Shown here: positions 1-64,000 of the stretch, one piece after another | Layout: the number at the start of each line of letters is the position of its first letter | How positions within the stretch are numbered: position 1 is the stretch's first letter | Assembly (NCBI GenBank): GCA_000402515.1 | Contig: AQRL01000036.1 | Span: 4,871 to 68,870, forward strand | DNA: 64,000 nt | Origin: Nanoarchaeota archaeon SCGC AAA011-G17 | Lineage (GTDB): Archaea; Nanobdellota; Nanobdellia; SCGC-AAA011-G17 | Direction of reading: 5' to 3' | Notes under the pieces: generated by a model | The model's input: the letters and a program-made list of their open reading frames with translations, nothing else | The model's database searches: none | Told to the model about the DNA's origin: nothing | Made by a program: the position numbers and the translations under genes

Positions 1-418
1 TTTTACTGGTTTTGTAACTGTTTCCCTGTTTCCTGTTCCTTCTACAGGCAATATCTGTGATAGCTGGGCATAATATTCCCCTGGTGCTCTACCACTTGTT
101 GAAAAAAATGCAGTACCTTTTTCATTACAAATATTACATGAACCATGCTCTGTCCTTAAATTTACATTGGCAACAAATTTAGAGCCTAATGGATCTTTTT
201 TATAAATATTCAGAGAAGTATAATATTTTCCACCATTTGGTACAGCTGTAAAGAAAACATTTGCACCCTCAGCTACTTTTGCCGGTGAAACAGTAAGTGT
301 TATTGGATTAGATGAAACTGAATAGCCTGTTGTATCTAATTTTCCTGTGTTATAAAGAGCTAATGATAAAACGAAAACGACTAATATTGTTATAATCCAT
401 TTCTGCTGCATACTATCT
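1..418 (-). CDS. N-terminal part of a secreted/membrane protein (signal peptide MQQKWIITILVVFVLSLALY); gene continues beyond window start
   Basis: Hand translation of minus strand from ATG at 416-418; hydrophobic N-terminus; ORF runs off window so absent from ORF track. Confidence 0.45.
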
Positions 419-434
419 GATTAGTATAATTTAT

Positions 435-1700
435 TTATATATCTTTCGTTTGTATCACGACTTCTTTCTCTGTTATATCTTTTATTTTCTTTGTCAGATT
501 CTGGGAAATATCCTCGATATTCATCGGCTTTTTCTTTTCTAGTTCATTAATTTCATTCTGCAAAGAATTCTTTTTGCTGGTCATGCTGTTTAATTTTTCA
601 TTCAGCACGATTAATGTTTCTTCTATTTTATTTATCGATAATTTTTCCTTTATTGACTGCTGCTCATTTATCAAAGAGGTATATTCAGATAATAAATTTT
701 TCAATGTTTCTTCTGAAATATCTTTTATTGATTCCAGTGTTTTGTCTTTTTTCTCTTCTTTTATGTCCAGCTGGTCATCTATCAATGCAGCTTCTATCTG
801 CTTTAATATATTAAAAATCTTAAAATCTTTATCCTGCTTTAATGCTTTTAATGGATTGTTGATATAGTCCTGAATTATTTCTTCCGGGGATAGTTTGTTA
901 AACTTTCTTAATGATTTATCCAAAGGCAAGAACAAAGCAAGCGCATCTGATTTTAATTTTTCTATTCTGTCTTGCAAGCTCTGATTTTCTTCCTTTAAAT
1001 TATTAAGTTTTTCAAATTCCTCTGTTTTTGAGATTTCTCCTATCTCTTCAAGCATTTTTGACTGTGAAAATTCCAACTGGGCAAACTGCTGCTTTAATGA
1101 GTCTATTTCAACCTGATAATTTTTTTTTATCTGAACTGTATTAAATAATTCTTCTGTTTGTTTTCTTATTTCAATTATCTTGTCTGCATTCTCTTCATGC
1201 AAGAAAAGCTTTATTTCTTTTATATAATCCTCAAGCTCTCTTATTTTTTTTGCTACATTCTCCAATTCATCACCTATAAGATTTTTAGCAACATGAAAGG
1301 ATTTTGTTGATTTCTCAGTAAAGTCTTTCAGGTTTTGCTCAAATTCATAGCAGAACTGCTTTGTTTTTGAAAAAGATAATTCCTCCGGGAGCTTTATTGT
1401 CTCCATGAATATTTTTGTATGCTTAATGTAAGAATTACGATTGTCAAGAATCACGTTGACTATTTTTGGATTCATCTCAGTAATTTTTGCTGTTTTTAGC
1501 TGTGTCAATGCATTATCAAGCTCGGATATTTTCTCTTCAAGCTGCTTAAATAATTCATCCAGTTCTTTTTCTTTCGGCTGAACAAAATTATTTATGTAAT
1601 TAGGAAGCTCAGAATATTCAATATAATCTTTTCTATCTTCTTCTGTTTGTATCTTTCTTTTGAACAGGCTAGTTAACCAGGACATATTTAGATTTACCAA
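435..1700 (-). CDS. Coiled-coil protein (K/E/L-rich heptad-like sequence), function unknown
   Basis: 421-aa ORF, strongly charged and low complexity (IEKLKSD, LEEKISELD patterns). Confidence 0.5.
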   Translation of the reverse strand: MVNLNMSWLTSLFKRKIQTEEDRKDYIEYSELPNYINNFVQPKEKELDELFKQLEEKISELDNALTQLKTAKITEMNPKIVNVILDNRNSYIKHTKIFMETIKLPEELSFSKTKQFCYEFEQNLKDFTEKSTKSFHVAKNLIGDELENVAKKIRELEDYIKEIKLFLHEENADKIIEIRKQTEELFNTVQIKKNYQVEIDSLKQQFAQLEFSQSKMLEEIGEISKTEEFEKLNNLKEENQSLQDRIEKLKSDALALFLPLDKSLRKFNKLSPEEIIQDYINNPLKALKQDKDFKIFNILKQIEAALIDDQLDIKEEKKDKTLESIKDISEETLKNLLSEYTSLINEQQSIKEKLSINKIEETLIVLNEKLNSMTSKKNSLQNEINELEKKKPMNIEDISQNLTKKIKDITEKEVVIQTKDI

Positions 1701-1739
1701 AGAAAGGTATAAAAGGTTATTTATTTTCCATTATACATT

Positions 1740-1985
1740 ATGTATGACTTAGAACTTGATAAGGTTATTGAAAAGATTAAGAAAGAGAAAGCAAAAAGAG
1801 TCTGCATACAATTGGCTGACGGCTTGAAACCAAGAGCAACTGAAATTGCTGATTATATAAAAAAAAGGGTAAATGCCGAAATATTTATATGGATGGACAG
1901 CTGTTTTGGTGCATGCGATGTGCCTGATGTAGATGTTGATTTGCTAATACAATTCGGGCATAACGAGTTTGGGTTTAAAAAATGA
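1740..1985 (+). pseudogene. dph2: N-terminal ~80-aa remnant of diphthamide synthase Dph2 (2-(3-amino-3-carboxypropyl)histidine synthase)
   Basis: AKRVCIQLADGLKPRATEIADYI...FIWMDSCFGACDV...DLLIQFGHNEF matches archaeal Dph2 N-terminus (AKRVLIQxPEGL...YGACD...LIHLGHS). ORF stops after 81 aa; full-length Dph2 is ~330 aa. Confidence 0.6.
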
Positions 1986-2440
1986 GGAAGATAATACTAC
2001 TAATATTATTATTGTATATTTCTGGTTGTTCTATAACTGGAAATGTTATTGGAGAGCCGAAATTAGACGGGCCTTATCTTGTAACAAAGGTAGTTGATGG
2101 TGATACTGCTGATTTACAAGGATTAGGAAGGGTAAGATTCTCAGGGATAAATACGCCTGAAAAGGGAGTCTGTTATTATAGTGAAGCCAAAGAGAAGTTA
2201 ACTAAACTAATTCTAAACAAAGAGGTTTATGCTGAAAAAGACAGGAGTGATAAGGACAAATATGACAGATATTTGAGATATATTTATTTGAATGACACTT
2301 TGGTTAATGGTGTTTTAGTTGAAGGGGGTTATGCAAGAGTTTTCGATAAATACAAGAAAGACACTGGAAGGTATGAGCAGTTGAAGAAGTTAGAAGAAAT
2401 TGCTGTTGAAAATAAAGCAGGTGTCTGGAGCTGCAATTAG
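1982..2440 (+). CDS. Thermonuclease (staphylococcal nuclease, SNase-like) lipoprotein
   Basis: Lipobox LLYISGCS; SNase motif VTKVVDGDTADL...RVRFSGINTPEKG; start overlaps the dph2-remnant stop (ATGA). Confidence 0.75.
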   Translation: MRKIILLILLLYISGCSITGNVIGEPKLDGPYLVTKVVDGDTADLQGLGRVRFSGINTPEKGVCYYSEAKEKLTKLILNKEVYAEKDRSDKDKYDRYLRYIYLNDTLVNGVLVEGGYARVFDKYKKDTGRYEQLKKLEEIAVENKAGVWSCN

Positions 2441-2490
2441 CATATTAAAGAAGAATAAAAGATTTAAACTGGAATAATTTTTATTTTTTT

Positions 2491-2847
2491 ATGGAGGCAT
2501 ATGATTTTGTTATTACAGTATTGGCGCGAAACAGAAGATATTCTAGACTAATTGAAAATAATGGGACTATTAACCATGAATGCCTTTATGAAGATATTAT
2601 AAAATGCCCTCCTGAATTCTTGAAAAAGGTAGGAATAAGAATACATCATATGCATAGATACTCTCCTGCGTTAGATGAAGCATTCTATAATCTTAGTAAG
2701 AATGTTTTAAGAAGATGGGATCCAGGAGCATATTATACCTGGGTTTTTTCAGACACACCAGAAAAATATTTTGAAGAGAAGATAAAGCCAGATCTAAGTG
2801 AAGAAGAAATCAGTGAGATTGAAGATATTGTTAATGCTATAGATTAG
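2491..2847 (+). CDS. Hypothetical protein
   Basis: 118-aa ORF; no recognisable motif. Confidence 0.35.
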   Translation: MEAYDFVITVLARNRRYSRLIENNGTINHECLYEDIIKCPPEFLKKVGIRIHHMHRYSPALDEAFYNLSKNVLRRWDPGAYYTWVFSDTPEKYFEEKIKPDLSEEEISEIEDIVNAID

Positions 2848-4044
2848 CTATTCATATCTAAGTGCATCAACTGGCTTTAGTTTTGAGGCTCTATAAGCTG
2901 GGACTATTCCTGAGATTACTCCTACAAAGAATGCAAACCCCAATGAGAAAATAAATATGTTGAGATTAAACTGAACTTTCAATAATTCAAAGCCTGCTGT
3001 TGCTGCTATAAACCCAACAAAATAAGCCATACCCAGACCAAGCACTGCTCCAATTAATCCTCCTAACAATCCAATTGCTCCTGATTCAATTAAAAAAATA
3101 ATCAAAATATCTGAATTTTTTGCCCCTATGGATTTCATTATTCCAATATCTTTTGTTCTTTCCAAAACAGAGGTGAACATTGCATTTAAAATTCCAATTG
3201 CTCCTACTAATATTGATATTGATGCTATTCCAATAAGAACTGCCTGAACTACACCAAGGATTGTATTAACCTGCGCCTTAAGCTCCTCTGGCGTGATTAC
3301 TTCAAAATCTTCATCATCCCTTGCTCTTTTCAATTCCTTTATTGTTCTTTCTTTTGCCTTTTCCAGTGTTGAGCCTTTTCTCAGATAACCGGCAATTGCA
3401 CTTACTTCTTCCGGCTTGTTAAAAATTTCCCTTCCATCGTCTAAGGAAATCCAGAACATTGTGTCTACTTCTGAAACACCTGTTTTTTTTAAAATTCCAG
3501 AGACCTTAAAATCATAGCCATTAATTTTTATTTTGTTATTAACGCGCATCTCTTTGTCAAATCTCTTATCATCCTTTTCTGTGTATTTGCTACCAACTAC
3601 CACTGCAAACTTTCCTGCTGTCTGGATACTATTACCCTGGGCTACTTCTCTTCCCATCTGTTTCATATCTTCATCAAATGTTTCTTTTGGCACTGCCTGG
3701 ATTGTTCCATACAATTCTTTTTTATTGAATTCGATATTTGCTGGAAGCCATAACATTCCTGCCACTCTTTCAAGGTCCGGAACTCTTGATACTGTTTCAA
3801 CATCTTTTTTTGTAAGACCTTCTGCCCCTAATGGCGGACCTCTAAGCCCTTTAGGCACAATCAGCACTCTATCTGCCCCCATTTGTGAAAATTGGGCTTC
3901 TACAGCATTTTGCAGCCCTTGACCTAATGAATAAAGAGATACAATTGCTGCTATCCCTATTATAATTCCAAGTATTGTAAGCCAAGCTCTTAATTTTCTA
4001 TGAACAATATTTGTTATTACAAGTTTGAATATTCCTATTTTCAT
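2848..4044 (-). CDS. ABC transporter permease, FtsX/MacB family
   Basis: N-terminal TM after HRKLRAWLTILGIIIGIAAIV, large extracytoplasmic domain, C-terminal 3-TM FtsX block (IGIMKSIGA). Confidence 0.8.
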   Translation of the reverse strand: MKIGIFKLVITNIVHRKLRAWLTILGIIIGIAAIVSLYSLGQGLQNAVEAQFSQMGADRVLIVPKGLRGPPLGAEGLTKKDVETVSRVPDLERVAGMLWLPANIEFNKKELYGTIQAVPKETFDEDMKQMGREVAQGNSIQTAGKFAVVVGSKYTEKDDKRFDKEMRVNNKIKINGYDFKVSGILKKTGVSEVDTMFWISLDDGREIFNKPEEVSAIAGYLRKGSTLEKAKERTIKELKRARDDEDFEVITPEELKAQVNTILGVVQAVLIGIASISILVGAIGILNAMFTSVLERTKDIGIMKSIGAKNSDILIIFLIESGAIGLLGGLIGAVLGLGMAYFVGFIAATAGFELLKVQFNLNIFIFSLGFAFFVGVISGIVPAYRASKLKPVDALRYE

Positions 4045-4496
4045 TTTAATACTTCTCTTATTTTTTTAATTTTAATAATGTCCTTTTTTCTTCCTAGTTT
4101 TTCATAGCTCTTGATATGCTCCTTGAGTGGTGTGACGGGAATTTTAATTCCTTCAATAATAATAATTTTTGATAACAAGGCTCTTGAAATCCATTTATCT
4201 TTTATTTTAATCTTAAAATCTCCAACCACTTCTACTTTGGTATTATTGATTTTAAACTCTCCAATATCGGATTTTACAAATTCTGAACTTGAAAATTTCA
4301 TTGGTTTGACTTCAAATTCTTTTAATAAATTGTTTATTTTAAATGCATTTTCTTTGTCAGCAAAGATATCTATGTCTTTTGGATGAACTTTAATCCCTTG
4401 TAAAGCCAAACTTGTGCTACCTCCTATAACATAATCAAATCCTTTTAACATCTTTACCAAGATTATTAGTGTTTTTTTGAATTTTATTGGTAACAT
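4041..4496 (-). CDS. Minimal nucleotidyltransferase-fold protein embedded between the two permease genes
   Basis: YVIGGSTSLALQGIKVHPKDIDIF resembles the GS...DxD nucleotidyltransferase motif; overlaps both neighbours by 4 nt. Confidence 0.5.
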   Translation of the reverse strand: MLPIKFKKTLIILVKMLKGFDYVIGGSTSLALQGIKVHPKDIDIFADKENAFKINNLLKEFEVKPMKFSSSEFVKSDIGEFKINNTKVEVVGDFKIKIKDKWISRALLSKIIIIEGIKIPVTPLKEHIKSYEKLGRKKDIIKIKKIREVLK

Positions 4497-4497
4497 T

Positions 4498-5682
4498 TTA
4501 TTTTCTTAGTGCATCCACTGGTTTTAGTTTTGCTGCCTGACGTGCTGGAAGATATCCTGAGACCAAGCCAACAACGACTGCGAATAATAATCCTCCTAAT
4601 AAGACAAGAGGATTGATTGGGACTTTCAGCATTGCGAATCCAGAGATTTTTGCAATATATTCAACAAGCTTTCCTATCCCCGCTCCAAGAATAATTCCTA
4701 CTAACCCTCCAAAAAATCCCTGTAATCCTGCTTCCACCAAAAAGATTGACAAGATATTTTCATTTCTTGCCCCAATTGATTTCATTATCCCGATTTCTTT
4801 TGTTCTTTCCAGAACATTTGTATACATTGAGTTTGTTATTCCAATTGCTCCGACAATAATTGATATTGCTGCTATTCCAACAAGAACAACTTGGATAACT
4901 CCAAGAATTGTCTGCATCTGCTTTAACACTTGCTCTGGTGTGTATAATTCAAAATTTTCATCGCCTCTTTCTCTTTTTAATTCCTTTTTTATCTTGTCTG
5001 CAACTTCATTAATATCCTTGCCCTGCTTTATTTTTATTTCGGCATAGTGCACTGTTTCTTTTAGATTAAATAAATCACGTGCATCTTCCTCTGGAACCAT
5101 AATCTGATTATCATCTTCAGAACTTCCTATTTCTTCTAAAATCCCATAAACTTCAAATTTTTTATCACTAATCTCCAGCTTGCTGTTAATTCTCAGCACA
5201 AATGGATCAAACATATCTTTTGCTACTTTATAACCTATAATTGCCTTGCCTCTTTCACCACCTGAAAAGAATTTTCCATCAATCAGATTTATATCCATGT
5301 CTGCAAGTTTCTTATCAAGCTTGTCTGTTGAAAGGCCTGCTATTGTTGTGCTTACTTCTTTGTTTGAGAATTTTACTTTCCTATCATAAAAAATAATATA
5401 TGAGTTCACCCAATCAACATCAGGCATTTTCTCTATTAGTTTTATGTCCTTGGTTGTCAGCCCTTGTGTTCCCTGACCAAATGCCCCTTTTGGTGAAAGA
5501 TAAATCCTGCCAGCCCCCATTTTCTGGAATTGCGATTCTATTGAATACTGCAGACCCTGAGAAATAGAAATCAGAGAAACAATTGCTGCAACACCAATAA
5601 TGATTCCAAGAATAGTAAGACTAGTTCTAAGCTTTCTGTGCTTTATGCTTGTAATAGCCAGCTTCAGGTATTCTTTTATCAT
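4498..5682 (-). CDS. ABC transporter permease, FtsX/MacB family (second copy)
   Basis: Paralogous to 2848-4044 (HRKLRTSLTILGIIIGVAAIV...IGIMKSIGA). Confidence 0.8.
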   Translation of the reverse strand: MIKEYLKLAITSIKHRKLRTSLTILGIIIGVAAIVSLISISQGLQYSIESQFQKMGAGRIYLSPKGAFGQGTQGLTTKDIKLIEKMPDVDWVNSYIIFYDRKVKFSNKEVSTTIAGLSTDKLDKKLADMDINLIDGKFFSGGERGKAIIGYKVAKDMFDPFVLRINSKLEISDKKFEVYGILEEIGSSEDDNQIMVPEEDARDLFNLKETVHYAEIKIKQGKDINEVADKIKKELKRERGDENFELYTPEQVLKQMQTILGVIQVVLVGIAAISIIVGAIGITNSMYTNVLERTKEIGIMKSIGARNENILSIFLVEAGLQGFFGGLVGIILGAGIGKLVEYIAKISGFAMLKVPINPLVLLGGLLFAVVVGLVSGYLPARQAAKLKPVDALRK

Positions 5683-5685
5683 CTA

Positions 5686-7068
5686 TCATTCTTTAAGAAA
5701 AGACTTCAATTTAAGCTTTATTCTCTTTGGAAGGGTAATTAGATTCTTTGGATGCAATTGTTTAAGTAATTTAAATACAAAAATCAGTGTTTTTTTTAGT
5801 GTACTCTTTAGTGCTGTTTCAAAATTTCTCAGCCTTCTCCATTCTTTATATAACATATAAATTAAGACTATAACTATTAAATAAAATATTGTAGCTGAAA
5901 GATTAGAGGTTGGCTGCGCTAAACCATATGCTATTGCCTGGCTCTTTGAATACATCGGAAGCTTTACATATTTCGTATCTTCAAATTCCTCATTATAAGC
6001 GGTCTTGTATATTACTTTTAATTTCAGGTCAATTACTTTTGATGTCCTTGCTCTTATCTTGAAATCAACTGTTTCAAAATCATCCGGCTCAAGATTACCA
6101 ATATACGTTCTTGGCGGTGAGACAACATCATACTGATTTGTTGAAACCAATTCTATTGATGAGTATCTTATTTCTGATGCACCGATATTTGAGAAGGCAA
6201 TTATTATATCTCCTACCTGGCCTGCTGTTCCTATCTTTGATTCTTCTAAATCCAGCTGATAATCTATAGGTGCCTCTACAAGAATTCCGGTTTCATAGGT
6301 GTAATTCGAGCCTGTAGAAATCAAGGAACCATCATCATTATAATAATAAATTTCTATTGGGATTTTATACGGCTTGGATTCGATGGTTGGGTTTGCTATC
6401 AAATCAAAAGAAACGGTTTTATTTTTATTTGGCAGAATCCAGGAAATTCTTTTTTCATTTGTTGAACCCACAACTGTAAATCCCTCTGGTGGTTTTACTT
6501 TTACTTCTATATTTCTTGCTGTTGATGATACGATACTTTCAAGATTAATTACTAGAGTGGATATTTGCCCCTGACTTATTCTGTCCGGAATTGTGTAAAT
6601 TAATGGCTCAAGGGATGGCTGGAGAGACTTGACTTCAATATTAAGTGAAACTATTTTTGGTCCGAATTTATAAGAACCCCCTGGATTTAATTCTACTTTT
6701 AGTTCTTGTGAGCCTGATGGGGTTTCTGGATTTACCTTAATATCCTCTATTTTAACAACAACATACTGACCTGGAGGGACTATTCCTGTACTTATTTGCT
6801 GACCTGCGTATGAAAAAGATGAAGATGGAAGAATAGAGACAGACATATCATCTGCTTTCTCTCTTCCTGTATTCTGAATTTTAAGCCATATATCAAAATA
6901 GGTTCCCTGCTGTACTGGATAAGGCTCATATCTTAATGTTGCTATAATAAGATTAGGATTAGACTAGCTAACAACAAGCTCAGAATATTCTTTTGTTATA
7001 TTCTGCTCTATAGCTAGTGATAATGGCGATATAAGCAAAACCATCAACAAATAAATTATTTTTTTCAT
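5686..7068 (-). pseudogene. Secreted CARDB/S-layer-like (COG1361-type) protein with C-terminal TM anchor; signal-peptide exon separated from the mature domain by one in-frame TAG (6964-6966)
   Basis: ATG at 7066-7068 encodes MKKIIYLLMVLLISPLSLAIEQNITKEYSELVVS. TAG is in the same frame as SNPNLIIATLRYEPYPVQQGTYFDIWLKIQNTGREKADD + the 386-aa ORF 5686-6846. Repeated V.N.G..A.NV.V...P.G-type beta-sandwich segments. Confidence 0.5.
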
Positions 7069-7116
7069 AACACCTCTTTACATCTAATGGTCTTTTTATT
7101 TATAAGATTTTGGGTT

Positions 7117-9297
7117 TTATTTCTTTCTTTGCACTATTTTTATTACCTGGCCGTCTTTAAGATAAGCTATTCTTTCTGCATATTTTGTCAGGTCTGGGTC
7201 ATGGGTAATCATTATAATTGTTTTCTTCTCTTCTCTATTGAGTTTCCTTAGAGTTTCCATTACATTTATTCCTGATTGTGAATCAAGATTTCCTGTTGGT
7301 TCGTCTGCTAGTATTACTTCCGGGTCATTTGCAAGTGCGCGTGCAATTGCCACTCTCTGACTCTCCCCTCCTGAATTATGAAGATAAATTCCATGTGTGC
7401 CAATAAATCTATTATTTTCATCTGAGACATCATAAACATATTGTGTCTTATTTATCTTTTTTATTTCTTTTATTTTTACAAAACCAACATCACCCTGAAT
7501 TATTTTTTTGTAATCTTCATGTTTCACCTTAAAAAGGATATAATTTAATAGGCCCTTTTTTATTGAATAATTTCTTTGTATATCCTGCCTCAAGATTGAC
7601 CCAATCCCAGAACATTCTGTTGTAGTAAATAACTTTCTATTTGAATCTATAAATTCAATTAAGTCTTCTTCAAATGGAATGTAATTAGGCAGAATATCTG
7701 TTTTTCCCAAACCATTAACACCAATATTGTTAAAAGTAACATTATATCCCCTTTTGTTTAGTTCCTTAGCAAATATCTCACATTGTTTACCATAAAGACA
7801 TAGTTTGTAGGATTTTCTTCTATCCCTTTGATTTGGAAAATGTGTTTCTATTGCTGGAATATAGCCCAATTGTAGGAATAAGAAATGAAGTTTCTTTGCT
7901 AATATCTCTGAAGTTGTTTTTATAGAAATCTCTCTTCTTTTTTCTTTACCTTTTATTGTTCCTTTCTTCCTATGTGTTCCATCTCCATAAGCTCCTGCTA
8001 AAAATTCTAATTTTAGCTCATTTGAAACGTTGAATAGAATATTTGGGATATTTCTTGAATAACAATTTTCTCCAACCTTAAATATTTTTAGGAAAATTAA
8101 GGAAAGTAGTTTATTGCTTGTCTCTAATTTTATTGTATTGTGCTCTTTTTCTATCTTTTTTCTTATTTTTACTTTAAATATATCTTCGAATATCTTTTTT
8201 ATACTGTTTGCTCTTTCTTTTTCATTAATTCCTAGGGTGAAAGTTATATAGTATCTGCTATTTTTTTGATCGTGCCTTACACAACCTTCTGAAGCAAAAT
8301 CTCCCAAAATCCTACATAAATTTTTATCTATTTTTATTTTAGTTGGGATGGCTTCTTTTAAATGACTTACTTTAAATCTTATTTTATCATTTTTGGTTAT
8401 AATATATTTATATTGTGGTATTTTTTTTAACTCTTTTTTTAAGTCAATAATTTTGTTATCTAAATAGGGATTATTTGGGAGATTCATAGAAATTGGAATT
8501 GTTTCCTCTTTTTTTAAATCTGAAACTTTTTTGGGAAATATCTTTCCATTTTTATAAACAAATATGCTGTGAGATCCTGTACATTCAATACTATAACCAT
8601 ATTCTGTTTTTATTTTGTAGATTGAATTGGATTTATGCCTTATGACTTGTTTTAGGCTGGTGAATATTTGTTTATATTGGTCATTGAATGTTGCTATTTT
8701 TATTGGCTCTCTTACTGTTATTCTTACCCCTTCATTTACATTTGATATTTTTTCAATGTTTTTTGAATTTTTTATTAAACTATCAACAAATTCTCCAATT
8801 TTTATTGGGATTATTATATTATTTTTTTTTACTATAATATATTCATCTTTTCCTACACTTAATTGCGAGGGCAAATGACCAAGTCTTTCTCCCAACCCTA
8901 CTTTTTTTAACAGTTCTGTTGCTCTTTTTTTTCTGTGCTGCTCGGTTGTATCCTGGAAGAGCATTGGAAGCATTACATTTTCTATAGCAGTTAAGCTGGG
9001 GATTAAATTATACTGCTGAAAGACAAAACCAATTTTTCTGCCTCTTATCTGAGCCAGAGTAGATTCTGATAAATGCGCTATGTTATGTTTATCTAGATAG
9101 ATATTTCCTTTTGTTGGAACATCTAAACAACCAATTGAGTTAAGCATTGTTGACTTTCCTGATCCAGAGGGACCAAAGACCATTAAGAATTCTCCCTGTT
9201 TTACTTCAAGATTAACACCTTTTAAAGCAGGAACTTCTACTTCACCTATCTGATATATTTTTTCTACATTATCCAATTTTATTATTATATTAGTCAT
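7117..9297 (-). CDS. ABC transporter ATP-binding protein (MacB/LolD-like) containing an intein
   Basis: Walker A GPSGSGKST, Q-loop, then PSQL|S...HN|SGGESQRVAIARALANDPEVILADEPTGNLD; exteins sum to ~231 aa, the normal size of an ABC ATPase. Confidence 0.85.
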   Translation of the reverse strand: MTNIIIKLDNVEKIYQIGEVEVPALKGVNLEVKQGEFLMVFGPSGSGKSTMLNSIGCLDVPTKGNIYLDKHNIAHLSESTLAQIRGRKIGFVFQQYNLIPSLTAIENVMLPMLFQDTTEQHRKKRATELLKKVGLGERLGHLPSQLSVGKDEYIIVKKNNIIIPIKIGEFVDSLIKNSKNIEKISNVNEGVRITVREPIKIATFNDQYKQIFTSLKQVIRHKSNSIYKIKTEYGYSIECTGSHSIFVYKNGKIFPKKVSDLKKEETIPISMNLPNNPYLDNKIIDLKKELKKIPQYKYIITKNDKIRFKVSHLKEAIPTKIKIDKNLCRILGDFASEGCVRHDQKNSRYYITFTLGINEKERANSIKKIFEDIFKVKIRKKIEKEHNTIKLETSNKLLSLIFLKIFKVGENCYSRNIPNILFNVSNELKLEFLAGAYGDGTHRKKGTIKGKEKRREISIKTTSEILAKKLHFLFLQLGYIPAIETHFPNQRDRRKSYKLCLYGKQCEIFAKELNKRGYNVTFNNIGVNGLGKTDILPNYIPFEEDLIEFIDSNRKLFTTTECSGIGSILRQDIQRNYSIKKGLLNYILFKVKHEDYKKIIQGDVGFVKIKEIKKINKTQYVYDVSDENNRFIGTHGIYLHNSGGESQRVAIARALANDPEVILADEPTGNLDSQSGINVMETLRKLNREEKKTIIMITHDPDLTKYAERIAYLKDGQVIKIVQRKK
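7375..8859 (-). mobile_element. Intein (495 aa) with LAGLIDADG homing-endonuclease domain, inserted between L and SGG of the ABC signature motif
   Basis: Begins with Ser (SVGKDEYIIV...), ends ...GIYLHN followed by S; two LAGLIDADG motifs (LCRILGDFASEG, LEFLAGAYGDGT); extein junction reconstitutes LSGGE. Confidence 0.8.
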
Positions 9298-9434
9298 TAT
9301 CTCTCAAGGGTTTAGAAAGTATAAATAGTTTATGGTAAATCTAGAGCATATTCAAGAACCAGGAATTATATAATCCATGGAAGTTTCATAAAACTCAGAA
9401 AAAATATCTTCTTTTTTTCCAAAAATAATATTTT

Positions 9435-9800
9435 CTATTCTTCAATCCCCTCTTTTACAATTCCTCCAGCAAGATAGTTTACCCCTCCAACTACCATAAG
9501 AACTACAGAAGGGATATAAAATGATTTTACAGTTAAACTACCAAAACTATGATGCTCCTCTTCTTTTAAGAAAGCACTTAGTTTGGAGGGAATTATTTCA
9601 ATGATGGAGCCGGTCCTAGCAGTTATTAAAGCTGTTGCTTGGAATGGCAAACCTACAATGTCAGAAATCCTTGGAGTATAATAGCTTAGTCTCTCAACTT
9701 GTCTTCCTAATCTTGTATTATTGATAGACTGTCCTATTCCAGAGTTATTTCCAAAGTATTTATTATCAAATACAGGTTGCATTAAATAACTAAATTTCAT
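9435..9800 (-). CDS. Hypothetical protein at the head of the ABC operon
   Basis: 121-aa ORF, hydrophobic C-terminus. Confidence 0.35.
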   Translation of the reverse strand: MKFSYLMQPVFDNKYFGNNSGIGQSINNTRLGRQVERLSYYTPRISDIVGLPFQATALITARTGSIIEIIPSKLSAFLKEEEHHSFGSLTVKSFYIPSVVLMVVGGVNYLAGGIVKEGIEE

Positions 9801-9874
9801 ATTCTTAGGAAGAACATTTATTTTTTAAATTTTATGGTAAGGCTTAAAAATGCAAAGTTATTGGAGTTTATTAA

Positions 9875-9988
9875 GTGGGCGTGCCGGAGCGGTCAAACGG
9901 GATAGAGATTTAGTCGTCCAAGCTCAAGAGACCACTTGGGGTACCTATTGGCTTAGTGCCTACGCAGGTTCGAACCCTGCCGCCCACA
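9875..9988 (+). tRNA. tRNA-Leu(CAA)-like gene, 114 nt, with ~30 nt unaccounted for (putative intron(s)); structure not fully resolved
   Basis: Perfect 7-bp acceptor GTGGGCG/CGCCCAC, T-arm GCAGG-TTCGAAC-CCTGC, canonical Leu anticodon loop CTCAAGA flanked by CCAAG...CTTGG, D-arm-like CCGGAGCGGTCAAACGG, variable hairpin GGCttagtGCC. Confidence 0.6.
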
Positions 9989-10031
9989 TTTTCTCAGAAT
10001 AATTTATATACAAGAATTAATTTATAGAATT

Positions 10032-10883
10032 ATGAAAAAGAGGGTTGTTGGCTATATTTACGGCGGCAGACTAAGCAAAGAGGAAAGGATTTTTCTTAAA
10101 GTTGCCAAAAAAAAGAATATCCAACTTGTTATGATTAACATTTCAAAGGATGTAAATTTAAAAGAGCTTGAAAAAAAAATAAAGGACTGCGACATTGTCT
10201 ATAACAACACTGCATTAGAGTTTGCAATTGAATTCAAAAAAACAATAGAAGAGCTTGGAAAAAAAGTTATTGACTCTTCAGAATCCTATTATTTTACTGA
10301 GGATAAATGGCTTTTCTATGTAAAATGCGAAGAGCACAAAATACCAACACCAGACACAATTCTTCTTTCAGATGAAATAAATCTTGTAAAAAGGGAGCTT
10401 AATGAATTTAATCACTGGCCTGTTGTCTTAAAAAGAATATGGGGGGAAATGGGAGAGTTTGTTGAAAGAGCCAAAAATACAAAAGAGGCTATTAAAGTTA
10501 TTAATAAATTCTGGGATAAGGATAATGAAAGACTGCCTATAATTGCCCAAGAGTTTATTACATCACCAAGCTACAGGGTTACTGTAATAGGGGACAAGAT
10601 AGTACAGACAGCGATAAAGGAAAACAAGGGCTGGAAGAAGACAGGGGTATATGAAAATAAATTCAAAAAATTCGGGATAGACAAAGATTTAAGAATAATA
10701 ATCAATAAAATGATTAAAATCTCAAAGATGAAGGTTTTTGGCGTTGATTTGATGAAAAAAAATGGGAAGTGGGTTGTAATTGAAATAAATGCAGAGCCTG
10801 CTTTTGATTTCTTTGAGAATGAAAGGGAAAAACTAGTATGTGATGTACTTACTCTTATGAAGAAAGCTGCAATAAAAAATTAA
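10032..10883 (+). CDS. ATP-grasp domain protein (RimK/LysX-like ligase)
   Basis: ATP-grasp sequence pattern (WPVVLKRIWGEMGEF...VIEINAEP). Confidence 0.55.
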   Translation: MKKRVVGYIYGGRLSKEERIFLKVAKKKNIQLVMINISKDVNLKELEKKIKDCDIVYNNTALEFAIEFKKTIEELGKKVIDSSESYYFTEDKWLFYVKCEEHKIPTPDTILLSDEINLVKRELNEFNHWPVVLKRIWGEMGEFVERAKNTKEAIKVINKFWDKDNERLPIIAQEFITSPSYRVTVIGDKIVQTAIKENKGWKKTGVYENKFKKFGIDKDLRIIINKMIKISKMKVFGVDLMKKNGKWVVIEINAEPAFDFFENEREKLVCDVLTLMKKAAIKN

Positions 10884-11644
10884 GACCTATAAATTTTTGT
10901 TAATTTATTTATTTTATTAAGATCTATTTCTGCTGTTATCATTCCTTCCTTACCAACAATTTTATTTAATATCCTATGCGGAGATGCAATTGCAGAATAA
11001 GAGACCTGATATTTTGAATCCTGCACGGGATTGCAAATCGCAACAAAGAATATATTCTCAAATGCTCTTGCCATAATTAATGACTCAAGAAGCGTTATTT
11101 CTCTTTTCATGTGCTGACTGCTATGCTCTTTTGTTTCATACCACCATTGTGCAGGACAAAAAACTATCTCTGCACCTTTTTTCTTCATTTCTTTGAATAA
11201 TTCCGGGAATGCAATATCCCAACAGATTACAATCCCTATTTTTGCAAAGTCTGTCTTAAAAACATAAACCTTCTTTCCTGGGCTGGTTGTATCTCCGTAA
11301 AGGTGTATTTTCTTATAATGCCCTTTAATATTTCCATTACGGTCTATAAGCATAGCAGTATTGTATTCTTTTTTTCTTATACCCAACAATTTATTCATTC
11401 TAAGGTCTTCTGTCAGGATACACCAGATTGAATTTTTTTTACACTCTTCCCTTATCTCCTTTATTAATTTATGATCAAAATGAAGAATGTCTGTTTTATG
11501 GACACATGACTCTGGAAAACAAATTATATCTGCCTTTGCTTTTTTTGCTAACCTGATATATTTTTTTATTTTTTCTACATTATTCCTTTTTGATATATCA
11601 AAATACTTTATCTGCGCAAGGGCAATTCTTACTTTTCTGGACAT
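10880..11644 (-). CDS. Carbon-nitrogen hydrolase (nitrilase superfamily)
   Basis: IALAQ...FPE...ICWD pattern of the CN-hydrolase E-K-C triad. Confidence 0.6.
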   Translation of the reverse strand: MSRKVRIALAQIKYFDISKRNNVEKIKKYIRLAKKAKADIICFPESCVHKTDILHFDHKLIKEIREECKKNSIWCILTEDLRMNKLLGIRKKEYNTAMLIDRNGNIKGHYKKIHLYGDTTSPGKKVYVFKTDFAKIGIVICWDIAFPELFKEMKKKGAEIVFCPAQWWYETKEHSSQHMKREITLLESLIMARAFENIFFVAICNPVQDSKYQVSYSAIASPHRILNKIVGKEGMITAEIDLNKINKLTKIYRS

Positions 11645-11785
11645 ATATATTATAATGTTTAGTTTATTTAAATACCTTTGCGTGAAAAGGATTTACAATT
11701 CAATCTTTAAGATTCTTTTTATAAACTCTTCAATCCTATCTCCTATCTATAAACATTTATAAATAAGCAGTATGTAATAAGTAAT

Positions 11786-12091
11786 ATGAAAAACGAAACT
11801 ATATTTGTGGAAGTATTTGGAAATAATCCTGTAATGAGAGTTTTAGACTTTCTTATAACTTTCCATGCATTTGACTATCCTTTAACAGAAATAGCAAAGA
11901 ATTCAGGAGTTGGCTACTCTACGCTGCAGACTTTTTGGGATAAGCTAGAAAGAAACTGTATTGTTATAAAAACGAGAAGAGTGGGAAAATCAGATTTATA
12001 CAAGTTAAATACAAATAATCCTGCTGTAAAGCAATTAATAAAACTTGACTGGAATTTAATAAAAGGCAGTGAGCAGGAAGTTTGCTCCTGA
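11786..12091 (+). CDS. Winged-helix DNA-binding protein (putative transcriptional regulator)
   Basis: 101 aa; LTEIAKNSGVGYSTLQTFWDKLE helix-turn-helix-like. Confidence 0.45.
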   Translation: MKNETIFVEVFGNNPVMRVLDFLITFHAFDYPLTEIAKNSGVGYSTLQTFWDKLERNCIVIKTRRVGKSDLYKLNTNNPAVKQLIKLDWNLIKGSEQEVCS

Positions 12092-12154
12092 TTATTCTTT
12101 AATAAATTATTTAATTTGGGTTAAATTTATATATATACTAAACAAAAAAAGACT

Positions 12155-12865
12155 GTGAAAAAGGTATTATACACGAATAAGGGAGATAAGCTGTACTGGG
12201 AGAAGGGAGATTTGCACACCCAATATGGAATGGTCAAGGAGAAAGACATCAAGCAGGGGAAGATAAAGACCCATATTGGAACCAATCTGAAAGTCTTAGA
12301 TGCTGATTTTCTGGATAAATTAGAGAAGGTAAAGAGGGGTCCTGCATTTATGGTTCCTAAAGATATCGGCTTGATTCTTACTAATACAAGCATCAATAAA
12401 AATTCCAATGTATTAGATGCTGGAACAGGCTCTGGAATTCTGAGCGCTTATTTGTCAAGATTTGTAAAAAGGGTTTACAGCTATGAGAGGAATCCTGAAT
12501 TTTTAAAATTAGCAGAAGAGAATTTTAAAAAGCTTGGAATCAAGAATGTTGAGTTAAAAAATGGAGATGTATATGAAGATATCAAAGAGAATGATCTTGA
12601 CTTAATAACATTGGATTTATTAGAGCCATGGAATGCCTTGAAAAATGCACGCAGAGCCTTAAGAAGCGGGGGGTATATTGCTGTTTATACACCTAATGTC
12701 AGCCAGGTCAGCAGATTTGTTAAGGAGTTGGACAAGAATTCATTTATTTTTATAAAGACTATTGAGGTTATTGAGAGGGAGTGGGTAGTGGATGATTTAA
12801 GAATAAGGCCAAAAAACAGAATGCTGGGACATACTGGCTTCTTAACTTTTGTAAGAAAAATTTGA
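12155..12865 (+). CDS. trmI: tRNA (adenine57/58-N1)-methyltransferase TrmI
   Basis: Gcd14/TrmI pattern (GPAFMVPKD, VLDAGTGSGILSAYL, ALRSGG). Confidence 0.7.
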   Translation: MKKVLYTNKGDKLYWEKGDLHTQYGMVKEKDIKQGKIKTHIGTNLKVLDADFLDKLEKVKRGPAFMVPKDIGLILTNTSINKNSNVLDAGTGSGILSAYLSRFVKRVYSYERNPEFLKLAEENFKKLGIKNVELKNGDVYEDIKENDLDLITLDLLEPWNALKNARRALRSGGYIAVYTPNVSQVSRFVKELDKNSFIFIKTIEVIEREWVVDDLRIRPKNRMLGHTGFLTFVRKI

Positions 12866-12868
12866 TTA
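12836..12868. repeat. 33-bp direct repeat (copy 1) covering the 3' end of trmI; copy 2 at 14098-14130
   Basis: ggcttcttaacttttgtaagaaaaatttgatta vs ggcttcttaacttttgtcagaaagatttaatta (3 mismatches). Confidence 0.8.
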
Positions 12869-14015
12869 ACCAAACAAATTCATAAACCAAGAAAGAATCT
12901 TTTCTAAGAAACCCTTACCAATACATTTATTACTTACACAAACATTACTATCACATTCAAAATTATTATTACATTGCATACTTTCTGTTAATTGTGTTTT
13001 TAGTATTTTATCAATATCACAAAATTCATTCTCTGTCCTAACACCAACAGGGACACAATTGTTACTAGAATCTAAACAACCATTACAATTATTCTCTCCT
13101 TCATTAGAAACTATAGCGCTCTTTTCGCTATTAGTTGTTTCCTCATTAGTAGAAATTGTAGACGTTACATCTGGTGATTTAGAACCAACCATTATCATCA
13201 ACCCCCTTTGTACAAAAACCTGTTTCACCACAAATATTCACATCAGTATAATCACACCATTCTTCATAATAAGTGTCAAAGCTACCATCCAAGATGCAAT
13301 GCTCATCATATCGTGATTCACATGCATAATTTCCATAATTTCCTCCCCTGAATATATCTAAGTAAATCAATTGTTCTCCACTAGTAGATTCATTTGTTGC
13401 ACAATCTTTCACAATTCTATGTAATACATAATAATTATCTTCTTCTATACAAGAACCATCCTTACATCCATTTGAGCAGTATTGTTTAGCATACCATTTC
13501 CCCGTTATATCATCGCATGCCAAAACATAATCCCCTTCACTATCACAGGAATAGCTTCCAGACAAACATTCTTTTGTTTCTTGTGGAAATAATTCTATCA
13601 ACTTATTGACACCAACATTTTCACTTAATATCTCTTTATGTTTTACATTTAATTTATCCAAAATTTTTATAAGTTCTGCTTGAAAAACAAAATGGCTTGT
13701 TGGAGAATGTGAACCAACAATAATGACTGCTTCTCCATTATAAACCAAAAGTGTAACTCTATTATCAAGAGTATTTATATCAATCTCACTAAATAATTTA
13801 GCATAGGTTGATGGAATCTCTCCATATTTTAAAGAACCATCATCATTTTTCATAAGTTGTAAAGAAGCTATTATTTCAGATATAATTTTGGTGTCTGAAG
13901 CAGGACCTAAATCATAAACGCCGATAACAGAAAATGTAGCTATGGTGCTTGTTTCCTCAGCAAAAACAAATGAGCTAAGTAAAATTAACAATATTCCTAA
14001 TACTAATTTTTTCAT
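12866..14015 (-). CDS. Cysteine-rich secreted protein; reading frame broken at a G5/C5 homopolymer (13202-13206), appearing as ORFs 13179-14015 and 12866-13231
   Basis: Signal peptide MKKLVLGILLILLSSFVFA; both ORFs Cys-rich and overlapping by 53 nt in different frames across a C5 run. Confidence 0.5.
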
Positions 14016-14097
14016 CTTAATCCCCTATAAAATAATTATAATCACTAATAAGTTGCTATATAAATCTTTTGGTTCTCTCCAACTTGTTTCATTTTAC

Positions 14098-14130
14098 GGC
14101 TTCTTAACTTTTGTCAGAAAGATTTAATTA
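14098..14130. repeat. 33-bp direct repeat (copy 2)
   Basis: See 12836-12868; recreates the ...GFLTFVRKI* C-terminus as a 61-aa pseudo-ORF. Confidence 0.8.
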
Positions 14131-14161
14131 GATTTATATTTCTTTAGTTTATATAAATAAT

Positions 14162-14581
14162 ATGAAAATTGTTTTAATTGCGTGTGCAAGCAAAAAATTG
14201 TCCAAAAAAACTGAGGCAAGGGATTTATACATAAGCCCATTATTCAAATATAATATTAGATATGCCAAATCATTAAATCCTGATAGTATATTTATTCTTT
14301 CTGCAAAATATGGCTTATTAGAATTGAATGAAGAAGTAGGACCTTATAACCAAACATTAAATAGAATGAATAATGAAGAGATTGTAAAATGGGCGGATGG
14401 AGTTATTAATAAACTAAGTAAGAAAACAGACCTTAAGAATGATGAATTTATTTTTTTAGCAGGAGAAAAATATAGAAAATTTTTGATACCCCATATCTCT
14501 AATTATAAAATTCCTTTAGAAGGGCTCGGGATTGGAAAGCAATTAAAATTCCTGAAAGAGAGGATAAAAGATGAGCAATAA
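14162..14581 (+). CDS. Conserved hypothetical protein (139 aa), first gene of a two-gene module
   Basis: MKIVLIACASKK...ARDLYISPLF...ILSAKYGLL; overlaps next gene by 11 nt. Confidence 0.4.
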   Translation: MKIVLIACASKKLSKKTEARDLYISPLFKYNIRYAKSLNPDSIFILSAKYGLLELNEEVGPYNQTLNRMNNEEIVKWADGVINKLSKKTDLKNDEFIFLAGEKYRKFLIPHISNYKIPLEGLGIGKQLKFLKERIKDEQ

Positions 14582-15209
14582 CTGCAATAAATTACATAAG
14601 TTAGTTAATAATTCAAAGAGATTAAAATTTCCTTTTAAGGAAGAAGATATTCCGCTGAATGGAATCTATATATTATTTGAGAAAGATGAATTTGCTCATA
14701 ATGGTGATAGGATTGTTAGAATTGGAAGCCATACTGGAATAGGTCAATTGAGATCTAGATTAAAACAGCATTTTATTAATGAAAACAAAGACAGGAGCAT
14801 TTTCAGAAAAAATATCGGGAGGGCTCTGCTTAACAAGAGTAAAGATAAGTTTCTTGAACAGTGGGAATTAGATTTAACTTCTAAAAAATCCAAAGAGAAA
14901 AATCTGCATTTAATAGATCTTAGTAAACAAAAAGAAATTGAAAAAAAATTTACAGAGTATATCCAGAATAATTTCAGTTTTATTGTTCTAAAGATAGATG
15001 ACAAGAAAAGAAGGCTTGAGAGTGAGTCTAAACTAATTTCAACTGTTTCATTATGCAGGGAATGCAGGCCATCAAAAAACTGGCTTGGCTTATTCTCTCC
15101 AAAAGAGAAGATAGTAAAGAGCGGGCTTTGGCTGGTTAATGAGCTATACAAAGAGCCATTATCTGATAAAGAAACAGATGAGCTAAAGAATTACTTATTC
15201 AAGTCCTGA
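14571..15209 (+). CDS. GIY-YIG nuclease-family protein with C-terminal extension
   Basis: NGIYILFEKDEFAHNGDRIVRIGSHTGIGQLRSRLKQHF matches GIY...YIG...R..H. Confidence 0.5.
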   Translation: MSNNCNKLHKLVNNSKRLKFPFKEEDIPLNGIYILFEKDEFAHNGDRIVRIGSHTGIGQLRSRLKQHFINENKDRSIFRKNIGRALLNKSKDKFLEQWELDLTSKKSKEKNLHLIDLSKQKEIEKKFTEYIQNNFSFIVLKIDDKKRRLESESKLISTVSLCRECRPSKNWLGLFSPKEKIVKSGLWLVNELYKEPLSDKETDELKNYLFKS

Positions 15210-16078
15210 TAAGCTGAGTTTGCTGCTGTTGCTCCCTCTCCGCATGCTGTTATTATCTGCTTCAAAGAATTATTTGTAATATCACCTGCTGCATAGATTC
15301 CATTAATATTTGTTCTCTGCTGCTTGTCTGCTATAATATAACCTTTTGAATCTGTTTTTATTTTTAATTGTGATATCAATCTCTGGTCGGGTATTGCCCC
15401 AACTTCTATAAATAATCCATCTACTTTTAATTTTTTTCCTGATTTCAGCTCTATGGCTTCGAGGAATTTTTCCCCTTCTAATTTAGCTATATCTTCCCTG
15501 AATATTTGTTTTATTTTTTTCTTACCTTTTAGCTGACTCAGCCATACTGGATCTGCCCTGAATTTATCCCCTCTGTATATCAAATAAACAGTGTCTGCAT
15601 AATCAGCCAGAAGCAATGCTGTTGTTACTGCTCCATTTCCCCCGCCAGCAACTGCAACATTCTTATTCCTAAACAAGGGTCCGTCGCAAGTTCCGCAATA
15701 AGAAATTCCACGACCTAGTAATTCCATTTCCCTTGGTATGTTCAGCTTCTTTCTTTCTGTTCCTGCTGCAAGTATCATCTTCTTTGCTTCAAATGTTTTT
15801 CCTTTTGCTGTTTTAACCTTAAATTTATTTGATATTTTAATTACCTCATCATATATCATTTCTGCATTTAATTTTTTTACATGCTCCTCCATCTTTTTCA
15901 TTAAATCAAATCCAGAAATATCTTCATATGTCGGGAAATTACAGATTTTATGGGCTGTTGTTGCTATCCCTCCCGGAATTTTTGTGATTAGTAAGGTCTT
16001 TAATTTATATCTGGATGCATACATTGCTGCTGTCAGTCCGGCTGGCCCTCCCCCTATTATTATTAGGTCATATTTCAT
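15191..16078 (-). CDS. Thioredoxin-disulfide reductase-like flavoprotein
   Basis: LIIIGGGPAGLTAAMY FAD motif, SYCGTCDG redox-active dicysteine, second GxGxxA NAD(P) motif. Confidence 0.7.
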   Translation of the reverse strand: MKYDLIIIGGGPAGLTAAMYASRYKLKTLLITKIPGGIATTAHKICNFPTYEDISGFDLMKKMEEHVKKLNAEMIYDEVIKISNKFKVKTAKGKTFEAKKMILAAGTERKKLNIPREMELLGRGISYCGTCDGPLFRNKNVAVAGGGNGAVTTALLLADYADTVYLIYRGDKFRADPVWLSQLKGKKKIKQIFREDIAKLEGEKFLEAIELKSGKKLKVDGLFIEVGAIPDQRLISQLKIKTDSKGYIIADKQQRTNINGIYAAGDITNNSLKQIITACGEGATAANSAYQDLNK

Positions 16079-16532
16079 ATTCTTCCCTCAATAATGCATA
16101 TCTTTTCTCATCATGTATTTTTCCTGTTGCTTTTGCTCTTCTGCTTTTTATTTTTGTTCCTTCAAATTTAAATCCCATTTTTTCTATCATTGAATAAGAC
16201 GGCTTATTTTCCACATAAACTCCTGCCTCTACTCTTCTTAGTTTTAATTTATCAAATGCAAAGGAGATTAATTTCTTTAATGCCTCGGTTCCTATACCCT
16301 GCCTCCAGTATTCTTCTCCTATCCAACATCCTAATGATGCAGTGCCCTGATATTTATCAACACTAGATAAAGCCACACAACCAATTACTTTCTTCTCTGA
16401 TTTAAGTTCAATTCCAAGATTATAATTTTTTCTTGGTTTAATCTTTGTCTCTTTTGTACATTCGTTGATAAACTCTTTTGCATCTTTTATATTTAAATCC
16501 CTTAAAATTAATCTTTCTGTTGTTAGTTTCAT
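16068..16532 (-). CDS. GNAT family N-acetyltransferase (RimJ/RimL-like)
   Basis: Acetyl-CoA motif WRQGIGTEALKKLISFAF. Confidence 0.65.
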   Translation of the reverse strand: MKLTTERLILRDLNIKDAKEFINECTKETKIKPRKNYNLGIELKSEKKVIGCVALSSVDKYQGTASLGCWIGEEYWRQGIGTEALKKLISFAFDKLKLRRVEAGVYVENKPSYSMIEKMGFKFEGTKIKSRRAKATGKIHDEKRYALLREEYEI

Positions 16533-16609
16533 ATGTTTAGAATAATACTGTAGTTTTTAAAATTATTCATTAGCAAAGATTTAAAAAGTGTTTTCTCTTT
16601 AAAAAAATT

Positions 16610-17764
16610 ATGAAAATCGAGAAATATTTTGACCATGATGTAATGAGCGTACATCTTAAGGAGAAATTAAAGCCCTGTGTAAAGAGGGGTATGCCTGGAA
16701 ACTGGCAGTTTGAAGAATTAAAATTTAATATTCTTAAAAGCAATGATCTTGTTGAAATATATGAGGATTTCATTGAAGAGGTTAATGCAAATAATAAGGG
16801 CTTTATCGAGATGGAGAGAGAGGGAAGCACTATTTTCCAGATTGGAAAGTACAGAATTGTTGTTACAAGACCACCATTTTCAAACTGCTGGGAGATTACT
16901 GCTGTAAGGCCTGTAAAAAAGCTTGAACTAAAAGAGTATAAGATGAGTGAGAAGCTAAAAAAAAGGATTGCAGAGCAGGCAGAGGGGATTTTAATTGCCG
17001 GTAGCCCTGGCATGGGAAAATCTACATTTGCATCTGCCCTTGCTGAATATTATTCTGAGCATGGCAAGATAGTAAAAACTGTTGAGGCTCCAAGGGATTT
17101 ACAATTAAATGACAAAATAGTGCAGTATTCTTTGAAAGATAATTCTGAGGAGATACATGATGTTTTATTATTATCAAGACCAGATTATACAATTTTTGAT
17201 GAGATAAGAAATTACAAGGATTTTGAATTATTCAGTGATTTGAGATTATCCGGGATTGGACTGGCCGGAGTTGTACATGCTACTACTCCAATAGATGCTA
17301 TACAGAGATTTATCGGAAAGACTGAATTAGGAATAATCCCGCATATTATTGATACTGTTATTTTCATTAAAAATGGGGGTGTAGAAAAGGTGCTGGCTTT
17401 GGAGATGACGGTTAAAGTTCCCAGCGGGATGACTGAGGATGATTTGGCAAGGCCAATTGTTGTTGTCAAGGATTTTGAAACAGAAAAACTGGAATATGAG
17501 ATTTATTCTTACGGCGAAGAGACTGTTGTTGTTCCTGTAAAGGGCTTGGAAAAAGAGAAGAAGATTGCTGCGCATGAGCTGGCTGCAAAACAGATTGAGA
17601 AATATCTAGCTGAGTACAAAGTAAAGGCAAGACTTATTTCAGATAATAAGGCAGAGATTTATGTTCCTTCTAAATTTATAGCAGAGATTATTGGAAAGGG
17701 CGGAAAAAATATAGACAAGCTAGAAAAAGAAATTGGAATCAAGCTAGAGGTGAAGGAGTATTGA
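16610..17764 (+). CDS. PilT-family ATPase with C-terminal KH domain (COG1855-like)
   Basis: Walker A AGSPGMGKST; C-terminal KH signature IIGKGGKNIDKLEKEIG. Confidence 0.6.
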   Translation: MKIEKYFDHDVMSVHLKEKLKPCVKRGMPGNWQFEELKFNILKSNDLVEIYEDFIEEVNANNKGFIEMEREGSTIFQIGKYRIVVTRPPFSNCWEITAVRPVKKLELKEYKMSEKLKKRIAEQAEGILIAGSPGMGKSTFASALAEYYSEHGKIVKTVEAPRDLQLNDKIVQYSLKDNSEEIHDVLLLSRPDYTIFDEIRNYKDFELFSDLRLSGIGLAGVVHATTPIDAIQRFIGKTELGIIPHIIDTVIFIKNGGVEKVLALEMTVKVPSGMTEDDLARPIVVVKDFETEKLEYEIYSYGEETVVVPVKGLEKEKKIAAHELAAKQIEKYLAEYKVKARLISDNKAEIYVPSKFIAEIIGKGGKNIDKLEKEIGIKLEVKEY

Positions 17765-17974
17765 ATGAAGATAAACATACTTTCCGGCAGTTTGAGCCAA
17801 ATAAATTCTACCCTTGATGCATATGGTTATGAGCATTATATTGATAATAGTGGTTTTCTTAACGTTGATGAAATCGGTGTAGAGTGCCTTGAAAAAACTC
17901 TAGGGATTAAATATGAAATTATTGAAGGAAAGAATGTAACTGCTAGAGATATTTACCTTTTGCCTAAAAAATAA
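17765..17974 (+). CDS. Small hypothetical protein
   Basis: 69-aa ORF. Confidence 0.3.
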   Translation: MKINILSGSLSQINSTLDAYGYEHYIDNSGFLNVDEIGVECLEKTLGIKYEIIEGKNVTARDIYLLPKK

Positions 17975-18394
17975 CTATTTCTTAAAAAATATATAGAGCG
18001 CATAGGCAACTGCCCCTGCTTTAACTCCCATTACACCCCACTTGTAAGCTGATGTTTTTGTTTCCCAATCTGCATATTTTTCTGGTATTATCATTCTCTC
18101 AATAGGCTCGCTTAATGCAGCTGCTGCTGCGCAGTGTGTTGCAATGGTTTTTATGTCTATATCTATTCCTGCCTGGTTTATTTTATCAACTAATTTTTCT
18201 CCTGTTTTTGCTGCAAGTATTCCGGATGAAATGCCCAAGACAAAGGCTAACTGGGAATCATATTTTTTTGTGTCTCTTATTCCTGGAATAAAACCCTTTA
18301 CAGAATGAAAGGCCTCATTGCACAAAAATAGCAATGGGGTTTTTTCAAAAAATATAACTGGTTTTTCTACTTGTTTATATATTTTATATCTCAT
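17975..18394 (-). CDS. Unknown 139-aa protein translationally coupled to an AbrB-family antitoxin (candidate toxin)
   Basis: ATGA overlap with upstream AbrB gene; no PIN/RelE/MazF motif; hydrophobic C-terminus. Confidence 0.4.
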   Translation of the reverse strand: MRYKIYKQVEKPVIFFEKTPLLFLCNEAFHSVKGFIPGIRDTKKYDSQLAFVLGISSGILAAKTGEKLVDKINQAGIDIDIKTIATHCAAAAALSEPIERMIIPEKYADWETKTSAYKWGVMGVKAGAVAYALYIFFKK

Positions 18395-18678
18395 TATTTA
18401 TTCCCTCTTGATTTATGAACCAAATGGGGGATATCATTTTCCTTTAAACCTATTTTTTCTGCTCTCTTCTTTCCTTCTTTTGCTATCATTTCTAAATCTT
18501 TTATTAACTCTTCTTTAGAAGGAGTCTCTATTTTTTTTAGAATAATAGTATCCTTGGTACCAAAAATTGCAAATGTAGTGCCTTCTTGCATGTTTAATTT
18601 ATTCCTTATGTCTTGAGGAACAACAATCTGTCCTCTAGAGCTCATTTTAGTTATTTCAATTGCCATATTAACCTCCAT
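18394..18678 (-). CDS. AbrB/MazE/SpoVT-family antitoxin-like DNA-binding protein
   Basis: ITKMSSRGQIVVPQDIRNKLNMQEGTTFAIF swapped-hairpin motif. Confidence 0.65.
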   Translation of the reverse strand: MEVNMAIEITKMSSRGQIVVPQDIRNKLNMQEGTTFAIFGTKDTIILKKIETPSKEELIKDLEMIAKEGKKRAEKIGLKENDIPHLVHKSRGNK

Positions 18679-18766
18679 TCTTATTATAAGAAAGTAAGAT
18701 TAACTTATTTATAAACTTTTCTGTTTGGATAGTTTTTTAAAAGCAGATTTCTTTTATTTTTATGTG

Positions 18767-18841
18767 GGCTTGTAGCTCAGCTTGGATAGAGCACCACACT
18801 CCTAATGTGGGGGTCGAGGGTTCGAATCCCTCCAGAGGCTT
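18767..18841 (+). tRNA. tRNA-Arg(CCU)-like partial duplicate with non-pairing acceptor stem (pseudo-tRNA or att remnant)
   Basis: 60 nt (18773-18832) identical to tRNA at 20708-20782, but 5' GGGCTTG cannot pair with 3' CAGAGGC. Confidence 0.5.
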
Positions 18842-18985
18842 TAGATTATAGAAGATTTTATTGTAAAGCCATTTAATGCCTCTAAAATTGAAGAGACTAT
18901 GAAAAAGATTTTGAAGTAGATAACTTAATTATTAGTTTTATTAAGAGAACGAAAGATTTAAATATAAGTTCTATTTAAAATACTT

Positions 18986-20248
18986 ATGTCAAATATAATT
19001 GATACTATAAAATTACTCAATCCTTGGTGGGAAGATGAAAGAGTTAGCGAGGAGCTTGCCAAACAGTATAAAAGAAGCTTTTTTGATAAAATACAAGAAT
19101 TTAAGAAATATAAGCAAATAATTATTCTTACAGGATTAAGGAGAGTTGGAAAAACCACCCTTATCTATCAAACAGTAAAAGAGCTGCTTAATGGAACTGA
19201 CTCAAAAAGAATTTTTTATTTTAGTTTTGACAAGGAGGTTGATGATTTAGTAGAACTTTTTGAAAATTACAAAGAGCTAACGGGAATAAACTACAAAAAA
19301 GAAAAAATTTTTGTTTTTTTTGATGAAATAACCCGATTTAAAAAATGGGCTATTGAACTGAAATTAATTTATGACTCCTGTCCTAATATAAAATTTTGTA
19401 TTTCATCGTCAAGCAGCATTAATTTGGAAGAAGATGCTATAAAAAATCTTGCGGGGAGATATTTCCTAATTAATATAAGCCCTTTGAGCTTTAAAGAATT
19501 TTTAGAATTAAGGGGTAAGGAAAAAATGATTAAAAATTATAGGCTCTACTCAAGGGAAATAAAAAAAGAGTTTTTTTCTTATTTATTGAGGAGCTTTCCA
19601 GAAACAGTAAATTGGGATAATGAACTAGTTATCAAGGATTATCTTAGAACAACAATTATAGATAAGATAATTAAATCAGATCTTCCAGAAAGATTCAACA
19701 ATATTAATAAAGAATTACTGTATAATCTCCTAGAATTATTTTATAAGGAGCCAGGATTTTATCTTGATTATGATAATTTATCAAAAAATTTAAGGATAAG
19801 TAAGAACACACTATACACTCACATTTTCTATCTTGAATTCTGCTATCTAATAAGAATTGTGAAAAATTTCAGGCCCAGCACACTCTCAACAAGCAGAAAG
19901 CTACAAAGAGTTTATCCTTATTGGTGGAATTTGGTATATTGCTATGGAGAAAATAATGACAAAATTTTAGAGTCTTTTGTCTTAAGCATAATAGACGGAA
20001 AGTATTATTGGAGGAATTTAGAAAAAGAAATTGATTTCTTAAAAATTGAAGGCAGGAATATTCTGCCTATTGAAGTTAAAAACAGAGAAAGAGTTGAAGA
20101 GCGAGATTTGAATACATTAAAATTATTTATGAGCAAGTATAAATTAAAAAAATCTCTTCTTTTATATCTTGGAGATGAAAAAATCAGAGATTATGATAGT
20201 GGAAAGATTGAATTTATTCCATTCTGGAAATGGCTCTTAACAGAATAA
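18986..20248 (+). CDS. AAA+ ATPase with DUF4143 C-terminal domain (COG1373 family)
   Basis: Walker A LTGLRRVGKTT, Walker B FFDEI, DUF4143-like C-terminal region. Confidence 0.65.
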   Translation: MSNIIDTIKLLNPWWEDERVSEELAKQYKRSFFDKIQEFKKYKQIIILTGLRRVGKTTLIYQTVKELLNGTDSKRIFYFSFDKEVDDLVELFENYKELTGINYKKEKIFVFFDEITRFKKWAIELKLIYDSCPNIKFCISSSSSINLEEDAIKNLAGRYFLINISPLSFKEFLELRGKEKMIKNYRLYSREIKKEFFSYLLRSFPETVNWDNELVIKDYLRTTIIDKIIKSDLPERFNNINKELLYNLLELFYKEPGFYLDYDNLSKNLRISKNTLYTHIFYLEFCYLIRIVKNFRPSTLSTSRKLQRVYPYWWNLVYCYGENNDKILESFVLSIIDGKYYWRNLEKEIDFLKIEGRNILPIEVKNRERVEERDLNTLKLFMSKYKLKKSLLLYLGDEKIRDYDSGKIEFIPFWKWLLTE

Positions 20249-20249
20249 C

Positions 20250-20624
20250 ATGGGAACAACAACTTTTTATTTAAGGCACAATGATATTGGGAGAAAATTA
20301 AGTGAGATGACTAAAGAAGAATTAGATAAACTTGATAATCTTTCTCCATATAAAAAAGATAACTCTGCTTTTGGATGGTTTGTTCCATTTGAACTCCATA
20401 ATGGAAATGTATATCTTCTAATTTTCTGGAAAGGAAGACTTATTAGATTAGACGAGGCACCAAATAAGCTTAATAGAAAATATTATAGCAGATTAGCAGG
20501 AAAAACTACTAAGGAACATGAGTGGACTGTTCTAAAGAAATTTCTATTAAATGAGATAGAGAAATTGGATAAAGAGTTTAAAAAATCCGTAAGAAGTAAA
20601 CAAATTCATAAATCAAAAGAATAA
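20250..20624 (+). CDS. Hypothetical protein
   Basis: 124-aa ORF immediately downstream of the ATPase. Confidence 0.3.
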   Translation: MGTTTFYLRHNDIGRKLSEMTKEELDKLDNLSPYKKDNSAFGWFVPFELHNGNVYLLIFWKGRLIRLDEAPNKLNRKYYSRLAGKTTKEHEWTVLKKFLLNEIEKLDKEFKKSVRSKQIHKSKE

Positions 20625-20707
20625 AAATAAATATCACTAAGAGAAAGATATTTATAAAAAAGAAAAAGAAGAAATACTTAAAAAACTATAAGCTAGCTCT
20701 TAATTAT

Positions 20708-20782
20708 GCCCGGGTAGCTCAGCTTGGATAGAGCACCACACTCCTAATGTGGGGGTCGAGGGTTCGAATCCCTTCTCGGGCG
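20708..20782 (+). tRNA. tRNA-Arg (anticodon CCU)
   Basis: Acceptor GCCCGGG/CTCGGGC (one G-U), D-arm GCTC-AGCTTGGATA-GAGC, anticodon arm CCACA-CTCCTAA-TGTGG, T-arm GAGGG-TTCGAAT-CCCTT; 75 nt. Confidence 0.85.
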
Positions 20783-20785
20783 CTT

Positions 20786-21631
20786 TTATTTAATGTATTT
20801 TTTATGAACTTTCAAATACCTTCTTGTAAAATAATTAAAGAAATTATCTTCATCCTTCTGCAAAGCCCGATAATAAGATTTTCTCTTTTTATACTCAATT
20901 ATAATCATAGGATAGTTAGCATGCCATAAAATATAATTTATTATTAATCTTCCAACTCTCCCATTTCCATCTCCGAAGGGATGTATCCTCTCAAATTTAT
21001 AATGCATTCTTGCTGCAAACTCAACAGGATTCATTATTTTATTTTTGTTATAGAAACTGATTAAGCTTTTCATTAAGCTATTTACCTTTTGCCAATCTGG
21101 TGCGATATAATCTCCAACTCTGACATGATAATCACGAAACTTTCCAGCAATATCTTGCTTTGTATCCTTAAACAAAGATTTATGCCATTTTAAAATAAGT
21201 TCATTATTAAAATTTTCTTTCTTTCTAAGCATATCCAAAAAAACAGATACATGTGCTTCAGTTTCTTTTACATCTCTCAATGGCTTATTCGGGGCAATTT
21301 TGTATTCAACTAATTCTTTTGTTTCCTCTAATGTTATTTTTGAACCTTCAATAGCATTTGTGTTATATGTGAAAGAGATTGCAATCTGCTCTTTTATTTT
21401 TTCTTTTATCGTTTCCGGATATTTTACCCATTCTTTCTGAAACCCATTTTTTATCTTTTTGAATAATTTAAAAAGATTATTTTTGCTACATTCTTCTAAG
21501 AAAGACTTTTTTATATCTTCAATATTTTCTGGTATTTCTTTGCCCAAATATTTTTCTTTAGTTACTACTTTACTGTCCTTTCTAAAAGAATGCTGTAGAT
21601 AGTAATAGTTCTTTCTTTTTATTATCCTCAT
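20786..21631 (-). CDS. Fic/DOC family protein (putative AMPylator)
   Basis: Canonical Fic motif HPFGDGNGRVGR. Confidence 0.8.
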   Translation of the reverse strand: MRIIKRKNYYYLQHSFRKDSKVVTKEKYLGKEIPENIEDIKKSFLEECSKNNLFKLFKKIKNGFQKEWVKYPETIKEKIKEQIAISFTYNTNAIEGSKITLEETKELVEYKIAPNKPLRDVKETEAHVSVFLDMLRKKENFNNELILKWHKSLFKDTKQDIAGKFRDYHVRVGDYIAPDWQKVNSLMKSLISFYNKNKIMNPVEFAARMHYKFERIHPFGDGNGRVGRLIINYILWHANYPMIIIEYKKRKSYYRALQKDEDNFFNYFTRRYLKVHKKYIK

Positions 21632-21720
21632 ACCAATACTATATCATTACAAATATTTAAATTTATTGTTTTTGTGAAATATGTAATGGTAATTATTGTG
21701 GTGTATATTTTTTATAACCC

Positions 21721-23145
21721 TTATTTTCTATATCTGTAAAAAAGAATTATTATAAACAAATTAACTATTAATACAAAGGCAGAAGTAAATGGCAGAAGGG
21801 ATATTCCTACGCATGGAACCTCTGTCTGGATTTCACTGTCAACAATACCATTTGTCATTACTATTTGTTTTAGTATCTGCTTGCCGTCAACACACGGGCC
21901 ATTTTCATAAGAAATGATTGTTCCATTTCCAAAATCAGAACTGCACTGATCCCAGCAGCCTATAAACGGCTGGTTTGCTGTTTCCTGAGGGCAATCCAGT
22001 GTAAAACCATAGTAATTTCCAACACCATTTATCCTGTCTAAGCCTGTATCTTCCAATATTTTATCACAACATTGGGCAGTTGATTTTTCCCCAGCTATTT
22101 CACAGACAAGAACATTATCACATAAATCACCTATACCGTCACTATCTGCATCTGCCTGATCTGGATTTGGAATAAAGGGGCAGTTGTCGATATCATCCAT
22201 TATACCATCACCATCTAAATCACCAAGGCATCTTCTTGTCCCCAAAATTTCGTTTACAGAACATAATACTCCTGCTTTACAACTATCTTGCTGGCCCACA
22301 CAATCATTACAACCACAGCCCTCCCCCTCTTCACATATCTCATTTTGAGTTATACAACCTTTTACTCCTCCACCACCACAATCTGGATCTTTTGGAGTAC
22401 ATCCACAAATACAACTGTCTCCTGCATTACATGTTGCTCCTCCACATCCAATTTGATTTTTAGATGAACAGTAAGAAGCAGAACAATCGGGATCTGGTAC
22501 TGGACAACCTCGGGCACAGCCATTTCCTGAACTGCATGTAATTCCAGAACAATCTGGGTCTGATAATGGAGCACAATCTATTAAACAGCCATCTCCTGGA
22601 TTGCATGTTGCTCCTCCGCAGCCTTGCTGATTTAGATAAGAGCAATAAGAAGCACCACAATCTGGATCTACAGGATTACCTCCAAGAGCACATCCATCTC
22701 CTGCACTACAGGTAATATCTTCACAAAAAAATCTACATGTCCCATCAGTACAAAGAACCTGCCCATCTTCACAAAGACCCCTACACAAAACACCAGATGG
22801 GTCTAATTTATTATTTTCATTTATGCTGGCTTTACATTCTCCAGGGCTACATTGATTATTATCCAACTGCCAAGAGCATTCTGTTTGTGATGTACAGATA
22901 CATTTTGCACAGGGGTTTACTGTTACTAATGTATTTGGTATTGCTGGGGGATAAAAAACATCTATTGTTGTATTACACCCTGCATAGCCTATTTCTTCAC
23001 TTGAAAGACAGTTTGGATTATCCAATGGACAGGCACAGACATTCAAAGAAGGATAACAGCCTGCTCCACAACAGATTGCATCTGAGGAAGGAACCAGAAT
23101 TATTAATCCTGAAATAAATATGAAAAAAAATAATAGTTTTTTCAT
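21721..23145 (-). CDS. Cysteine-rich secreted protein with repeated Cys modules, a thrombospondin type-3 Ca-binding repeat and C-terminal TM anchor
   Basis: Signal peptide; repeats ...CGASYCS..QGCGGATCN.GD.C...DPDC...; DLDGDGIMDDIDNCPFIPNPDQADADSDGIGDLCDN; C-terminal FVLIVNLFIIILF. Confidence 0.6.
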   Translation of the reverse strand: MKKLLFFFIFISGLIILVPSSDAICCGAGCYPSLNVCACPLDNPNCLSSEEIGYAGCNTTIDVFYPPAIPNTLVTVNPCAKCICTSQTECSWQLDNNQCSPGECKASINENNKLDPSGVLCRGLCEDGQVLCTDGTCRFFCEDITCSAGDGCALGGNPVDPDCGASYCSYLNQQGCGGATCNPGDGCLIDCAPLSDPDCSGITCSSGNGCARGCPVPDPDCSASYCSSKNQIGCGGATCNAGDSCICGCTPKDPDCGGGGVKGCITQNEICEEGEGCGCNDCVGQQDSCKAGVLCSVNEILGTRRCLGDLDGDGIMDDIDNCPFIPNPDQADADSDGIGDLCDNVLVCEIAGEKSTAQCCDKILEDTGLDRINGVGNYYGFTLDCPQETANQPFIGCWDQCSSDFGNGTIISYENGPCVDGKQILKQIVMTNGIVDSEIQTEVPCVGISLLPFTSAFVLIVNLFIIILFYRYRK

Positions 23146-23654
23146 TTTCTTATTTTATGAATTATATAATAAGTTGCAATTGCCACTGCTATTAAAATTG
23201 CTGCTATAACATAATATGGATTTCTTTGCTTTTCTATCTGGGCCTGCTGTGTCTCTTTTTGGAATCCCTGCTTAAATAATTCCAATTGTTTTTTATTTGC
23301 TTTATTTAATTCCTCTCTCTGCTTCAAAACATCTGTTTCTGTTGAGCCAAACTGCAGTTCCTGCTCAAAATTTAATCCGTTAGATGAAGTTATAGTAATT
23401 GTATGCTTGCCTGGCTCTATTGTCGGAAAGATTGAGATTGCTTTTTTTGAGGCTAACCTTTGCACCAGAATGTTTTCTTCCCCTTGATCTATACTATATT
23501 TTAAATCATTGTAATTAATCGCTGTTGGGTTAAGTATTCTCAGCCTTGCTGAGCCTGTTTCTGGTGTGTAGGAAACTATCGAGATTTCTAAATCCTGGGC
23601 AAATGTAATTGGAATTAGGAACAGTGCTATAATTAATAAGATTATTTTTTTCAT
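23142..23654 (-). CDS. Small secreted protein with C-terminal TM anchor
   Basis: Start moved to MKKIILLIIALFLIPITFA (SD-like GGAGG upstream); C-terminal YYVIAAILIAVAIATYYII. Confidence 0.5.
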   Translation of the reverse strand: MKKIILLIIALFLIPITFAQDLEISIVSYTPETGSARLRILNPTAINYNDLKYSIDQGEENILVQRLASKKAISIFPTIEPGKHTITITSSNGLNFEQELQFGSTETDVLKQREELNKANKKQLELFKQGFQKETQQAQIEKQRNPYYVIAAILIAVAIATYYIIHKIRK

Positions 23655-23662
23655 TTTTCCTC

Positions 23663-25678
23663 CTAATAACATGCTGGGTCTTCTGTTAAGGTATTTGGTT
23701 GACATTCTCCATAAGATATTGGCCATAAATCTTTTTCTCCCTTTGCCTGCCTTTGTTGATTTTCACTAACTTTAGCACGACATACATCATATTTATAACA
23801 ACAAGTGGAAGATACCTCTGATGTTAAATCTGTACAGACATTACCTCTACATGCATCATTAGATGAGCATTGGGCATTAGATGTACAGCATTTTTTTCCA
23901 TCTGTTTTTGTAATGCCGGCACAATTTTGGTCTGCACAATCTGCTAATCCATTACAATTATTATCTAGAGTATCTGAGCATAAAGCCTGTGTGTTTTCTA
24001 ATTTACCTGGATTTATATTTACATTATTGTCATTACAATCCTGACTATTTGTTACATATCCTGCTGGTTTGGAGCAAGCAGTTGTTGTTGATGTGCTGCC
24101 ATAATTATCACTATCAGAATCAAGATAATAAGTTATAAGAGGAGTACTTCCAACGCAATTATTATTACAGTCATTTGTTCCACCACAACCACAGGCCTGC
24201 CCATAATAAGAAGGATTTGCAGGGATTGCTGCTGAGCAAGAGCCATCACACTGGATTGTTCCCGGGTTGGTCTGGCCACAGTTGTTTGTCTGAGAGTTAC
24301 ATATCTGCCCAAAATTTTGTACACAACAGGATCCACAATCTTTCGAGCATGATCCACAATCTTCCCCCGATTCACAGATATTGTTACCACAGACTGCTCT
24401 TGGCGGAGGAGGAGAAGGAGGAGTACCGCATGATGCTCCCATCTTGATATTGCCGTTGGTATCAAATCTTCCCCTACATGGCTCATTACAGCCAGATAAT
24501 TCTTCCTTTATATCCCCTGGCGTTCCGGATGAGCAACCGTCATTGTGATTCTCATAATAATAATGAAGCCCTACAGGGTATTTTGAAGATTCTCCCCATC
24601 TTTTCCATATACTATTTACAGTACAAATTATATTCTGTTTTTCACAGACACATTTTGCAACATCATACCAAGAACCAGAGCATGTTGTTACGGGGAGACA
24701 AGTTTGAGTTTCTGCTGGCTTGTTTGCTATTGTACCACAATTCTTTGAATCTGTACATGTTCTTGTTTGTGCTCCATTAGTACATGCTGACCAAGCAGAA
24801 CAACTCCACGATTCCTGACAGGCAATGCTTTGTAATGTCGTCATCAGGCTGTTTTTGTCTGCTGTCCATGGTAAAATATTTTTTGAGTCAAAGGCATCTT
24901 TATTTTCATTATCATAAGCATTACATGTTGCTTTGATTGTTTTACCTGCCCAATTGGTGGGAATTGAAAATGAATATTTAAAATCAGCACCAGACCATTG
25001 CATAGGCTGTGGGTTTATTGTCCATGATTCTCCTAGTGGACCAACCCATACTTTAGCATTTAGGAAAGAGTCCCCTTTGTCATCTGTGAAATCACAAGTT
25101 AGAGTTACTTGTGTGTTAATTGCTGGATTTGAGTTAGAGGTTGTAACTCCTGATATATATTGTGGGGGGTTGTTTATACTTGGAACATAAGTAATAGCTA
25201 TTGATGTTTCTTTTTGATTATTAGCTGTGTCATATGCTTTCGCTTGCAGATTAAATATGTCATATGCTTTCGCTTGCAGAAGAAATTGAGCTGGATTTTG
25301 GAAGGTTATTTGTTTACTCCAAGATGTTGTTCCTGTAGCTAACTCCCAATTACCCTCATCTAACCTTACTTCTACTTTTGCTATTCCAGAAGTATCAGAG
25401 GCTGTTCCTGAGACTGTTATTGTAGGAGTAGTAAATGCCTGACCTGTTGTCGGGGAGGTTATTGTGACTGCCGGAAGGATTGTATCTGAGATTGTACATC
25501 CACACCATCCTTGTCCCATTAGAGATATAGATTCAATAATTGATCTATCTGCATCTCTTGTACAATAATAATTTACGCTGCATATTGTTATTCCTTGTTT
25601 TGAACAGGTAATTGAGTTAACATTAGGGATAATCAATAAAGAGAATACTAAGAATATTATCAATACACCCCTTTTCAT
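23663..25678 (-). CDS. Large cysteine-rich secreted protein (671 aa)
   Basis: Signal peptide MKRGVLIIFLVFSLLIIPNVNS; many CxxC/CGxxxC clusters; internal 30-bp tandem duplication (FNLQAKAYD x2). Confidence 0.6.
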   Translation of the reverse strand: MKRGVLIIFLVFSLLIIPNVNSITCSKQGITICSVNYYCTRDADRSIIESISLMGQGWCGCTISDTILPAVTITSPTTGQAFTTPTITVSGTASDTSGIAKVEVRLDEGNWELATGTTSWSKQITFQNPAQFLLQAKAYDIFNLQAKAYDTANNQKETSIAITYVPSINNPPQYISGVTTSNSNPAINTQVTLTCDFTDDKGDSFLNAKVWVGPLGESWTINPQPMQWSGADFKYSFSIPTNWAGKTIKATCNAYDNENKDAFDSKNILPWTADKNSLMTTLQSIACQESWSCSAWSACTNGAQTRTCTDSKNCGTIANKPAETQTCLPVTTCSGSWYDVAKCVCEKQNIICTVNSIWKRWGESSKYPVGLHYYYENHNDGCSSGTPGDIKEELSGCNEPCRGRFDTNGNIKMGASCGTPPSPPPPRAVCGNNICESGEDCGSCSKDCGSCCVQNFGQICNSQTNNCGQTNPGTIQCDGSCSAAIPANPSYYGQACGCGGTNDCNNNCVGSTPLITYYLDSDSDNYGSTSTTTACSKPAGYVTNSQDCNDNNVNINPGKLENTQALCSDTLDNNCNGLADCADQNCAGITKTDGKKCCTSNAQCSSNDACRGNVCTDLTSEVSSTCCYKYDVCRAKVSENQQRQAKGEKDLWPISYGECQPNTLTEDPACY
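25231..25290. repeat. 30-bp tandem duplication inside the CDS (2 units)
   Basis: gtcatatgctttcgcttgcagattaaatat / gtcatatgctttcgcttgcagaagaaattg. Confidence 0.7.
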
Positions 25679-25722
25679 AGTATAAAAAAGAATATTAGTT
25701 TATAAAAATCTTTTGGTTAAAT

Positions 25723-26303
25723 TTATATTAGATTCAGAATTATTTTCTGCATTCCTTTCGGGTAATGCCTTATATATGAATTTAATTTTTTTCTGTCTAT
25801 CTTACTAATTGTATTCTTTAAAGCTTCTTCGCTTAATTTTTCCTTGAAGTAGAGCATATCAATAAATGTCTTTTCAATGTTGGAGTAAGGAAGAGCAACC
25901 CTATCATTAAAATAATCAAAACCAAAAAAATATTTTTTATTTATTCTTCTTATAAGAACATTCCCCCCCAAGATATTTCTTATTCCCGGCTTTATTTTTC
26001 TTGCTGTTATTATTATTGGGATGGTTTCCTGCTCCAATAAATTATGAAAACTAGAGAATCCTGCAAACCAAGATAGGCTGGCTTGAAACAAAAAACAGCC
26101 AAGGAAGAGTCATTTAAGGAGGTGTAATATCCTTTGGCTAATCTTTTTATCTTTTTCTTCAGCAATAAATTTCTTATCAACTACTTGGTATACTGCCTGA
26201 CATTTTTCCTTTTTTTTACTATCTTTTCAATAGAATTATAACTGACTACCTTACTCTTTTTAAATAATTCCTTTATTTCTTCCTGATATTTTATCTTTCC
26301 CAT
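25723..26303 (-). pseudogene. Disrupted AbiEi-like antitoxin gene (40-aa N-terminal fragment 26181-26303 plus 122-aa C-terminal fragment 25723-26091)
   Basis: C-terminal fragment KKYFFGFDYFNDRVALPYSNIEKTFIDMLYF parallels the intact AbiEi at 32210-32923 (KQKYFFGYNKENYRGYDTFIADPEKAIIDSALF); hand-translated N-terminal fragment MGKIKYQEEIKELFKKSKVVSYNSIEKIVKK... ends in a stop. Confidence 0.55.
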
Positions 26304-26425
26304 TGTTTTATGTAATCAACATGGGTTACTAATATGTATAACTTCCGCTGATTCTTAAATTTTTATTATTTTTTAAAACAATAGTTTATTGCTGGAGTTG
26401 AGGCAGAGCTAATTGCAATACCAAT

Positions 26426-27601
26426 TTACTTATTAGTTAAATGCTTTGACAAATTTATAATATTAGTAAAGATTATTTCGCAATTTTCCTCTTTTATTAT
26501 CTTTTCTTCGCCTTTGTAAAATACAACTAATGCCTTTCTTGGTTTATATTCTTTAATAAATGATAATAACCCCCTCCCTATTTTTTTCGGGTTTGTCAGT
26601 TTTACTTCAATAGGCAAAACTCCCTCTTTTTCTATAACAAAATCAACTTCTGATCCTGATTTTGATCTCCAGTATTTTGGAATAAGGCTGGTTTTTATAA
26701 GTTCATCAAACACATAATTCTCAAACAATGCTCCATCAATTTCAGAATCAAACTTCTTTGAAGTATAATTTCTTATACCAGAATCAATAAAATATATTTT
26801 TGGCTGTTTCGTTATCTCTTTAAGCTTATTCCTAAAAAAAGGGATTGCTGCAAAAACTAAGTTGCTCTTTTCTAAGGCGCATAAATATTTTTTTATTGAC
26901 TGAAACGAGAGGTTAATGTTTTTTGAGATTTCATTATAAGAAATCAAGCCTCCGACAGACAATGAGAGATACCTTGTGAATTCTTCTAGAGATTTTATAT
27001 TTTCTATTGAAAAGTTCTGCGCAACATCTTTTAGCAGCATTATTTCATATAAATCTTTTAGAATTGTTTTTTTAATTTCTAACTCGCTGTTAGCCACCAC
27101 CATCGGATAGCCTCCATAGACTGCATGCTCCCAGACAATTCTTTCTGCTATCTGTTTATTAAGCTCTTTATGGTGCATTGCTTTGGTAAACTCATTTAAT
27201 GAAAGGGGGTACAATCTTAAGATTGACACTCTTCCCACAAGATAGGACAAAACCTGCTTTCCTAAAATTAATTCAGATGAAGAAGTAATCCAAAGCTTAT
27301 GGCCTTTATCTGCCAAATATTTTAAATTTCTTCCAGCTTCCTTGCAGTAATGAACTTCATCTAAAATTGTAACCTCATTGCTTTCTACATACTGCCTTTC
27401 AAATTTCTTGACATCTTCCTCAAATAAGTTTCTTACATCAGGATCATCAAAAAGAACATATTTTGATTTTAGAGTTTTTGCCTGTTCTTTTAAGAAAGTT
27501 GTTTTGCCTGCCTGCCTTGGCCCGACTAAGGCGATTATTGGATAAATTTCTTTAATCTTGTCAAATTGCTCTTTTATCTCTCGTTCAATGTATTCTGCCA
27601 T
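26426..27601 (-). CDS. AAA+ ATPase with DUF4143 domain (second member of COG1373-like family)
   Basis: Walker A LVGPRQAGKTTFLK; paralogous architecture to 18986-20248. Confidence 0.65.
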   Translation of the reverse strand: MAEYIEREIKEQFDKIKEIYPIIALVGPRQAGKTTFLKEQAKTLKSKYVLFDDPDVRNLFEEDVKKFERQYVESNEVTILDEVHYCKEAGRNLKYLADKGHKLWITSSSELILGKQVLSYLVGRVSILRLYPLSLNEFTKAMHHKELNKQIAERIVWEHAVYGGYPMVVANSELEIKKTILKDLYEIMLLKDVAQNFSIENIKSLEEFTRYLSLSVGGLISYNEISKNINLSFQSIKKYLCALEKSNLVFAAIPFFRNKLKEITKQPKIYFIDSGIRNYTSKKFDSEIDGALFENYVFDELIKTSLIPKYWRSKSGSEVDFVIEKEGVLPIEVKLTNPKKIGRGLLSFIKEYKPRKALVVFYKGEEKIIKEENCEIIFTNIINLSKHLTNK

Positions 27602-27634
27602 AATTATCTATAATCATCTGGATTTATAAATTTT

Positions 27635-27699
27635 ACTATTATTAATGTTTAGTTTAATTTTAGTATGACTATTATTAATGTTTAGTTTAATTTTAGTAT
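27635..27699. repeat. Tandem repeat, 2 x 32 bp with 33-bp period, in the upstream region of the ATPase gene
   Basis: actattattaatgtttagtttaattttagtat repeated exactly, separated by g. Confidence 0.8.
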
Positions 27700-27863
27700 T
27701 TTAGGTGGGTTATAATCTTTTTTCCTTTCTTCTCATCTTTTGTTGCACTTATAAGGCAATCTCTGACTTCTTTTGTTGTACGATATCATGACATTTGTCA
27801 CGGTATCACACAATATGACAACATTGGGTTAAATTTATATATAAGTTTTCTTTCTTAATAGAT

Positions 27864-29777
27864 ATGAAAAAAGAGGGAGTAATATTTTTATTAATTGTTA
27901 TTTTATTAATGGGCTCTGCCTATGCTGTTGAGATGAAAATAAAAGAAGAAGTGAATGGGGCTGTTAAGACTTATTATACCTCCGGTGTTGCTGCATGCGT
28001 AGGAAAGCCACCATGCAAAACTGTAAAAATTATTGATTTTGCTAGTGGGCAGCAAGGCTATATTGGTTGCGATAAATATATACCCCCATATTTATATGCA
28101 AAGGCTAGTTGCCAAAATTACAAGTATGCTTTGGTCAGAGACGGCAGTTTAATGTCCAATATTTATTATAATGACGGGAATAGTGCTTGTTCGGACAAGT
28201 GGGGCTTAACATGCTTGTCTATTAATTATGGGAATGATAGAAATGTTCCTTATAATGACAATAGCGGATGCAGTTGGTATTTTGGCTCAAATTTTATTAC
28301 AGCTACATGTGATTATAGTTGTACAGGCACTGTTCCTACAAAGGCTGCATTATGCACAGGTGATGAGACAGGATTAACAGCAGATGCTTCCAGAACTACA
28401 GTAACCAGCTGTACTACTGCTAAAAAATGTGAGTATACCTGTAATGCTGGCTATACTCCATCAGCAGATAAAACTAGCTGCATAACAACATGTACTCCCA
28501 GTTATGTGAATAGCTGTGATAATTCAGATGGGTGCGGAAATACAAGAAGCACTTCTCCTTATAATTCGTGTAATTTAGCAACTGCCGGGGCATGCGGGAC
28601 AGAAACAGCCTGCACTGATAGTGTTGATAATAACTGCAATGGAGAGTCTGACTATGACAGCAGAGATGGAAGGCATGGCGATTCTTCCTGTGCTGTTGGA
28701 GTAACTGGAATCTCTGTAAGCAATGCAAATCCCTATGTAAATACTGCTATTAGTGTTTCATGCACTTCAACTGCTACCAATGTGAATAGCATTAGCGCAA
28801 CTCTTGGGGGAAGTTCCTGTCTCTATAGCTCATGGAGTGGAAATGTTGTTTCTTTCAGCTGCAATACTGGAAGCTCTGCAGGAGCTAAAATGGCAACCTG
28901 CTATGTTGATACAACTAAGAGCTATAAATCCGGAAGCGACCCAAGTAAATATGTTAATGTGCAGGTTCCTGTCTGCTCAAGCTATTCTGCCTCTCCCGGC
29001 TGTAGTTCCAATGCTAATTGCGAGTGGTGTGTTCAGTGCAGTAATCCATTTTCTACTGGACAGGCTGATGCTTGTGTAACCAAAGGAAGCTGCCCTGTTA
29101 GAACGTGCCGCAAAAATCAGTGCGGTGCTGCTTGTGATAATACTGTTGGTGGCTGTCCTGGATTTAGCTGTAATACAAATACATGCAAGTGTGATGGTGT
29201 GGATGGCGTTTGCGGAACTGCAAATGGAAAAACTTATCCATCTGCAACTACCTCATGGGGAAGTGATAGTTTCTGTAACTCTGGTACTGCTAGTCCTACT
29301 AACCCCGCATTCCCCTCTGCTGGCGGAATAACAACATGGTCTTGTGTTGGCACCTATGGAGGAACTGTTGCTTCTTGTTCTGCTTCAAGAAGTACAGCTA
29401 CTTGTACTCCTAATGCTTATCATACAACAGACTGTTACAGCACTACCCAAAGAAAAAAATGTAATTCTCAAGGAACAGCATGGATTGGAGAGACATGCGC
29501 TTCACCAAATACACAATGCTCCGGGAATAATCAGTGTGGTCCTCCTATTGCTGTTTGCAGCTCAAATAACTGCGGGGCTTGTACTAGCTTAAGCAGCTGT
29601 CAGGCACAAGCACAATGTAACTGGGACCAATACCATAATGTTTGTATTCTAGCAACTGCTAACTGTGGAACTCCATGTAATCCCTTTGTTAGTAATTGTT
29701 TTATAGAAGCAAATCAGGCCTGTTGTACTGTAAGCGGTGGGACTGGAGAAGTTTTGTTTGGTATTATTACTTTTTAA
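27864..29777 (+). CDS. Large cysteine-, Thr/Ser- and Gly-rich secreted protein (637 aa)
   Basis: Signal peptide MKKEGVIFLLIVILLMGSAYA; dozens of Cys in CxxxC/CGxxxC contexts; internal + strand ORFs in other frames are shadows. Confidence 0.6.
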   Translation: MKKEGVIFLLIVILLMGSAYAVEMKIKEEVNGAVKTYYTSGVAACVGKPPCKTVKIIDFASGQQGYIGCDKYIPPYLYAKASCQNYKYALVRDGSLMSNIYYNDGNSACSDKWGLTCLSINYGNDRNVPYNDNSGCSWYFGSNFITATCDYSCTGTVPTKAALCTGDETGLTADASRTTVTSCTTAKKCEYTCNAGYTPSADKTSCITTCTPSYVNSCDNSDGCGNTRSTSPYNSCNLATAGACGTETACTDSVDNNCNGESDYDSRDGRHGDSSCAVGVTGISVSNANPYVNTAISVSCTSTATNVNSISATLGGSSCLYSSWSGNVVSFSCNTGSSAGAKMATCYVDTTKSYKSGSDPSKYVNVQVPVCSSYSASPGCSSNANCEWCVQCSNPFSTGQADACVTKGSCPVRTCRKNQCGAACDNTVGGCPGFSCNTNTCKCDGVDGVCGTANGKTYPSATTSWGSDSFCNSGTASPTNPAFPSAGGITTWSCVGTYGGTVASCSASRSTATCTPNAYHTTDCYSTTQRKKCNSQGTAWIGETCASPNTQCSGNNQCGPPIAVCSSNNCGACTSLSSCQAQAQCNWDQYHNVCILATANCGTPCNPFVSNCFIEANQACCTVSGGTGEVLFGIITF

Positions 29778-29787
29778 AATAAAAAAA

Positions 29788-30132
29788 TTATTTAATTTTA
29801 AGTCTTTTGGCTTCTTTTTGTAAGCGTTTCAAATGTGCTTTGTTATCTATATACCATTGTTTTTCACTTCTGTCACAAAAAGATTTATCTCCTTTTTCAG
29901 CTACTTCCTTATCCCATTTTTTAGTTATATCCTCAAAATAATTTAAGGCCTTTAAAACCCTATTTTTGTAAATTGAACTTTTTTTAAATTCATCTAATAA
30001 TTCAGTTGTTTTATTGATATCTTGTTCAATAGATAATATTGATGCCATTGGTAAAGGATCTTCTGGCTTTGCCTTTGAGGCTCTAATTTCTTCCTTAAGT
30101 ATTTCTAATCTATCATATTCCATTTTAATCAC
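29788..30132 (-). CDS. Small charged hypothetical protein (possible partner/immunity to upstream gene)
   Basis: 114 aa; 1-nt intergenic gap to 30134-30718. Confidence 0.3.
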   Translation of the reverse strand: MIKMEYDRLEILKEEIRASKAKPEDPLPMASILSIEQDINKTTELLDEFKKSSIYKNRVLKALNYFEDITKKWDKEVAEKGDKSFCDRSEKQWYIDNKAHLKRLQKEAKRLKIK

Positions 30133-30133
30133 A

Positions 30134-30718
30134 TCATTTGATTTTTTTCCATCTGCCTTTACTCACTTCTTTGAGTACATCAGATTTTGTCTTAGGAAAA
30201 CAGGTTATTATATCTTTTCCATTTATATCCCCAACTGTTAGCATTCCAGTAGAGGGATTATAAGCAATGCTTCTACCATCAGCCACCTGAATATATCTTT
30301 CAATTTTTGATGATTTGCTGTTCATGTTATTTAAACATTCTTTTTTGAATTTGCTTTTTGATGGAGGAACCTTCCAGATATTAGGAAAATCATATCGATG
30401 GTCATATGCATGTTTTGTTAATGTTTTGTAATTATATGCACTATAATATATCCATGTAGAGTAACTAACCCTATAAACAATATATCCAGTGGCAATAACC
30501 GCAACACCTATTGCAATATAAGTAACCCCTACACTAAATAATATTGCAACAATCCATGTAACTAAACCGGGAAAATTATAATAATAGGATGCGGGTATTG
30601 GTTGCTGCTCATTCTTTATTTTTTGCTCTTCATTTATCTCTTGAGCAAAACAAACTGGCAACATTATTAATAATAAAGAGATTAAAATCACAGCAGAAAC
30701 TTTAATATTATGTTTCAT
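30134..30718 (-). CDS. Signal-peptide/membrane-anchored protein with soluble C-terminal domain
   Basis: MKHNIKVSAVILISLLLIMLPVCFA signal, two TM helices, C-terminal RYIQVADGRSIAYNPSTGMLTVGDINGKDIITCF. Confidence 0.4.
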   Translation of the reverse strand: MKHNIKVSAVILISLLLIMLPVCFAQEINEEQKIKNEQQPIPASYYYNFPGLVTWIVAILFSVGVTYIAIGVAVIATGYIVYRVSYSTWIYYSAYNYKTLTKHAYDHRYDFPNIWKVPPSKSKFKKECLNNMNSKSSKIERYIQVADGRSIAYNPSTGMLTVGDINGKDIITCFPKTKSDVLKEVSKGRWKKIK

Positions 30719-30764
30719 AATATCCTCTTATAGATAACAAGATATATAAATATTGCTACAAGGA

Positions 30765-32075
30765 TTAGTATCCCTTTGGCACTAAATGATAAATTGTTCC
30801 TATGTTATCTTTATCCAACTGTGTGAAGTCTTTTGCTATCTGAGAATCATGATATAGTGTTGCAGCTGAATAAGCTGGATTAAAAGTGTCTGACAAATTC
30901 ATATGTGATTGAGAAGCCTCTTCCCTGTATATCCCCTTGCTGTTATCAGTATCACTAAACATATCTAAGTACCATATTCTTGCCCCTGTAACTGTATTTG
31001 TATTCCAATCTACATAAACCTCATATCTTGCCAATGCACCCGAAGGAATATTTGGATTCCCTATTGGAACAAAATAATGCTTGACATTTGCCTGCAGAGA
31101 ATCATTTACTATTTCTGGCTTTATTTCTGACTGGAAATTAACATAATCTTCAGTTATTACTTTTATTAACGCAGGTTTAGCTTGAGATGTGTTTGCATAT
31201 GGATTTAAAGCATTATTCTCCTGTATCCAATCCTTTGGTGTTGTTTCCCATTTTGCTACTGGAACATTCCCCTCATTATACCCTTTTTTCAAGACCTGAT
31301 AAAAAAATTCAATATCAATGTCTTTATTCAAAATAACTCCATATTTATTTAGATTTGAATTAACTTTTGTATCAAAGTAATACCATACAACATAAGGGTT
31401 CCTATCTTCAAAAAATGGATATTTCCAATAGCCATCTGCATCAACACACATCTCATAATCTCCAGGCAATAAATAAACTGAATAATTTCCCTGGGCATCT
31501 GCTGTATCTGCCTTTACCAGATTCCAATTCTTGTCTTTAAAGGAAACAACTGCATTTGGGACTGTAGAGTATTCCGGATTTCCTGCATGTATTCCAAGAA
31601 CTTTTCCAGAAACCTTGTATTTCCCGTAATTTCCTCCAAGAACCTGCAGTAATGTAATCAAGTCAAAGATGTCTGTTTTGCTGTTATTATTGACATCCCC
31701 GGATAGTGCAGGATAGCTCTCTGGATGACCAAGGATTTTAAGCAATTCCAATAAGTCAAAGATATTTGTTTTTCCATCATTATTAACATCAGAATTGGGT
31801 GTTTCTGAGGCTAACTGCGCTAGAGAAAGTGCCTTCTGCTTTCCACTATCATAGGGGGCTATTGCCTCTGCTTCTGAAAGCATTTCCTCCAGTGAGTAAT
31901 TTCCCGACTGCACTAATGGCTCGTATTTCTGTGAAAACTGCTCAACTGTCTGTACAGGCTCTTCATATTTAGGGGAGGTAATGTCTCGTGAGCAGGCTAC
32001 TGGGAGGGATATAGAACCAGCTAATAAATAAGGCGCTATCTTCCTTCTTAGTTTAGTTATTAAGCCCTCTTTCAT
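30765..32075 (-). CDS. Secreted protein containing a dockerin type-I repeat pair
   Basis: DVNNDGKTNIFDLLELLKILG and DVNNNSKTDIFDLITLLQVLGG match the dockerin Ca-binding repeat. Confidence 0.6.
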   Translation of the reverse strand: MKEGLITKLRRKIAPYLLAGSISLPVACSRDITSPKYEEPVQTVEQFSQKYEPLVQSGNYSLEEMLSEAEAIAPYDSGKQKALSLAQLASETPNSDVNNDGKTNIFDLLELLKILGHPESYPALSGDVNNNSKTDIFDLITLLQVLGGNYGKYKVSGKVLGIHAGNPEYSTVPNAVVSFKDKNWNLVKADTADAQGNYSVYLLPGDYEMCVDADGYWKYPFFEDRNPYVVWYYFDTKVNSNLNKYGVILNKDIDIEFFYQVLKKGYNEGNVPVAKWETTPKDWIQENNALNPYANTSQAKPALIKVITEDYVNFQSEIKPEIVNDSLQANVKHYFVPIGNPNIPSGALARYEVYVDWNTNTVTGARIWYLDMFSDTDNSKGIYREEASQSHMNLSDTFNPAYSAATLYHDSQIAKDFTQLDKDNIGTIYHLVPKGY

Positions 32076-32125
32076 AGCTTTTTACAGTGTTTTTAGAGTA
32101 TTTAAATATTATGGTTTGTTACTAC
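32052..32125. repeat. ~73-bp direct repeat (copy 1) covering the start codon/promoter of gene 30765-32075; copy 2 at 33713-33785
   Basis: tttagttattaagccctctttcatagctttttacagtgttttt...atttaaatattatggtt...gttactac shared, ~90% identity. Confidence 0.8.
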
Positions 32126-32209
32126 TTAAATAGAATAAATTAAGGAAGAAGAAAGATTTATATAGTATAATCAATTAACTAATAGTATCAAATTTGATAA
32201 TATAGGTTT

Positions 32210-32923
32210 ATGAAAAGTATAATATTGTTAAAGGAACTTGAAAAATATAAAGTATTTAATAATAAGGTAGTTAGAGACATAATAAAAAAAGATCATAACT
32301 ATACTAGGCTGCTTATATATCGGCTTAAAAAGAGCAACTTAATTATAGAAATAGAGAAAAACAAATACACAGTACACGAAGATCCATTAATTATAGCAGA
32401 TAGTATGGTGTGGCCATCTTACCTTTCCTGCTGGACTGCTTTGAGATTTCATAACTTAACAGAACAGCTTCCAAATACAATCTTTGTTATAACAACAAGG
32501 TCTAGAAAAAACAATAAAATAGTATTTAATAATAATAAAATCATTTTTATAAAAGTAAAACAAAAATATTTTTTTGGGTATAATAAAGAAAATTACAGGG
32601 GTTATGATACATTTATAGCTGACCCAGAAAAAGCCATAATAGATTCAGCATTATTTAAGAAGATATCTTTATCTGAGTTATACACCATTATTAAAAATAA
32701 TTTAAATTCAATAAATGCTGCTTTGTTTATTGATTATTTATTAAGAATAAAAAATAAAACCCTGATAAAAAGATTTGGAATTTTATTTGATAAGCTTAGA
32801 TTAGACTTTTATGACAAATTAAAATCCTTTATTAATAATAAATATATTATATTGGATTATGCATTGCCCAAGAATAAAAACAAAAACATGAAATGGAAGG
32901 TAATTGAAAATGTTAGATATTAA
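32210..32923 (+). CDS. abiEi: AbiEi-family antitoxin/transcriptional regulator
   Basis: Upstream partner of AbiEii with 20-nt overlap; C-terminal domain similar to AbiEi. Confidence 0.6.
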   Translation: MKSIILLKELEKYKVFNNKVVRDIIKKDHNYTRLLIYRLKKSNLIIEIEKNKYTVHEDPLIIADSMVWPSYLSCWTALRFHNLTEQLPNTIFVITTRSRKNNKIVFNNNKIIFIKVKQKYFFGYNKENYRGYDTFIADPEKAIIDSALFKKISLSELYTIIKNNLNSINAALFIDYLLRIKNKTLIKRFGILFDKLRLDFYDKLKSFINNKYIILDYALPKNKNKNMKWKVIENVRY

Positions 32924-33680
32924 TGAACTAAAGAGAATTTCTGAGCTAAAAAGAATTTCATTGATAAATACAGAAAAAGATTATATCCAGGATATTATTT
33001 TATTCAGCCTTTATTCTAATATCGGAAGAGAATTTATATTTAAGGGAGGAACTTGCCTTTATAAGGTGTATAAGTTAAATAGATTTAGTGAAGATTTAGA
33101 TTTTACACTAATAAAAAATGCAGATACCAAAAATATTTTTAATAAATTAATTTATGATTTAAAACTTCTTAATATTAATGGAAATATTAAAGAGATTAAA
33201 GAATATAAAAATGAAATTAATGTGAGATTAATCTTCAATGGCCCCCTCTACAGGGGAAGAAAGGAAGAGCAGTGTTTTATTCCTATAAATATAAGCCTAA
33301 AAGAAAAAGTTCTTATAGAACCAAAAAATGAAATGATAATTTCTATGTACAAAGAAATTCCAAATTTTGAAATTTTCATTATGGATGAACAAGAAATACT
33401 GGCAGAAAAATTCAGAGCTATATTAAGCAGGGAAAAACCAAGAGATATTTATGATGCATGGTTCTTATTAATAAAGAAAAATATAAGCCCCGATATAAAG
33501 ATAATCAATAAAAAGTTATCTCTATATAATCTTAAATTTAACTTGAATAAATTTATAGATAGCGTTGAAAAAAAGAGAGGCTTATGGAATTTAGATCTTA
33601 AAAATTTAATTATAGGAGAGCTTCCTGATTTTGATGAAATTAAGAAAGAAATTATTTCTAAATTAAAAGAAAATCATTAA
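32904..33680 (+). CDS. abiEii: AbiEii/AbiGii nucleotidyltransferase toxin (DUF1814)
   Basis: FKGGTCLYKVYKLNRFSEDLDFT matches the KGGTAL...RFSEDLDF nucleotidyltransferase signature. Confidence 0.8.
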   Translation: MKMLDINELKRISELKRISLINTEKDYIQDIILFSLYSNIGREFIFKGGTCLYKVYKLNRFSEDLDFTLIKNADTKNIFNKLIYDLKLLNINGNIKEIKEYKNEINVRLIFNGPLYRGRKEEQCFIPINISLKEKVLIEPKNEMIISMYKEIPNFEIFIMDEQEILAEKFRAILSREKPRDIYDAWFLLIKKNISPDIKIINKKLSLYNLKFNLNKFIDSVEKKRGLWNLDLKNLIIGELPDFDEIKKEIISKLKENH

Positions 33681-33712
33681 AATTAGCTTGCATTTTTTAG
33701 TTTCTTTCCTAA

Positions 33713-33785
33713 TTTAGTTATTAAGCCCTCTTTCATAGCTTTTTACAGTGTTTTTCAACTATTTAAATATTATGGTTGTTACTAC
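33713..33785. repeat. ~73-bp direct repeat (copy 2)
   Basis: See 32052-32125. Confidence 0.8.
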
Positions 33786-33846
33786 TAATAGTTAATGAAT
33801 AAAGGAAAGAGAAAGGTTTAAATAACAAAAGTAATAAATAATTTTT

Positions 33847-34056
33847 ATGACAGAAACAATAACAATGCCAAGAGGAGAATTTAAGAAATTAATTTCTGAT
33901 GTAGAAATAGTCATAAACGATGTAGAATCAATTCTCTCTAGTGAAGACAAACTTACTAAAAAAAGGATTGATGATATAGAATCCGGAAAAGTAAAGGGTA
34001 AAACTGAAAAAGAATTAGATGAGTATCTTAAGAATAGAGGGATAAGAGTTGGCTAA
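33847..34056 (+). CDS. Small antitoxin-like protein (69 aa)
   Basis: Short charged ORF immediately followed by a RelE-like remnant. Confidence 0.35.
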   Translation: MTETITMPRGEFKKLISDVEIVINDVESILSSEDKLTKKRIDDIESGKVKGKTEKELDEYLKNRGIRVG

Positions 34057-34185
34057 TTGGGAGATAAAAGAGCACCCAGATTTCTTTAAGGACTTAGACA
34101 GATTAAATAAAAGTGAATTAGAAATATTTTATAAAAAGAAAGAAAAAATCAAGAAAAATCCAGACTGGGACAAAAGTTAATAAAA
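34057..34185 (+). pseudogene. RelE/ParE-like toxin remnant (no ATG; stops after ~42 codons)
   Basis: Hand translation WEIKEHPDFFKDLDRLNKSELEIFYKKKEKIKKNPDWDKS* resembles the RelE N-terminus (W.I.F...F.KDLKKL...NP..G). Confidence 0.4.
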
Positions 34186-34355
34186 TTCTTACAATAGAAG
34201 AAAGGTTCAATAAGGTAGAGAATGAGCATAATCTTGTTATGAATAGCAAACTAAAACTCAAAAATAGATAATTCTTGTAAATTTATTTGAATTACATATT
34301 AAAACAATTCTGACCAAAACATTTAAAAGTAAATTTTCTAAGAATCTATTAGTAT

Positions 34356-34378
34356 GCGTCAGTAGTCTAATGGTTAGG
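34356..34378 (+). tRNA. tRNA 5' fragment (acceptor+D-arm, GCGTCAG-TA-GTCTAATGGTTAGG) with no cognate 3' half nearby
   Basis: 19/23 identity to the 5' end of the tRNA-Gly at 35298; possible split-tRNA half or integration remnant. Confidence 0.4.
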
Positions 34379-34421
34379 TAAAATAGATAAACTTTTATAC
34401 TCATTAATCTTATTTTTATTA

Positions 34422-35264
34422 ATGAAATATCTGGATTTTAGTAAAAAAGACCAAATTTCATTTATGAGGTTAGTTAAAGAACGAAGTAATCTTAAATGGG
34501 AAAAAATTGCACATTTTCTTGGTATCCATAGAAGTATGATTTTTTTCTATTTGAATGGTAAATCAAAGATTCCATATGAAAATTATAAAAAATTATGTAG
34601 TTTAGCAAAAATAAAACAATCACACAAATCATATGTTTTTATAAAAAATAAAATACAACCAATAAATAAAATTAATATGATTGATAATAATCTTGCTGAA
34701 TTATTAGGTATTCTTGCAGGAGATGGTCATATTTCCAATATAAATTATGAAGTTTGTGTTAGTGGGCATATGATTCTAGATAAAGAATATATCAACAAAA
34801 ATGTAGTTTTCCTTTTTGAAAAGTTATTTGGTCTTGACTCTAAATTAAAAATATACAAACCATATACCCATCTTAGATGCTGTGTTAATTCAAAATTACT
34901 CATAGAATATTTATCAAAAGAATTTAATTTACCAGTTGGAAAAAAGAAGGGGAATCTACATATTCCCAAACAAATAATTGAAGATAAATTACTATTAAAA
35001 TATTATATACGTGGTCTTTTTGATACTGATGGTAGTGTATATTTTAGACGCAAAAAAGACATTGTTGTATCAATAATTAGTGGAGATTTATTATTTTTGA
35101 ATGAGGTAAAAAATGCATTAAAAATTTTAGGATATAATCCATGCGTAAGTGGAAAAAACCTTTATCTTTATAAAAAAGAAGAGGTAAAAAGATTTTTTTC
35201 TGAAATTAATCCTATAAATAAAAAACATTTGGATAGATATTCTAATTTTTTGAAACTGCGTTAA
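34422..35264 (+). CDS. Free-standing LAGLIDADG homing endonuclease
   Basis: Two LAGLIDADG motifs: LAELLGILAGDGHIS and LKYYIRGLFDTDGSV. Confidence 0.8.
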   Translation: MKYLDFSKKDQISFMRLVKERSNLKWEKIAHFLGIHRSMIFFYLNGKSKIPYENYKKLCSLAKIKQSHKSYVFIKNKIQPINKINMIDNNLAELLGILAGDGHISNINYEVCVSGHMILDKEYINKNVVFLFEKLFGLDSKLKIYKPYTHLRCCVNSKLLIEYLSKEFNLPVGKKKGNLHIPKQIIEDKLLLKYYIRGLFDTDGSVYFRRKKDIVVSIISGDLLFLNEVKNALKILGYNPCVSGKNLYLYKKEEVKRFFSEINPINKKHLDRYSNFLKLR

Positions 35265-35297
35265 ATTTATAAACATATTTTTCACTTAAATAATCAA

Positions 35298-35420
35298 GCG
35301 CTGGTAGTCTAATGGCTAGGAATCCTTTGTGGATTTCACAGGGATTAGCAAATAGGGGCCTTCCAAGCCTCTGATCCGGGAGATGCTCTGCATCCGGAAA
35401 TTCGAGTCCCGGCCAGCGCA
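35298..35420 (+). tRNA. tRNA-Gly (anticodon UCC) with two putative non-canonical introns (~32 nt near position 26/27; 20 nt between positions 53/54 in the T-arm)
   Basis: Acceptor GCGCTGG/CCAGCGC; anticodon arm GGGGC-CTTCCAA-GCCTC (35355-35371); variable TGAT; T-stem CCGGG (35376-35380) | agatgctctgcatccggaaa | TTCGAGT-CCCGG; mature length 71 nt. Confidence 0.6.
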
Positions 35421-35466
35421 TTTTCTCCAAAAGCCTTTTAAACTTAAAACAATCTTTCTGATATAT

Positions 35467-36111
35467 ATGAAGAAACAAACAATTTTGGTTTGTGTATCGC
35501 ATTCTGATGATCAAGTCATTGGGATGGGGAGTTCTATCGCAAAATTTGCAAGCGAGGGAAAGGATGTAATTGTAGTTATTTTCTCTTATGGGGCAGAGTC
35601 AGTGCCATGGATGAAAGAGAAGCATATTATAGAAACGAGAGTCAAGGAGTCAATGAAAATAGATAAATTCCTTGGGGCAAAGAAAACAATATTTCTAGGG
35701 TTATCTGACAAGAATATGGAAGAGAAGATAAAAAAATTCAAAACAGAGAAAAAACTGGAATTAATAATAAGCAAATACAATCCGGAAAAGATATTTACGC
35801 ATGCGCTTGACCCGCATCCAAACCACAGAATTGTACATAAAACTGTGCTTAAGGTCCTTGATTCAATGAAAAAGAATATTCCAGTTTACACCTTTGATAT
35901 ATGGAAGATGTTTGACACAAAAGAGCAGAAAGCAAGAATATATATTGACATAACAGAGACATTCAGCAAGAAGATAAAGGCAATGATGATGTTCAAATCA
36001 CAGATGTATTTCTCGATTTATCCCTTATTACCTTCTGTCTATTTAAAGGCTTTTTTGAACGGGGTGCATATAAAAACAAGATATGCTGAGATGTTTTACA
36101 AAGAAAGATGA
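35467..36111 (+). CDS. PIG-L/LmbE family N-acetylglucosaminyl deacetylase
   Basis: Start moved to MKKQTIL (the long ORF start lies inside the tRNA); VSHSDDQVIGMG matches the PIG-L AHPDDE-type motif. Confidence 0.6.
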   Translation: MKKQTILVCVSHSDDQVIGMGSSIAKFASEGKDVIVVIFSYGAESVPWMKEKHIIETRVKESMKIDKFLGAKKTIFLGLSDKNMEEKIKKFKTEKKLELIISKYNPEKIFTHALDPHPNHRIVHKTVLKVLDSMKKNIPVYTFDIWKMFDTKEQKARIYIDITETFSKKIKAMMMFKSQMYFSIYPLLPSVYLKAFLNGVHIKTRYAEMFYKER

Positions 36112-37139
36112 GAGTATTATTCACAATAACAGGAATAGGATTAGGGCATGCTACAAGGGAGTATGCAATAATAAAGAAATTAAACTGCGATGTGAGAATA
36201 GGCACTTATCTAAGCGCGTATGATTTTTTCAAGGATAAATACGAAACTTTCAAGATTTCGTATATAAAATTCCCTGACAACAAATTCAGGGTTTCTTTTT
36301 ATAAGATAATCATGTATAATTTGTTAGCTCCTTTGAATCTTTATTTAGCTTATTTAAGAATAAAAAAAGAGGTAAAAGAGTTTAATCCTGACCTGATAAT
36401 AAGCGATTCTGAATTAGTAACAGGCTATGCTTCCAAGAGGCTAAAAAAACCTGTAATAGGGATACACAACCATAATCTAGAGAGGATAAAAAATATTGAA
36501 AAATCAAAAGACAGGAATTTAAGATTAGAGGCAGGGTATCTGTACAAGCTTGTTGAGGCTGGGAACAAAAACTGCTCAATGATTATAGTGCCTGAATTAT
36601 TGGGAGGAAAAAGAGACGGGAAGATAAGATATATTGACCCTGTTATTAATGAGAGCAAAAAAACAATAAAAAATAATGCAATCCTGATAATGCTCGGAGG
36701 AAGCAGATTTACACACCCTTTTATTGAAGGAATAATTCCTTTCTTAAAAAAACAAAAAGAGGAATTTATCATCTTTGGGTATAAGGATTTCAAAGAGGGG
36801 AATATTGTTTCTTATAAATTTAATCCTGAATTTATAAAATATTTAAAAAACTGCAAGGGGCTGATTACATTTGCAGGCTATTCAGCTTTATCTGAGGCTC
36901 TTTTTTATAAGGTTCCTTCACTAGTATTTTCAATTCCGGGGCATCTGGAGCAGTACATCAATATCAATACTGTCTCCAAAATATTCATGACTGATGTTGA
37001 CAGCAAGAATCCGGAAGAGAGCATTTCAAGATTTTTAAATGGCATTCCAGAACAAAGGACAAGGTTAAAGAAATTAAAAATTAAGAATGGATTAGACGAG
37101 GCTGTTAGGATAATTAAAAATGAAGTTGCCAAGAGTTGA
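36108..37139 (+). CDS. GT-B glycosyltransferase (MurG/GT28-like)
   Basis: N-terminal TGIGLGHATRE (G-rich loop) and C-terminal GGS...G pattern; overlaps the PIG-L stop. Confidence 0.5.
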   Translation: MRVLFTITGIGLGHATREYAIIKKLNCDVRIGTYLSAYDFFKDKYETFKISYIKFPDNKFRVSFYKIIMYNLLAPLNLYLAYLRIKKEVKEFNPDLIISDSELVTGYASKRLKKPVIGIHNHNLERIKNIEKSKDRNLRLEAGYLYKLVEAGNKNCSMIIVPELLGGKRDGKIRYIDPVINESKKTIKNNAILIMLGGSRFTHPFIEGIIPFLKKQKEEFIIFGYKDFKEGNIVSYKFNPEFIKYLKNCKGLITFAGYSALSEALFYKVPSLVFSIPGHLEQYININTVSKIFMTDVDSKNPEESISRFLNGIPEQRTRLKKLKIKNGLDEAVRIIKNEVAKS

Positions 37140-37788
37140 ATTTAACATAGGACATTTAACATGGGATACAGACATTATAGAACGTTTTTTGAAAACCAAA
37201 AGAAAAGAATTAATTGAACTGAGAAACCGTCTTTTAAAAATATATCCCGATCTTAAAAAAATAAAAAACAGAGATAATATTAGAAAATTTTTGTTAAAAG
37301 AGTATAAAGAAAATTTTAATGAAATTCATAAAAAGATAATATACTTTCATGAAAAATGGGAAAAAATAAATAATAAAGTTTTGAAAGCCATTTCAGATGT
37401 TATTGAAAGCAAGTGGGGGGACAAAAAGGTTATAATTGCATATGTTAGTGTTAATTCAATATGCCCAAGGAATTTGAAAAATTATACATTTTCTGTTTAT
37501 TATAAATCAAATGTTAAGAGGTTTTTACATGTCTGTGTTCATGAATTGGTTCACTTTTTATATTTTAAGAAACTAATAGAAATTTATCCCAAGATAGATA
37601 TAAAAACATTTAATGAAGGGAAGAGATGGAAATTAAGTGAAATTTTGGCTCCAATTTTAATGAATAATCCAAAAATAGTAAAAATTATTGGCAAGAGTGA
37701 CATCAGAAGTTATGTCTGTGATGAAAAAAACAAGCGAGAAATTCTGGAATCTATACCAAGAGAGTTTAAGAAAAAAAGAGAGTTTTGA
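37120..37788 (+). CDS. Hypothetical protein
   Basis: 222 aa; operonic with the GT. Confidence 0.3.
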   Translation: MKLPRVEFNIGHLTWDTDIIERFLKTKRKELIELRNRLLKIYPDLKKIKNRDNIRKFLLKEYKENFNEIHKKIIYFHEKWEKINNKVLKAISDVIESKWGDKKVIIAYVSVNSICPRNLKNYTFSVYYKSNVKRFLHVCVHELVHFLYFKKLIEIYPKIDIKTFNEGKRWKLSEILAPILMNNPKIVKIIGKSDIRSYVCDEKNKREILESIPREFKKKREF

Positions 37789-37826
37789 AATATTTTATAA
37801 AAAGTGTGAAAAGATTAAAATTTAAT

Positions 37827-40502
37827 TTATTTAGCTCTCATGAATGCAAAATTAATCTGCTTTTCTGACCAGCCGTTTTTTGCAAGTACATTTTTTATAT
37901 TTTTTTCAGGGATATTTTTAGATTTTGCGCTTTTTATGTAAGCAACTAGTTTATTTAATTCTACATTAGAAGAGAAGGGAATCTTCTGTTTTATTGAAAG
38001 CATTGCCATTAATTTCTGCACTGGCTTTATTGATGTTATATATCCTGGCTTGAAAACAGAAACTAGCTTTATTGCTCCTGCTACCAAAATAATTATTATT
38101 GTAATCACAAATGCTGTCCATGGGAAGCGCGAGCAGTCAGCTGGGCAGTTAGCTGGAGTTTCTCCCTTGGCTGTTTCACATTTGTTATTCCCGCAGGTAC
38201 AGTCTTCCGGACAGGACAGATAATCCTCTGCAGGGTTGCATATACTGTTCGGACAGTCAAAGGCAATCAGCTTGATGTTAAGATTTTCAGGGGTAAGGAT
38301 AGTGATTATTTTTGATATTGAAAGAAGATTGTCAGTGTTAAGAAGATAAATTATTGAGAGTTCATTTGTAAAGGAGTCAAAACGGTAATTTAGGGTTTGC
38401 TGGTTTACAACCTCGGGTGTTTCTTTTACTGGAGTTAATTGTGAAACAGATAAAGTGGATGGAAGAACTTGTTTTACAAATACTTTTTCAAGAGGGGCTT
38501 TTGTAGTAAATGTTTCTTTTACCAAAACAAAGGATTCCTGCGCTGCATTGATATAGGTTATCTTGACAATCTTTGCCTTGATCTCTTTTTCTATTTTTTC
38601 ATTTATATTCTGTATTGCAAGCTTTGATTCCTCCTGCTCTGCTGGATAGACTGAAGAGATATCACTATAAGTTAGATATGGCTTTATTGTAAGAGAATCC
38701 TGGACAGAGATTAATCTTGGTATTTTTTCTGAGATTGATGCTAATTGTTCATCTATATTAGACAGTTGTGATATGTTTAATTTTGTTTCATAATCATCCA
38801 GAGTAGCTTTTGAATTTTCTATTAAAGCGCCCAAGCCAAGATCTGTGTAAACCTCTTTTATCTCAGCTGGGGCTGTTTGATAGTAAGTATAGGCATTGTC
38901 AAAGCTGTATTTTGTCTCCTGAAAATTTAATGGGGTTCTTGAGATTAAGGTAGAGACTGTAAGCTCTTCTTTTCTTGGAACTGATATTCTTCCTTTTGCA
39001 TCCTTTACTATTAAAGTTACTGTGTATTTTCCTGATTTTGCAAAGGATTTTGTGACTTCTTTAGTTGTAAAACTGGTATTATCTGAGAAAGCCCAATTAT
39101 AAGATAGCAGGGAATCATCTGGTGAAGAAGAGCCCTCTGCTGAGAAAATTGCCTGTTCTCCTGGTGCTAAAAGAGCAGAGGAGATTGAGATATTTGCAAT
39201 TGGCTTTGGAATCACTGAAATATTTTTTTCATCTGAGTAGGATTTGAATTCTGCTTTTAATTTATAGGATTTTAGTTCTGCTGGGACATTCATAGAGAAT
39301 TTCTGCAGATCTATTGGGGTATCTGAGAAGAGCATTAAGGTGCCTGATTCCTCTTTTAAGTTAGCTGCAAATCTGCTTATTGTCCTTACTGTTCCCTGTA
39401 CCTGTTCCTCAAGAACAAGGTCTGATATTTTTAATTCATTAGCATCTCCTGTTTTAATATGAATAGGGATAACACAGTATTCCTTATTATTATAAATTGT
39501 GTAAACACAGTTCTGGAGATAAGCAGCCAGCTTTGTTATTAATAAACTGCCATCCTGATTTGACATAGTAATTGTTTCTTCGGACTTGAGAAAAGAATCA
39601 TGAGCTAATGGCTGGATATTAATTAAATAATCATAGCCGAGCTTTGTGCATTCCCCTCCTGATGAACATTCTGAATAGCCTTCTTTAAGTTCATTTTCTG
39701 CTGTTGTTTTTATCTTATTTGAAACACCTGATGAAAGGCAGAAAGAATAATAACCAATATCAAATATTCCTCTCTGGCCTGATTCTTCCAGAGTAATATT
39801 GCATTCAAGCCAGGCAAAATCTGCTGAGCTTACTGTTCCCTTGCATTTAGAATAATAAATCTCATTAAGGTCTTTGTCAAAAACAGAGACATAAGGGATT
39901 GTATTCTGGGTTGTTTTTACATAGGATTTTAATTTTATCTCCATTGTTTTTTGGGTAAATAATCTTTCACAGTTTGTTGTAATCCTCTGCTCCTCTGTAT
40001 TTTCTGTTGATGTAATTCCTTTGGCTTCTAAATAAGTTATTCCTGGAACACCATTGCTTGTCCAGTCTATTCCGTCATTTCCAAGGTCAATCTTTGGCTC
40101 CTGAACTGGATTAGCTAGTGGAGATATTTTAAAGCTGAACTGAGCATCTTCTGGAATAAGTGAATCTTTTGGGAAGAGAATTCCTACTGTAAAATCTGTT
40201 CCTGATGCATCCGGCAATAAAGAGCCTGAGGCAGAGTAATAGGAGTAAGATTCTTCATAATCCGCTGCTGCTAATAATTCCTTAAGGGTTTTTTCTTTTG
40301 CATCAGTAATTGTGAGCTTTACTTTTTCATTCTGCGAGTAAACTCCCTGCGGTATTATTAAAACACCTGAGAGCAGTTCATTCGGACCAAATTCATCTGG
40401 AGTTGCTAACTCAAAGGAAGAGACTGCATAAACAGGGAGAATTAAGAAAAACCCAGTTAGGAATACTACTGAAAAGAATGTCAAAATATTTTCGTTTTCC
40501 AT
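37827..40502 (-). CDS. Large surface protein (891 aa) with PKD domain, Cys-rich stalk and C-terminal TM anchor
   Basis: Signal/TM N-terminus; PKD-like LSYNWAFSDNTSFTTKEVTKSFAKSGKYTVTLIVKDAKG; CPNSICNPAEDYLSCPEDCTCGNNKC; TM FVITIIIILVAGAI. Confidence 0.6.
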   Translation of the reverse strand: MENENILTFFSVVFLTGFFLILPVYAVSSFELATPDEFGPNELLSGVLIIPQGVYSQNEKVKLTITDAKEKTLKELLAAADYEESYSYYSASGSLLPDASGTDFTVGILFPKDSLIPEDAQFSFKISPLANPVQEPKIDLGNDGIDWTSNGVPGITYLEAKGITSTENTEEQRITTNCERLFTQKTMEIKLKSYVKTTQNTIPYVSVFDKDLNEIYYSKCKGTVSSADFAWLECNITLEESGQRGIFDIGYYSFCLSSGVSNKIKTTAENELKEGYSECSSGGECTKLGYDYLINIQPLAHDSFLKSEETITMSNQDGSLLITKLAAYLQNCVYTIYNNKEYCVIPIHIKTGDANELKISDLVLEEQVQGTVRTISRFAANLKEESGTLMLFSDTPIDLQKFSMNVPAELKSYKLKAEFKSYSDEKNISVIPKPIANISISSALLAPGEQAIFSAEGSSSPDDSLLSYNWAFSDNTSFTTKEVTKSFAKSGKYTVTLIVKDAKGRISVPRKEELTVSTLISRTPLNFQETKYSFDNAYTYYQTAPAEIKEVYTDLGLGALIENSKATLDDYETKLNISQLSNIDEQLASISEKIPRLISVQDSLTIKPYLTYSDISSVYPAEQEESKLAIQNINEKIEKEIKAKIVKITYINAAQESFVLVKETFTTKAPLEKVFVKQVLPSTLSVSQLTPVKETPEVVNQQTLNYRFDSFTNELSIIYLLNTDNLLSISKIITILTPENLNIKLIAFDCPNSICNPAEDYLSCPEDCTCGNNKCETAKGETPANCPADCSRFPWTAFVITIIIILVAGAIKLVSVFKPGYITSIKPVQKLMAMLSIKQKIPFSSNVELNKLVAYIKSAKSKNIPEKNIKNVLAKNGWSEKQINFAFMRAK

Positions 40503-40544
40503 ATTACCTCTTTTTAAATAATATACAATAGAGTATATATAAAG

Positions 40545-41027
40545 TTAATGGATGCTTGTGACTATCTTGCTGATATTTTTAAAAAATTTAAAAGCGTGCT
40601 CTATAGATTCCTTAGCTGGCTCCAGATTTGCCTGCGGAAGCTTTTGGTATGTAAATTTTCCTCTTTTCTGCTTTTCTGCCTTAAATAATTCAAGCAATTC
40701 ATCTGCCCTTATAATCATACTGTTATATATCTTTAATAATTCTACATCCAAAATTCCAGTATCAACAAAATGCTTTTTGAATTCATCTAAAGTTTTTTTA
40801 TGAACTTCTGGAAAATCAGTCTTGATATTTTTTATCAGTAATAATGCCTTTGCACAGTAGAATATACAATAATAAGAATGCGATATGACTGCACTATAGA
40901 AGGTTATTCCCTGAGTAAGGTCAAGAGTTAGCTTTAGATTATCATTCTGTGAAACATCAAGCAAGGCTTTTGCCAAATCCCTTTCATTTTCTGCCCTCTG
41001 TAAGTACAAATTAACCAGTGAATCCAT
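40545..41027 (-). CDS. HEPN-domain protein (partner of the upstream nucleotidyltransferase)
   Basis: HEPN-like N-terminal helices LQRAENERDLAKALL...YYCIFYCAKALLLIKNI; 17-nt overlap with MNT gene. Confidence 0.55.
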   Translation of the reverse strand: MDSLVNLYLQRAENERDLAKALLDVSQNDNLKLTLDLTQGITFYSAVISHSYYCIFYCAKALLLIKNIKTDFPEVHKKTLDEFKKHFVDTGILDVELLKIYNSMIIRADELLELFKAEKQKRGKFTYQKLPQANLEPAKESIEHAFKFFKNISKIVTSIH

Positions 41028-41640
41028 TTTCTCCAGCCTCCTTTATTAATTCATAATATGCGTTTCCCCCCCAGATAATAAGGTGCTTTCTGTATATTTC
41101 TTTTCCAAGATTTTCCTCTTCCCTTAACAACATTTCCTTGAATTCCTCTTTTTCTATAATATGGTAATCAACAGTGATTATTTCTTTTCTTGCAACCTTT
41201 TCAATATACGGCTTTATTTTTATATTCTCTTTGTCTATAATAACTGCTATGTCCAAATCAGAGCCTTTTTTTTGAGTATAATCTGCATGGCTGCCAAATA
41301 CCAACAGAATAAAAAAAGGGGTTATATTTGATATACTTCTCCTTATTTCATTTAAAAGTTCATAAATGTCTTTTGACCATTTTGTTGTGCTTATATCTCC
41401 AAAGTCCAAGGGATCAAAGAATTTTATTAATCCAACGTCATTTAGATTGGCTTTGTATAGATAGCTGTTGTTTACTTTAATTTTCTCTAAAAATTTTAGT
41501 TCCACAAACTTCTTTAAACTATTATACACCCAAGTTTTAGACTCTTTTTTAGCCAGTTCCATTATATCATTAAAGGTTAATGGCTTTAACAGATTCTTTC
41601 TAAAAACATCCAATAATTTTAGTTCCTGTATTGTTATCAT
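41011..41640 (-). CDS. Minimal nucleotidyltransferase (MNT) with N-terminal wHTH
   Basis: LLVFGSHADYTQKKGSDLDIAVII = GS...DxD motif. Confidence 0.7.
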   Translation of the reverse strand: MITIQELKLLDVFRKNLLKPLTFNDIMELAKKESKTWVYNSLKKFVELKFLEKIKVNNSYLYKANLNDVGLIKFFDPLDFGDISTTKWSKDIYELLNEIRRSISNITPFFILLVFGSHADYTQKKGSDLDIAVIIDKENIKIKPYIEKVARKEIITVDYHIIEKEEFKEMLLREEENLGKEIYRKHLIIWGGNAYYELIKEAGENGFTG

Positions 41641-41846
41641 TTTTAGTAACGATTATTACTTATTTTAGTAATATATAAAGTTTTCTGTTAAGGATAAATT
41701 TTAAATGATTATATAAGTTAATGTTTTACAACGGTTTCTTGTTATCTATATACTCTTTAATCCTGTTAATAAACTCTTTTGGGTTTATTGGTTCACAACC
41801 AAGCTCTATGGAAAGGTTTAAATATAGTTACTTAGAAGTAGCTATT

Positions 41847-42245
41847 ATGTCAAAAGATGTTTTATTTGCGGATGATGATTTGCATTTTATTAGAGCGATT
41901 TCCAGGTTTATAGAAAAAAATGGGTTTAACACAGTAACTTTCACAGATTTTCATGGAGCTTTAGATTATGTTAGTAGAGAAAAACCATATGCTTACTTTG
42001 TGGATATGAAGCCTTTGGGGGTTGTCCCAGAGGATGACTCTCTTACAGAAAAACAAATAGAAATATTGGATTTACCAGAAAGAATCTTTGAGAAAGTTAA
42101 AAGAAGAGGTTTACAAGAAAAATTTTATTTTGTTTCTGGACATAGGAGTAAGCATGATATGGAGGTTTTAGCAAGAACTGGTGCTAATTATACTGATAAG
42201 ATGAGTTTATGTTATAGAATGAAAAAGATTTTTAGCGAAGTTTAG
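41847..42245 (+). CDS. CheY-like receiver-domain protein
   Basis: Start moved to MSKDVLFADDD (acidic pocket), FVDMKP phospho-acceptor region. Confidence 0.45.
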   Translation: MSKDVLFADDDLHFIRAISRFIEKNGFNTVTFTDFHGALDYVSREKPYAYFVDMKPLGVVPEDDSLTEKQIEILDLPERIFEKVKRRGLQEKFYFVSGHRSKHDMEVLARTGANYTDKMSLCYRMKKIFSEV

Positions 42246-42279
42246 ATGATTATATAAATTGATATTTCTTAGAAAAATT

Positions 42280-43449
42280 ATGAAAAAACCAGAGCTAATG
42301 AGCGGGGTTGGGAATTTTGTAACTTTACATGCTGCTATTGATGGTGGGGCAGATGCTGTTTATCTCGGCTTGAAAGAGTTTACAATGAGGGCAAATGCCA
42401 AGAATTTCAGCTTAAATGAGGTCAAGAAGGTAATTGAGTTATGCCATAATAAAAAGGTTAAGGTTTATGTTACTCTAAATACAATAATCTATGATAAAGA
42501 GATTAAGAAAATAGAGAATATTATTAAAAAACTAAAAGATGCTGATGGTGTTATTTTCTGGGACTTGTCTGTTTTGGAATTATTAAAGAAATACAAGATA
42601 AAACCAATTTTAAGCACACAGGCTTCTGTAAGTAATTTTGAAAGCGCTAAATTCTATTATGAGCTTGGAGTAAAAAGGATTGTTCTTGCAAGAGAGCTGA
42701 GTTTAGAGCAGATAAAAGAGATTATCAAGAAGATTAAGAAAGAGAAACTGGATTTAGAGATTGAATGCTTTATTCACGGGGCAATGTGTGTCTCTGTTTC
42801 TGGAAGATGCTTTAGTTCACAATTTCTTTTTAACAGGAGTGCAAACAGAGGAGATTGCTTACAGCCATGCAGGAGGGAGTATATTATAAAAGATAAAGAT
42901 GAGGGCTATGAATTAGAATTAGATAATAACTTTGTAATGAGTGCCAAGGATTTATGCTGCCTGCCTTTTATTGATAAACTGATTAAAATTGGAGTAAATG
43001 CTTTCAAGATAGAGGGAAGGAACAGGGATGCAAGGTATGTTGCTGTAACAACTAAAATTTACAGGAAGGCTATTGATGGGAAAGCTGATAAGGATGATTT
43101 GAAGGAATTAGAAAAGGTGTATAACAGAGGATTTAGTTCTGGATTTTATTTTAATGTTCCTGGTAAAGATGAGTTTGTTAATCTCTATGGAAGCCTTGCT
43201 AAAGAGAAGAAGGTCTATGTCGGAAGGGTTGTTAATTATTTTGCTAAAGTTGGTGTTGCTGAGATTAAAACAGAGAATAGCTTTAAGATAAATGAAAGAA
43301 TGGTAATTGAAGGGGATACTACTGGATGTGTTGAGTTCTTAGCTGAGAGCTTTCATGACAACAGGAAAATTGCCAATAAGGGAGAAATTGTTGGTGTTAA
43401 ATCTCCTAAAGTCAGGAAAAGAGATAAGGTTTATGTTATTAGAACATAA
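42280..43449 (+). CDS. Peptidase U32 family protein (collagenase-like)
   Basis: N-terminal ELMSGVGNFVTLHAAIDGGADAVYLG and downstream pattern typical of U32. Confidence 0.7.
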   Translation: MKKPELMSGVGNFVTLHAAIDGGADAVYLGLKEFTMRANAKNFSLNEVKKVIELCHNKKVKVYVTLNTIIYDKEIKKIENIIKKLKDADGVIFWDLSVLELLKKYKIKPILSTQASVSNFESAKFYYELGVKRIVLARELSLEQIKEIIKKIKKEKLDLEIECFIHGAMCVSVSGRCFSSQFLFNRSANRGDCLQPCRREYIIKDKDEGYELELDNNFVMSAKDLCCLPFIDKLIKIGVNAFKIEGRNRDARYVAVTTKIYRKAIDGKADKDDLKELEKVYNRGFSSGFYFNVPGKDEFVNLYGSLAKEKKVYVGRVVNYFAKVGVAEIKTENSFKINERMVIEGDTTGCVEFLAESFHDNRKIANKGEIVGVKSPKVRKRDKVYVIRT

Positions 43450-43498
43450 CTATTAGCTGTCAATAATATTTATATTTAAATTCGGTTGGTTTTATTTT

Positions 43499-43903
43499 AT
43501 GGACCTTGATTTAAATTTTTATTATAATTTATCAGTTGAGGAATATAAGGAAATAGTATCTAAAAAAACCAATTCTTTTTTGGAAGAGAGCAAGGGATTG
43601 GAGGGAAAGATATCAGAATTAAGAGATAGTATCAGAAATTATAGAACTTCTGGAAATTACTTAAAAGAAACTGAGCAATATGATGAAATTTATGATTTAA
43701 TGCGAAAAATTTACTTCAGGGGGATTGAACTCGTAGATTTTTTAAATGAGATAGAACCTGAGGATGAAAAAATTATAACAACACACAATAATCTAATAAA
43801 GCAATTAGAAGAAGGAAATAAGAAAAACTTTGATAACTTATACTGGTTTATCGAAAAGCAATTGGAAGGCGTTATTCCGAGCGCATCAATAGTCCCTTGT
43901 TAG
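43499..43903 (+). CDS. Hypothetical protein
   Basis: 134-aa ORF. Confidence 0.3.
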   Translation: MDLDLNFYYNLSVEEYKEIVSKKTNSFLEESKGLEGKISELRDSIRNYRTSGNYLKETEQYDEIYDLMRKIYFRGIELVDFLNEIEPEDEKIITTHNNLIKQLEEGNKKNFDNLYWFIEKQLEGVIPSASIVPC

Positions 43904-44634
43904 TATTTTACATTCTTTTCAAAAACAAAAACAGTGCAGATAAAACCGCTATCGTTTAAATCCCTTTTTTTATCTAATTTAAAATTAAATTTTTCAAATA
44001 AATCAAGGTAGAACTGCTCTTCCCGGTTATAGTCTATTATTTTCCCTATCTTTGGCACATCGGAGTAGTGCAGCAGCTCCTTGTATTTTTTTCTGTCCAT
44101 TTCTATAATATTATTTTCAATAGAAAGGTCTCTTTTATCTTTTAATTTTTCTTCAAGATATTTTTCATTAGCCACAACTAGAATAAACCTGCCTTTTTTA
44201 TCCAGCATAGAGTAAATCTTTTGCGCTATTTTTTGTAAATCATCAAATCCAAAATGAGGAAATACATAGACTGCAGTAATAAAGTCAAATTTTTCATTTG
44301 TTTGCACATCCTGAAAGGTTTTATTATAAGTCTTTAGTTTAATATTTTTTTTAATTTTTATAGGATTCTTTATAAAATAACTATAATTCTTATCAGAGGG
44401 GTCACACCCTTCAATGGTTATATTTTTATAGCTTTTAGCTAAATCACGGCATAACATCTTGATAAAGAAACCTATTCCAAACCCAATATCAAATATTTTA
44501 ATACTGGGATCTTTTTTCTTCAGGATAATCTCTTTGATAATAAAATTATTTACAAAAGAGTTTATTTTTGTTTTTTCCTGATTTTCCCAATTAATCTTAT
44601 TATATTGTAAATAAAAGAAATTTTTATTCTTCAT
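43900..44634 (-). CDS. Class I SAM-dependent methyltransferase
   Basis: IFDIGFGIGFF motif I. Confidence 0.55.
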   Translation of the reverse strand: MKNKNFFYLQYNKINWENQEKTKINSFVNNFIIKEIILKKKDPSIKIFDIGFGIGFFIKMLCRDLAKSYKNITIEGCDPSDKNYSYFIKNPIKIKKNIKLKTYNKTFQDVQTNEKFDFITAVYVFPHFGFDDLQKIAQKIYSMLDKKGRFILVVANEKYLEEKLKDKRDLSIENNIIEMDRKKYKELLHYSDVPKIGKIIDYNREEQFYLDLFEKFNFKLDKKRDLNDSGFICTVFVFEKNVKY

Positions 44635-44674
44635 ACAGATAAAATTTAATTATTAGTATTAATAAAATTTTCTA

Positions 44675-45199
44675 TTATAAGTTTTTTATAACATTCTTCC
44701 CAATCTTAGCAGGCTTTACTATAATTTTAGCATTCTTAAATTTTAGATTCATTTCTTTTCCCTGAAAGTATTCATGCAAAAACAGAGATAAGGCAGCTAT
44801 TTCAGAATGGGGTTGGTTAGTAACAGAGAGATTAATATCAGCTAGATGATAAATCTCGGGAGGAACTTTTTCTGAGCCAACAACAACAAGGATTTTTTTA
44901 TTCCTGCGTATTTTAGTTATCTCTTTATTCAATTCCAAACCATAGCAGGTAAGATGAACAACAAAATAATTTTCCCTTTTTTTAGCTTTAATCAGCTCAA
45001 TTGGGTTCTTTACATATTCAATTGTAAAATCTCCTCCCCAGTTAGAAACTATTTTATTTACAGAGTCTTCGTAAGAGGAGTCATGCTGGCCAGAGTAATA
45101 TATTTTAGAAGCACCCAGAGCACGAGAAGATAAGGCACAATGAGTAGAGACACGGACATCACGTTTTAACCTGTGGCTTAAGCGGAGAACTTCTATCAT
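44675..45199 (-). CDS. trm56: tRNA (cytidine56-2'-O)-methyltransferase aTrm56 (SPOUT)
   Basis: LRLSHRLKRDVRVSTHCALSSRALGA ... LTCYG ... VVVGSEKVP matches aTrm56. Confidence 0.7.
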   Translation of the reverse strand: MIEVLRLSHRLKRDVRVSTHCALSSRALGASKIYYSGQHDSSYEDSVNKIVSNWGGDFTIEYVKNPIELIKAKKRENYFVVHLTCYGLELNKEITKIRRNKKILVVVGSEKVPPEIYHLADINLSVTNQPHSEIAALSLFLHEYFQGKEMNLKFKNAKIIVKPAKIGKNVIKNL

Positions 45200-45540
45200 T
45201 TTTTAATAATCCTCGTTTCTTTTAAAATTTCATCCATTACACTATCAATCAAATCAAAATTTATATTTTTATAGCCTTTGGATTCTCTTTTCTTAAGCTC
45301 CTTTTTCACTTTATTCCTAACCATTTCTTTTATTTCTTCAGCATCTTTCTCTGGAAATTCACTCTTGGGATTAATTTTTTCCCTATATCTTTTAGCAATC
45401 TCCAAACTGGTTAGAAACTCCCTATCATAATGCTTCCTAATATCCTCCTCATCTATGGCTTTTTCAAGAATTCTATGGATAACTGAATTAGAAACATTAC
45501 CAACAAAAATGTCAATCAGCTTATTCCTATTTTGACTCAT
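45196..45540 (-). CDS. Small charged protein overlapping the upstream nucleotidyltransferase fusion by 14 nt (candidate partner)
   Basis: 114 aa; no clear motif. Confidence 0.3.
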   Translation of the reverse strand: MSQNRNKLIDIFVGNVSNSVIHRILEKAIDEEDIRKHYDREFLTSLEIAKRYREKINPKSEFPEKDAEEIKEMVRNKVKKELKKRESKGYKNINFDLIDSVMDEILKETRIIKK

Positions 45541-46285
45541 TTTTAATTCCTTCCATTATTAATTTTTCTGTTTCATTATAAATTTTTTTATATTTTTTAT
45601 TAAACTCATTTTTATCTATTAAATTTTCTTTGATCTCTTCAAGACCAAACAGCTTGTTTATCTCAGAGTCCACTTTTGCCCTACTTACTTCTTTTTTAGT
45701 TATAAAAGTTTTTATGGCAATTATATTCCTTATTATTTCATATTTTTCTTTTCCTTTTAAAGATTCAAAATTATCAATTTTACTCTTTAGCAAATGCAAA
45801 TCCAACAGCTTATAACTTATCTTTCTCTTAATATTGTAAATAACCCTTTTTTTAGAGACGCATCTGCTCAGCATTAAATTATACAGGGGGTCTGTTTCCA
45901 AACCCTTAATCAAAGCATTATTTGTTATGCTGATTATATGCACTCTTATCCCCAAATAATTCTCCAAAATCTCTTCTTTTATCTTTCCTCCAATTATCAG
46001 GATATCTATATCATTAAACTGGAATCCCCTTTCCAAAAAAGAGCCTGTTATTATAATATTTTCATTATCTGTATTTTTGTCTATTGTTTGCATTATATTT
46101 TTTATTATTTCAACCTTTATTGGCTCTATAGTAACATTATAGAAATACGGCTTGATTTCCTGCTTTTCTGTTGTTAAAGGTTTTACAACTACATAAGAAC
46201 CTACTGGTATGGACTCCCTATTCTTTGGGATGTATATCTGGTCCATTTTACTCCCCTTGCTAACCTTTCCTATTAATTCTACCAT
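45527..46285 (-). CDS. Fusion protein: AbrB/MazE-like N-terminal domain + nucleotidyltransferase domain + helical C-terminal region
   Basis: KVSKGSKMDQIYIPKNRESIPVGSYVVV (swapped-hairpin-like) followed by ITGSFLERGFQFNDIDILIIG (GS...DxD). Confidence 0.5.
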   Translation of the reverse strand: MVELIGKVSKGSKMDQIYIPKNRESIPVGSYVVVKPLTTEKQEIKPYFYNVTIEPIKVEIIKNIMQTIDKNTDNENIIITGSFLERGFQFNDIDILIIGGKIKEEILENYLGIRVHIISITNNALIKGLETDPLYNLMLSRCVSKKRVIYNIKRKISYKLLDLHLLKSKIDNFESLKGKEKYEIIRNIIAIKTFITKKEVSRAKVDSEINKLFGLEEIKENLIDKNEFNKKYKKIYNETEKLIMEGIKNESK

Positions 46286-46333
46286 GTTACGTAATAGTAC
46301 GTTAAAATATATAAATGTTTCTATTCTCTAAAA

Positions 46334-47785
46334 TTAGTAGGGCTTGGCAAGATAAACAACTTCTTTTGCCTCTTTATTACAGACAATGCATTTTCCAGAG
46401 GCTTTTTCCTTTACATCACTTCTTATCCCGCGGACTGTCAATTCTGTTTCTTTCTCTATTTTTTCGGCGCATTTCTCACCATCTTTGTCTATTGAGCAGA
46501 AATTAACTCTAACAAATTTACCATTTATTTTTTTCAGCTCTGAAAAGTTTTTAACATTGATTATGCTGTTCTTGAATTCATCATCTGCTTTTTTGATGAG
46601 ATTCTTTGTTAGTTCCTCTCCGACTTTTTCAATCTTCTTAACTAAATCCTTGAGCTTTACTTTTTCTTTTTTTCTTGTATCTCTTCTGAATAGTGTAACT
46701 TCTGAACTTTTGGCTTCTTTTGGACCTAGTTCTAACCTTATTGGAATGCCTTTCATTTCCCAGTGATAGAATTTTTCACCCATATTTTCTTCCCTTAAAT
46801 CAAGATAAACTCTAAACTTCTCAGCTAGTTTTTTCTGAAGATCTTTTGCTTTCTTCAGCACTTCTTTTTCCTTACCTTTAATCAGCACAGGAACAATTAC
46901 AATCTGGAAGGGAGCAATTTTGAAGGGAAAGATTAAGCCATTATCATCTCCATGTATTGAAATCAAGGAAGCAAATATTCTTGAGATAGCTGGACCATAA
47001 CAGGTAATAAAGCAGTATTTATCCTCTCCATTTTTATCTTTGAATTTTACATCAAAGGGCTTTGAAAAATTTTGTCCAAGAAGATGAGTAGAGGGCTGCT
47101 GGATAACTTTTCCATCCGGCATTAGGGTATCTGCTGCATAGGTATTTACTGCTCCTGCAAATTTGTCCCACTGCGGCCTTTTGAAGAATATAAAAGGAAT
47201 TCCAAATTCATCATGAAGCATTTCCTTTGTTGTCTCCATATCTTCTTTTACCTGTGCTTCTGCTTCTTCTAATGAAGAGAAGGCATCATGGGCTTCTATC
47301 CAGTAGAATTCTCTAGAGCGGATAAATGGACGTGTAGCTTTTGTCTCATATCTCCATACCTGGGCTCTTTGATAGGTTTTAAATGGTAAATCCTTATAGC
47401 TCCTGATCCATAATGAGAACATCTGATAAAAGGCTGTTTCTGATGTTGGGCGTAAAGCTAAAGGTTCTTCTAATTTCTGGTTATCCCCATAGCTTGTTAC
47501 CCAAAATACATCTGGTGAGAAGCCTTTCACATGTTCTTTTTCTTTTAAAAAATTTGATTCTGGAATTACAGCGGGATACCAGTAGGGCAAATGTCCCTTT
47601 TCTTGTAATTTTTTTTCATACAAGGAATACATATTTTCCATTGTTAAGACTGAGAAGGGCTGAAAGACCAAGAATCCTTTTATATTGTACCTTAAATCTG
47701 CCAATTCTGCTCTCTTGACAATTTCAGTATACCACTCTGAGAAATTTTTATTCTTGTCAATATTGAAGGTAACTTTTTCTTGCAT
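46334..47785 (-). CDS. proS: Prolyl-tRNA synthetase, archaeal/eukaryal type
   Basis: 483 aa; class II motifs (RPTSETAFYQMF, FRAELT-like SREFYWIEAHDAF). Confidence 0.85.
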   Translation of the reverse strand: MQEKVTFNIDKNKNFSEWYTEIVKRAELADLRYNIKGFLVFQPFSVLTMENMYSLYEKKLQEKGHLPYWYPAVIPESNFLKEKEHVKGFSPDVFWVTSYGDNQKLEEPLALRPTSETAFYQMFSLWIRSYKDLPFKTYQRAQVWRYETKATRPFIRSREFYWIEAHDAFSSLEEAEAQVKEDMETTKEMLHDEFGIPFIFFKRPQWDKFAGAVNTYAADTLMPDGKVIQQPSTHLLGQNFSKPFDVKFKDKNGEDKYCFITCYGPAISRIFASLISIHGDDNGLIFPFKIAPFQIVIVPVLIKGKEKEVLKKAKDLQKKLAEKFRVYLDLREENMGEKFYHWEMKGIPIRLELGPKEAKSSEVTLFRRDTRKKEKVKLKDLVKKIEKVGEELTKNLIKKADDEFKNSIINVKNFSELKKINGKFVRVNFCSIDKDGEKCAEKIEKETELTVRGIRSDVKEKASGKCIVCNKEAKEVVYLAKPY

Positions 47786-47805
47786 TAGCTTGAATATAAG
47801 ATAGG

Positions 47806-47857
47806 GATATTTAATTCTTTCGGAGAGTATATTTTAAAGGAAATAAATGCTTATAAA
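47806..47857. promoter_or_regulatory. 52-bp element with BRE/TATA-like TTTAAAGG...TTATAAA (copy 1), duplicated exactly at 48663-48714
   Basis: Identical 52-mer gatatttaattctttcggagagtatattttaaaggaaataaatgcttataaa in two divergent intergenic regions. Confidence 0.6.
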
Positions 47858-48297
47858 TGAGTTTAAATAAATGGGGTGTTATGACAAATAAAAGAGAAAT
47901 GAAAAAAATAGAAGATAGAATTTTCAGGCTATTAAGTAAAAAAGGTCTTGAAGGTGTTATGGATGAGATGGAATCTGAAATAAAGAAAAAAAATGAAGAA
48001 CTTATTCTTGATGAGTATACAGTCCTTCTTGCTCTTATAGAGGGTAAATTGATGGGTGATTGTTCTCCTGAATTCCAAATAAATAAGGAGTTAAGCAACC
48101 TTAGATATAAAAGAGGAGTTGGATTGTGTTACGGAGAAGGAGAAAATAAAATAACTATATTGGATGCTGCCAAACTTTATACAAGAAGGAAGGGTGATTC
48201 AGATATTAAGTATGGGATGAGAAGATTAGCACGGGACTTTGATGATGCAGTTAGTAACAGTATTCTGAGCACAATAGATCCTAATGCTGATAAATAA
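47857..48297 (+). CDS. Hypothetical protein
   Basis: 146-aa ORF (alternative start M9 at 47881). Confidence 0.35.
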   Translation: MSLNKWGVMTNKREMKKIEDRIFRLLSKKGLEGVMDEMESEIKKKNEELILDEYTVLLALIEGKLMGDCSPEFQINKELSNLRYKRGVGLCYGEGENKITILDAAKLYTRRKGDSDIKYGMRRLARDFDDAVSNSILSTIDPNADK

Positions 48298-48310
48298 TCA
48301 CAAATATTGT

Positions 48311-48643
48311 TCAATACAACTTTCCGCCAATTGGAACTTCTCTTTCTGGCTTAATCAAAACACATTCCCCATTTTTATCAGGAACTCCAAGAGTTAAAAC
48401 TTCAGATGCTGCAGGCCCAATCTGTCTTGGCGGGAAATTTACAACACAAAGAACTAATTTTCCCTTCAGACTTTCTTTGGAATAATTCTTAACAAGCTGA
48501 GCGCAGGATTTCTTTATTCCAATTTCTTTTCCCAAATCAATTTTTAATTTGTATGACGGCTTTCTTGCTTCTGGAAAATCCTCTGCTTCTATAATCTTTC
48601 CAACACGAATATCCAATTTCTGAAAATCTTCAAATGCTGCCAT
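48311..48643 (-). CDS. tRNA-binding protein (CsaA/Trbp111-like OB-fold)
   Basis: [32 protein letters not shown] matches the tRNA-binding domain. Confidence 0.7.
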
Positions 48644-48662
48644 AAATAAACTGTAAAATAAA

Positions 48663-48714
48663 GATATTTAATTCTTTCGGAGAGTATATTTTAAAGGAAA
48701 TAAATGCTTATAAA
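48663..48714. promoter_or_regulatory. 52-bp BRE/TATA-like element (copy 2)
   Basis: Identical to 47806-47857. Confidence 0.6.
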
Positions 48715-48736
48715 CAACTCCCTTTAACTTAACTGT

Positions 48737-49126
48737 ATGGTTCAAGGTTTTCAAGAAGAACTGAGTGGTATTGATAGAAACATTGAGAAAGATTATAAAC
48801 AACTAATTGTTGCTGCATACAAACCTATTTTTGAAAGACTTGCAAGAACAGCAATATCTCATATGGAACAAGAGAATATTCCTGAAATCAAATTGGATGA
48901 TTATACTGATTTAGTTTTTAGACAGAATGGAAATTTTTTTCAGAAAGGAAATGAAGAATTGGGTTTCTCAATATTGATAGCAGAAATTTACCAAAAAAGA
49001 GTTGATAGAATTGCTGCATTAGCAGATAATAGAGGTCATTCTGGGATAACTCTTAAACAAGCAATGAGAGATGCGGCAGAGGATTTTAAAAATAAGATTT
49101 CGAAATCAATTGAGAATCATCTTTAA
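48737..49126 (+). CDS. Hypothetical protein
   Basis: 129-aa ORF. Confidence 0.3.
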   Translation: MVQGFQEELSGIDRNIEKDYKQLIVAAYKPIFERLARTAISHMEQENIPEIKLDDYTDLVFRQNGNFFQKGNEELGFSILIAEIYQKRVDRIAALADNRGHSGITLKQAMRDAAEDFKNKISKSIENHL

Positions 49127-49392
49127 AGGTATTGTTCAACCACATCATCTGGCCAGCCCTGTTTTTTCAATTCATGTTTTATCTGTTTTTTAGTCAAGCC
49201 CTGTTTCTTTGCCTTGTGAATATACATTACTACATTTGGGTGCTTGTGACTTTTGTTTCTTCTTGATTTTATTATCATTGATTTATGCCACATCCAGTAA
49301 AAGGCAATTATCAGACCAATAAAGAATAGTATTACCAAGATTAAAATAGTGATTTTCAGGGTAGTTTCATCCATATATATTATATAGTTCAA
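49123..49392 (-). CDS. Small membrane protein
   Basis: 89 aa, one TM (ILILVILFFIGLIIAFYWMW). Confidence 0.35.
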   Translation of the reverse strand: MNYIIYMDETTLKITILILVILFFIGLIIAFYWMWHKSMIIKSRRNKSHKHPNVVMYIHKAKKQGLTKKQIKHELKKQGWPDDVVEQYL

Positions 49393-49449
49393 ATTATATA
49401 TAAAGATTGCTATAGAAAAATTTAAAAGAATATAAAAGAGGAATATAGT

Positions 49450-49770
49450 ATGGGAATTGTAATCGGGCTTATAGAAAAGATAAAAATCAATGACAGGGAG
49501 ATAGAGGCAAAAATAGACACCGGGGCAAGCACAAGCTCAATAGACAGCACATTGGCAGAGGAATTAAAGCTAGGGCCCACAATAAAAACAAAGAATATTA
49601 AAAGTGTTCATGGAAATAGCATGAGGCCTGTAATAAAAACAAGGATTATTCTTCAGGGAAAGGCTTTAAATGCAAGGTTTAACCTGATTGACAGGAAAGA
49701 TATGAAATACAGGATTTTAATCGGGAAGAATATATTAAAGAGGGGGTTTATTATTGACCCTAAAAGATGA
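49450..49770 (+). CDS. Retropepsin-like aspartic peptidase (DUF785-type, RimK-associated)
   Basis: Active-site-like DTGAS; overlaps the RimK start. Confidence 0.55.
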   Translation: MGIVIGLIEKIKINDREIEAKIDTGASTSSIDSTLAEELKLGPTIKTKNIKSVHGNSMRPVIKTRIILQGKALNARFNLIDRKDMKYRILIGKNILKRGFIIDPKR

Positions 49771-50843
49771 AATTATGCGTCATAAGCCTGGGGGGTTATA
49801 GCAGCAGATTAATAGCCCAAGAGGCAAGAGAGCTATTCAGCAGTGTAGAAGAGGTTAAGATAAATGAGATTGAGGTAAGGGCAGGCAAGGATGGGTTTAA
49901 GGTTTTACATGATGGAACGGAACTGCCAAATTTTGACTGCGTTTATTTAAGGGGAAGCTACAAATATGCAATATTACAGAGAGCAATAACAGAGGCATTG
50001 CTGGGAAAATGCTATATGCCTTTCAAACCAGATTCTTTTTTTCTTGGGAGAGATAAATTACTTACAATATTAGAGCTGCAGAAATATAATATTAACATTC
50101 CAAAGACCTATCTTGCAAGCACAATCAAGGTTGCAAAAAAAATATTAGAGGAAGTAGAGTTCCCGATTATTATCAAAATACCAAGCGGAACACACGGCAA
50201 AGGGGTAATGAGCGCTGATTCTATTGAAAGTGCGAAAACAATACTGGACGTGCTGGAGGTCTTCAAACAGCCGTATATTATCCAGGAGTTTATTGACACT
50301 GGGGCTGAAGACATAAGAGTAATTGTTGCCGGTGACAGCATTGTCGGCTGTATGAAAAGAAAGGGGATGAAGGGAGATATAAGGGCAAATATCCATCAGG
50401 GCGGAACAGGCATGATTCATAATTTAAAGCCTGAAGAAAGGGAATTAGCAATAAGAACCGCAAGGGCTATCAAGGCTGAGATTGTCGGGATAGATATATT
50501 AGAGAGTTTCAGGGGCCCGATGGTTATCGAGGCTAATTTAAGCCCGGGGTTAAGAGGAATAATGGAAGTAACTAAAAAAAATATGGCAAGGGATATTGCA
50601 TCTTATTTATTTGAAAGGTCAAAGGAATTTAAAGAAACTAAGCTGGCTGATGGCGCAAAGAATGTTCTGAAGGATTTAACCAAAAAACATGAGAAGGGCA
50701 TTTTAATGAATTTAGATATAAGATTAGACACAATAAGAATCCCTCCTGAAATTACAAAGATTACCGGCTTTACAAAAGAAAGGGATGTTTTACTGACTGC
50801 TGATAAAGGCAAACTGACAATTAAGAATTCAGAAGATTTTTAA
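49767..50843 (+). CDS. rimK: RimK-family ATP-grasp alpha-L-glutamate ligase
   Basis: ATP-grasp pattern (FPIIIKIPSGTHGKGV...IIQEFI...GADIRVIV...IVGIDILE). Confidence 0.7.
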   Translation: MKLCVISLGGYSSRLIAQEARELFSSVEEVKINEIEVRAGKDGFKVLHDGTELPNFDCVYLRGSYKYAILQRAITEALLGKCYMPFKPDSFFLGRDKLLTILELQKYNINIPKTYLASTIKVAKKILEEVEFPIIIKIPSGTHGKGVMSADSIESAKTILDVLEVFKQPYIIQEFIDTGAEDIRVIVAGDSIVGCMKRKGMKGDIRANIHQGGTGMIHNLKPEERELAIRTARAIKAEIVGIDILESFRGPMVIEANLSPGLRGIMEVTKKNMARDIASYLFERSKEFKETKLADGAKNVLKDLTKKHEKGILMNLDIRLDTIRIPPEITKITGFTKERDVLLTADKGKLTIKNSEDF

Positions 50844-50865
50844 ACCTAAACCATAAGAAAAGATA

Positions 50866-53559
50866 ATGGAAGAAAATTCTGTTTTAGAAAAAAGAAAAGA
50901 GAAGATATTTTCTTACTTCAAAAAAAATACTAAATGGTACTGGATAGTTCTTATTATAATTGCATGGCTTGGCTATTTTATAAGAACAAGAAATCTTCCA
51001 TTATTGCATGATGTAACAACTGGAAGATATATTCCGGGACCAGAGGCTGACACTTATGTTTTTCTTAGATATGTTGAGTATATTGTCCAAAATGGCCACT
51101 TAATGGCTGCAGACTGCATGAGATATTTCCCGTGGTGCTATGGTGGTGCTTATGGTGGGAACATGAATGAGTATAGTTTCTTAAGTTATTTCATTGCTTA
51201 CCTGTATAAATTCTGGCATTTCTTCAATTCCTCAATAACTGTCCAGTATGCCCATGTTATGTATCCTGTTATTTCTTTTGTTATTGCATTAGTATTCTTC
51301 TTTTTGCTTGTAAAAAAATTATTTGATTATAAGATTGCATTATTAGCAAGCGCTTTTTTAACATTGGTTCCTGCTTATTTACACAGAACAATAGCCGGCT
51401 TCTCTGACAAGGAGAGCCTTGGATTTATATTTATGTTTGCTGCATTTTATTTCTTTGTCTGCGCGTGGCAGAATGAAAAAATAAAGAAGGCAATTATATT
51501 CGGTGCATTGTCTGGGCTGAGCAGCGGACTGATGGGATTAGTATGGGGCGGCTTTAGCTTTGTCATTACAACAATCGGCATTTTTGTTTTGCTTGAGGTT
51601 TTATTAAACAGGATAGATGAAAAAAATTCATATGCTTATATTTCATGGTTTTTGCTTCTAAGTTTTATATTAATTGCCTTTAGGGGCTGGACCTTGGGGA
51701 ACCTTATTGGAAGTATGTACACTGCTATTGATTGCATAGCATTTGTTATGATTATATTAAATTTAGCAATATTAAAAAAAGATTTATTAAAAATAAGGGA
51801 AAGAATAGACAAAAAAATTCCTGTCGGCATCCTGAATTTTCTAGTTACTTTGGTTATTGGTGTTTTAGCAATGATGATAGTGTTCCATCCAGATTTTATC
51901 ATAGACAGAATCAGGGATATTTATGTAACTTTAACAAATCCCTTTGGAACAGGGAGATGGGCTGTAACTGTTGCAGAGGCTCATCAGCCCTATTTAGTTG
52001 ATTGGGTTGGACAAATGTCCTGGACTTATTTCTGGCTGTTTATGGCTGGCTCTGTTCTGATATTTTATAATATTATCAAAATAGTTGAAAAAAATGCATG
52101 GAAACCAACATTAGTATATTTATTATTCCTTTTGGGATTTACATTCAGCAGATACTCTCCTAGTAGCACAGTTCTTAATGGTGAAACAAATACTGCCCGG
52201 TTTATTTACTTTGGCTCATTAATAATGCTTGGTGTGTTTATTATTGCATCCTACTTATACCTATTTTACAAAAATAAAGAGAAATTCAACAAAATAAAAG
52301 AAATAAATGATGTTGCTTTTTTTATTTTAGTCTGGTTTGTAATTATGATTGTCGGGGCAAGAAGCGCCTCAAGATTAATTCTTGTTTTTGTTCCTGTAAC
52401 AACTATACTTGCTGCTTATTTAGCTGTAAATGCAATTGAATATTCAATGAAACTGAAAAAAGATGCATACAAGATAATTGCTTACCTATTAATCTTCTTT
52501 ATTGTATTCTCTCCATTTGGCTCTGCTGTAAGCGCGATTCCCTTGGTTAATAAACTTCCAATAATAAACAAAGATGGAATGCTGGTTGAATTTGGAAGAC
52601 AAACCTATTTGCAGGCAAAATACGTAGGTCCTGGATATAATCAGCAATGGCAATATGCTGGAAAATGGATAAGAGAAAATACTCCAAAGGATGCTGTTTT
52701 TGCCCACTGGTGGGATTATGGATATCTAGTTCAGTACGGAGGGGAGAGGGCAACTATGACAGATGGCGGTAATGCTATGGGCAGCTTAAATTATTTTATG
52801 GGAAGGACAGTTTTAACAGGGCAGAATGAAACTGAGGCATTAGAATTTTTGAAAGCGCATAATGCCACTAATTTGTTAATGATTTCAGATGAGATTGGAA
52901 AGTATCCTGCATTTTCATCAATTGGCTCAGATGTTAACTGGGACAGATATTCATGGCTGCAGGTCTTCCAGATTGATAAAAATAATATTCAGGAAACAAG
53001 AGACGAGACAATTTATTTATACAGAGGAGGGGCTCCATTAGACGAGGATTTCACATATAAAGGACAGCTATATCCAAGGGGAAGTTCTGGCATTGTAGGA
53101 ATATTCCTGCCAGTAAAACAGGATGGAAATGATTCACAGATAGGACAACCAACAGCTGTTCTTGTTTATAATGGTCAGCAGATCAGGATTCCATTAGAGT
53201 GCGTATTTATTAATGGCAGAGAGATAACCTTCCCCGAGAAAGGAATAGTAGGATGCTTAAGAATTATTCCTGTTATACAAGATAATAAAGTTAATCCGGT
53301 TGATGCTGGGATATATATCTCACCAAAGGTTAAGAGAACATTATTTACCAAGTTATACTTATTCGGACAGGATGGAAAATATTTTAAAACTGTTTATAAT
53401 GATGAGCAAAATATGCCATTATCACTCTATAATGGAAGGATTATCGGACCTTTAAAAATCTGGGATATTAGCTATCCAAAAGACCTTGTAATTCCTGATA
53501 TGTATTATGTTGATAAACTTCCAGACCCAAGAGTTGAAAGCCTTGAAGGAAGATTCTAA
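50866..53559 (+). CDS. aglB: Oligosaccharyltransferase AglB (STT3 family)
   Basis: 13 TM N-terminal domain and WWDYGY motif (AHWWDYGYLVQYGGERATMTDGGN). Confidence 0.85.
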   Translation: MEENSVLEKRKEKIFSYFKKNTKWYWIVLIIIAWLGYFIRTRNLPLLHDVTTGRYIPGPEADTYVFLRYVEYIVQNGHLMAADCMRYFPWCYGGAYGGNMNEYSFLSYFIAYLYKFWHFFNSSITVQYAHVMYPVISFVIALVFFFLLVKKLFDYKIALLASAFLTLVPAYLHRTIAGFSDKESLGFIFMFAAFYFFVCAWQNEKIKKAIIFGALSGLSSGLMGLVWGGFSFVITTIGIFVLLEVLLNRIDEKNSYAYISWFLLLSFILIAFRGWTLGNLIGSMYTAIDCIAFVMIILNLAILKKDLLKIRERIDKKIPVGILNFLVTLVIGVLAMMIVFHPDFIIDRIRDIYVTLTNPFGTGRWAVTVAEAHQPYLVDWVGQMSWTYFWLFMAGSVLIFYNIIKIVEKNAWKPTLVYLLFLLGFTFSRYSPSSTVLNGETNTARFIYFGSLIMLGVFIIASYLYLFYKNKEKFNKIKEINDVAFFILVWFVIMIVGARSASRLILVFVPVTTILAAYLAVNAIEYSMKLKKDAYKIIAYLLIFFIVFSPFGSAVSAIPLVNKLPIINKDGMLVEFGRQTYLQAKYVGPGYNQQWQYAGKWIRENTPKDAVFAHWWDYGYLVQYGGERATMTDGGNAMGSLNYFMGRTVLTGQNETEALEFLKAHNATNLLMISDEIGKYPAFSSIGSDVNWDRYSWLQVFQIDKNNIQETRDETIYLYRGGAPLDEDFTYKGQLYPRGSSGIVGIFLPVKQDGNDSQIGQPTAVLVYNGQQIRIPLECVFINGREITFPEKGIVGCLRIIPVIQDNKVNPVDAGIYISPKVKRTLFTKLYLFGQDGKYFKTVYNDEQNMPLSLYNGRIIGPLKIWDISYPKDLVIPDMYYVDKLPDPRVESLEGRF

Positions 53560-53566
53560 TAAAAAA

Positions 53567-54205
53567 ATGGCTTATGAAAAAGATTATCATGAATTTGTAC
53601 ATAAAAATCTATTAAACAATAATAGATATTATTTATTTAGAGCAAAATATGCTGAAAAAACTTATCTAAAACATTTTAATAAAACAGATAAAATATTAGA
53701 ATTTGGGTGTGGTGTTGGACAGAATATCTTTTTAAGAAAAGAAAATAGCATAGGAATTGATATAAGTGATTTCTGTATTGAAGAGTGCAAAAAAAGAGGA
53801 ATAAAGACCAACAAAAAGATAGAAAGTATAAAGGGTTCAAGTATTGATGGAGTTATTAGTATCCACTGCCTAGAACATGTTGAAAACCCAGATTATTATA
53901 TTAAAGAGTTTTGTAGAATATTAAAAAAAGATGGAAAATTAATAGTTGTTTTACCGAATATTCCAAGAAACAGACCTGAAAAGATATTTATTCCAAATGT
54001 CGCCCAGCATTTTTTCAGCTGGAGATTCCACGAATTCAATGAATTGCTAACCCATAATCATTTTAATATCAAATTGAACAAATTTAATTATGCCTATGGT
54101 TTCTCTTTATTTTATAGATTATCTTTCAAATTGTCTCTCTTTTTGATTAAATTACTTGGATATTTAAAAAACAGAAAGGAGATGATTATTGTTGCTCAAA
54201 AATAA
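53567..54205 (+). CDS. Class I SAM-dependent methyltransferase
   Basis: Start moved to MAYEKDY; ILEFGCGVGQN motif I. Confidence 0.55.
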   Translation: MAYEKDYHEFVHKNLLNNNRYYLFRAKYAEKTYLKHFNKTDKILEFGCGVGQNIFLRKENSIGIDISDFCIEECKKRGIKTNKKIESIKGSSIDGVISIHCLEHVENPDYYIKEFCRILKKDGKLIVVLPNIPRNRPEKIFIPNVAQHFFSWRFHEFNELLTHNHFNIKLNKFNYAYGFSLFYRLSFKLSLFLIKLLGYLKNRKEMIIVAQK

Positions 54206-55685
54206 GATTCCGGATAAATGGCTCTATTTTGCAATAATTGTTCTAGTTATATATTTAGTAATAAGAACTGTCAATTTGTATGGAATAGTAGAAGAATTTC
54301 CATTAGATTTTTCTAATGACCATAGTGCACATATGTCTGATTTATATTTCTTAGAAAAATATGGCTATGGTGAAAATATCCTTAACTGGTATACTTTTGT
54401 TGGCGGATATCCTTTGTTAAAATTCTATCACCCTGCAAGAACATTTTATGGTCTGTTCTTTTATTATTTATTAGGGAGTGTAGAGGCAGCTACATATTTT
54501 GCTATGGTTTCTATTGTAATTCTTGGTTTCATTGCAATATATTTTTTCGGAAAGTATCATGGATTATCCCCAATAAAAAGAACTGCTATGTTTGCCTTAT
54601 TCTTTGCTAACCCAATCCTTATTGGGTATTATAGAATAGGTAGGCATTCCGAAATTTTCGGATTTTTATGGATGATACTATTTATTTTCATTGTTCTTTG
54701 GTATAAAGACAAAAAGTTAGACTGGAAATTCCTGTGGTTTATACCTGTCTATTCCTTGTTATTATTAAGCCATATATCTATATTTTTGATATCATCTATG
54801 CTTATCTTAAGTTTATTATTGGTAAAAAAGAACAGAGAAAGGATTGTAATATTATTAAGCTGTTTTGTAACCTTTTTGTTAACTGCATTTTGGACAATTC
54901 CTTTTGTTAGAGATTCAAGTGAGACATTTGTCGGTGGTTTTTATGGATTACAGAGAACATTATTATTATTTACCCAAGAGACATTGATAGATAGAGTTTC
55001 TTCTTATGTCACTCCATTAATTTTCTTTTTTGTATTTTATTTATATTATAAAACAAGTAAAAACAAAAGGGAGCTTATTTTTTATTCTATTCCACTAGTA
55101 ATTGGAGCACTATTTTTTACCAGAATTCTTGCGTTTGTTCCTATCTTAAACAGACCTGTGCCAGATACCTATAATATGTTCTTCTTATTTTTATCAATAT
55201 ATTTATTTTTAAATTTAAGATTTGATAAATTATTATCTTATGAAAAAAATATTATTAAATACGGATTAATTATTGTTCCAATAGCTGCTATTTTGTTATC
55301 CCTAAATTTCACTTCATTTTATCATGGGCATGACCAGGAGAATAAGGATATTATTTCATTATTTCCTTATGTTGATGACCAATTATTAATCATAGGTATT
55401 AACGGTTATCCAAGACCATATTATTCATATGGTGCAATTTATTATAATATTTACACTCCGTCTGGCTGGGGTTCCCAAAGCGTTAGTAGAGAAGCCAGGG
55501 AAAAATCAGGTTTACCAGATAAATATTTGATTGATAGGGATTGTAACTTATTCTTAAAAAGCATGAAAGATATCGGAGGAAAAGAGATTATTACAAGAGA
55601 TGATAACTGTAATTTTTTAATTAAATGTGGAATGAATCCAACCAGATATTCTAATAGTATTTGTTTATTAAAAATTAAAGAATAG
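54189..55685 (+). CDS. Polytopic membrane protein (GT-C-like putative glycosyltransferase)
   Basis: ~12 predicted TM helices, aromatic-rich loops. Confidence 0.4.
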   Translation: MLLKNKIPDKWLYFAIIVLVIYLVIRTVNLYGIVEEFPLDFSNDHSAHMSDLYFLEKYGYGENILNWYTFVGGYPLLKFYHPARTFYGLFFYYLLGSVEAATYFAMVSIVILGFIAIYFFGKYHGLSPIKRTAMFALFFANPILIGYYRIGRHSEIFGFLWMILFIFIVLWYKDKKLDWKFLWFIPVYSLLLLSHISIFLISSMLILSLLLVKKNRERIVILLSCFVTFLLTAFWTIPFVRDSSETFVGGFYGLQRTLLLFTQETLIDRVSSYVTPLIFFFVFYLYYKTSKNKRELIFYSIPLVIGALFFTRILAFVPILNRPVPDTYNMFFLFLSIYLFLNLRFDKLLSYEKNIIKYGLIIVPIAAILLSLNFTSFYHGHDQENKDIISLFPYVDDQLLIIGINGYPRPYYSYGAIYYNIYTPSGWGSQSVSREAREKSGLPDKYLIDRDCNLFLKSMKDIGGKEIITRDDNCNFLIKCGMNPTRYSNSICLLKIKE

Positions 55686-55706
55686 GTTTAAAAGATTTAT
55701 TAAAAT

Positions 55707-56588
55707 ATGATTTATATGGTTTTGTGTAATATTTGTAGTGGAGACACGTATACAGTCATTTATGAAGGGAAAGATGGTAAAAATTATCAGTATTATTCCA
55801 GCGGAAATTATGGAAAGATAATTAGATGTAATAATTGCGGTCTTATTTATGTTAATCCTTTAGGTAAAGATATAGAAAAGAATTATGAAACTATTGAGGA
55901 CAAGGATTATCTAAAATCAAAAGAGGCTAGGATAGAAACGTCCAAGAGAGATTTAAAAGAAATTGAAAAATATAAGAAAGAGGGTAAAATATTGGATATT
56001 GGTTGTGGTCCAGGTTTTTTTCTTAAAGTTGCTAAAGATAATAAATGGGATGAATACGGAGTTGAATTATCCAAATGGGCTTGTGATTATGGAAAAAATA
56101 CTGGTGTTAATATTATAAACAAAAGATTAGAAAGGGCTAAATTCAATGATAAATTTTTTGATGTTATTACCTTATGGGATGTTATAGAACATGTTGAGTA
56201 TCCATCTAGTTTACTTTTAGAGATAAACCGTATCTTAAAGAATGATGGAATTATTGTATTAAACACCCCAAATATCGGAAGTATCTTTGCAAAAATTATG
56301 GGAAAAAGGTGGTGGAATCTTATTGGCATGCATATTTATTATTTTGATAAAAAAACGATTAGAAAAATATTAGAAAAAAATGGATTTAAGATTATTAAAA
56401 TAAAATCATATTCGAGGATTATAACCCCAAGGTATGCAGTTGAATGGTTAAAAAATTATAAAATGATTTATGGTATTTTAAAATTTATTTTTGATAAAAC
56501 TTTTTTAGGAAATGTTAGACCAAGAGTAAACTTTTTTGATAATATAGTTGTTTATGCCAAGAAGTCAGGACCATCTAATAAAGAATAA
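55707..56588 (+). CDS. Methyltransferase with N-terminal Zn-ribbon
   Basis: CNICSG...CNNCG ribbon; ILDIGCGPGFF motif I. Confidence 0.6.
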   Translation: MIYMVLCNICSGDTYTVIYEGKDGKNYQYYSSGNYGKIIRCNNCGLIYVNPLGKDIEKNYETIEDKDYLKSKEARIETSKRDLKEIEKYKKEGKILDIGCGPGFFLKVAKDNKWDEYGVELSKWACDYGKNTGVNIINKRLERAKFNDKFFDVITLWDVIEHVEYPSSLLLEINRILKNDGIIVLNTPNIGSIFAKIMGKRWWNLIGMHIYYFDKKTIRKILEKNGFKIIKIKSYSRIITPRYAVEWLKNYKMIYGILKFIFDKTFLGNVRPRVNFFDNIVVYAKKSGPSNKE

Positions 56589-57263
56589 TTTTATCATCAC
56601 AGGAATATATTTTGGCATAGCCTTTATAAAATTAAATTTTGATGAACCTATTGATCTGTTAGTAAGCACAAGAGGAATTTCTGATATTTTAGCCTTATTC
56701 TTGGTCATCTTAACGGATATTTCCAACTGAATTGAAAAATCATTTTGAGAAAGGTCTAATTTCTTTACAAAAGAAGATTTATACGCTCTATATCCGCTTG
56801 TTAAATCTGTAATCTTTGTGAAGTATATGATTGAAAAGGCCTTATTTGCTAATTTACTCAATAATACTCTCCATAGGGGTACATTTTTCATCCCGCCGCC
56901 CCTAATATAACGAGAAGCTATACAAATATCATTTCCTTCATCAATTTTATTTACCATTTGTGCAACGTGGTCTATTGGCTGAGTCATATCTGCATCTAAT
57001 TCAATTATTATTCTTCCATTGGCTTCTTTTATCCCTGTTTTTATTGCTCCACCCAATCCTTTATTTTTTTCATGACTAATATATCTTAGATTCTTGTATT
57101 TTTTTGTTAATTTTTTTATAATTTCCTCTGTTCTATCAGTTGAGCCATCATTTATAACGAGAATTTCATAATCTTCTTTAAGTTTTAATGCACTAAAAAT
57201 TTTATCTATTGATTTTTCAATAACTTCCTCTTCATTATACGCTGGTAAAAGTATTGTTATCAT
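56565..57263 (-). CDS. GT2 glycosyltransferase (dolichyl-phosphate sugar synthase-like)
   Basis: ITILLPAYNEE...VINDGSTD...ELDADMT DXD-type motifs. Confidence 0.75.
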   Translation of the reverse strand: MITILLPAYNEEEVIEKSIDKIFSALKLKEDYEILVINDGSTDRTEEIIKKLTKKYKNLRYISHEKNKGLGGAIKTGIKEANGRIIIELDADMTQPIDHVAQMVNKIDEGNDICIASRYIRGGGMKNVPLWRVLLSKLANKAFSIIYFTKITDLTSGYRAYKSSFVKKLDLSQNDFSIQLEISVKMTKNKAKISEIPLVLTNRSIGSSKFNFIKAMPKYIPVMIKLFFIRWS

Positions 57264-57264
57264 T

Positions 57265-58713
57265 TTAGTTTATCTTATTTTTTAATAAAAAAGATTCTGG
57301 CATAAAATTATAAAAATTGTGTCTTATTCTAAATCTTGCTATAGGTTTATAAATTTTTGCAGCGGTTTTATAAATAAATGATTCTGACTGAGATTCTATC
57401 TTATCATCAATACATATAGATGTAATCATAATCCTTTTGAATAATTTTAACATTTCTTTGGTTTGATTAAACTCTGATATTTTTGTCCAATCAAAATTTG
57501 CCCACTCTTCTAATTTTTGTGGTTCTTTAAATCCTTGTGAAATTGCAACATTATAAAGAGGTGTTGCTGGGTAAGGCTTATAAATATAAACTGGGCCAGC
57601 CATCGCATGTTTATTATCTTTTAAAAGTTTATATATCAGGCTAGTTGTTTCAAATAAATCTTCTTTATTTTCTGTTGGAAAACCACAAATGAAATTATAC
57701 AACACTAAAAAGCTATAATTTGAAAGTTTTTTATTTACCCTTATTGTTTGTTCCCTAGTTATTAGTTTATTAATTAATTTTAACATTCTATCTGAACCAG
57801 ATTCAACACCTATTTGTAAAAATTTACATCCTGCCTTTTCTAATAAGGATAAATCTTCTGGGATCATTCTATCCAAAGTATCTATTCTTGCTCCCTGACA
57901 GCCAAAAGTTATGTTTAGATTTTCTTTGATAATTAAACTCATAATTTTATTTACTCTATCTTGATCAACAAAAAAATTATCGTCTATAAAATAAAATGAT
58001 TTAATATTATACTCTTTTATGAGTTTCTTTATATTTTTTACTACATTCTCAGGTTTCATTGACCTCCAATATGATTTATTATAGATTGAGTTATAGCAAA
58101 ATCCACATGCGTAGGGGCATCCTCTTGATGTTTCAATGTCTATTACCTCTTTTTGCTTAAAAGATTTATGAGTATATTTTTTTATATCGATAAGATTATA
58201 CGGAAGTTCTGGAAAATTATTGAGATCTGTAAATTCTCTTTCTGGTGTAATAATTACTTTATTTTGTTTTTTATATGCTATTCCTTTAATTTTTTCTATT
58301 GTCTTTTTATTTTGTAATGCTTTTATTAATTTTAAAAATGTATTTTCTCCTTCTTTTATAACAACAAAATCTATATATTTATTTTCTAATGTTTGTTTTG
58401 GAAATAAAGAAGCATGAACACCCCCCCAAATCACATAAGCAGAAGAATTTTCTTTTACTATTTTTGATGCTTCAAGTGCAAATTTTATTTGAGAGCCAGT
58501 CATAGAAGTTATACCTACACAAAGTGGCTCTTTTTTTATAAAATCTTTTAATTCTTTTTCCCAGTCTTTATCTGTCCTTTGATCTATTATCTTTACATTA
58601 TATCCTTCCTTAACTAGCGGTGCTGCTACTGAAAGAACTGCTAATGGAAGTGTTGGCGGCATTACATCATTATAAACCCCATCAAAAGGATGTATCAAAA
58701 GGATAGTGTTCAT
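57265..58713 (-). CDS. B12-binding domain radical SAM protein (class B)
   Basis: Cobalamin-binding N-terminal (CVGITSMTGSQ) and SRGCPYACGFCYNS CxxxCxxC cluster. Confidence 0.75.
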   Translation of the reverse strand: MNTILLIHPFDGVYNDVMPPTLPLAVLSVAAPLVKEGYNVKIIDQRTDKDWEKELKDFIKKEPLCVGITSMTGSQIKFALEASKIVKENSSAYVIWGGVHASLFPKQTLENKYIDFVVIKEGENTFLKLIKALQNKKTIEKIKGIAYKKQNKVIITPEREFTDLNNFPELPYNLIDIKKYTHKSFKQKEVIDIETSRGCPYACGFCYNSIYNKSYWRSMKPENVVKNIKKLIKEYNIKSFYFIDDNFFVDQDRVNKIMSLIIKENLNITFGCQGARIDTLDRMIPEDLSLLEKAGCKFLQIGVESGSDRMLKLINKLITREQTIRVNKKLSNYSFLVLYNFICGFPTENKEDLFETTSLIYKLLKDNKHAMAGPVYIYKPYPATPLYNVAISQGFKEPQKLEEWANFDWTKISEFNQTKEMLKLFKRIMITSICIDDKIESQSESFIYKTAAKIYKPIARFRIRHNFYNFMPESFLLKNKIN

Positions 58714-58766
58714 TTTTATTTTTCCATACAGAGAGATTTATAAAATTATGTATATTAAAAAATAGA

Positions 58767-59786
58767 ATGTCAATTGTTGCCAATAAAGATGTTGGAGAAA
58801 CAAAGGAATCTTTTTTTAAAGCGGTCTCTGATGTTATGGAATTAGCAGAATGGAAGAAATATATTGGAAATAGTGTTTTTTTAAAGTTAAATTGTGTATC
58901 TGACAGGGTCATACCTGGACAATGCACATCTCCATGGGTATTTGAAGCTGTTGTTAAAAAATTAAGAAGTAAAAAAGGCATTAAGATTTATGCTGGTGAT
59001 TCCTACACTGTAACAAACAAACAAATTGAGAGATGTTTTGAGGCATGGGGGTATAATAAAATTGCCAAAGAGTATGGTGTTGAATTAGTAAACCTATCAA
59101 AACAACCAATGATAAGAAAGAATATTGGAGGAGAAATATTCAAGGAGCTTGATATACCCAAAATATTATTAGATGTAGATTCTATTGTCACATTACCTGT
59201 TTTAAAAACCCATTATATAACAAAAATGACTTTCTCTTTAAAGAATCAGTGGGGATGCATAACCACTGTAAGACAAAAATACCATACTGTTGCCAGTCAA
59301 TGTATTGCAGAATTAAATAAATTTCTTAAGGTTAGTTTTGCTGTTGGTGATGCAAGTGTATGCTCAGAGGGGCACGGACCAAGAGTTGGAAAGCCAAAGA
59401 TTATGAATTGTGTTCTTGCATCAAATGATCTTGTTGCACTTGATTCTGTTGGTGCAAAAATGATAGGCATGGATAGTGTAGAACAGATAGAATATGCACA
59501 CAAATTAGGTATTGGAAGCAAAGAGTATAATTTGAAAGGAGATAAAATAAAAATCAGCAAGTTCGAGCCTGCAATCTTGAAAACCCACATAATCTCTCTT
59601 ATAGAAATGAACTTAAGAAAAATTCCTTTATTAAACAAAATTATTTTTGACACTCCCTTATTTAAAATTCCTGCTTATCTAACTGCGCGTATGAATGATT
59701 TGTGGTATTACAAAAAAGGAAGATTTTTACCAGGACCAGTTTTAAAGAATAATATGTACAGAGAAGAGTTTGAAGATTTAGTCTGA
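58767..59786 (+). CDS. DUF362 domain protein
   Basis: DUF362-like pattern (VFLKLNCVSDRVIPGQCTSPWVFEAVV...TLPVLKTH). Confidence 0.5.
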   Translation: MSIVANKDVGETKESFFKAVSDVMELAEWKKYIGNSVFLKLNCVSDRVIPGQCTSPWVFEAVVKKLRSKKGIKIYAGDSYTVTNKQIERCFEAWGYNKIAKEYGVELVNLSKQPMIRKNIGGEIFKELDIPKILLDVDSIVTLPVLKTHYITKMTFSLKNQWGCITTVRQKYHTVASQCIAELNKFLKVSFAVGDASVCSEGHGPRVGKPKIMNCVLASNDLVALDSVGAKMIGMDSVEQIEYAHKLGIGSKEYNLKGDKIKISKFEPAILKTHIISLIEMNLRKIPLLNKIIFDTPLFKIPAYLTARMNDLWYYKKGRFLPGPVLKNNMYREEFEDLV

Positions 59787-61361
59787 TTTAATGTAAATTT
59801 CTGTATACTTATTATTTTTCTCAAATCTTTTTTCCAATGTTAAATTAAATTTATTAATAATTTCTTTTTTTCTTTCTTCTCCAATAAATCCATTATAATA
59901 AAAAATATCAAACTTATTGTCATCTTTTATACTATCAATATCCACATTTCTTATTGATTTTTTTGTATAGCCTGAATAAGGTGATGATAACCCTTGTTTT
60001 GAAAAGAAACCAGATGTTAAAACAACGGAATTTGGATAATTCTCTTCTATGTATCCTATTGCCTGAGATTCAACAGTAACCTCGTCTGCATATTCCATAT
60101 TTGATGACAAATCACCATGATACGGAAGATTCAAATTCCATACAGAAATAAAAAGTACTGCTATAATTAATGCAACCAAATATTTCTTATTCCCAAATAT
60201 CTTTGTTATTGATTTAGAGGCAATTATAACTAACAGTGGGAATATTGGAACAAAATACCTAGCAAGGTTTGTTCTAAACATAGAATGATAAACTACATAA
60301 ATTAGTATTATTGATGAAAAAAGAATTATCTCTTTTTTATTCCATTCTTCAAAAAATAACTTATTTGTTGTTAAAAAGATAAAGAATATTACTGCAATCA
60401 AAAACCTAAAATTATAAACTTCTTGGATATGGTTATTTAAGGTAGGAAAATTTGCTGATTCTATCTGTAATGAAGGAATAAAATAGATTATAACAAGAAG
60501 AAATATACTCAGAATTAAGTAAAATAATGTGGATTTATATTTAAATCTTTTAAAAAATGATTTTATGGTTAATGGCGCCAGAATAATTAATATTGTTAAT
60601 ATCCATCTAAACTCATCAAAAAATATTTTTTTTAATACTCCGAGGAAGATTAATATTATAGGTGAGATACTTGTTAACCTAAATCTTTTCAATTCCGGAT
60701 GAAAAAACCAACCATTTATTATCTTATTTAAAAATAACCAAAAAACAACAAGGAGCAACGGCGAACCATAAATTAACAATTCTCTAAGAAGTACTTTTTT
60801 ATCTTTTTTATAGTCTTTTATTAAAATATACAATAAAACTCCTGGAATAATAAGCATTGAAGATTCATATATTAAAATTGACAATGACATCATCAAAATA
60901 TACAATTTTTTATTTTCTTTTATAACAAAATATATTGCTGCAATATTCAGTGCTGTGCTTGGTATTGCAGTGGAAAAAATTCCAGAGAGTGCAGAATAAG
61001 AGGGGATTGAAAATAATAGAATTACAGAGATTATTGCCGTATCTTTATCAAATATTTTCTCTGCTATCAAGTATGTGAATAATAAAGCAAGAGATGAGAA
61101 TAAAATGATTATTACATAAGCCATTATCGGACTTGTAGTGAAAAAAAAGATTATTGCTAAAACCATAAATAACAAAGGGGTATGCCCAAAAGAAAGACCA
61201 TTAACAAAAGGATTAATTCCATTTTTTACCATATGCTCTGCAGAGGGTACAAGATATGTAAGCGCATCTTCATTAAATGGAAGATTCAATATTGTTATTT
61301 TAGATAAAAACATTACCAAAAAAAATATCAAAAACAATATTATTTTTTTCATTTTTTCCAT
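59778..61361 (-). CDS. Polytopic membrane protein with C-terminal soluble domain (GT-C/PMT-ArnT-like candidate)
   Basis: ~12 TMs followed by a ~150-aa hydrophilic tail. Confidence 0.4.
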   Translation of the reverse strand: MEKMKKIILFLIFFLVMFLSKITILNLPFNEDALTYLVPSAEHMVKNGINPFVNGLSFGHTPLLFMVLAIIFFFTTSPIMAYVIIILFSSLALLFTYLIAEKIFDKDTAIISVILLFSIPSYSALSGIFSTAIPSTALNIAAIYFVIKENKKLYILMMSLSILIYESSMLIIPGVLLYILIKDYKKDKKVLLRELLIYGSPLLLVVFWLFLNKIINGWFFHPELKRFRLTSISPIILIFLGVLKKIFFDEFRWILTILIILAPLTIKSFFKRFKYKSTLFYLILSIFLLVIIYFIPSLQIESANFPTLNNHIQEVYNFRFLIAVIFFIFLTTNKLFFEEWNKKEIILFSSIILIYVVYHSMFRTNLARYFVPIFPLLVIIASKSITKIFGNKKYLVALIIAVLFISVWNLNLPYHGDLSSNMEYADEVTVESQAIGYIEENYPNSVVLTSGFFSKQGLSSPYSGYTKKSIRNVDIDSIKDDNKFDIFYYNGFIGEERKKEIINKFNLTLEKRFEKNNKYTEIYIKSD

Positions 61362-62725
61362 ATAAAATAAATTATTAATAAAATTATAACAAAGGATATT
61401 AAAGTTATTATGGTTGTAATTTGCCAGTCCATATTGTTTATTTTTGTAGATATTAATGTTAGTGTATAACTAGTTAATCCTCTTTCTTTTATAGAATTAA
61501 AATAATAACTTAAATCTTCAAGAGTACACCCAAAATCATACATAACTCCAACAAAATTTATTAGTATTGAAATAGAAGATAAAAAAATTACTATTTTGAG
61601 TGAAATCTTTTCAAAAGTAAATGATAATGGAATTATGATAAATGGTATTATTGGAAGTAGGTATCTTAATCCAAATGTGCATGGACTTCTCCCAGAAAAA
61701 GATGAATAAAAAATAAGTTGTAATAAAAATATAAGAAGAAATAATATACTTTCATTTCTAAACTCTTTTTTTCTGAACCCAAGATAAACACCATAAAATG
61801 ATAAAAACAATATAGGCATATATACAAAAAGACCATATTTCAAAGAAAAGAGATACATAAATATTGTTTCAAATTTAGGAATACCATATGTTATTCCATT
61901 GGGGTTTGTACTATATGATGGGGTTATTTCATGTACTCTGTATTGATAACTTGATGGAATGATACTATCATAGACTGTAATGTTGTATAACATTAAAAAA
62001 GACAAGGGGATCATAATACCTACTATAAAAAGGATTATTTTTCTATCCCTTTTTAATGTTAATAAATAAAGAAATAATAAGAATAAGCTAATAATTTGTG
62101 GGAAATCTATCGTCACTGCATATCCCCCAAATAGCCCCGAGATAAATAGTAACACGTTTCTATTATCTTTCTTATATTGGTATAACAAAAAGAAGGAACA
62201 AAATAAAAAAAATGCGGATAATATTCTTGGATAAAAACCTACCGAGTAAGTAAAAAAAAGTGTTCCAAATGCAAAAGTAAACACAATTAATAGTCTCTTC
62301 TTACTGCTTTTTATTATATCCTCCAAAAAATTATAAATTAAAACAGAGATAAGGACTGATAAAATAGAAAATAGGAAAACAATTGATATTATTGAGATAA
62401 TAACTGTATTAAGTTGTGCTTGTGGTATATTTAACAAATTTGGAATAAAATTAAATATTGGTTTGAAGATTATATAAAATGGAACTATCAAAAAAGTTGT
62501 TCCAGGAGCAAATCCTGAATAGAAGTTTCCATTATAATAAGAATAATCACAACCAGTCTGTTTACATCCCTCTTTCATGTAATCATTCACAACAAAAGTT
62601 CTTTTGTCAACAATAGCCATTGATTCATGAATTATAGATTCCGCTAGATAAGAACCACCATATGTTGAAATAAAAAAAAGATAAACAATCCAGATACTAA
62701 AAAATATTTTATAGCTGATATTCAT
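61349..62725 (-). CDS. Polytopic membrane protein (GT-C-like candidate)
   Basis: ~12 TMs; 13-nt overlap with downstream gene. Confidence 0.4.
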   Translation of the reverse strand: MNISYKIFFSIWIVYLFFISTYGGSYLAESIIHESMAIVDKRTFVVNDYMKEGCKQTGCDYSYYNGNFYSGFAPGTTFLIVPFYIIFKPIFNFIPNLLNIPQAQLNTVIISIISIVFLFSILSVLISVLIYNFLEDIIKSSKKRLLIVFTFAFGTLFFTYSVGFYPRILSAFFLFCSFFLLYQYKKDNRNVLLFISGLFGGYAVTIDFPQIISLFLLFLYLLTLKRDRKIILFIVGIMIPLSFLMLYNITVYDSIIPSSYQYRVHEITPSYSTNPNGITYGIPKFETIFMYLFSLKYGLFVYMPILFLSFYGVYLGFRKKEFRNESILFLLIFLLQLIFYSSFSGRSPCTFGLRYLLPIIPFIIIPLSFTFEKISLKIVIFLSSISILINFVGVMYDFGCTLEDLSYYFNSIKERGLTSYTLTLISTKINNMDWQITTIITLISFVIILLIIYFIWKK

Positions 62726-62726
62726 T

Positions 62727-63959
62727 TTAATTTGCCAGTCTTCTTTTCATATAGCTTAAGAACCATTTTGGTCTGAAATAATATGAAACAAATGCTTTTT
62801 CTTTTAACCTTTCAATTTGTTCTGGTGTTAGATTTTTATGTCTAAAAACAAGTGTATAATTATCAAATTTTTCATAATCATTTGTAAGAAATCTATCTTT
62901 CATATTTTCATAGAACCCCGTTCCAGGTATTGGAGTGTTTATTGCAAATTGTGCTATATGTGTATTAAGTTTTTTTGCATAATTTATTGTGTCTAAAATG
63001 CTCTTTTCTGTATCATCCTCTAATCCAAGAATATAAAAAGCAGAAACTTTTATTCCTATCTTATCACAATAATCTATTATTTTTTCTTGGTGTGTTTTAT
63101 TTATTGATTTTCTCTTTGATTTCTTAAGAATTTCTTCATTTTCTGACTCTATGCCTACATTTATTGCTCTTAATCCTGATTTGTAAAATGTGTCAAGCAA
63201 ATTTTCATCAAGTAAATCAAGTCTTGTTTCACATGCCCATTCTATATCCAAATTATTTTCAATTATCTTTTCTGCTATCTCTTTTGCTCTTTCTTTATCT
63301 AATGAGAATACAGGATCACGGAATAAGAACCCTTTTATCTTAAATTTTCTTTTTAGATATTTCAACTCTTCAATAATTTTATCTGGGTCTCTTGCTCTCC
63401 ATACTGTCCCTTGTGTTGCTGTATATGGACAATAAAAGCTACATGAATATGTACATCCTCTACTCGATTGCATTACCAGAAAGGGTTTTTTATTAATCAC
63501 AGGAGAATAAGAATATTTTTCATAAGGAAATATATCCCATAATGGGAATGGAAGTGAGTCTAAATTTTTTATTGGTTCACTGATAATTTTTCCTTTTGGT
63601 ATTGTTTCTTTTAAATTAATAAGTGCTGCTTCTGGTTCACCACAAATTACAAAATCACAATATGGTAAAAATAAATCTGATTTCACCGATGAAAAAGGAC
63701 CCATAAACCCAACTTTCGAATTTGTTGTTTTTTTTATTTTTTTGGCTATTTCTATTTCATGTTTATAATCAATCATAGAAGAATGAATAATAATAAGATC
63801 AGAGTCTTTTGATATCTTATCTTGTAAAAAAGAAACATCATGACCATTTTTTGATAATATGGCTGCTGCATAAGCTAGAGAAAGAATTGGTAAATTTACA
63901 CCCCTTTTCTTTGACAGTTCAATAAGTTTTGCAGGAATAGATTTCCCTATTCTTGTCAC
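62727..63959 (-). CDS. B12-binding domain radical SAM protein (second copy)
   Basis: N-terminal B12-binding-like domain, SSRGCTYSCSFYCPY Cys cluster. Confidence 0.6.
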   Translation of the reverse strand: MTRIGKSIPAKLIELSKKRGVNLPILSLAYAAAILSKNGHDVSFLQDKISKDSDLIIIHSSMIDYKHEIEIAKKIKKTTNSKVGFMGPFSSVKSDLFLPYCDFVICGEPEAALINLKETIPKGKIISEPIKNLDSLPFPLWDIFPYEKYSYSPVINKKPFLVMQSSRGCTYSCSFYCPYTATQGTVWRARDPDKIIEELKYLKRKFKIKGFLFRDPVFSLDKERAKEIAEKIIENNLDIEWACETRLDLLDENLLDTFYKSGLRAINVGIESENEEILKKSKRKSINKTHQEKIIDYCDKIGIKVSAFYILGLEDDTEKSILDTINYAKKLNTHIAQFAINTPIPGTGFYENMKDRFLTNDYEKFDNYTLVFRHKNLTPEQIERLKEKAFVSYYFRPKWFLSYMKRRLAN

Positions 63960-64000
63960 AGTTCCAAAGTTTCCACTAACGTCCTTATTTGCACACTGTT

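Follow-up and report, generated by a model that had tools for sequence, protein, structure and literature searches.

A conserved GT2–radical SAM–GT-C gene cassette in an archaeal AglB cluster and its probable role in making unusual surface sugars

Among radical SAM (rSAM) enzymes, AprD4 is a cobalamin-independent sugar diol dehydratase; HpnJ is not a methylase. The substrate of AprD4 is paromamine, and the dehydratase works as a pair with the reductase AprD3 (PMC5461906); the substrate of HpnJ is hopanoid-linked glucosamine (PMC13459092). Class B rSAM enzymes acting on isoprenoid lipids are many (PMC13459092). These systems can be compared with a cluster of genes at positions 50866-64000 of a 64,000-nucleotide stretch of DNA (the window); the public contig L001 is 100% identical to the window, and there the cluster runs on beyond the window end:

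50866..53559, plus strand: AglB oligosaccharyltransferase, 897 aa (Pfam STT3, 74.5 bits, and STT3/PglB/AglB core domain)
53507..54205, plus strand: class I SAM-dependent methyltransferase, 232 aa (Pfam Methyltransf_23/11/31/25 matches)
54189..55685, plus strand: MP498, polytopic, probable GT-C-like transferase, 498 aa (weak Pfam PTPS_related, E 1e-4, and EpsG matches)
55707..56588, plus strand: class I SAM-dependent methyltransferase, 293 aa (Pfam Methyltransf_23, 92.3 bits)
56565..57263, minus strand: GT2a, probable dolichyl-phosphate-sugar synthase, soluble, 232 aa (Pfam Glycos_transf_2, 129 bits)
57265..58713, minus strand: rSAM1, radical SAM enzyme with a B12-binding domain, 482 aa (Pfam B12-binding, 57.5 bits; Radical_SAM, 93.9 bits)
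58767..59786, plus strand: DUF362 protein with a LarA-like fold, 339 aa (Pfam PF04015, 155.9 bits)
59778..61361, minus strand: GTC527, PMT_2-type GT-C glycosyltransferase, 527 aa (PMT_2, 29.3 bits; cutoff 26.1)
61349..62725, minus strand: GTC458, GT-C-like membrane protein, 458 aa (PMT_2, 22.7 bits, slightly under the cutoff)
62727..64000, minus strand, cut by the window end: rSAM2, AprD4/HpnJ-like radical SAM enzyme (Radical_SAM, 66 bits)
Beyond the window, on L001: rSAM3 (460 aa), GT2b (238 aa), a Glycos_transf_4 protein (AglH/MraY-like), a Polysacc_synt flippase and another GT2

All ten open reading frames of the preliminary description are present, and their domains in Pfam and NCBIfam are as it described them. 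AglB is the opening gene of a tightly packed plus-strand run, AglB–methyltransferase–MP498–methyltransferase; it has 12 crude transmembrane (TM) segments and WWDYG at residues 615-619, and its 3' end is overlapped over 53 nt by the first methyltransferase, which has no equivalog in NCBIfam. Because AglB carries its STT3 domains and WWDYG, and because a GT4-family AglH/MraY-like enzyme and a Polysacc_synt flippase accompany it, the best explanation, in which we have moderate confidence jointly with the views of the cassette and pathway given below, is an N-glycosylation locus of a DPANN (Nanoarchaeota/Woesearchaeota-type) archaeon, built round AglB, the AglH-like initiating enzyme and the flippase. 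The cluster arrangement is repeated in related DPANN contigs (L007, L090, L172 and L173); in L007 and L090, MP498 again lies beside AglB and homologues of the 293 aa methyltransferase occupy the same position. L090 (72.6% nucleotide identity) carries the same AglB cluster minus exactly the GT2b–rSAM3–rSAM2 block. Homologues of the DUF362 protein, whose invariant residues are K147, H149, K159 and H173, adjoin AglB in other DPANN; all top 19 PDB matches that Foldseek returns for its AF2 model (pLDDT 93.3) are LarA or malate racemase (TM 0.32-0.46). A PIG-L deacetylase and glycosyltransferase pair lies at 35383-37139, 15 kb from the cluster.

The rSAM enzymes differ in domain content. rSAM1 has a CX3CX2C motif (residues 199-206), with OxsB, AprD4 and QCMT as best PDB matches and BchE as best NCBIfam match (181 bits; cutoff 481). 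rSAM3, the most conserved of the three and encoded just outside the window, has a B12-binding domain (78.3 bits), and its top curated match in NCBIfam is HpnJ (286 bits). The in-window reading frame of rSAM2 (62727-63959) has a GTG start; the full gene (L001 4677-5987) encodes 436 aa, its first 37 nt lying outside the window. rSAM2 lacks a significant B12-binding domain (17.8 bits; cutoff 32.1): two class B rSAMs had been proposed within the window, but a class-B-like character can be demonstrated for one of them only. The NCBIfam scores of rSAM2 are 183 bits for HpnJ and 133 bits for AprD4, and its best PDB match is AprD4 (6fd2, E 9e-31), with which it shares GCxxxCxFYCPY, i.e., CX3CX3C. In seven loci, homologues of rSAM2 adjoin a short-chain dehydrogenase/reductase (SDR) of about 275 aa belonging to the NAD-dependent epimerase/dehydratase family, with an apparent fusion in L020; this pairing parallels that of the AprD4 dehydratase with the AprD3 reductase. 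The earlier step from class B to C-methylation thus fails for rSAM2, given the B12 score, the AprD4 motif and the SDR pairing elsewhere; rSAM1 and rSAM3 may be C-methylating enzymes.

The neighbouring enzymes belong to glycosyl transfer. From their sequences, GT2a and GT2b look like polyprenyl-phosphate-sugar synthases: both have AglJ, PgfS, PpgS, ArnC and Dol-P-hexose transferase as top NCBIfam matches, all under their own cutoffs for GT2a, and the nearest solved relatives of GT2b are the P. furiosus Dol-P-Man synthase (E 6e-21, whole catalytic domain), GtrB and ArnC. For two of the three membrane proteins, assignment to GT-C draws on sub-threshold Pfam matches and on profile-profile matches. 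By hhalign, the MP498 family matches the GTC458 family at 94.8% (E 5e-8, 298 columns) and GTC458 matches the PMT_2 neighbours of rSAM3 in CPR bacteria at 91.8%; GTC458 also scores 64 bits against the LA_3751/LA_3752 putative glycosyltransferase family. GTC458 and GTC527 have 11 and 13 crude TM segments, respectively, and MP498 has invariant D40, N43, D44 and H48 past TM1.

Gene order ties these proteins together. GTC527 closes the minus-strand operon GT2b–rSAM3–rSAM2–GTC458–GTC527 (module A), in which GT2b and rSAM3 are 1 nt apart, rSAM3 and rSAM2 overlap by 4 nt, and GTC458 and GTC527 overlap by 13 nt; in module B, GT2a begins 1 nt past the rSAM1 stop. The rSAM1–GT2a pair is retained in L090 and L092, near relatives of rSAM1, at 46-75% identity, are found within glycan clusters (L090, L092, L002, L091 and L126), and more distant ones have a GT2 or polytopic neighbour at most two genes away in 13 of 27 cases. 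The rSAM3 family is 55-64% identical among Patescibacteria, Endomicrobiales and DPANN. The closest rSAM3 relatives were compared at 42 species-representative loci, from CPR bacteria, Elusimicrobia and DPANN: the gene just upstream (−1) is a GT2 in 35 and a GT2b orthologue in 31; a polytopic protein stands at +1 in 21/43 and at +2 in 12/37, set against a background, at least four genes away, of about 5% for GT2 and about 11% for polytopic proteins. Sixty polytopic neighbours were scanned, with a PMT_2 match in 42 and a PMT match in 16. Since the arrangement recurs in related DPANN contigs and the GT2–rSAM–GT-C order is kept across phyla, the linkage between rSAM and glycosylation genes exceeds chance. 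It is very improbable that the co-location is functionally meaningless or that the rSAMs mature a peptide or protein (RiPP-like or protein-methylating): sub-threshold matches to the RiPP rSAM models ApyD and rSAM_ocin_1 and the varied contexts of rSAM1 relatives at about 40% identity would fit such a role, but the GT2 at −1 and the polytopic PMT_2 proteins at +1/+2 are far over local background across phyla, the start and stop codons of the operon abut or overlap, and no precursor-peptide-like partner occurs among the called rSAM neighbours, ORFs of 90 aa or more, at the loci examined.

The GT2–rSAM3–GT-C core of module A is best explained, within the same joint and moderately confident view, as a mobile cassette common to CPR bacteria, Elusimicrobia and others; no published description of it was found in the literature searched. 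In the many ultra-small archaea and bacteria that carry it, this three-gene core probably serves to make unusual surface sugars. In L009 (Endomicrobiales), it forms an isolated GT2–rSAM–PMT_2 operon flanked by thrS and infC; because the cassette occurs in bacteria, once isolated among housekeeping genes, its acceptor need not be an N-glycan. The proposed link of the rSAMs to AglB and N-glycans therefore holds among DPANN relatives but not for the cassette at large. The tie to glycosylation itself is borne out: the GT2 and PMT_2-type GT-C neighbours are conserved, no curated family cutoff is passed, and, as far as the tools used can test, the rSAMs do not fall among GDGT ring synthases. What does not carry over from the preliminary description is class B membership and C-methylation for rSAM2, the link to AglB beyond DPANN relatives, and DUF362 as a conserved rSAM partner, which it is not outside close relatives.

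None of the three rSAMs reaches any curated NCBIfam cutoff, including those of the lipid-type families, namely the ladderane model TIGR04072 (360), HpnR (650), TIGR04190 Ta0216 (500) and HpnJ (577.6), so that their chemistry is a guess. All three match TIGR04072, "lipid biosynthesis B12-binding/radical SAM", moderately (112-141 bits) and also match HpnR, which, with the many class B enzymes of isoprenoid lipids, would suit modification of the lipid carrier or membrane lipids (methylation, cross-linking or isoprenoid cyclisation, as in Tes, GrsA, Gmm and HpnP/R) with a loose tie to glycosylation. We consider this improbable: the TIGR04072, HpnR and TIGR04190 scores are far under cutoff, the cassette neighbours in CPR bacteria, Elusimicrobia and DPANN are GT2 and GT-C genes rather than lipid-synthesis genes, and rSAM2 has the motif and partner logic of a sugar dehydratase. 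Somewhat less improbable, if still unlikely taken as a whole, is remodelling of a glycolipid head group in the manner of HpnI/HpnK/HpnJ or calditol synthase, where a GT2 would glycosylate a membrane lipid, rSAM3 (with rSAM2) would make a cyclitol or some other stable head group out of the sugar, and the GT-Cs would serve another step. HpnJ is the top curated match of both rSAM3 and rSAM2, and in the hopanoid pathway it too acts on a lipid-linked sugar, downstream of the GT2 HpnI (PMC13459092); the PIG-L pair 15 kb away would also fit. However, the scores are half the HpnJ cutoff, as also holds for all eight rSAM3 relatives put to the test (the member from the L009 cassette and seven of lower score), no hopanoid or calditol-related genes occur in the Pfam-annotated neighbourhoods examined, GT2b resembles polyprenyl-phosphate-sugar synthases and not HpnI, and the conserved third gene is a GT-C, whose donors are polyprenyl-phosphate sugars.

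The pathway that we favour, with moderate confidence, is that the rSAMs edit sugars delivered on dolichyl phosphate, which GT-C enzymes then transfer outside; its substrates, step order and chemistry we infer from the gene content, domain identities and conserved gene order observed. Much glycan decoration would take place on the membrane's outer face, by GT-C-type transferases using single dolichyl-phosphate-carried sugars, and modules A and B would be one logic used twice. A small soluble DPM1/AglJ-like GT2 would put a sugar on dolichyl phosphate; one or two rSAM enzymes would edit it, most plausibly while lipid-linked at the cytoplasmic face; after flipping, polytopic GT-C proteins would hand it on in edited form to the N-glycan or to some other acceptor at the surface. 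rSAM2 would likely open a deoxygenation with an AprD4-like radical 1,2-diol dehydration, and rSAM3 and rSAM1 would likely perform a cobalamin-assisted C-H functionalisation that leaves the anomeric phosphate intact, with C-methylation as the leading guess and epimerisation or rearrangement as alternatives. Several observations count against this pathway: a flippase is missing from the minimal cassettes, and neither the window nor L001 encodes the SDR partner of rSAM2; CX3CX3C does not mark a clade (20/50 closest rSAM2 cluster representatives have it); and some rSAM1 homologues of about 40% identity stand in non-glycan surroundings (HMGL-like and PALP neighbours; L003). An HpnJ-type ring contraction to a carbocycle would break the glycosyl-donor bond that a GT-C needs, so that the nearest named relative speaks against a simple transfer of function. 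The lack of membrane segments in GT2a and GT2b counts against the pathway as well and, being shared by the rSAMs, favours a different order of steps in an otherwise identical scheme: the rSAMs would act on soluble nucleotide sugars, or on a glycan intermediate in the cytoplasm, ahead of loading, and a dedicated GT2 would then load the modified sugar for the GT-C. Synteny would look alike whether the rSAMs act on a lipid-linked sugar, on a nucleotide sugar that is yet to be loaded, or on the lipid. Editing before loading explains the conserved GT2–rSAM–GT-C order equally well, would lead one to expect the GT2 orthologue that accompanies rSAM3 (31/42 loci) if an unusual donor must be recognised, and suits the SDR partners of rSAM2, of a family normally acting on NDP-sugars. 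Yet the nearest characterised relatives, HpnJ and AprD4, act on sugars already on an aglycone, and the minimal cassettes have no nucleotidyltransferase or other NDP-sugar gene; we regard this order as a real but minor prospect. For the favoured pathway, in which the sugar is edited on its lipid, the logic has precedents in AglD/AglR/AglS of Haloferax (PMC3871713) and in bacterial three-component systems with auxiliary modifying enzymes (PMC11127046).

The cluster at the end of the window is an N-glycosylation locus in which radical SAM enzymes share operons with soluble DPM1/AglJ-like GT2 proteins (GT2a and GT2b) and with polytopic GT-C-like proteins. The preliminary description had proposed an AglB glycosylation cluster coupled to two B12-dependent radical SAM enzymes (rSAM1 and rSAM2) and hence to C-methylated or otherwise unusual sugars; its ORFs are all present where it placed them, with the domains it described, and the observation can be extended past the end of the window on a public contig, L001, that carries a third radical SAM enzyme (rSAM3). 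The genes are arranged as follows:

50866-53559, plus strand: AglB; STT3 74.5 bits (cutoff 24.5), STT3-PglB_core 34.8 bits, WWDYG at residues 615-619, 12 crude TM segments
Plus strand, tight four-gene run headed by AglB: two class I methyltransferases, of 232 and 293 aa in this order, with the polytopic protein MP498 (498 aa) between them
56565-57263, minus strand: GT2a, downstream of rSAM1 with a 1 nt gap
57265-58713, minus strand: rSAM1; B12-binding 57.5 bits, Radical_SAM 93.9 bits, CX3CX2C (CPYACGFC)
58767-59786, plus strand: DUF362 protein, divergent from rSAM1
59778-61361, minus strand: GTC527, polytopic, PMT_2 above cutoff, in the tail of the minus strand operon
61349-62725, minus strand: GTC458, polytopic, PMT_2 just under cutoff, LA_3751/LA_3752 putative-GT family, in the same operon tail
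62727 onward (62727-64000 in the window), minus strand: rSAM2, same operon, cut by the window end
L001, upstream of rSAM2 in the same operon: rSAM3, 460 aa, B12-binding 78.3 bits, CX3CX2C (CPGRCTFC)
L001, upstream of rSAM2 in the same operon: GT2b, 238 aa
L001, past rSAM3 and GT2b: a Glycos_transf_4 (AglH/MraY-like) enzyme, a Polysacc_synt flippase and another GT2

L001 (NCBI contig AQYW01000079.1, assembly GCA_000380905.1) was found by exact look-up of rSAM1, and its positions 4714-21449 are 100% identical to window positions 64000-47265; the full rSAM2 that it encodes is 436 aa long and starts 37 nt past the window end. With this extension, an N-glycosylation pathway is represented in the locus by its initiating enzyme, its flippase and its oligosaccharyltransferase; the locus also encodes three radical SAM enzymes, two GT2s of the DPM1 type and three GT-C-like polytopic proteins. 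The window AglB displays the STT3 domain, the C-terminal core domain and the WWDYG motif of the AglB/STT3 oligosaccharyltransferases and falls outside the archaeosortase-A-linked AglB subfamily TIGR04154 (96 bits vs 450). The closest relatives of the cluster belong to Woesearchaeota or Nanoarchaeota, and a prolyl-tRNA synthetase that shares a 90%-identity cluster with that of the window carries a Nanoarchaeota MAG annotation; both suggest a DPANN archaeon. Directly upstream of aglB, a RimB-like aspartic protease and a RimK-type ATP-grasp ligase (window 49450-50843) form a pair that is kept at this position in L090, a related public locus. The window also encodes several large proteins, probably located at the cell surface, whose domains include TSP_3, Big_7, MopE-like, dockerin-like and PKD (21721-25678, 30765-32075 and 37827-40502); they are candidate substrates of the glycosylation machinery.

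The key evidence for a functional link between radical SAM enzymes and glycosylation comes from the neighbours of rSAM3 in other organisms. The rSAM3 family is unusually conserved, with 55-64% identity across Patescibacteria, Endomicrobiales and DPANN, and its core cassette, a GT2 followed by rSAM3 and a GT-C protein, keeps this order across phyla. In the archaeal locus L007, a methyltransferase, rSAM3, a GT2, rSAM2, a polytopic protein and a GT2 are followed by a methyltransferase, an MP498-like protein and AglB; in the Portnoybacteria locus L008, the order GT2-rSAM3-GT2-PMT_2-PMT_2 lies within a large glycan cluster; and in the Endomicrobiales locus L009, an isolated GT2-rSAM3-PMT_2 operon has thrS on one side and infC on the other. 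A scan with the family alignment, restricted to one genome per species, returned 215 rSAM3 relatives, for which 80 loci were kept; ORFs were called in these loci and searched with the proteins of the cluster, the closest set being the 43 loci with a phmmer score of at least 520. Immediately upstream of rSAM3 (position -1), a GT2 is present in 35 of 42 cases (31 of them GT2b orthologues), against a background of about 5% at four or more genes' distance. Downstream, polytopic proteins occupy position +1 in 21/43 and position +2 in 12/37, the background at the same distance being about 11%. Of 60 polytopic proteins compared with Pfam, which comprised 56 such neighbours in the 80 loci, the one in L009 and the three encoded in the window, 42 gave a PMT_2 match and 16 a PMT match. 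Among more distant rSAM3 relatives (score below 520; Planctomycetota and others), the pattern is kept less often. A Polysacc_synt flippase gene lies two genes from the rSAM3 operon in L001, and a flippase is absent from the examined neighbourhoods of minimal cassettes such as L009. The interpretation given in the preliminary description is partly supported: its link to glycans holds, and the link to AglB is specific to a lineage.

The GT2 and membrane partners can be assigned with differing precision. The top PDB matches of GT2b are the Pyrococcus Dol-P-Man synthase (DPMS 5mlz, E 6e-21), GtrB and ArnC, all of them polyprenyl-phosphate glycosyltransferases; the top NCBIfam matches of GT2a and GT2b are AglJ, PgfS, PpgS, ArnC and Dol-P-hexose transferase, all under the equivalog cutoffs. 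Both are putative polyprenyl/dolichyl-phosphate sugar synthases. GTC527 has the features of a PMT_2/ArnT-like GT-C protein, namely a PMT_2 match of 29.3 bits (cutoff 26.1), 13 TM segments and an ED pair after TM1. Searched against PDB sequences, it gave no match. GTC458, a candidate GT-C protein, reaches 22.7 bits for PMT_2, under the cutoff, and its family aligns with the CPR PMT_2 neighbours at an hhalign probability of 91.8%. The MP498 family aligns with that of GTC458 at 94.8% and only weakly with the CPR PMT_2 neighbours directly (18.9%), its putative GT-C status therefore resting on the link through GTC458. Acidic residues follow the first TM segment in all three proteins; they are invariant within the MP498 and GTC458 families, GTC527 having been inspected as one sequence.

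The placement of the radical SAM enzymes was approached by proxy, using NCBIfam model scores and PDB sequence matches in place of a reference-based tree. The three enzymes share 30-34% identity with one another, and none of them reaches a curated NCBIfam cutoff. For rSAM1, the highest score is that of BchE (181 bits, cutoff 481), followed by ApyD, MJ_1487 and PhpK at about 137-140 bits, the best solved relatives being OxsB, AprD4 and QCMT (the latter with structure 9CCB, named in PMC12931638). For rSAM3, it is HpnJ at 286 bits (cutoff 577.6), with AprD4 (E 3e-32) and QCMT as best solved relatives; for rSAM2, HpnJ at 183 bits and AprD4 at 133 bits (cutoff 500), with AprD4 as best solved relative (E 9e-31). 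A PF02310 match above threshold and a CX3CX2C core place rSAM1 and rSAM3 in class B, and both are predicted to bind cobalamin. In rSAM2, the B12-binding score is 17.8-18.2 bits against a cutoff of 32.1, and the Pfam annotation consists of Radical_SAM alone. The class B premise from which the preliminary description derived C-methylation is thus wrong for rSAM2, whose B12-binding domain is not significant, and the inference of C-methylation as a whole is unproven.

Several lipid-related and other families were compared with the three enzymes. HpnJ (TIGR03471) is rejected for rSAM3 and rSAM2 at 286 and 183 bits against 577.6, no hopanoid genes (the context expected of HpnJ being shc, hpnH, hpnI and hpnK) or GDGT genes being seen in the annotated neighbourhoods; the eight rSAM3 relatives scored, namely seven lower-scoring ones, including those of Planctomycetota and Desulfobacterota, and the L009 cassette member, are likewise not true HpnJ (242-278 bits against the same cutoff). 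In the AprD4 family NF033070 (cutoff 500 bits), rSAM3 scores 132.5 bits, close to rSAM2; the ladderane model TIGR04072 gives 112-141 bits for the three enzymes (vs 360), TIGR04190 gives 52-85 bits (vs 500), and the HpnR scores lie far under the cutoff. The synteny with GT2 and GT-C genes in bacteria argues against membership in the radical SAM families of GDGTs and other lipids (Tes, GrsA/B, Gms/Gmm).

Among solved structures, rSAM2 is most like AprD4, a diol dehydratase of the radical SAM type that needs no cobalamin and has the NADPH-dependent AprD3 as its reductase partner (PMC5461906, PMC12931638). The cluster motif of rSAM2 is CX3CX3C, and a residue-level alignment displays the same GCxxxCxFYCPY in AprD4 (6fd2). 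This motif is kept in eight of nine rSAM2 homologues of related loci and in 20 of the 50 nearest 50%-cluster representatives; given the latter count, it marks a resemblance to AprD4 and is rejected as a clade marker. In seven loci (L019, L032, L033, L035, L037, L064 and L082), the rSAM2 homologue adjoins a protein of about 275 aa of the NAD-dependent epimerase/dehydratase (extended SDR) type, a pairing that mirrors AprD4/AprD3 and, by this analogy, points to deoxygenation. A tblastn search found no SDR partner of rSAM2 in the window or L001. In a further locus, L020 (1872-3914), an rSAM2 homologue is apparently fused to the C-terminal ~220 residues of the SDR that is elsewhere a separate neighbour; as the fused SDR part lacks its first ~53 residues, including the nucleotide-binding motif, the fusion may be an assembly artefact or a decayed gene.

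The locus appears to have been put together from separate parts. L090 is 72.6% identical in nucleotide sequence to window 49374-62711 and keeps the gene order of the locus (ProRS, RimK, AglB, methyltransferase, MP498, methyltransferase, GT2a, rSAM1, DUF362, two GT-C and a GT4-family gene), and what it lacks is exactly the GT2b-rSAM3-rSAM2 block of about 3.4 kb (L001 2580-5987 vs L090 645-1661). The locus therefore combines a module A, GT2b-rSAM3-rSAM2-GTC458-GTC527, with a module B, rSAM1-GT2a. The absence of this block from L090, together with the 55-64% identity of rSAM3 to CPR bacterial proteins, suggests that the GT2b-rSAM3-rSAM2 module has undergone inter-domain transfer. As for module B, close relatives of rSAM1 (46-75% identity) are all in glycan clusters, and at 37-46% identity a GT2 or polytopic neighbour occurs within two genes in 13/27 loci. 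A uniformly glycan-linked rSAM1 family is rejected, since about half of the relatives at ~40% identity lie in other contexts, such as HMGL-like and PALP neighbours and that of locus L003. Two metagenome contigs with rSAM1 relatives of 50-53% identity (L002 and L091) carry polysaccharide-type clusters with Wzy_C (and Wzz in L091), GT1, GT2 and PMT genes. Radical enzymes are unusually numerous in them for glycan clusters, with four to six B12-domain radical SAM genes in tandem and a further three to four of the SPASM type.

The DUF362 protein, which was listed as part of the cluster, tracks the AglB clusters of DPANN rather than the radical SAM enzymes outside close relatives. As a conserved radical SAM partner it is rejected, since none of the 80 rSAM3 loci has it and, among the rSAM1 metagenome loci, only the close relative L090 does. 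Its homologues are mostly from DPANN, where they lie beside AglB and often accompany a second DUF362 protein (8001-9029 and 11150-12214 in locus L172; 8001-9068 and 11402-12484 in locus L173), an Amino_oxidase-type flavoprotein, a UbiA-family prenyltransferase and a GT2 with DUF2304. This gene set is, speculatively, reminiscent of the polyprenyl-phosphoribose pathways in which a sugar is modified on the lipid by DprE-type enzymes. In its predicted structure (pLDDT 93.3), the only likeness to solved structures is to LarA-type nickel-pincer racemases/malate racemase and is weak (TM 0.32-0.46), in agreement with the Pfam clan relationship (PMC11770544). Lys and His residues are invariant; any equivalence to the NPN-binding Lys/His and catalytic His residues of LarA would be tentative.

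Elsewhere in the window, two overlapping genes at 35383-37139, in a low-GC stretch, encode a de-N-acetylase of the PIG-L family and a MurG-like glycosyltransferase (Glyco_trans_1_3); the pair may represent a GlcN-lipid or glycan pathway distinct from the AglB cluster. Two tRNA-Arg(CCT) genes (18766-18842 and 20708-20783) flank an AAA_14/DUF4143 ATPase ORF (18986-20248), and a further AAA_14/DUF4143 gene occupies 26426-27601; the arrangement may reflect duplication or an insertion event at a tRNA gene. Genes of mobile or defence type, namely an AbiEii toxin, a LAGLIDADG endonuclease-like ORF and a HEPN and nucleotidyltransferase pair, are found at 32904-33680, 34422-35264 and 40545-41640, and the GC content falls to 24-29% at 32-38 kb.

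Donor sugars for GT-C glycosyltransferases need an activated, intact anomeric phosphate. HpnJ-style carbocycle formation or contraction is thus unlikely for a donor that is later transferred, and C-methylation, epimerisation or deoxygenation fit better. Each GT2 would load a sugar onto dolichyl phosphate; the radical SAM enzymes would edit that sugar, most simply while it is lipid-linked, by analogy with HpnJ acting on a lipid-linked sugar; and the GT-C proteins would transfer the edited sugar outside. This scheme is modelled on AglD/AglR/AglS (PMC3871713) and on the bacterial three-component systems with auxiliary modifying enzymes (PMC11127046). As working assignments, rSAM2 would perform an AprD4-like dehydration, and rSAM1 and rSAM3 a cobalamin-assisted C-H functionalisation for which C-methylation is the leading guess. 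The main rival explanation is that editing takes place earlier, at the nucleotide-sugar stage, and the synteny is compatible with this as well.

Taking the lipid-linked stage as the site of editing, the GT2-rSAM-GT-C cassette could represent an undescribed and widespread class of three-component system, a reading that we put forward tentatively, as somewhat less probable than its contrary. A cobalamin-domain radical SAM enzyme would edit the polyprenyl/dolichyl-phosphate sugar ahead of flipping and transfer (C-methylation, deoxygenation or a rearrangement preserving the anomeric phosphate being examples), the surfaces of CPR, Elusimicrobia and DPANN would gain sugars beyond the reach of nucleotide-sugar pathways, three such editors would here feed an AglB-linked N-glycan, and the LarA-like DUF362 protein may be a further on-lipid editor acting by hydride transfer. 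Radical SAM enzymes are known to act on sugars in antibiotic pathways and in lipid head groups; to our knowledge, and in the literature searched, there is no known example of such chemistry as a fixed component of surface-glycan assembly. If this reading is true, the conserved cassette constitutes a new way to diversify surface sugars, on or just before the lipid carrier, and assigns a function to a large clade of B12-domain radical SAM enzymes, hitherto uncharacterised, that CPR bacteria and DPANN archaea share. Organisms of these types have tiny genomes and depend on hosts, and their surface glycans and a possible need for scavenged cobalamin bear on host attachment and recognition. With its three genes, the minimal operon lends itself to direct tests in a heterologous host.

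In the literature searched, whose coverage is incomplete so that silence is absence of evidence, no description links radical SAM enzymes to AglB, GT-C or three-component glycosylation. Among individual enzymes, the class B methylases (the sugar C-methyltransferases GenK, GenD1 and MoeK5, and TokK, QCMT and Fom3) resemble rSAM1 and rSAM3 in their B12-binding domain and CX3CX2C core, and both proteins match QCMT and TokK in the PDB (E 1e-7 to 1e-23); unlike these methylases, however, they reach no methylase family cutoff in NCBIfam, and the non-methylating class B enzymes HpnJ, BchE and OxsB score as well as or above methylases. rSAM2 resembles AprD4, which with AprD3 serves sugar C3'-deoxygenation in apramycin biosynthesis, in its CX3CX3C motif (CxFYCPY), in the reductase-type NAD(P)-dependent SDR partner found among its homologues and in an N-terminal domain that is Rossmann-like but degenerate and has no significant B12 signature (PMC12931638), but its context is a surface-glycan cluster rather than an aminoglycoside (apramycin) cluster and its motif varies among close relatives. 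In the HpnI/HpnK/HpnJ pathway, the lipid first receives its sugar from a GT2, and this lipid-linked sugar is then rearranged by a radical SAM enzyme (PMC13459092). Within this group, formed by the hopanoid cyclitol ether pathway and the calditol synthase Cds, HpnJ is the best curated match of rSAM3 and rSAM2; in comparison, the scores here reach about half of the HpnJ cutoff, the GT2 belongs to the DPM1 type and the third conserved gene is a GT-C.

The polyprenyl-phosphate pentofuranose systems, which comprise the mycobacterial route from DPR to DPA (DprE1/E2) with Emb/Aft and the Citrobacter GT136 systems, use a cytoplasmic lipid-linked single-sugar donor that auxiliary enzymes (epimerases) diversify before GT-C proteins decorate the glycan post-assembly (PMC11127046). 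They are alike in scheme, the donor being made in the cytoplasm, diversified and then used by a GT-C, but their donor synthase is a UbiA-type phosphoribosyltransferase and their editors are flavin/SDR oxidoreductases, in place of the GT2 and radical SAM enzymes found here. The AglD/AglR/AglS scheme of Haloferax volcanii ensures extracytoplasmic glycosylation, with Agl genes near AglB (PMC3871713), and the archaeal copy described here similarly adjoins AglB. In this scheme as in GtrB/GtrA/GtrV, CsbB/GtcA/YfhO and ArnC/ArnD/ArnEF/ArnT, a single sugar is charged onto polyprenyl or dolichyl phosphate by a GT2, and its transfer on the outer face falls to a polytopic GT-C. ArnD constitutes a precedent for modifying a sugar while it is lipid-linked. 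The GT2s of the present cassettes resemble DPMS, GtrB and ArnC and their partners are GT-C proteins of the PMT_2 type; unlike GtrB and ArnC, these GT2s have no C-terminal membrane helices, the minimal cassettes do without a GtrA-type flippase, and the component conserved between GT2 and GT-C is a B12-domain radical SAM enzyme instead of a flippase or hydrolase.
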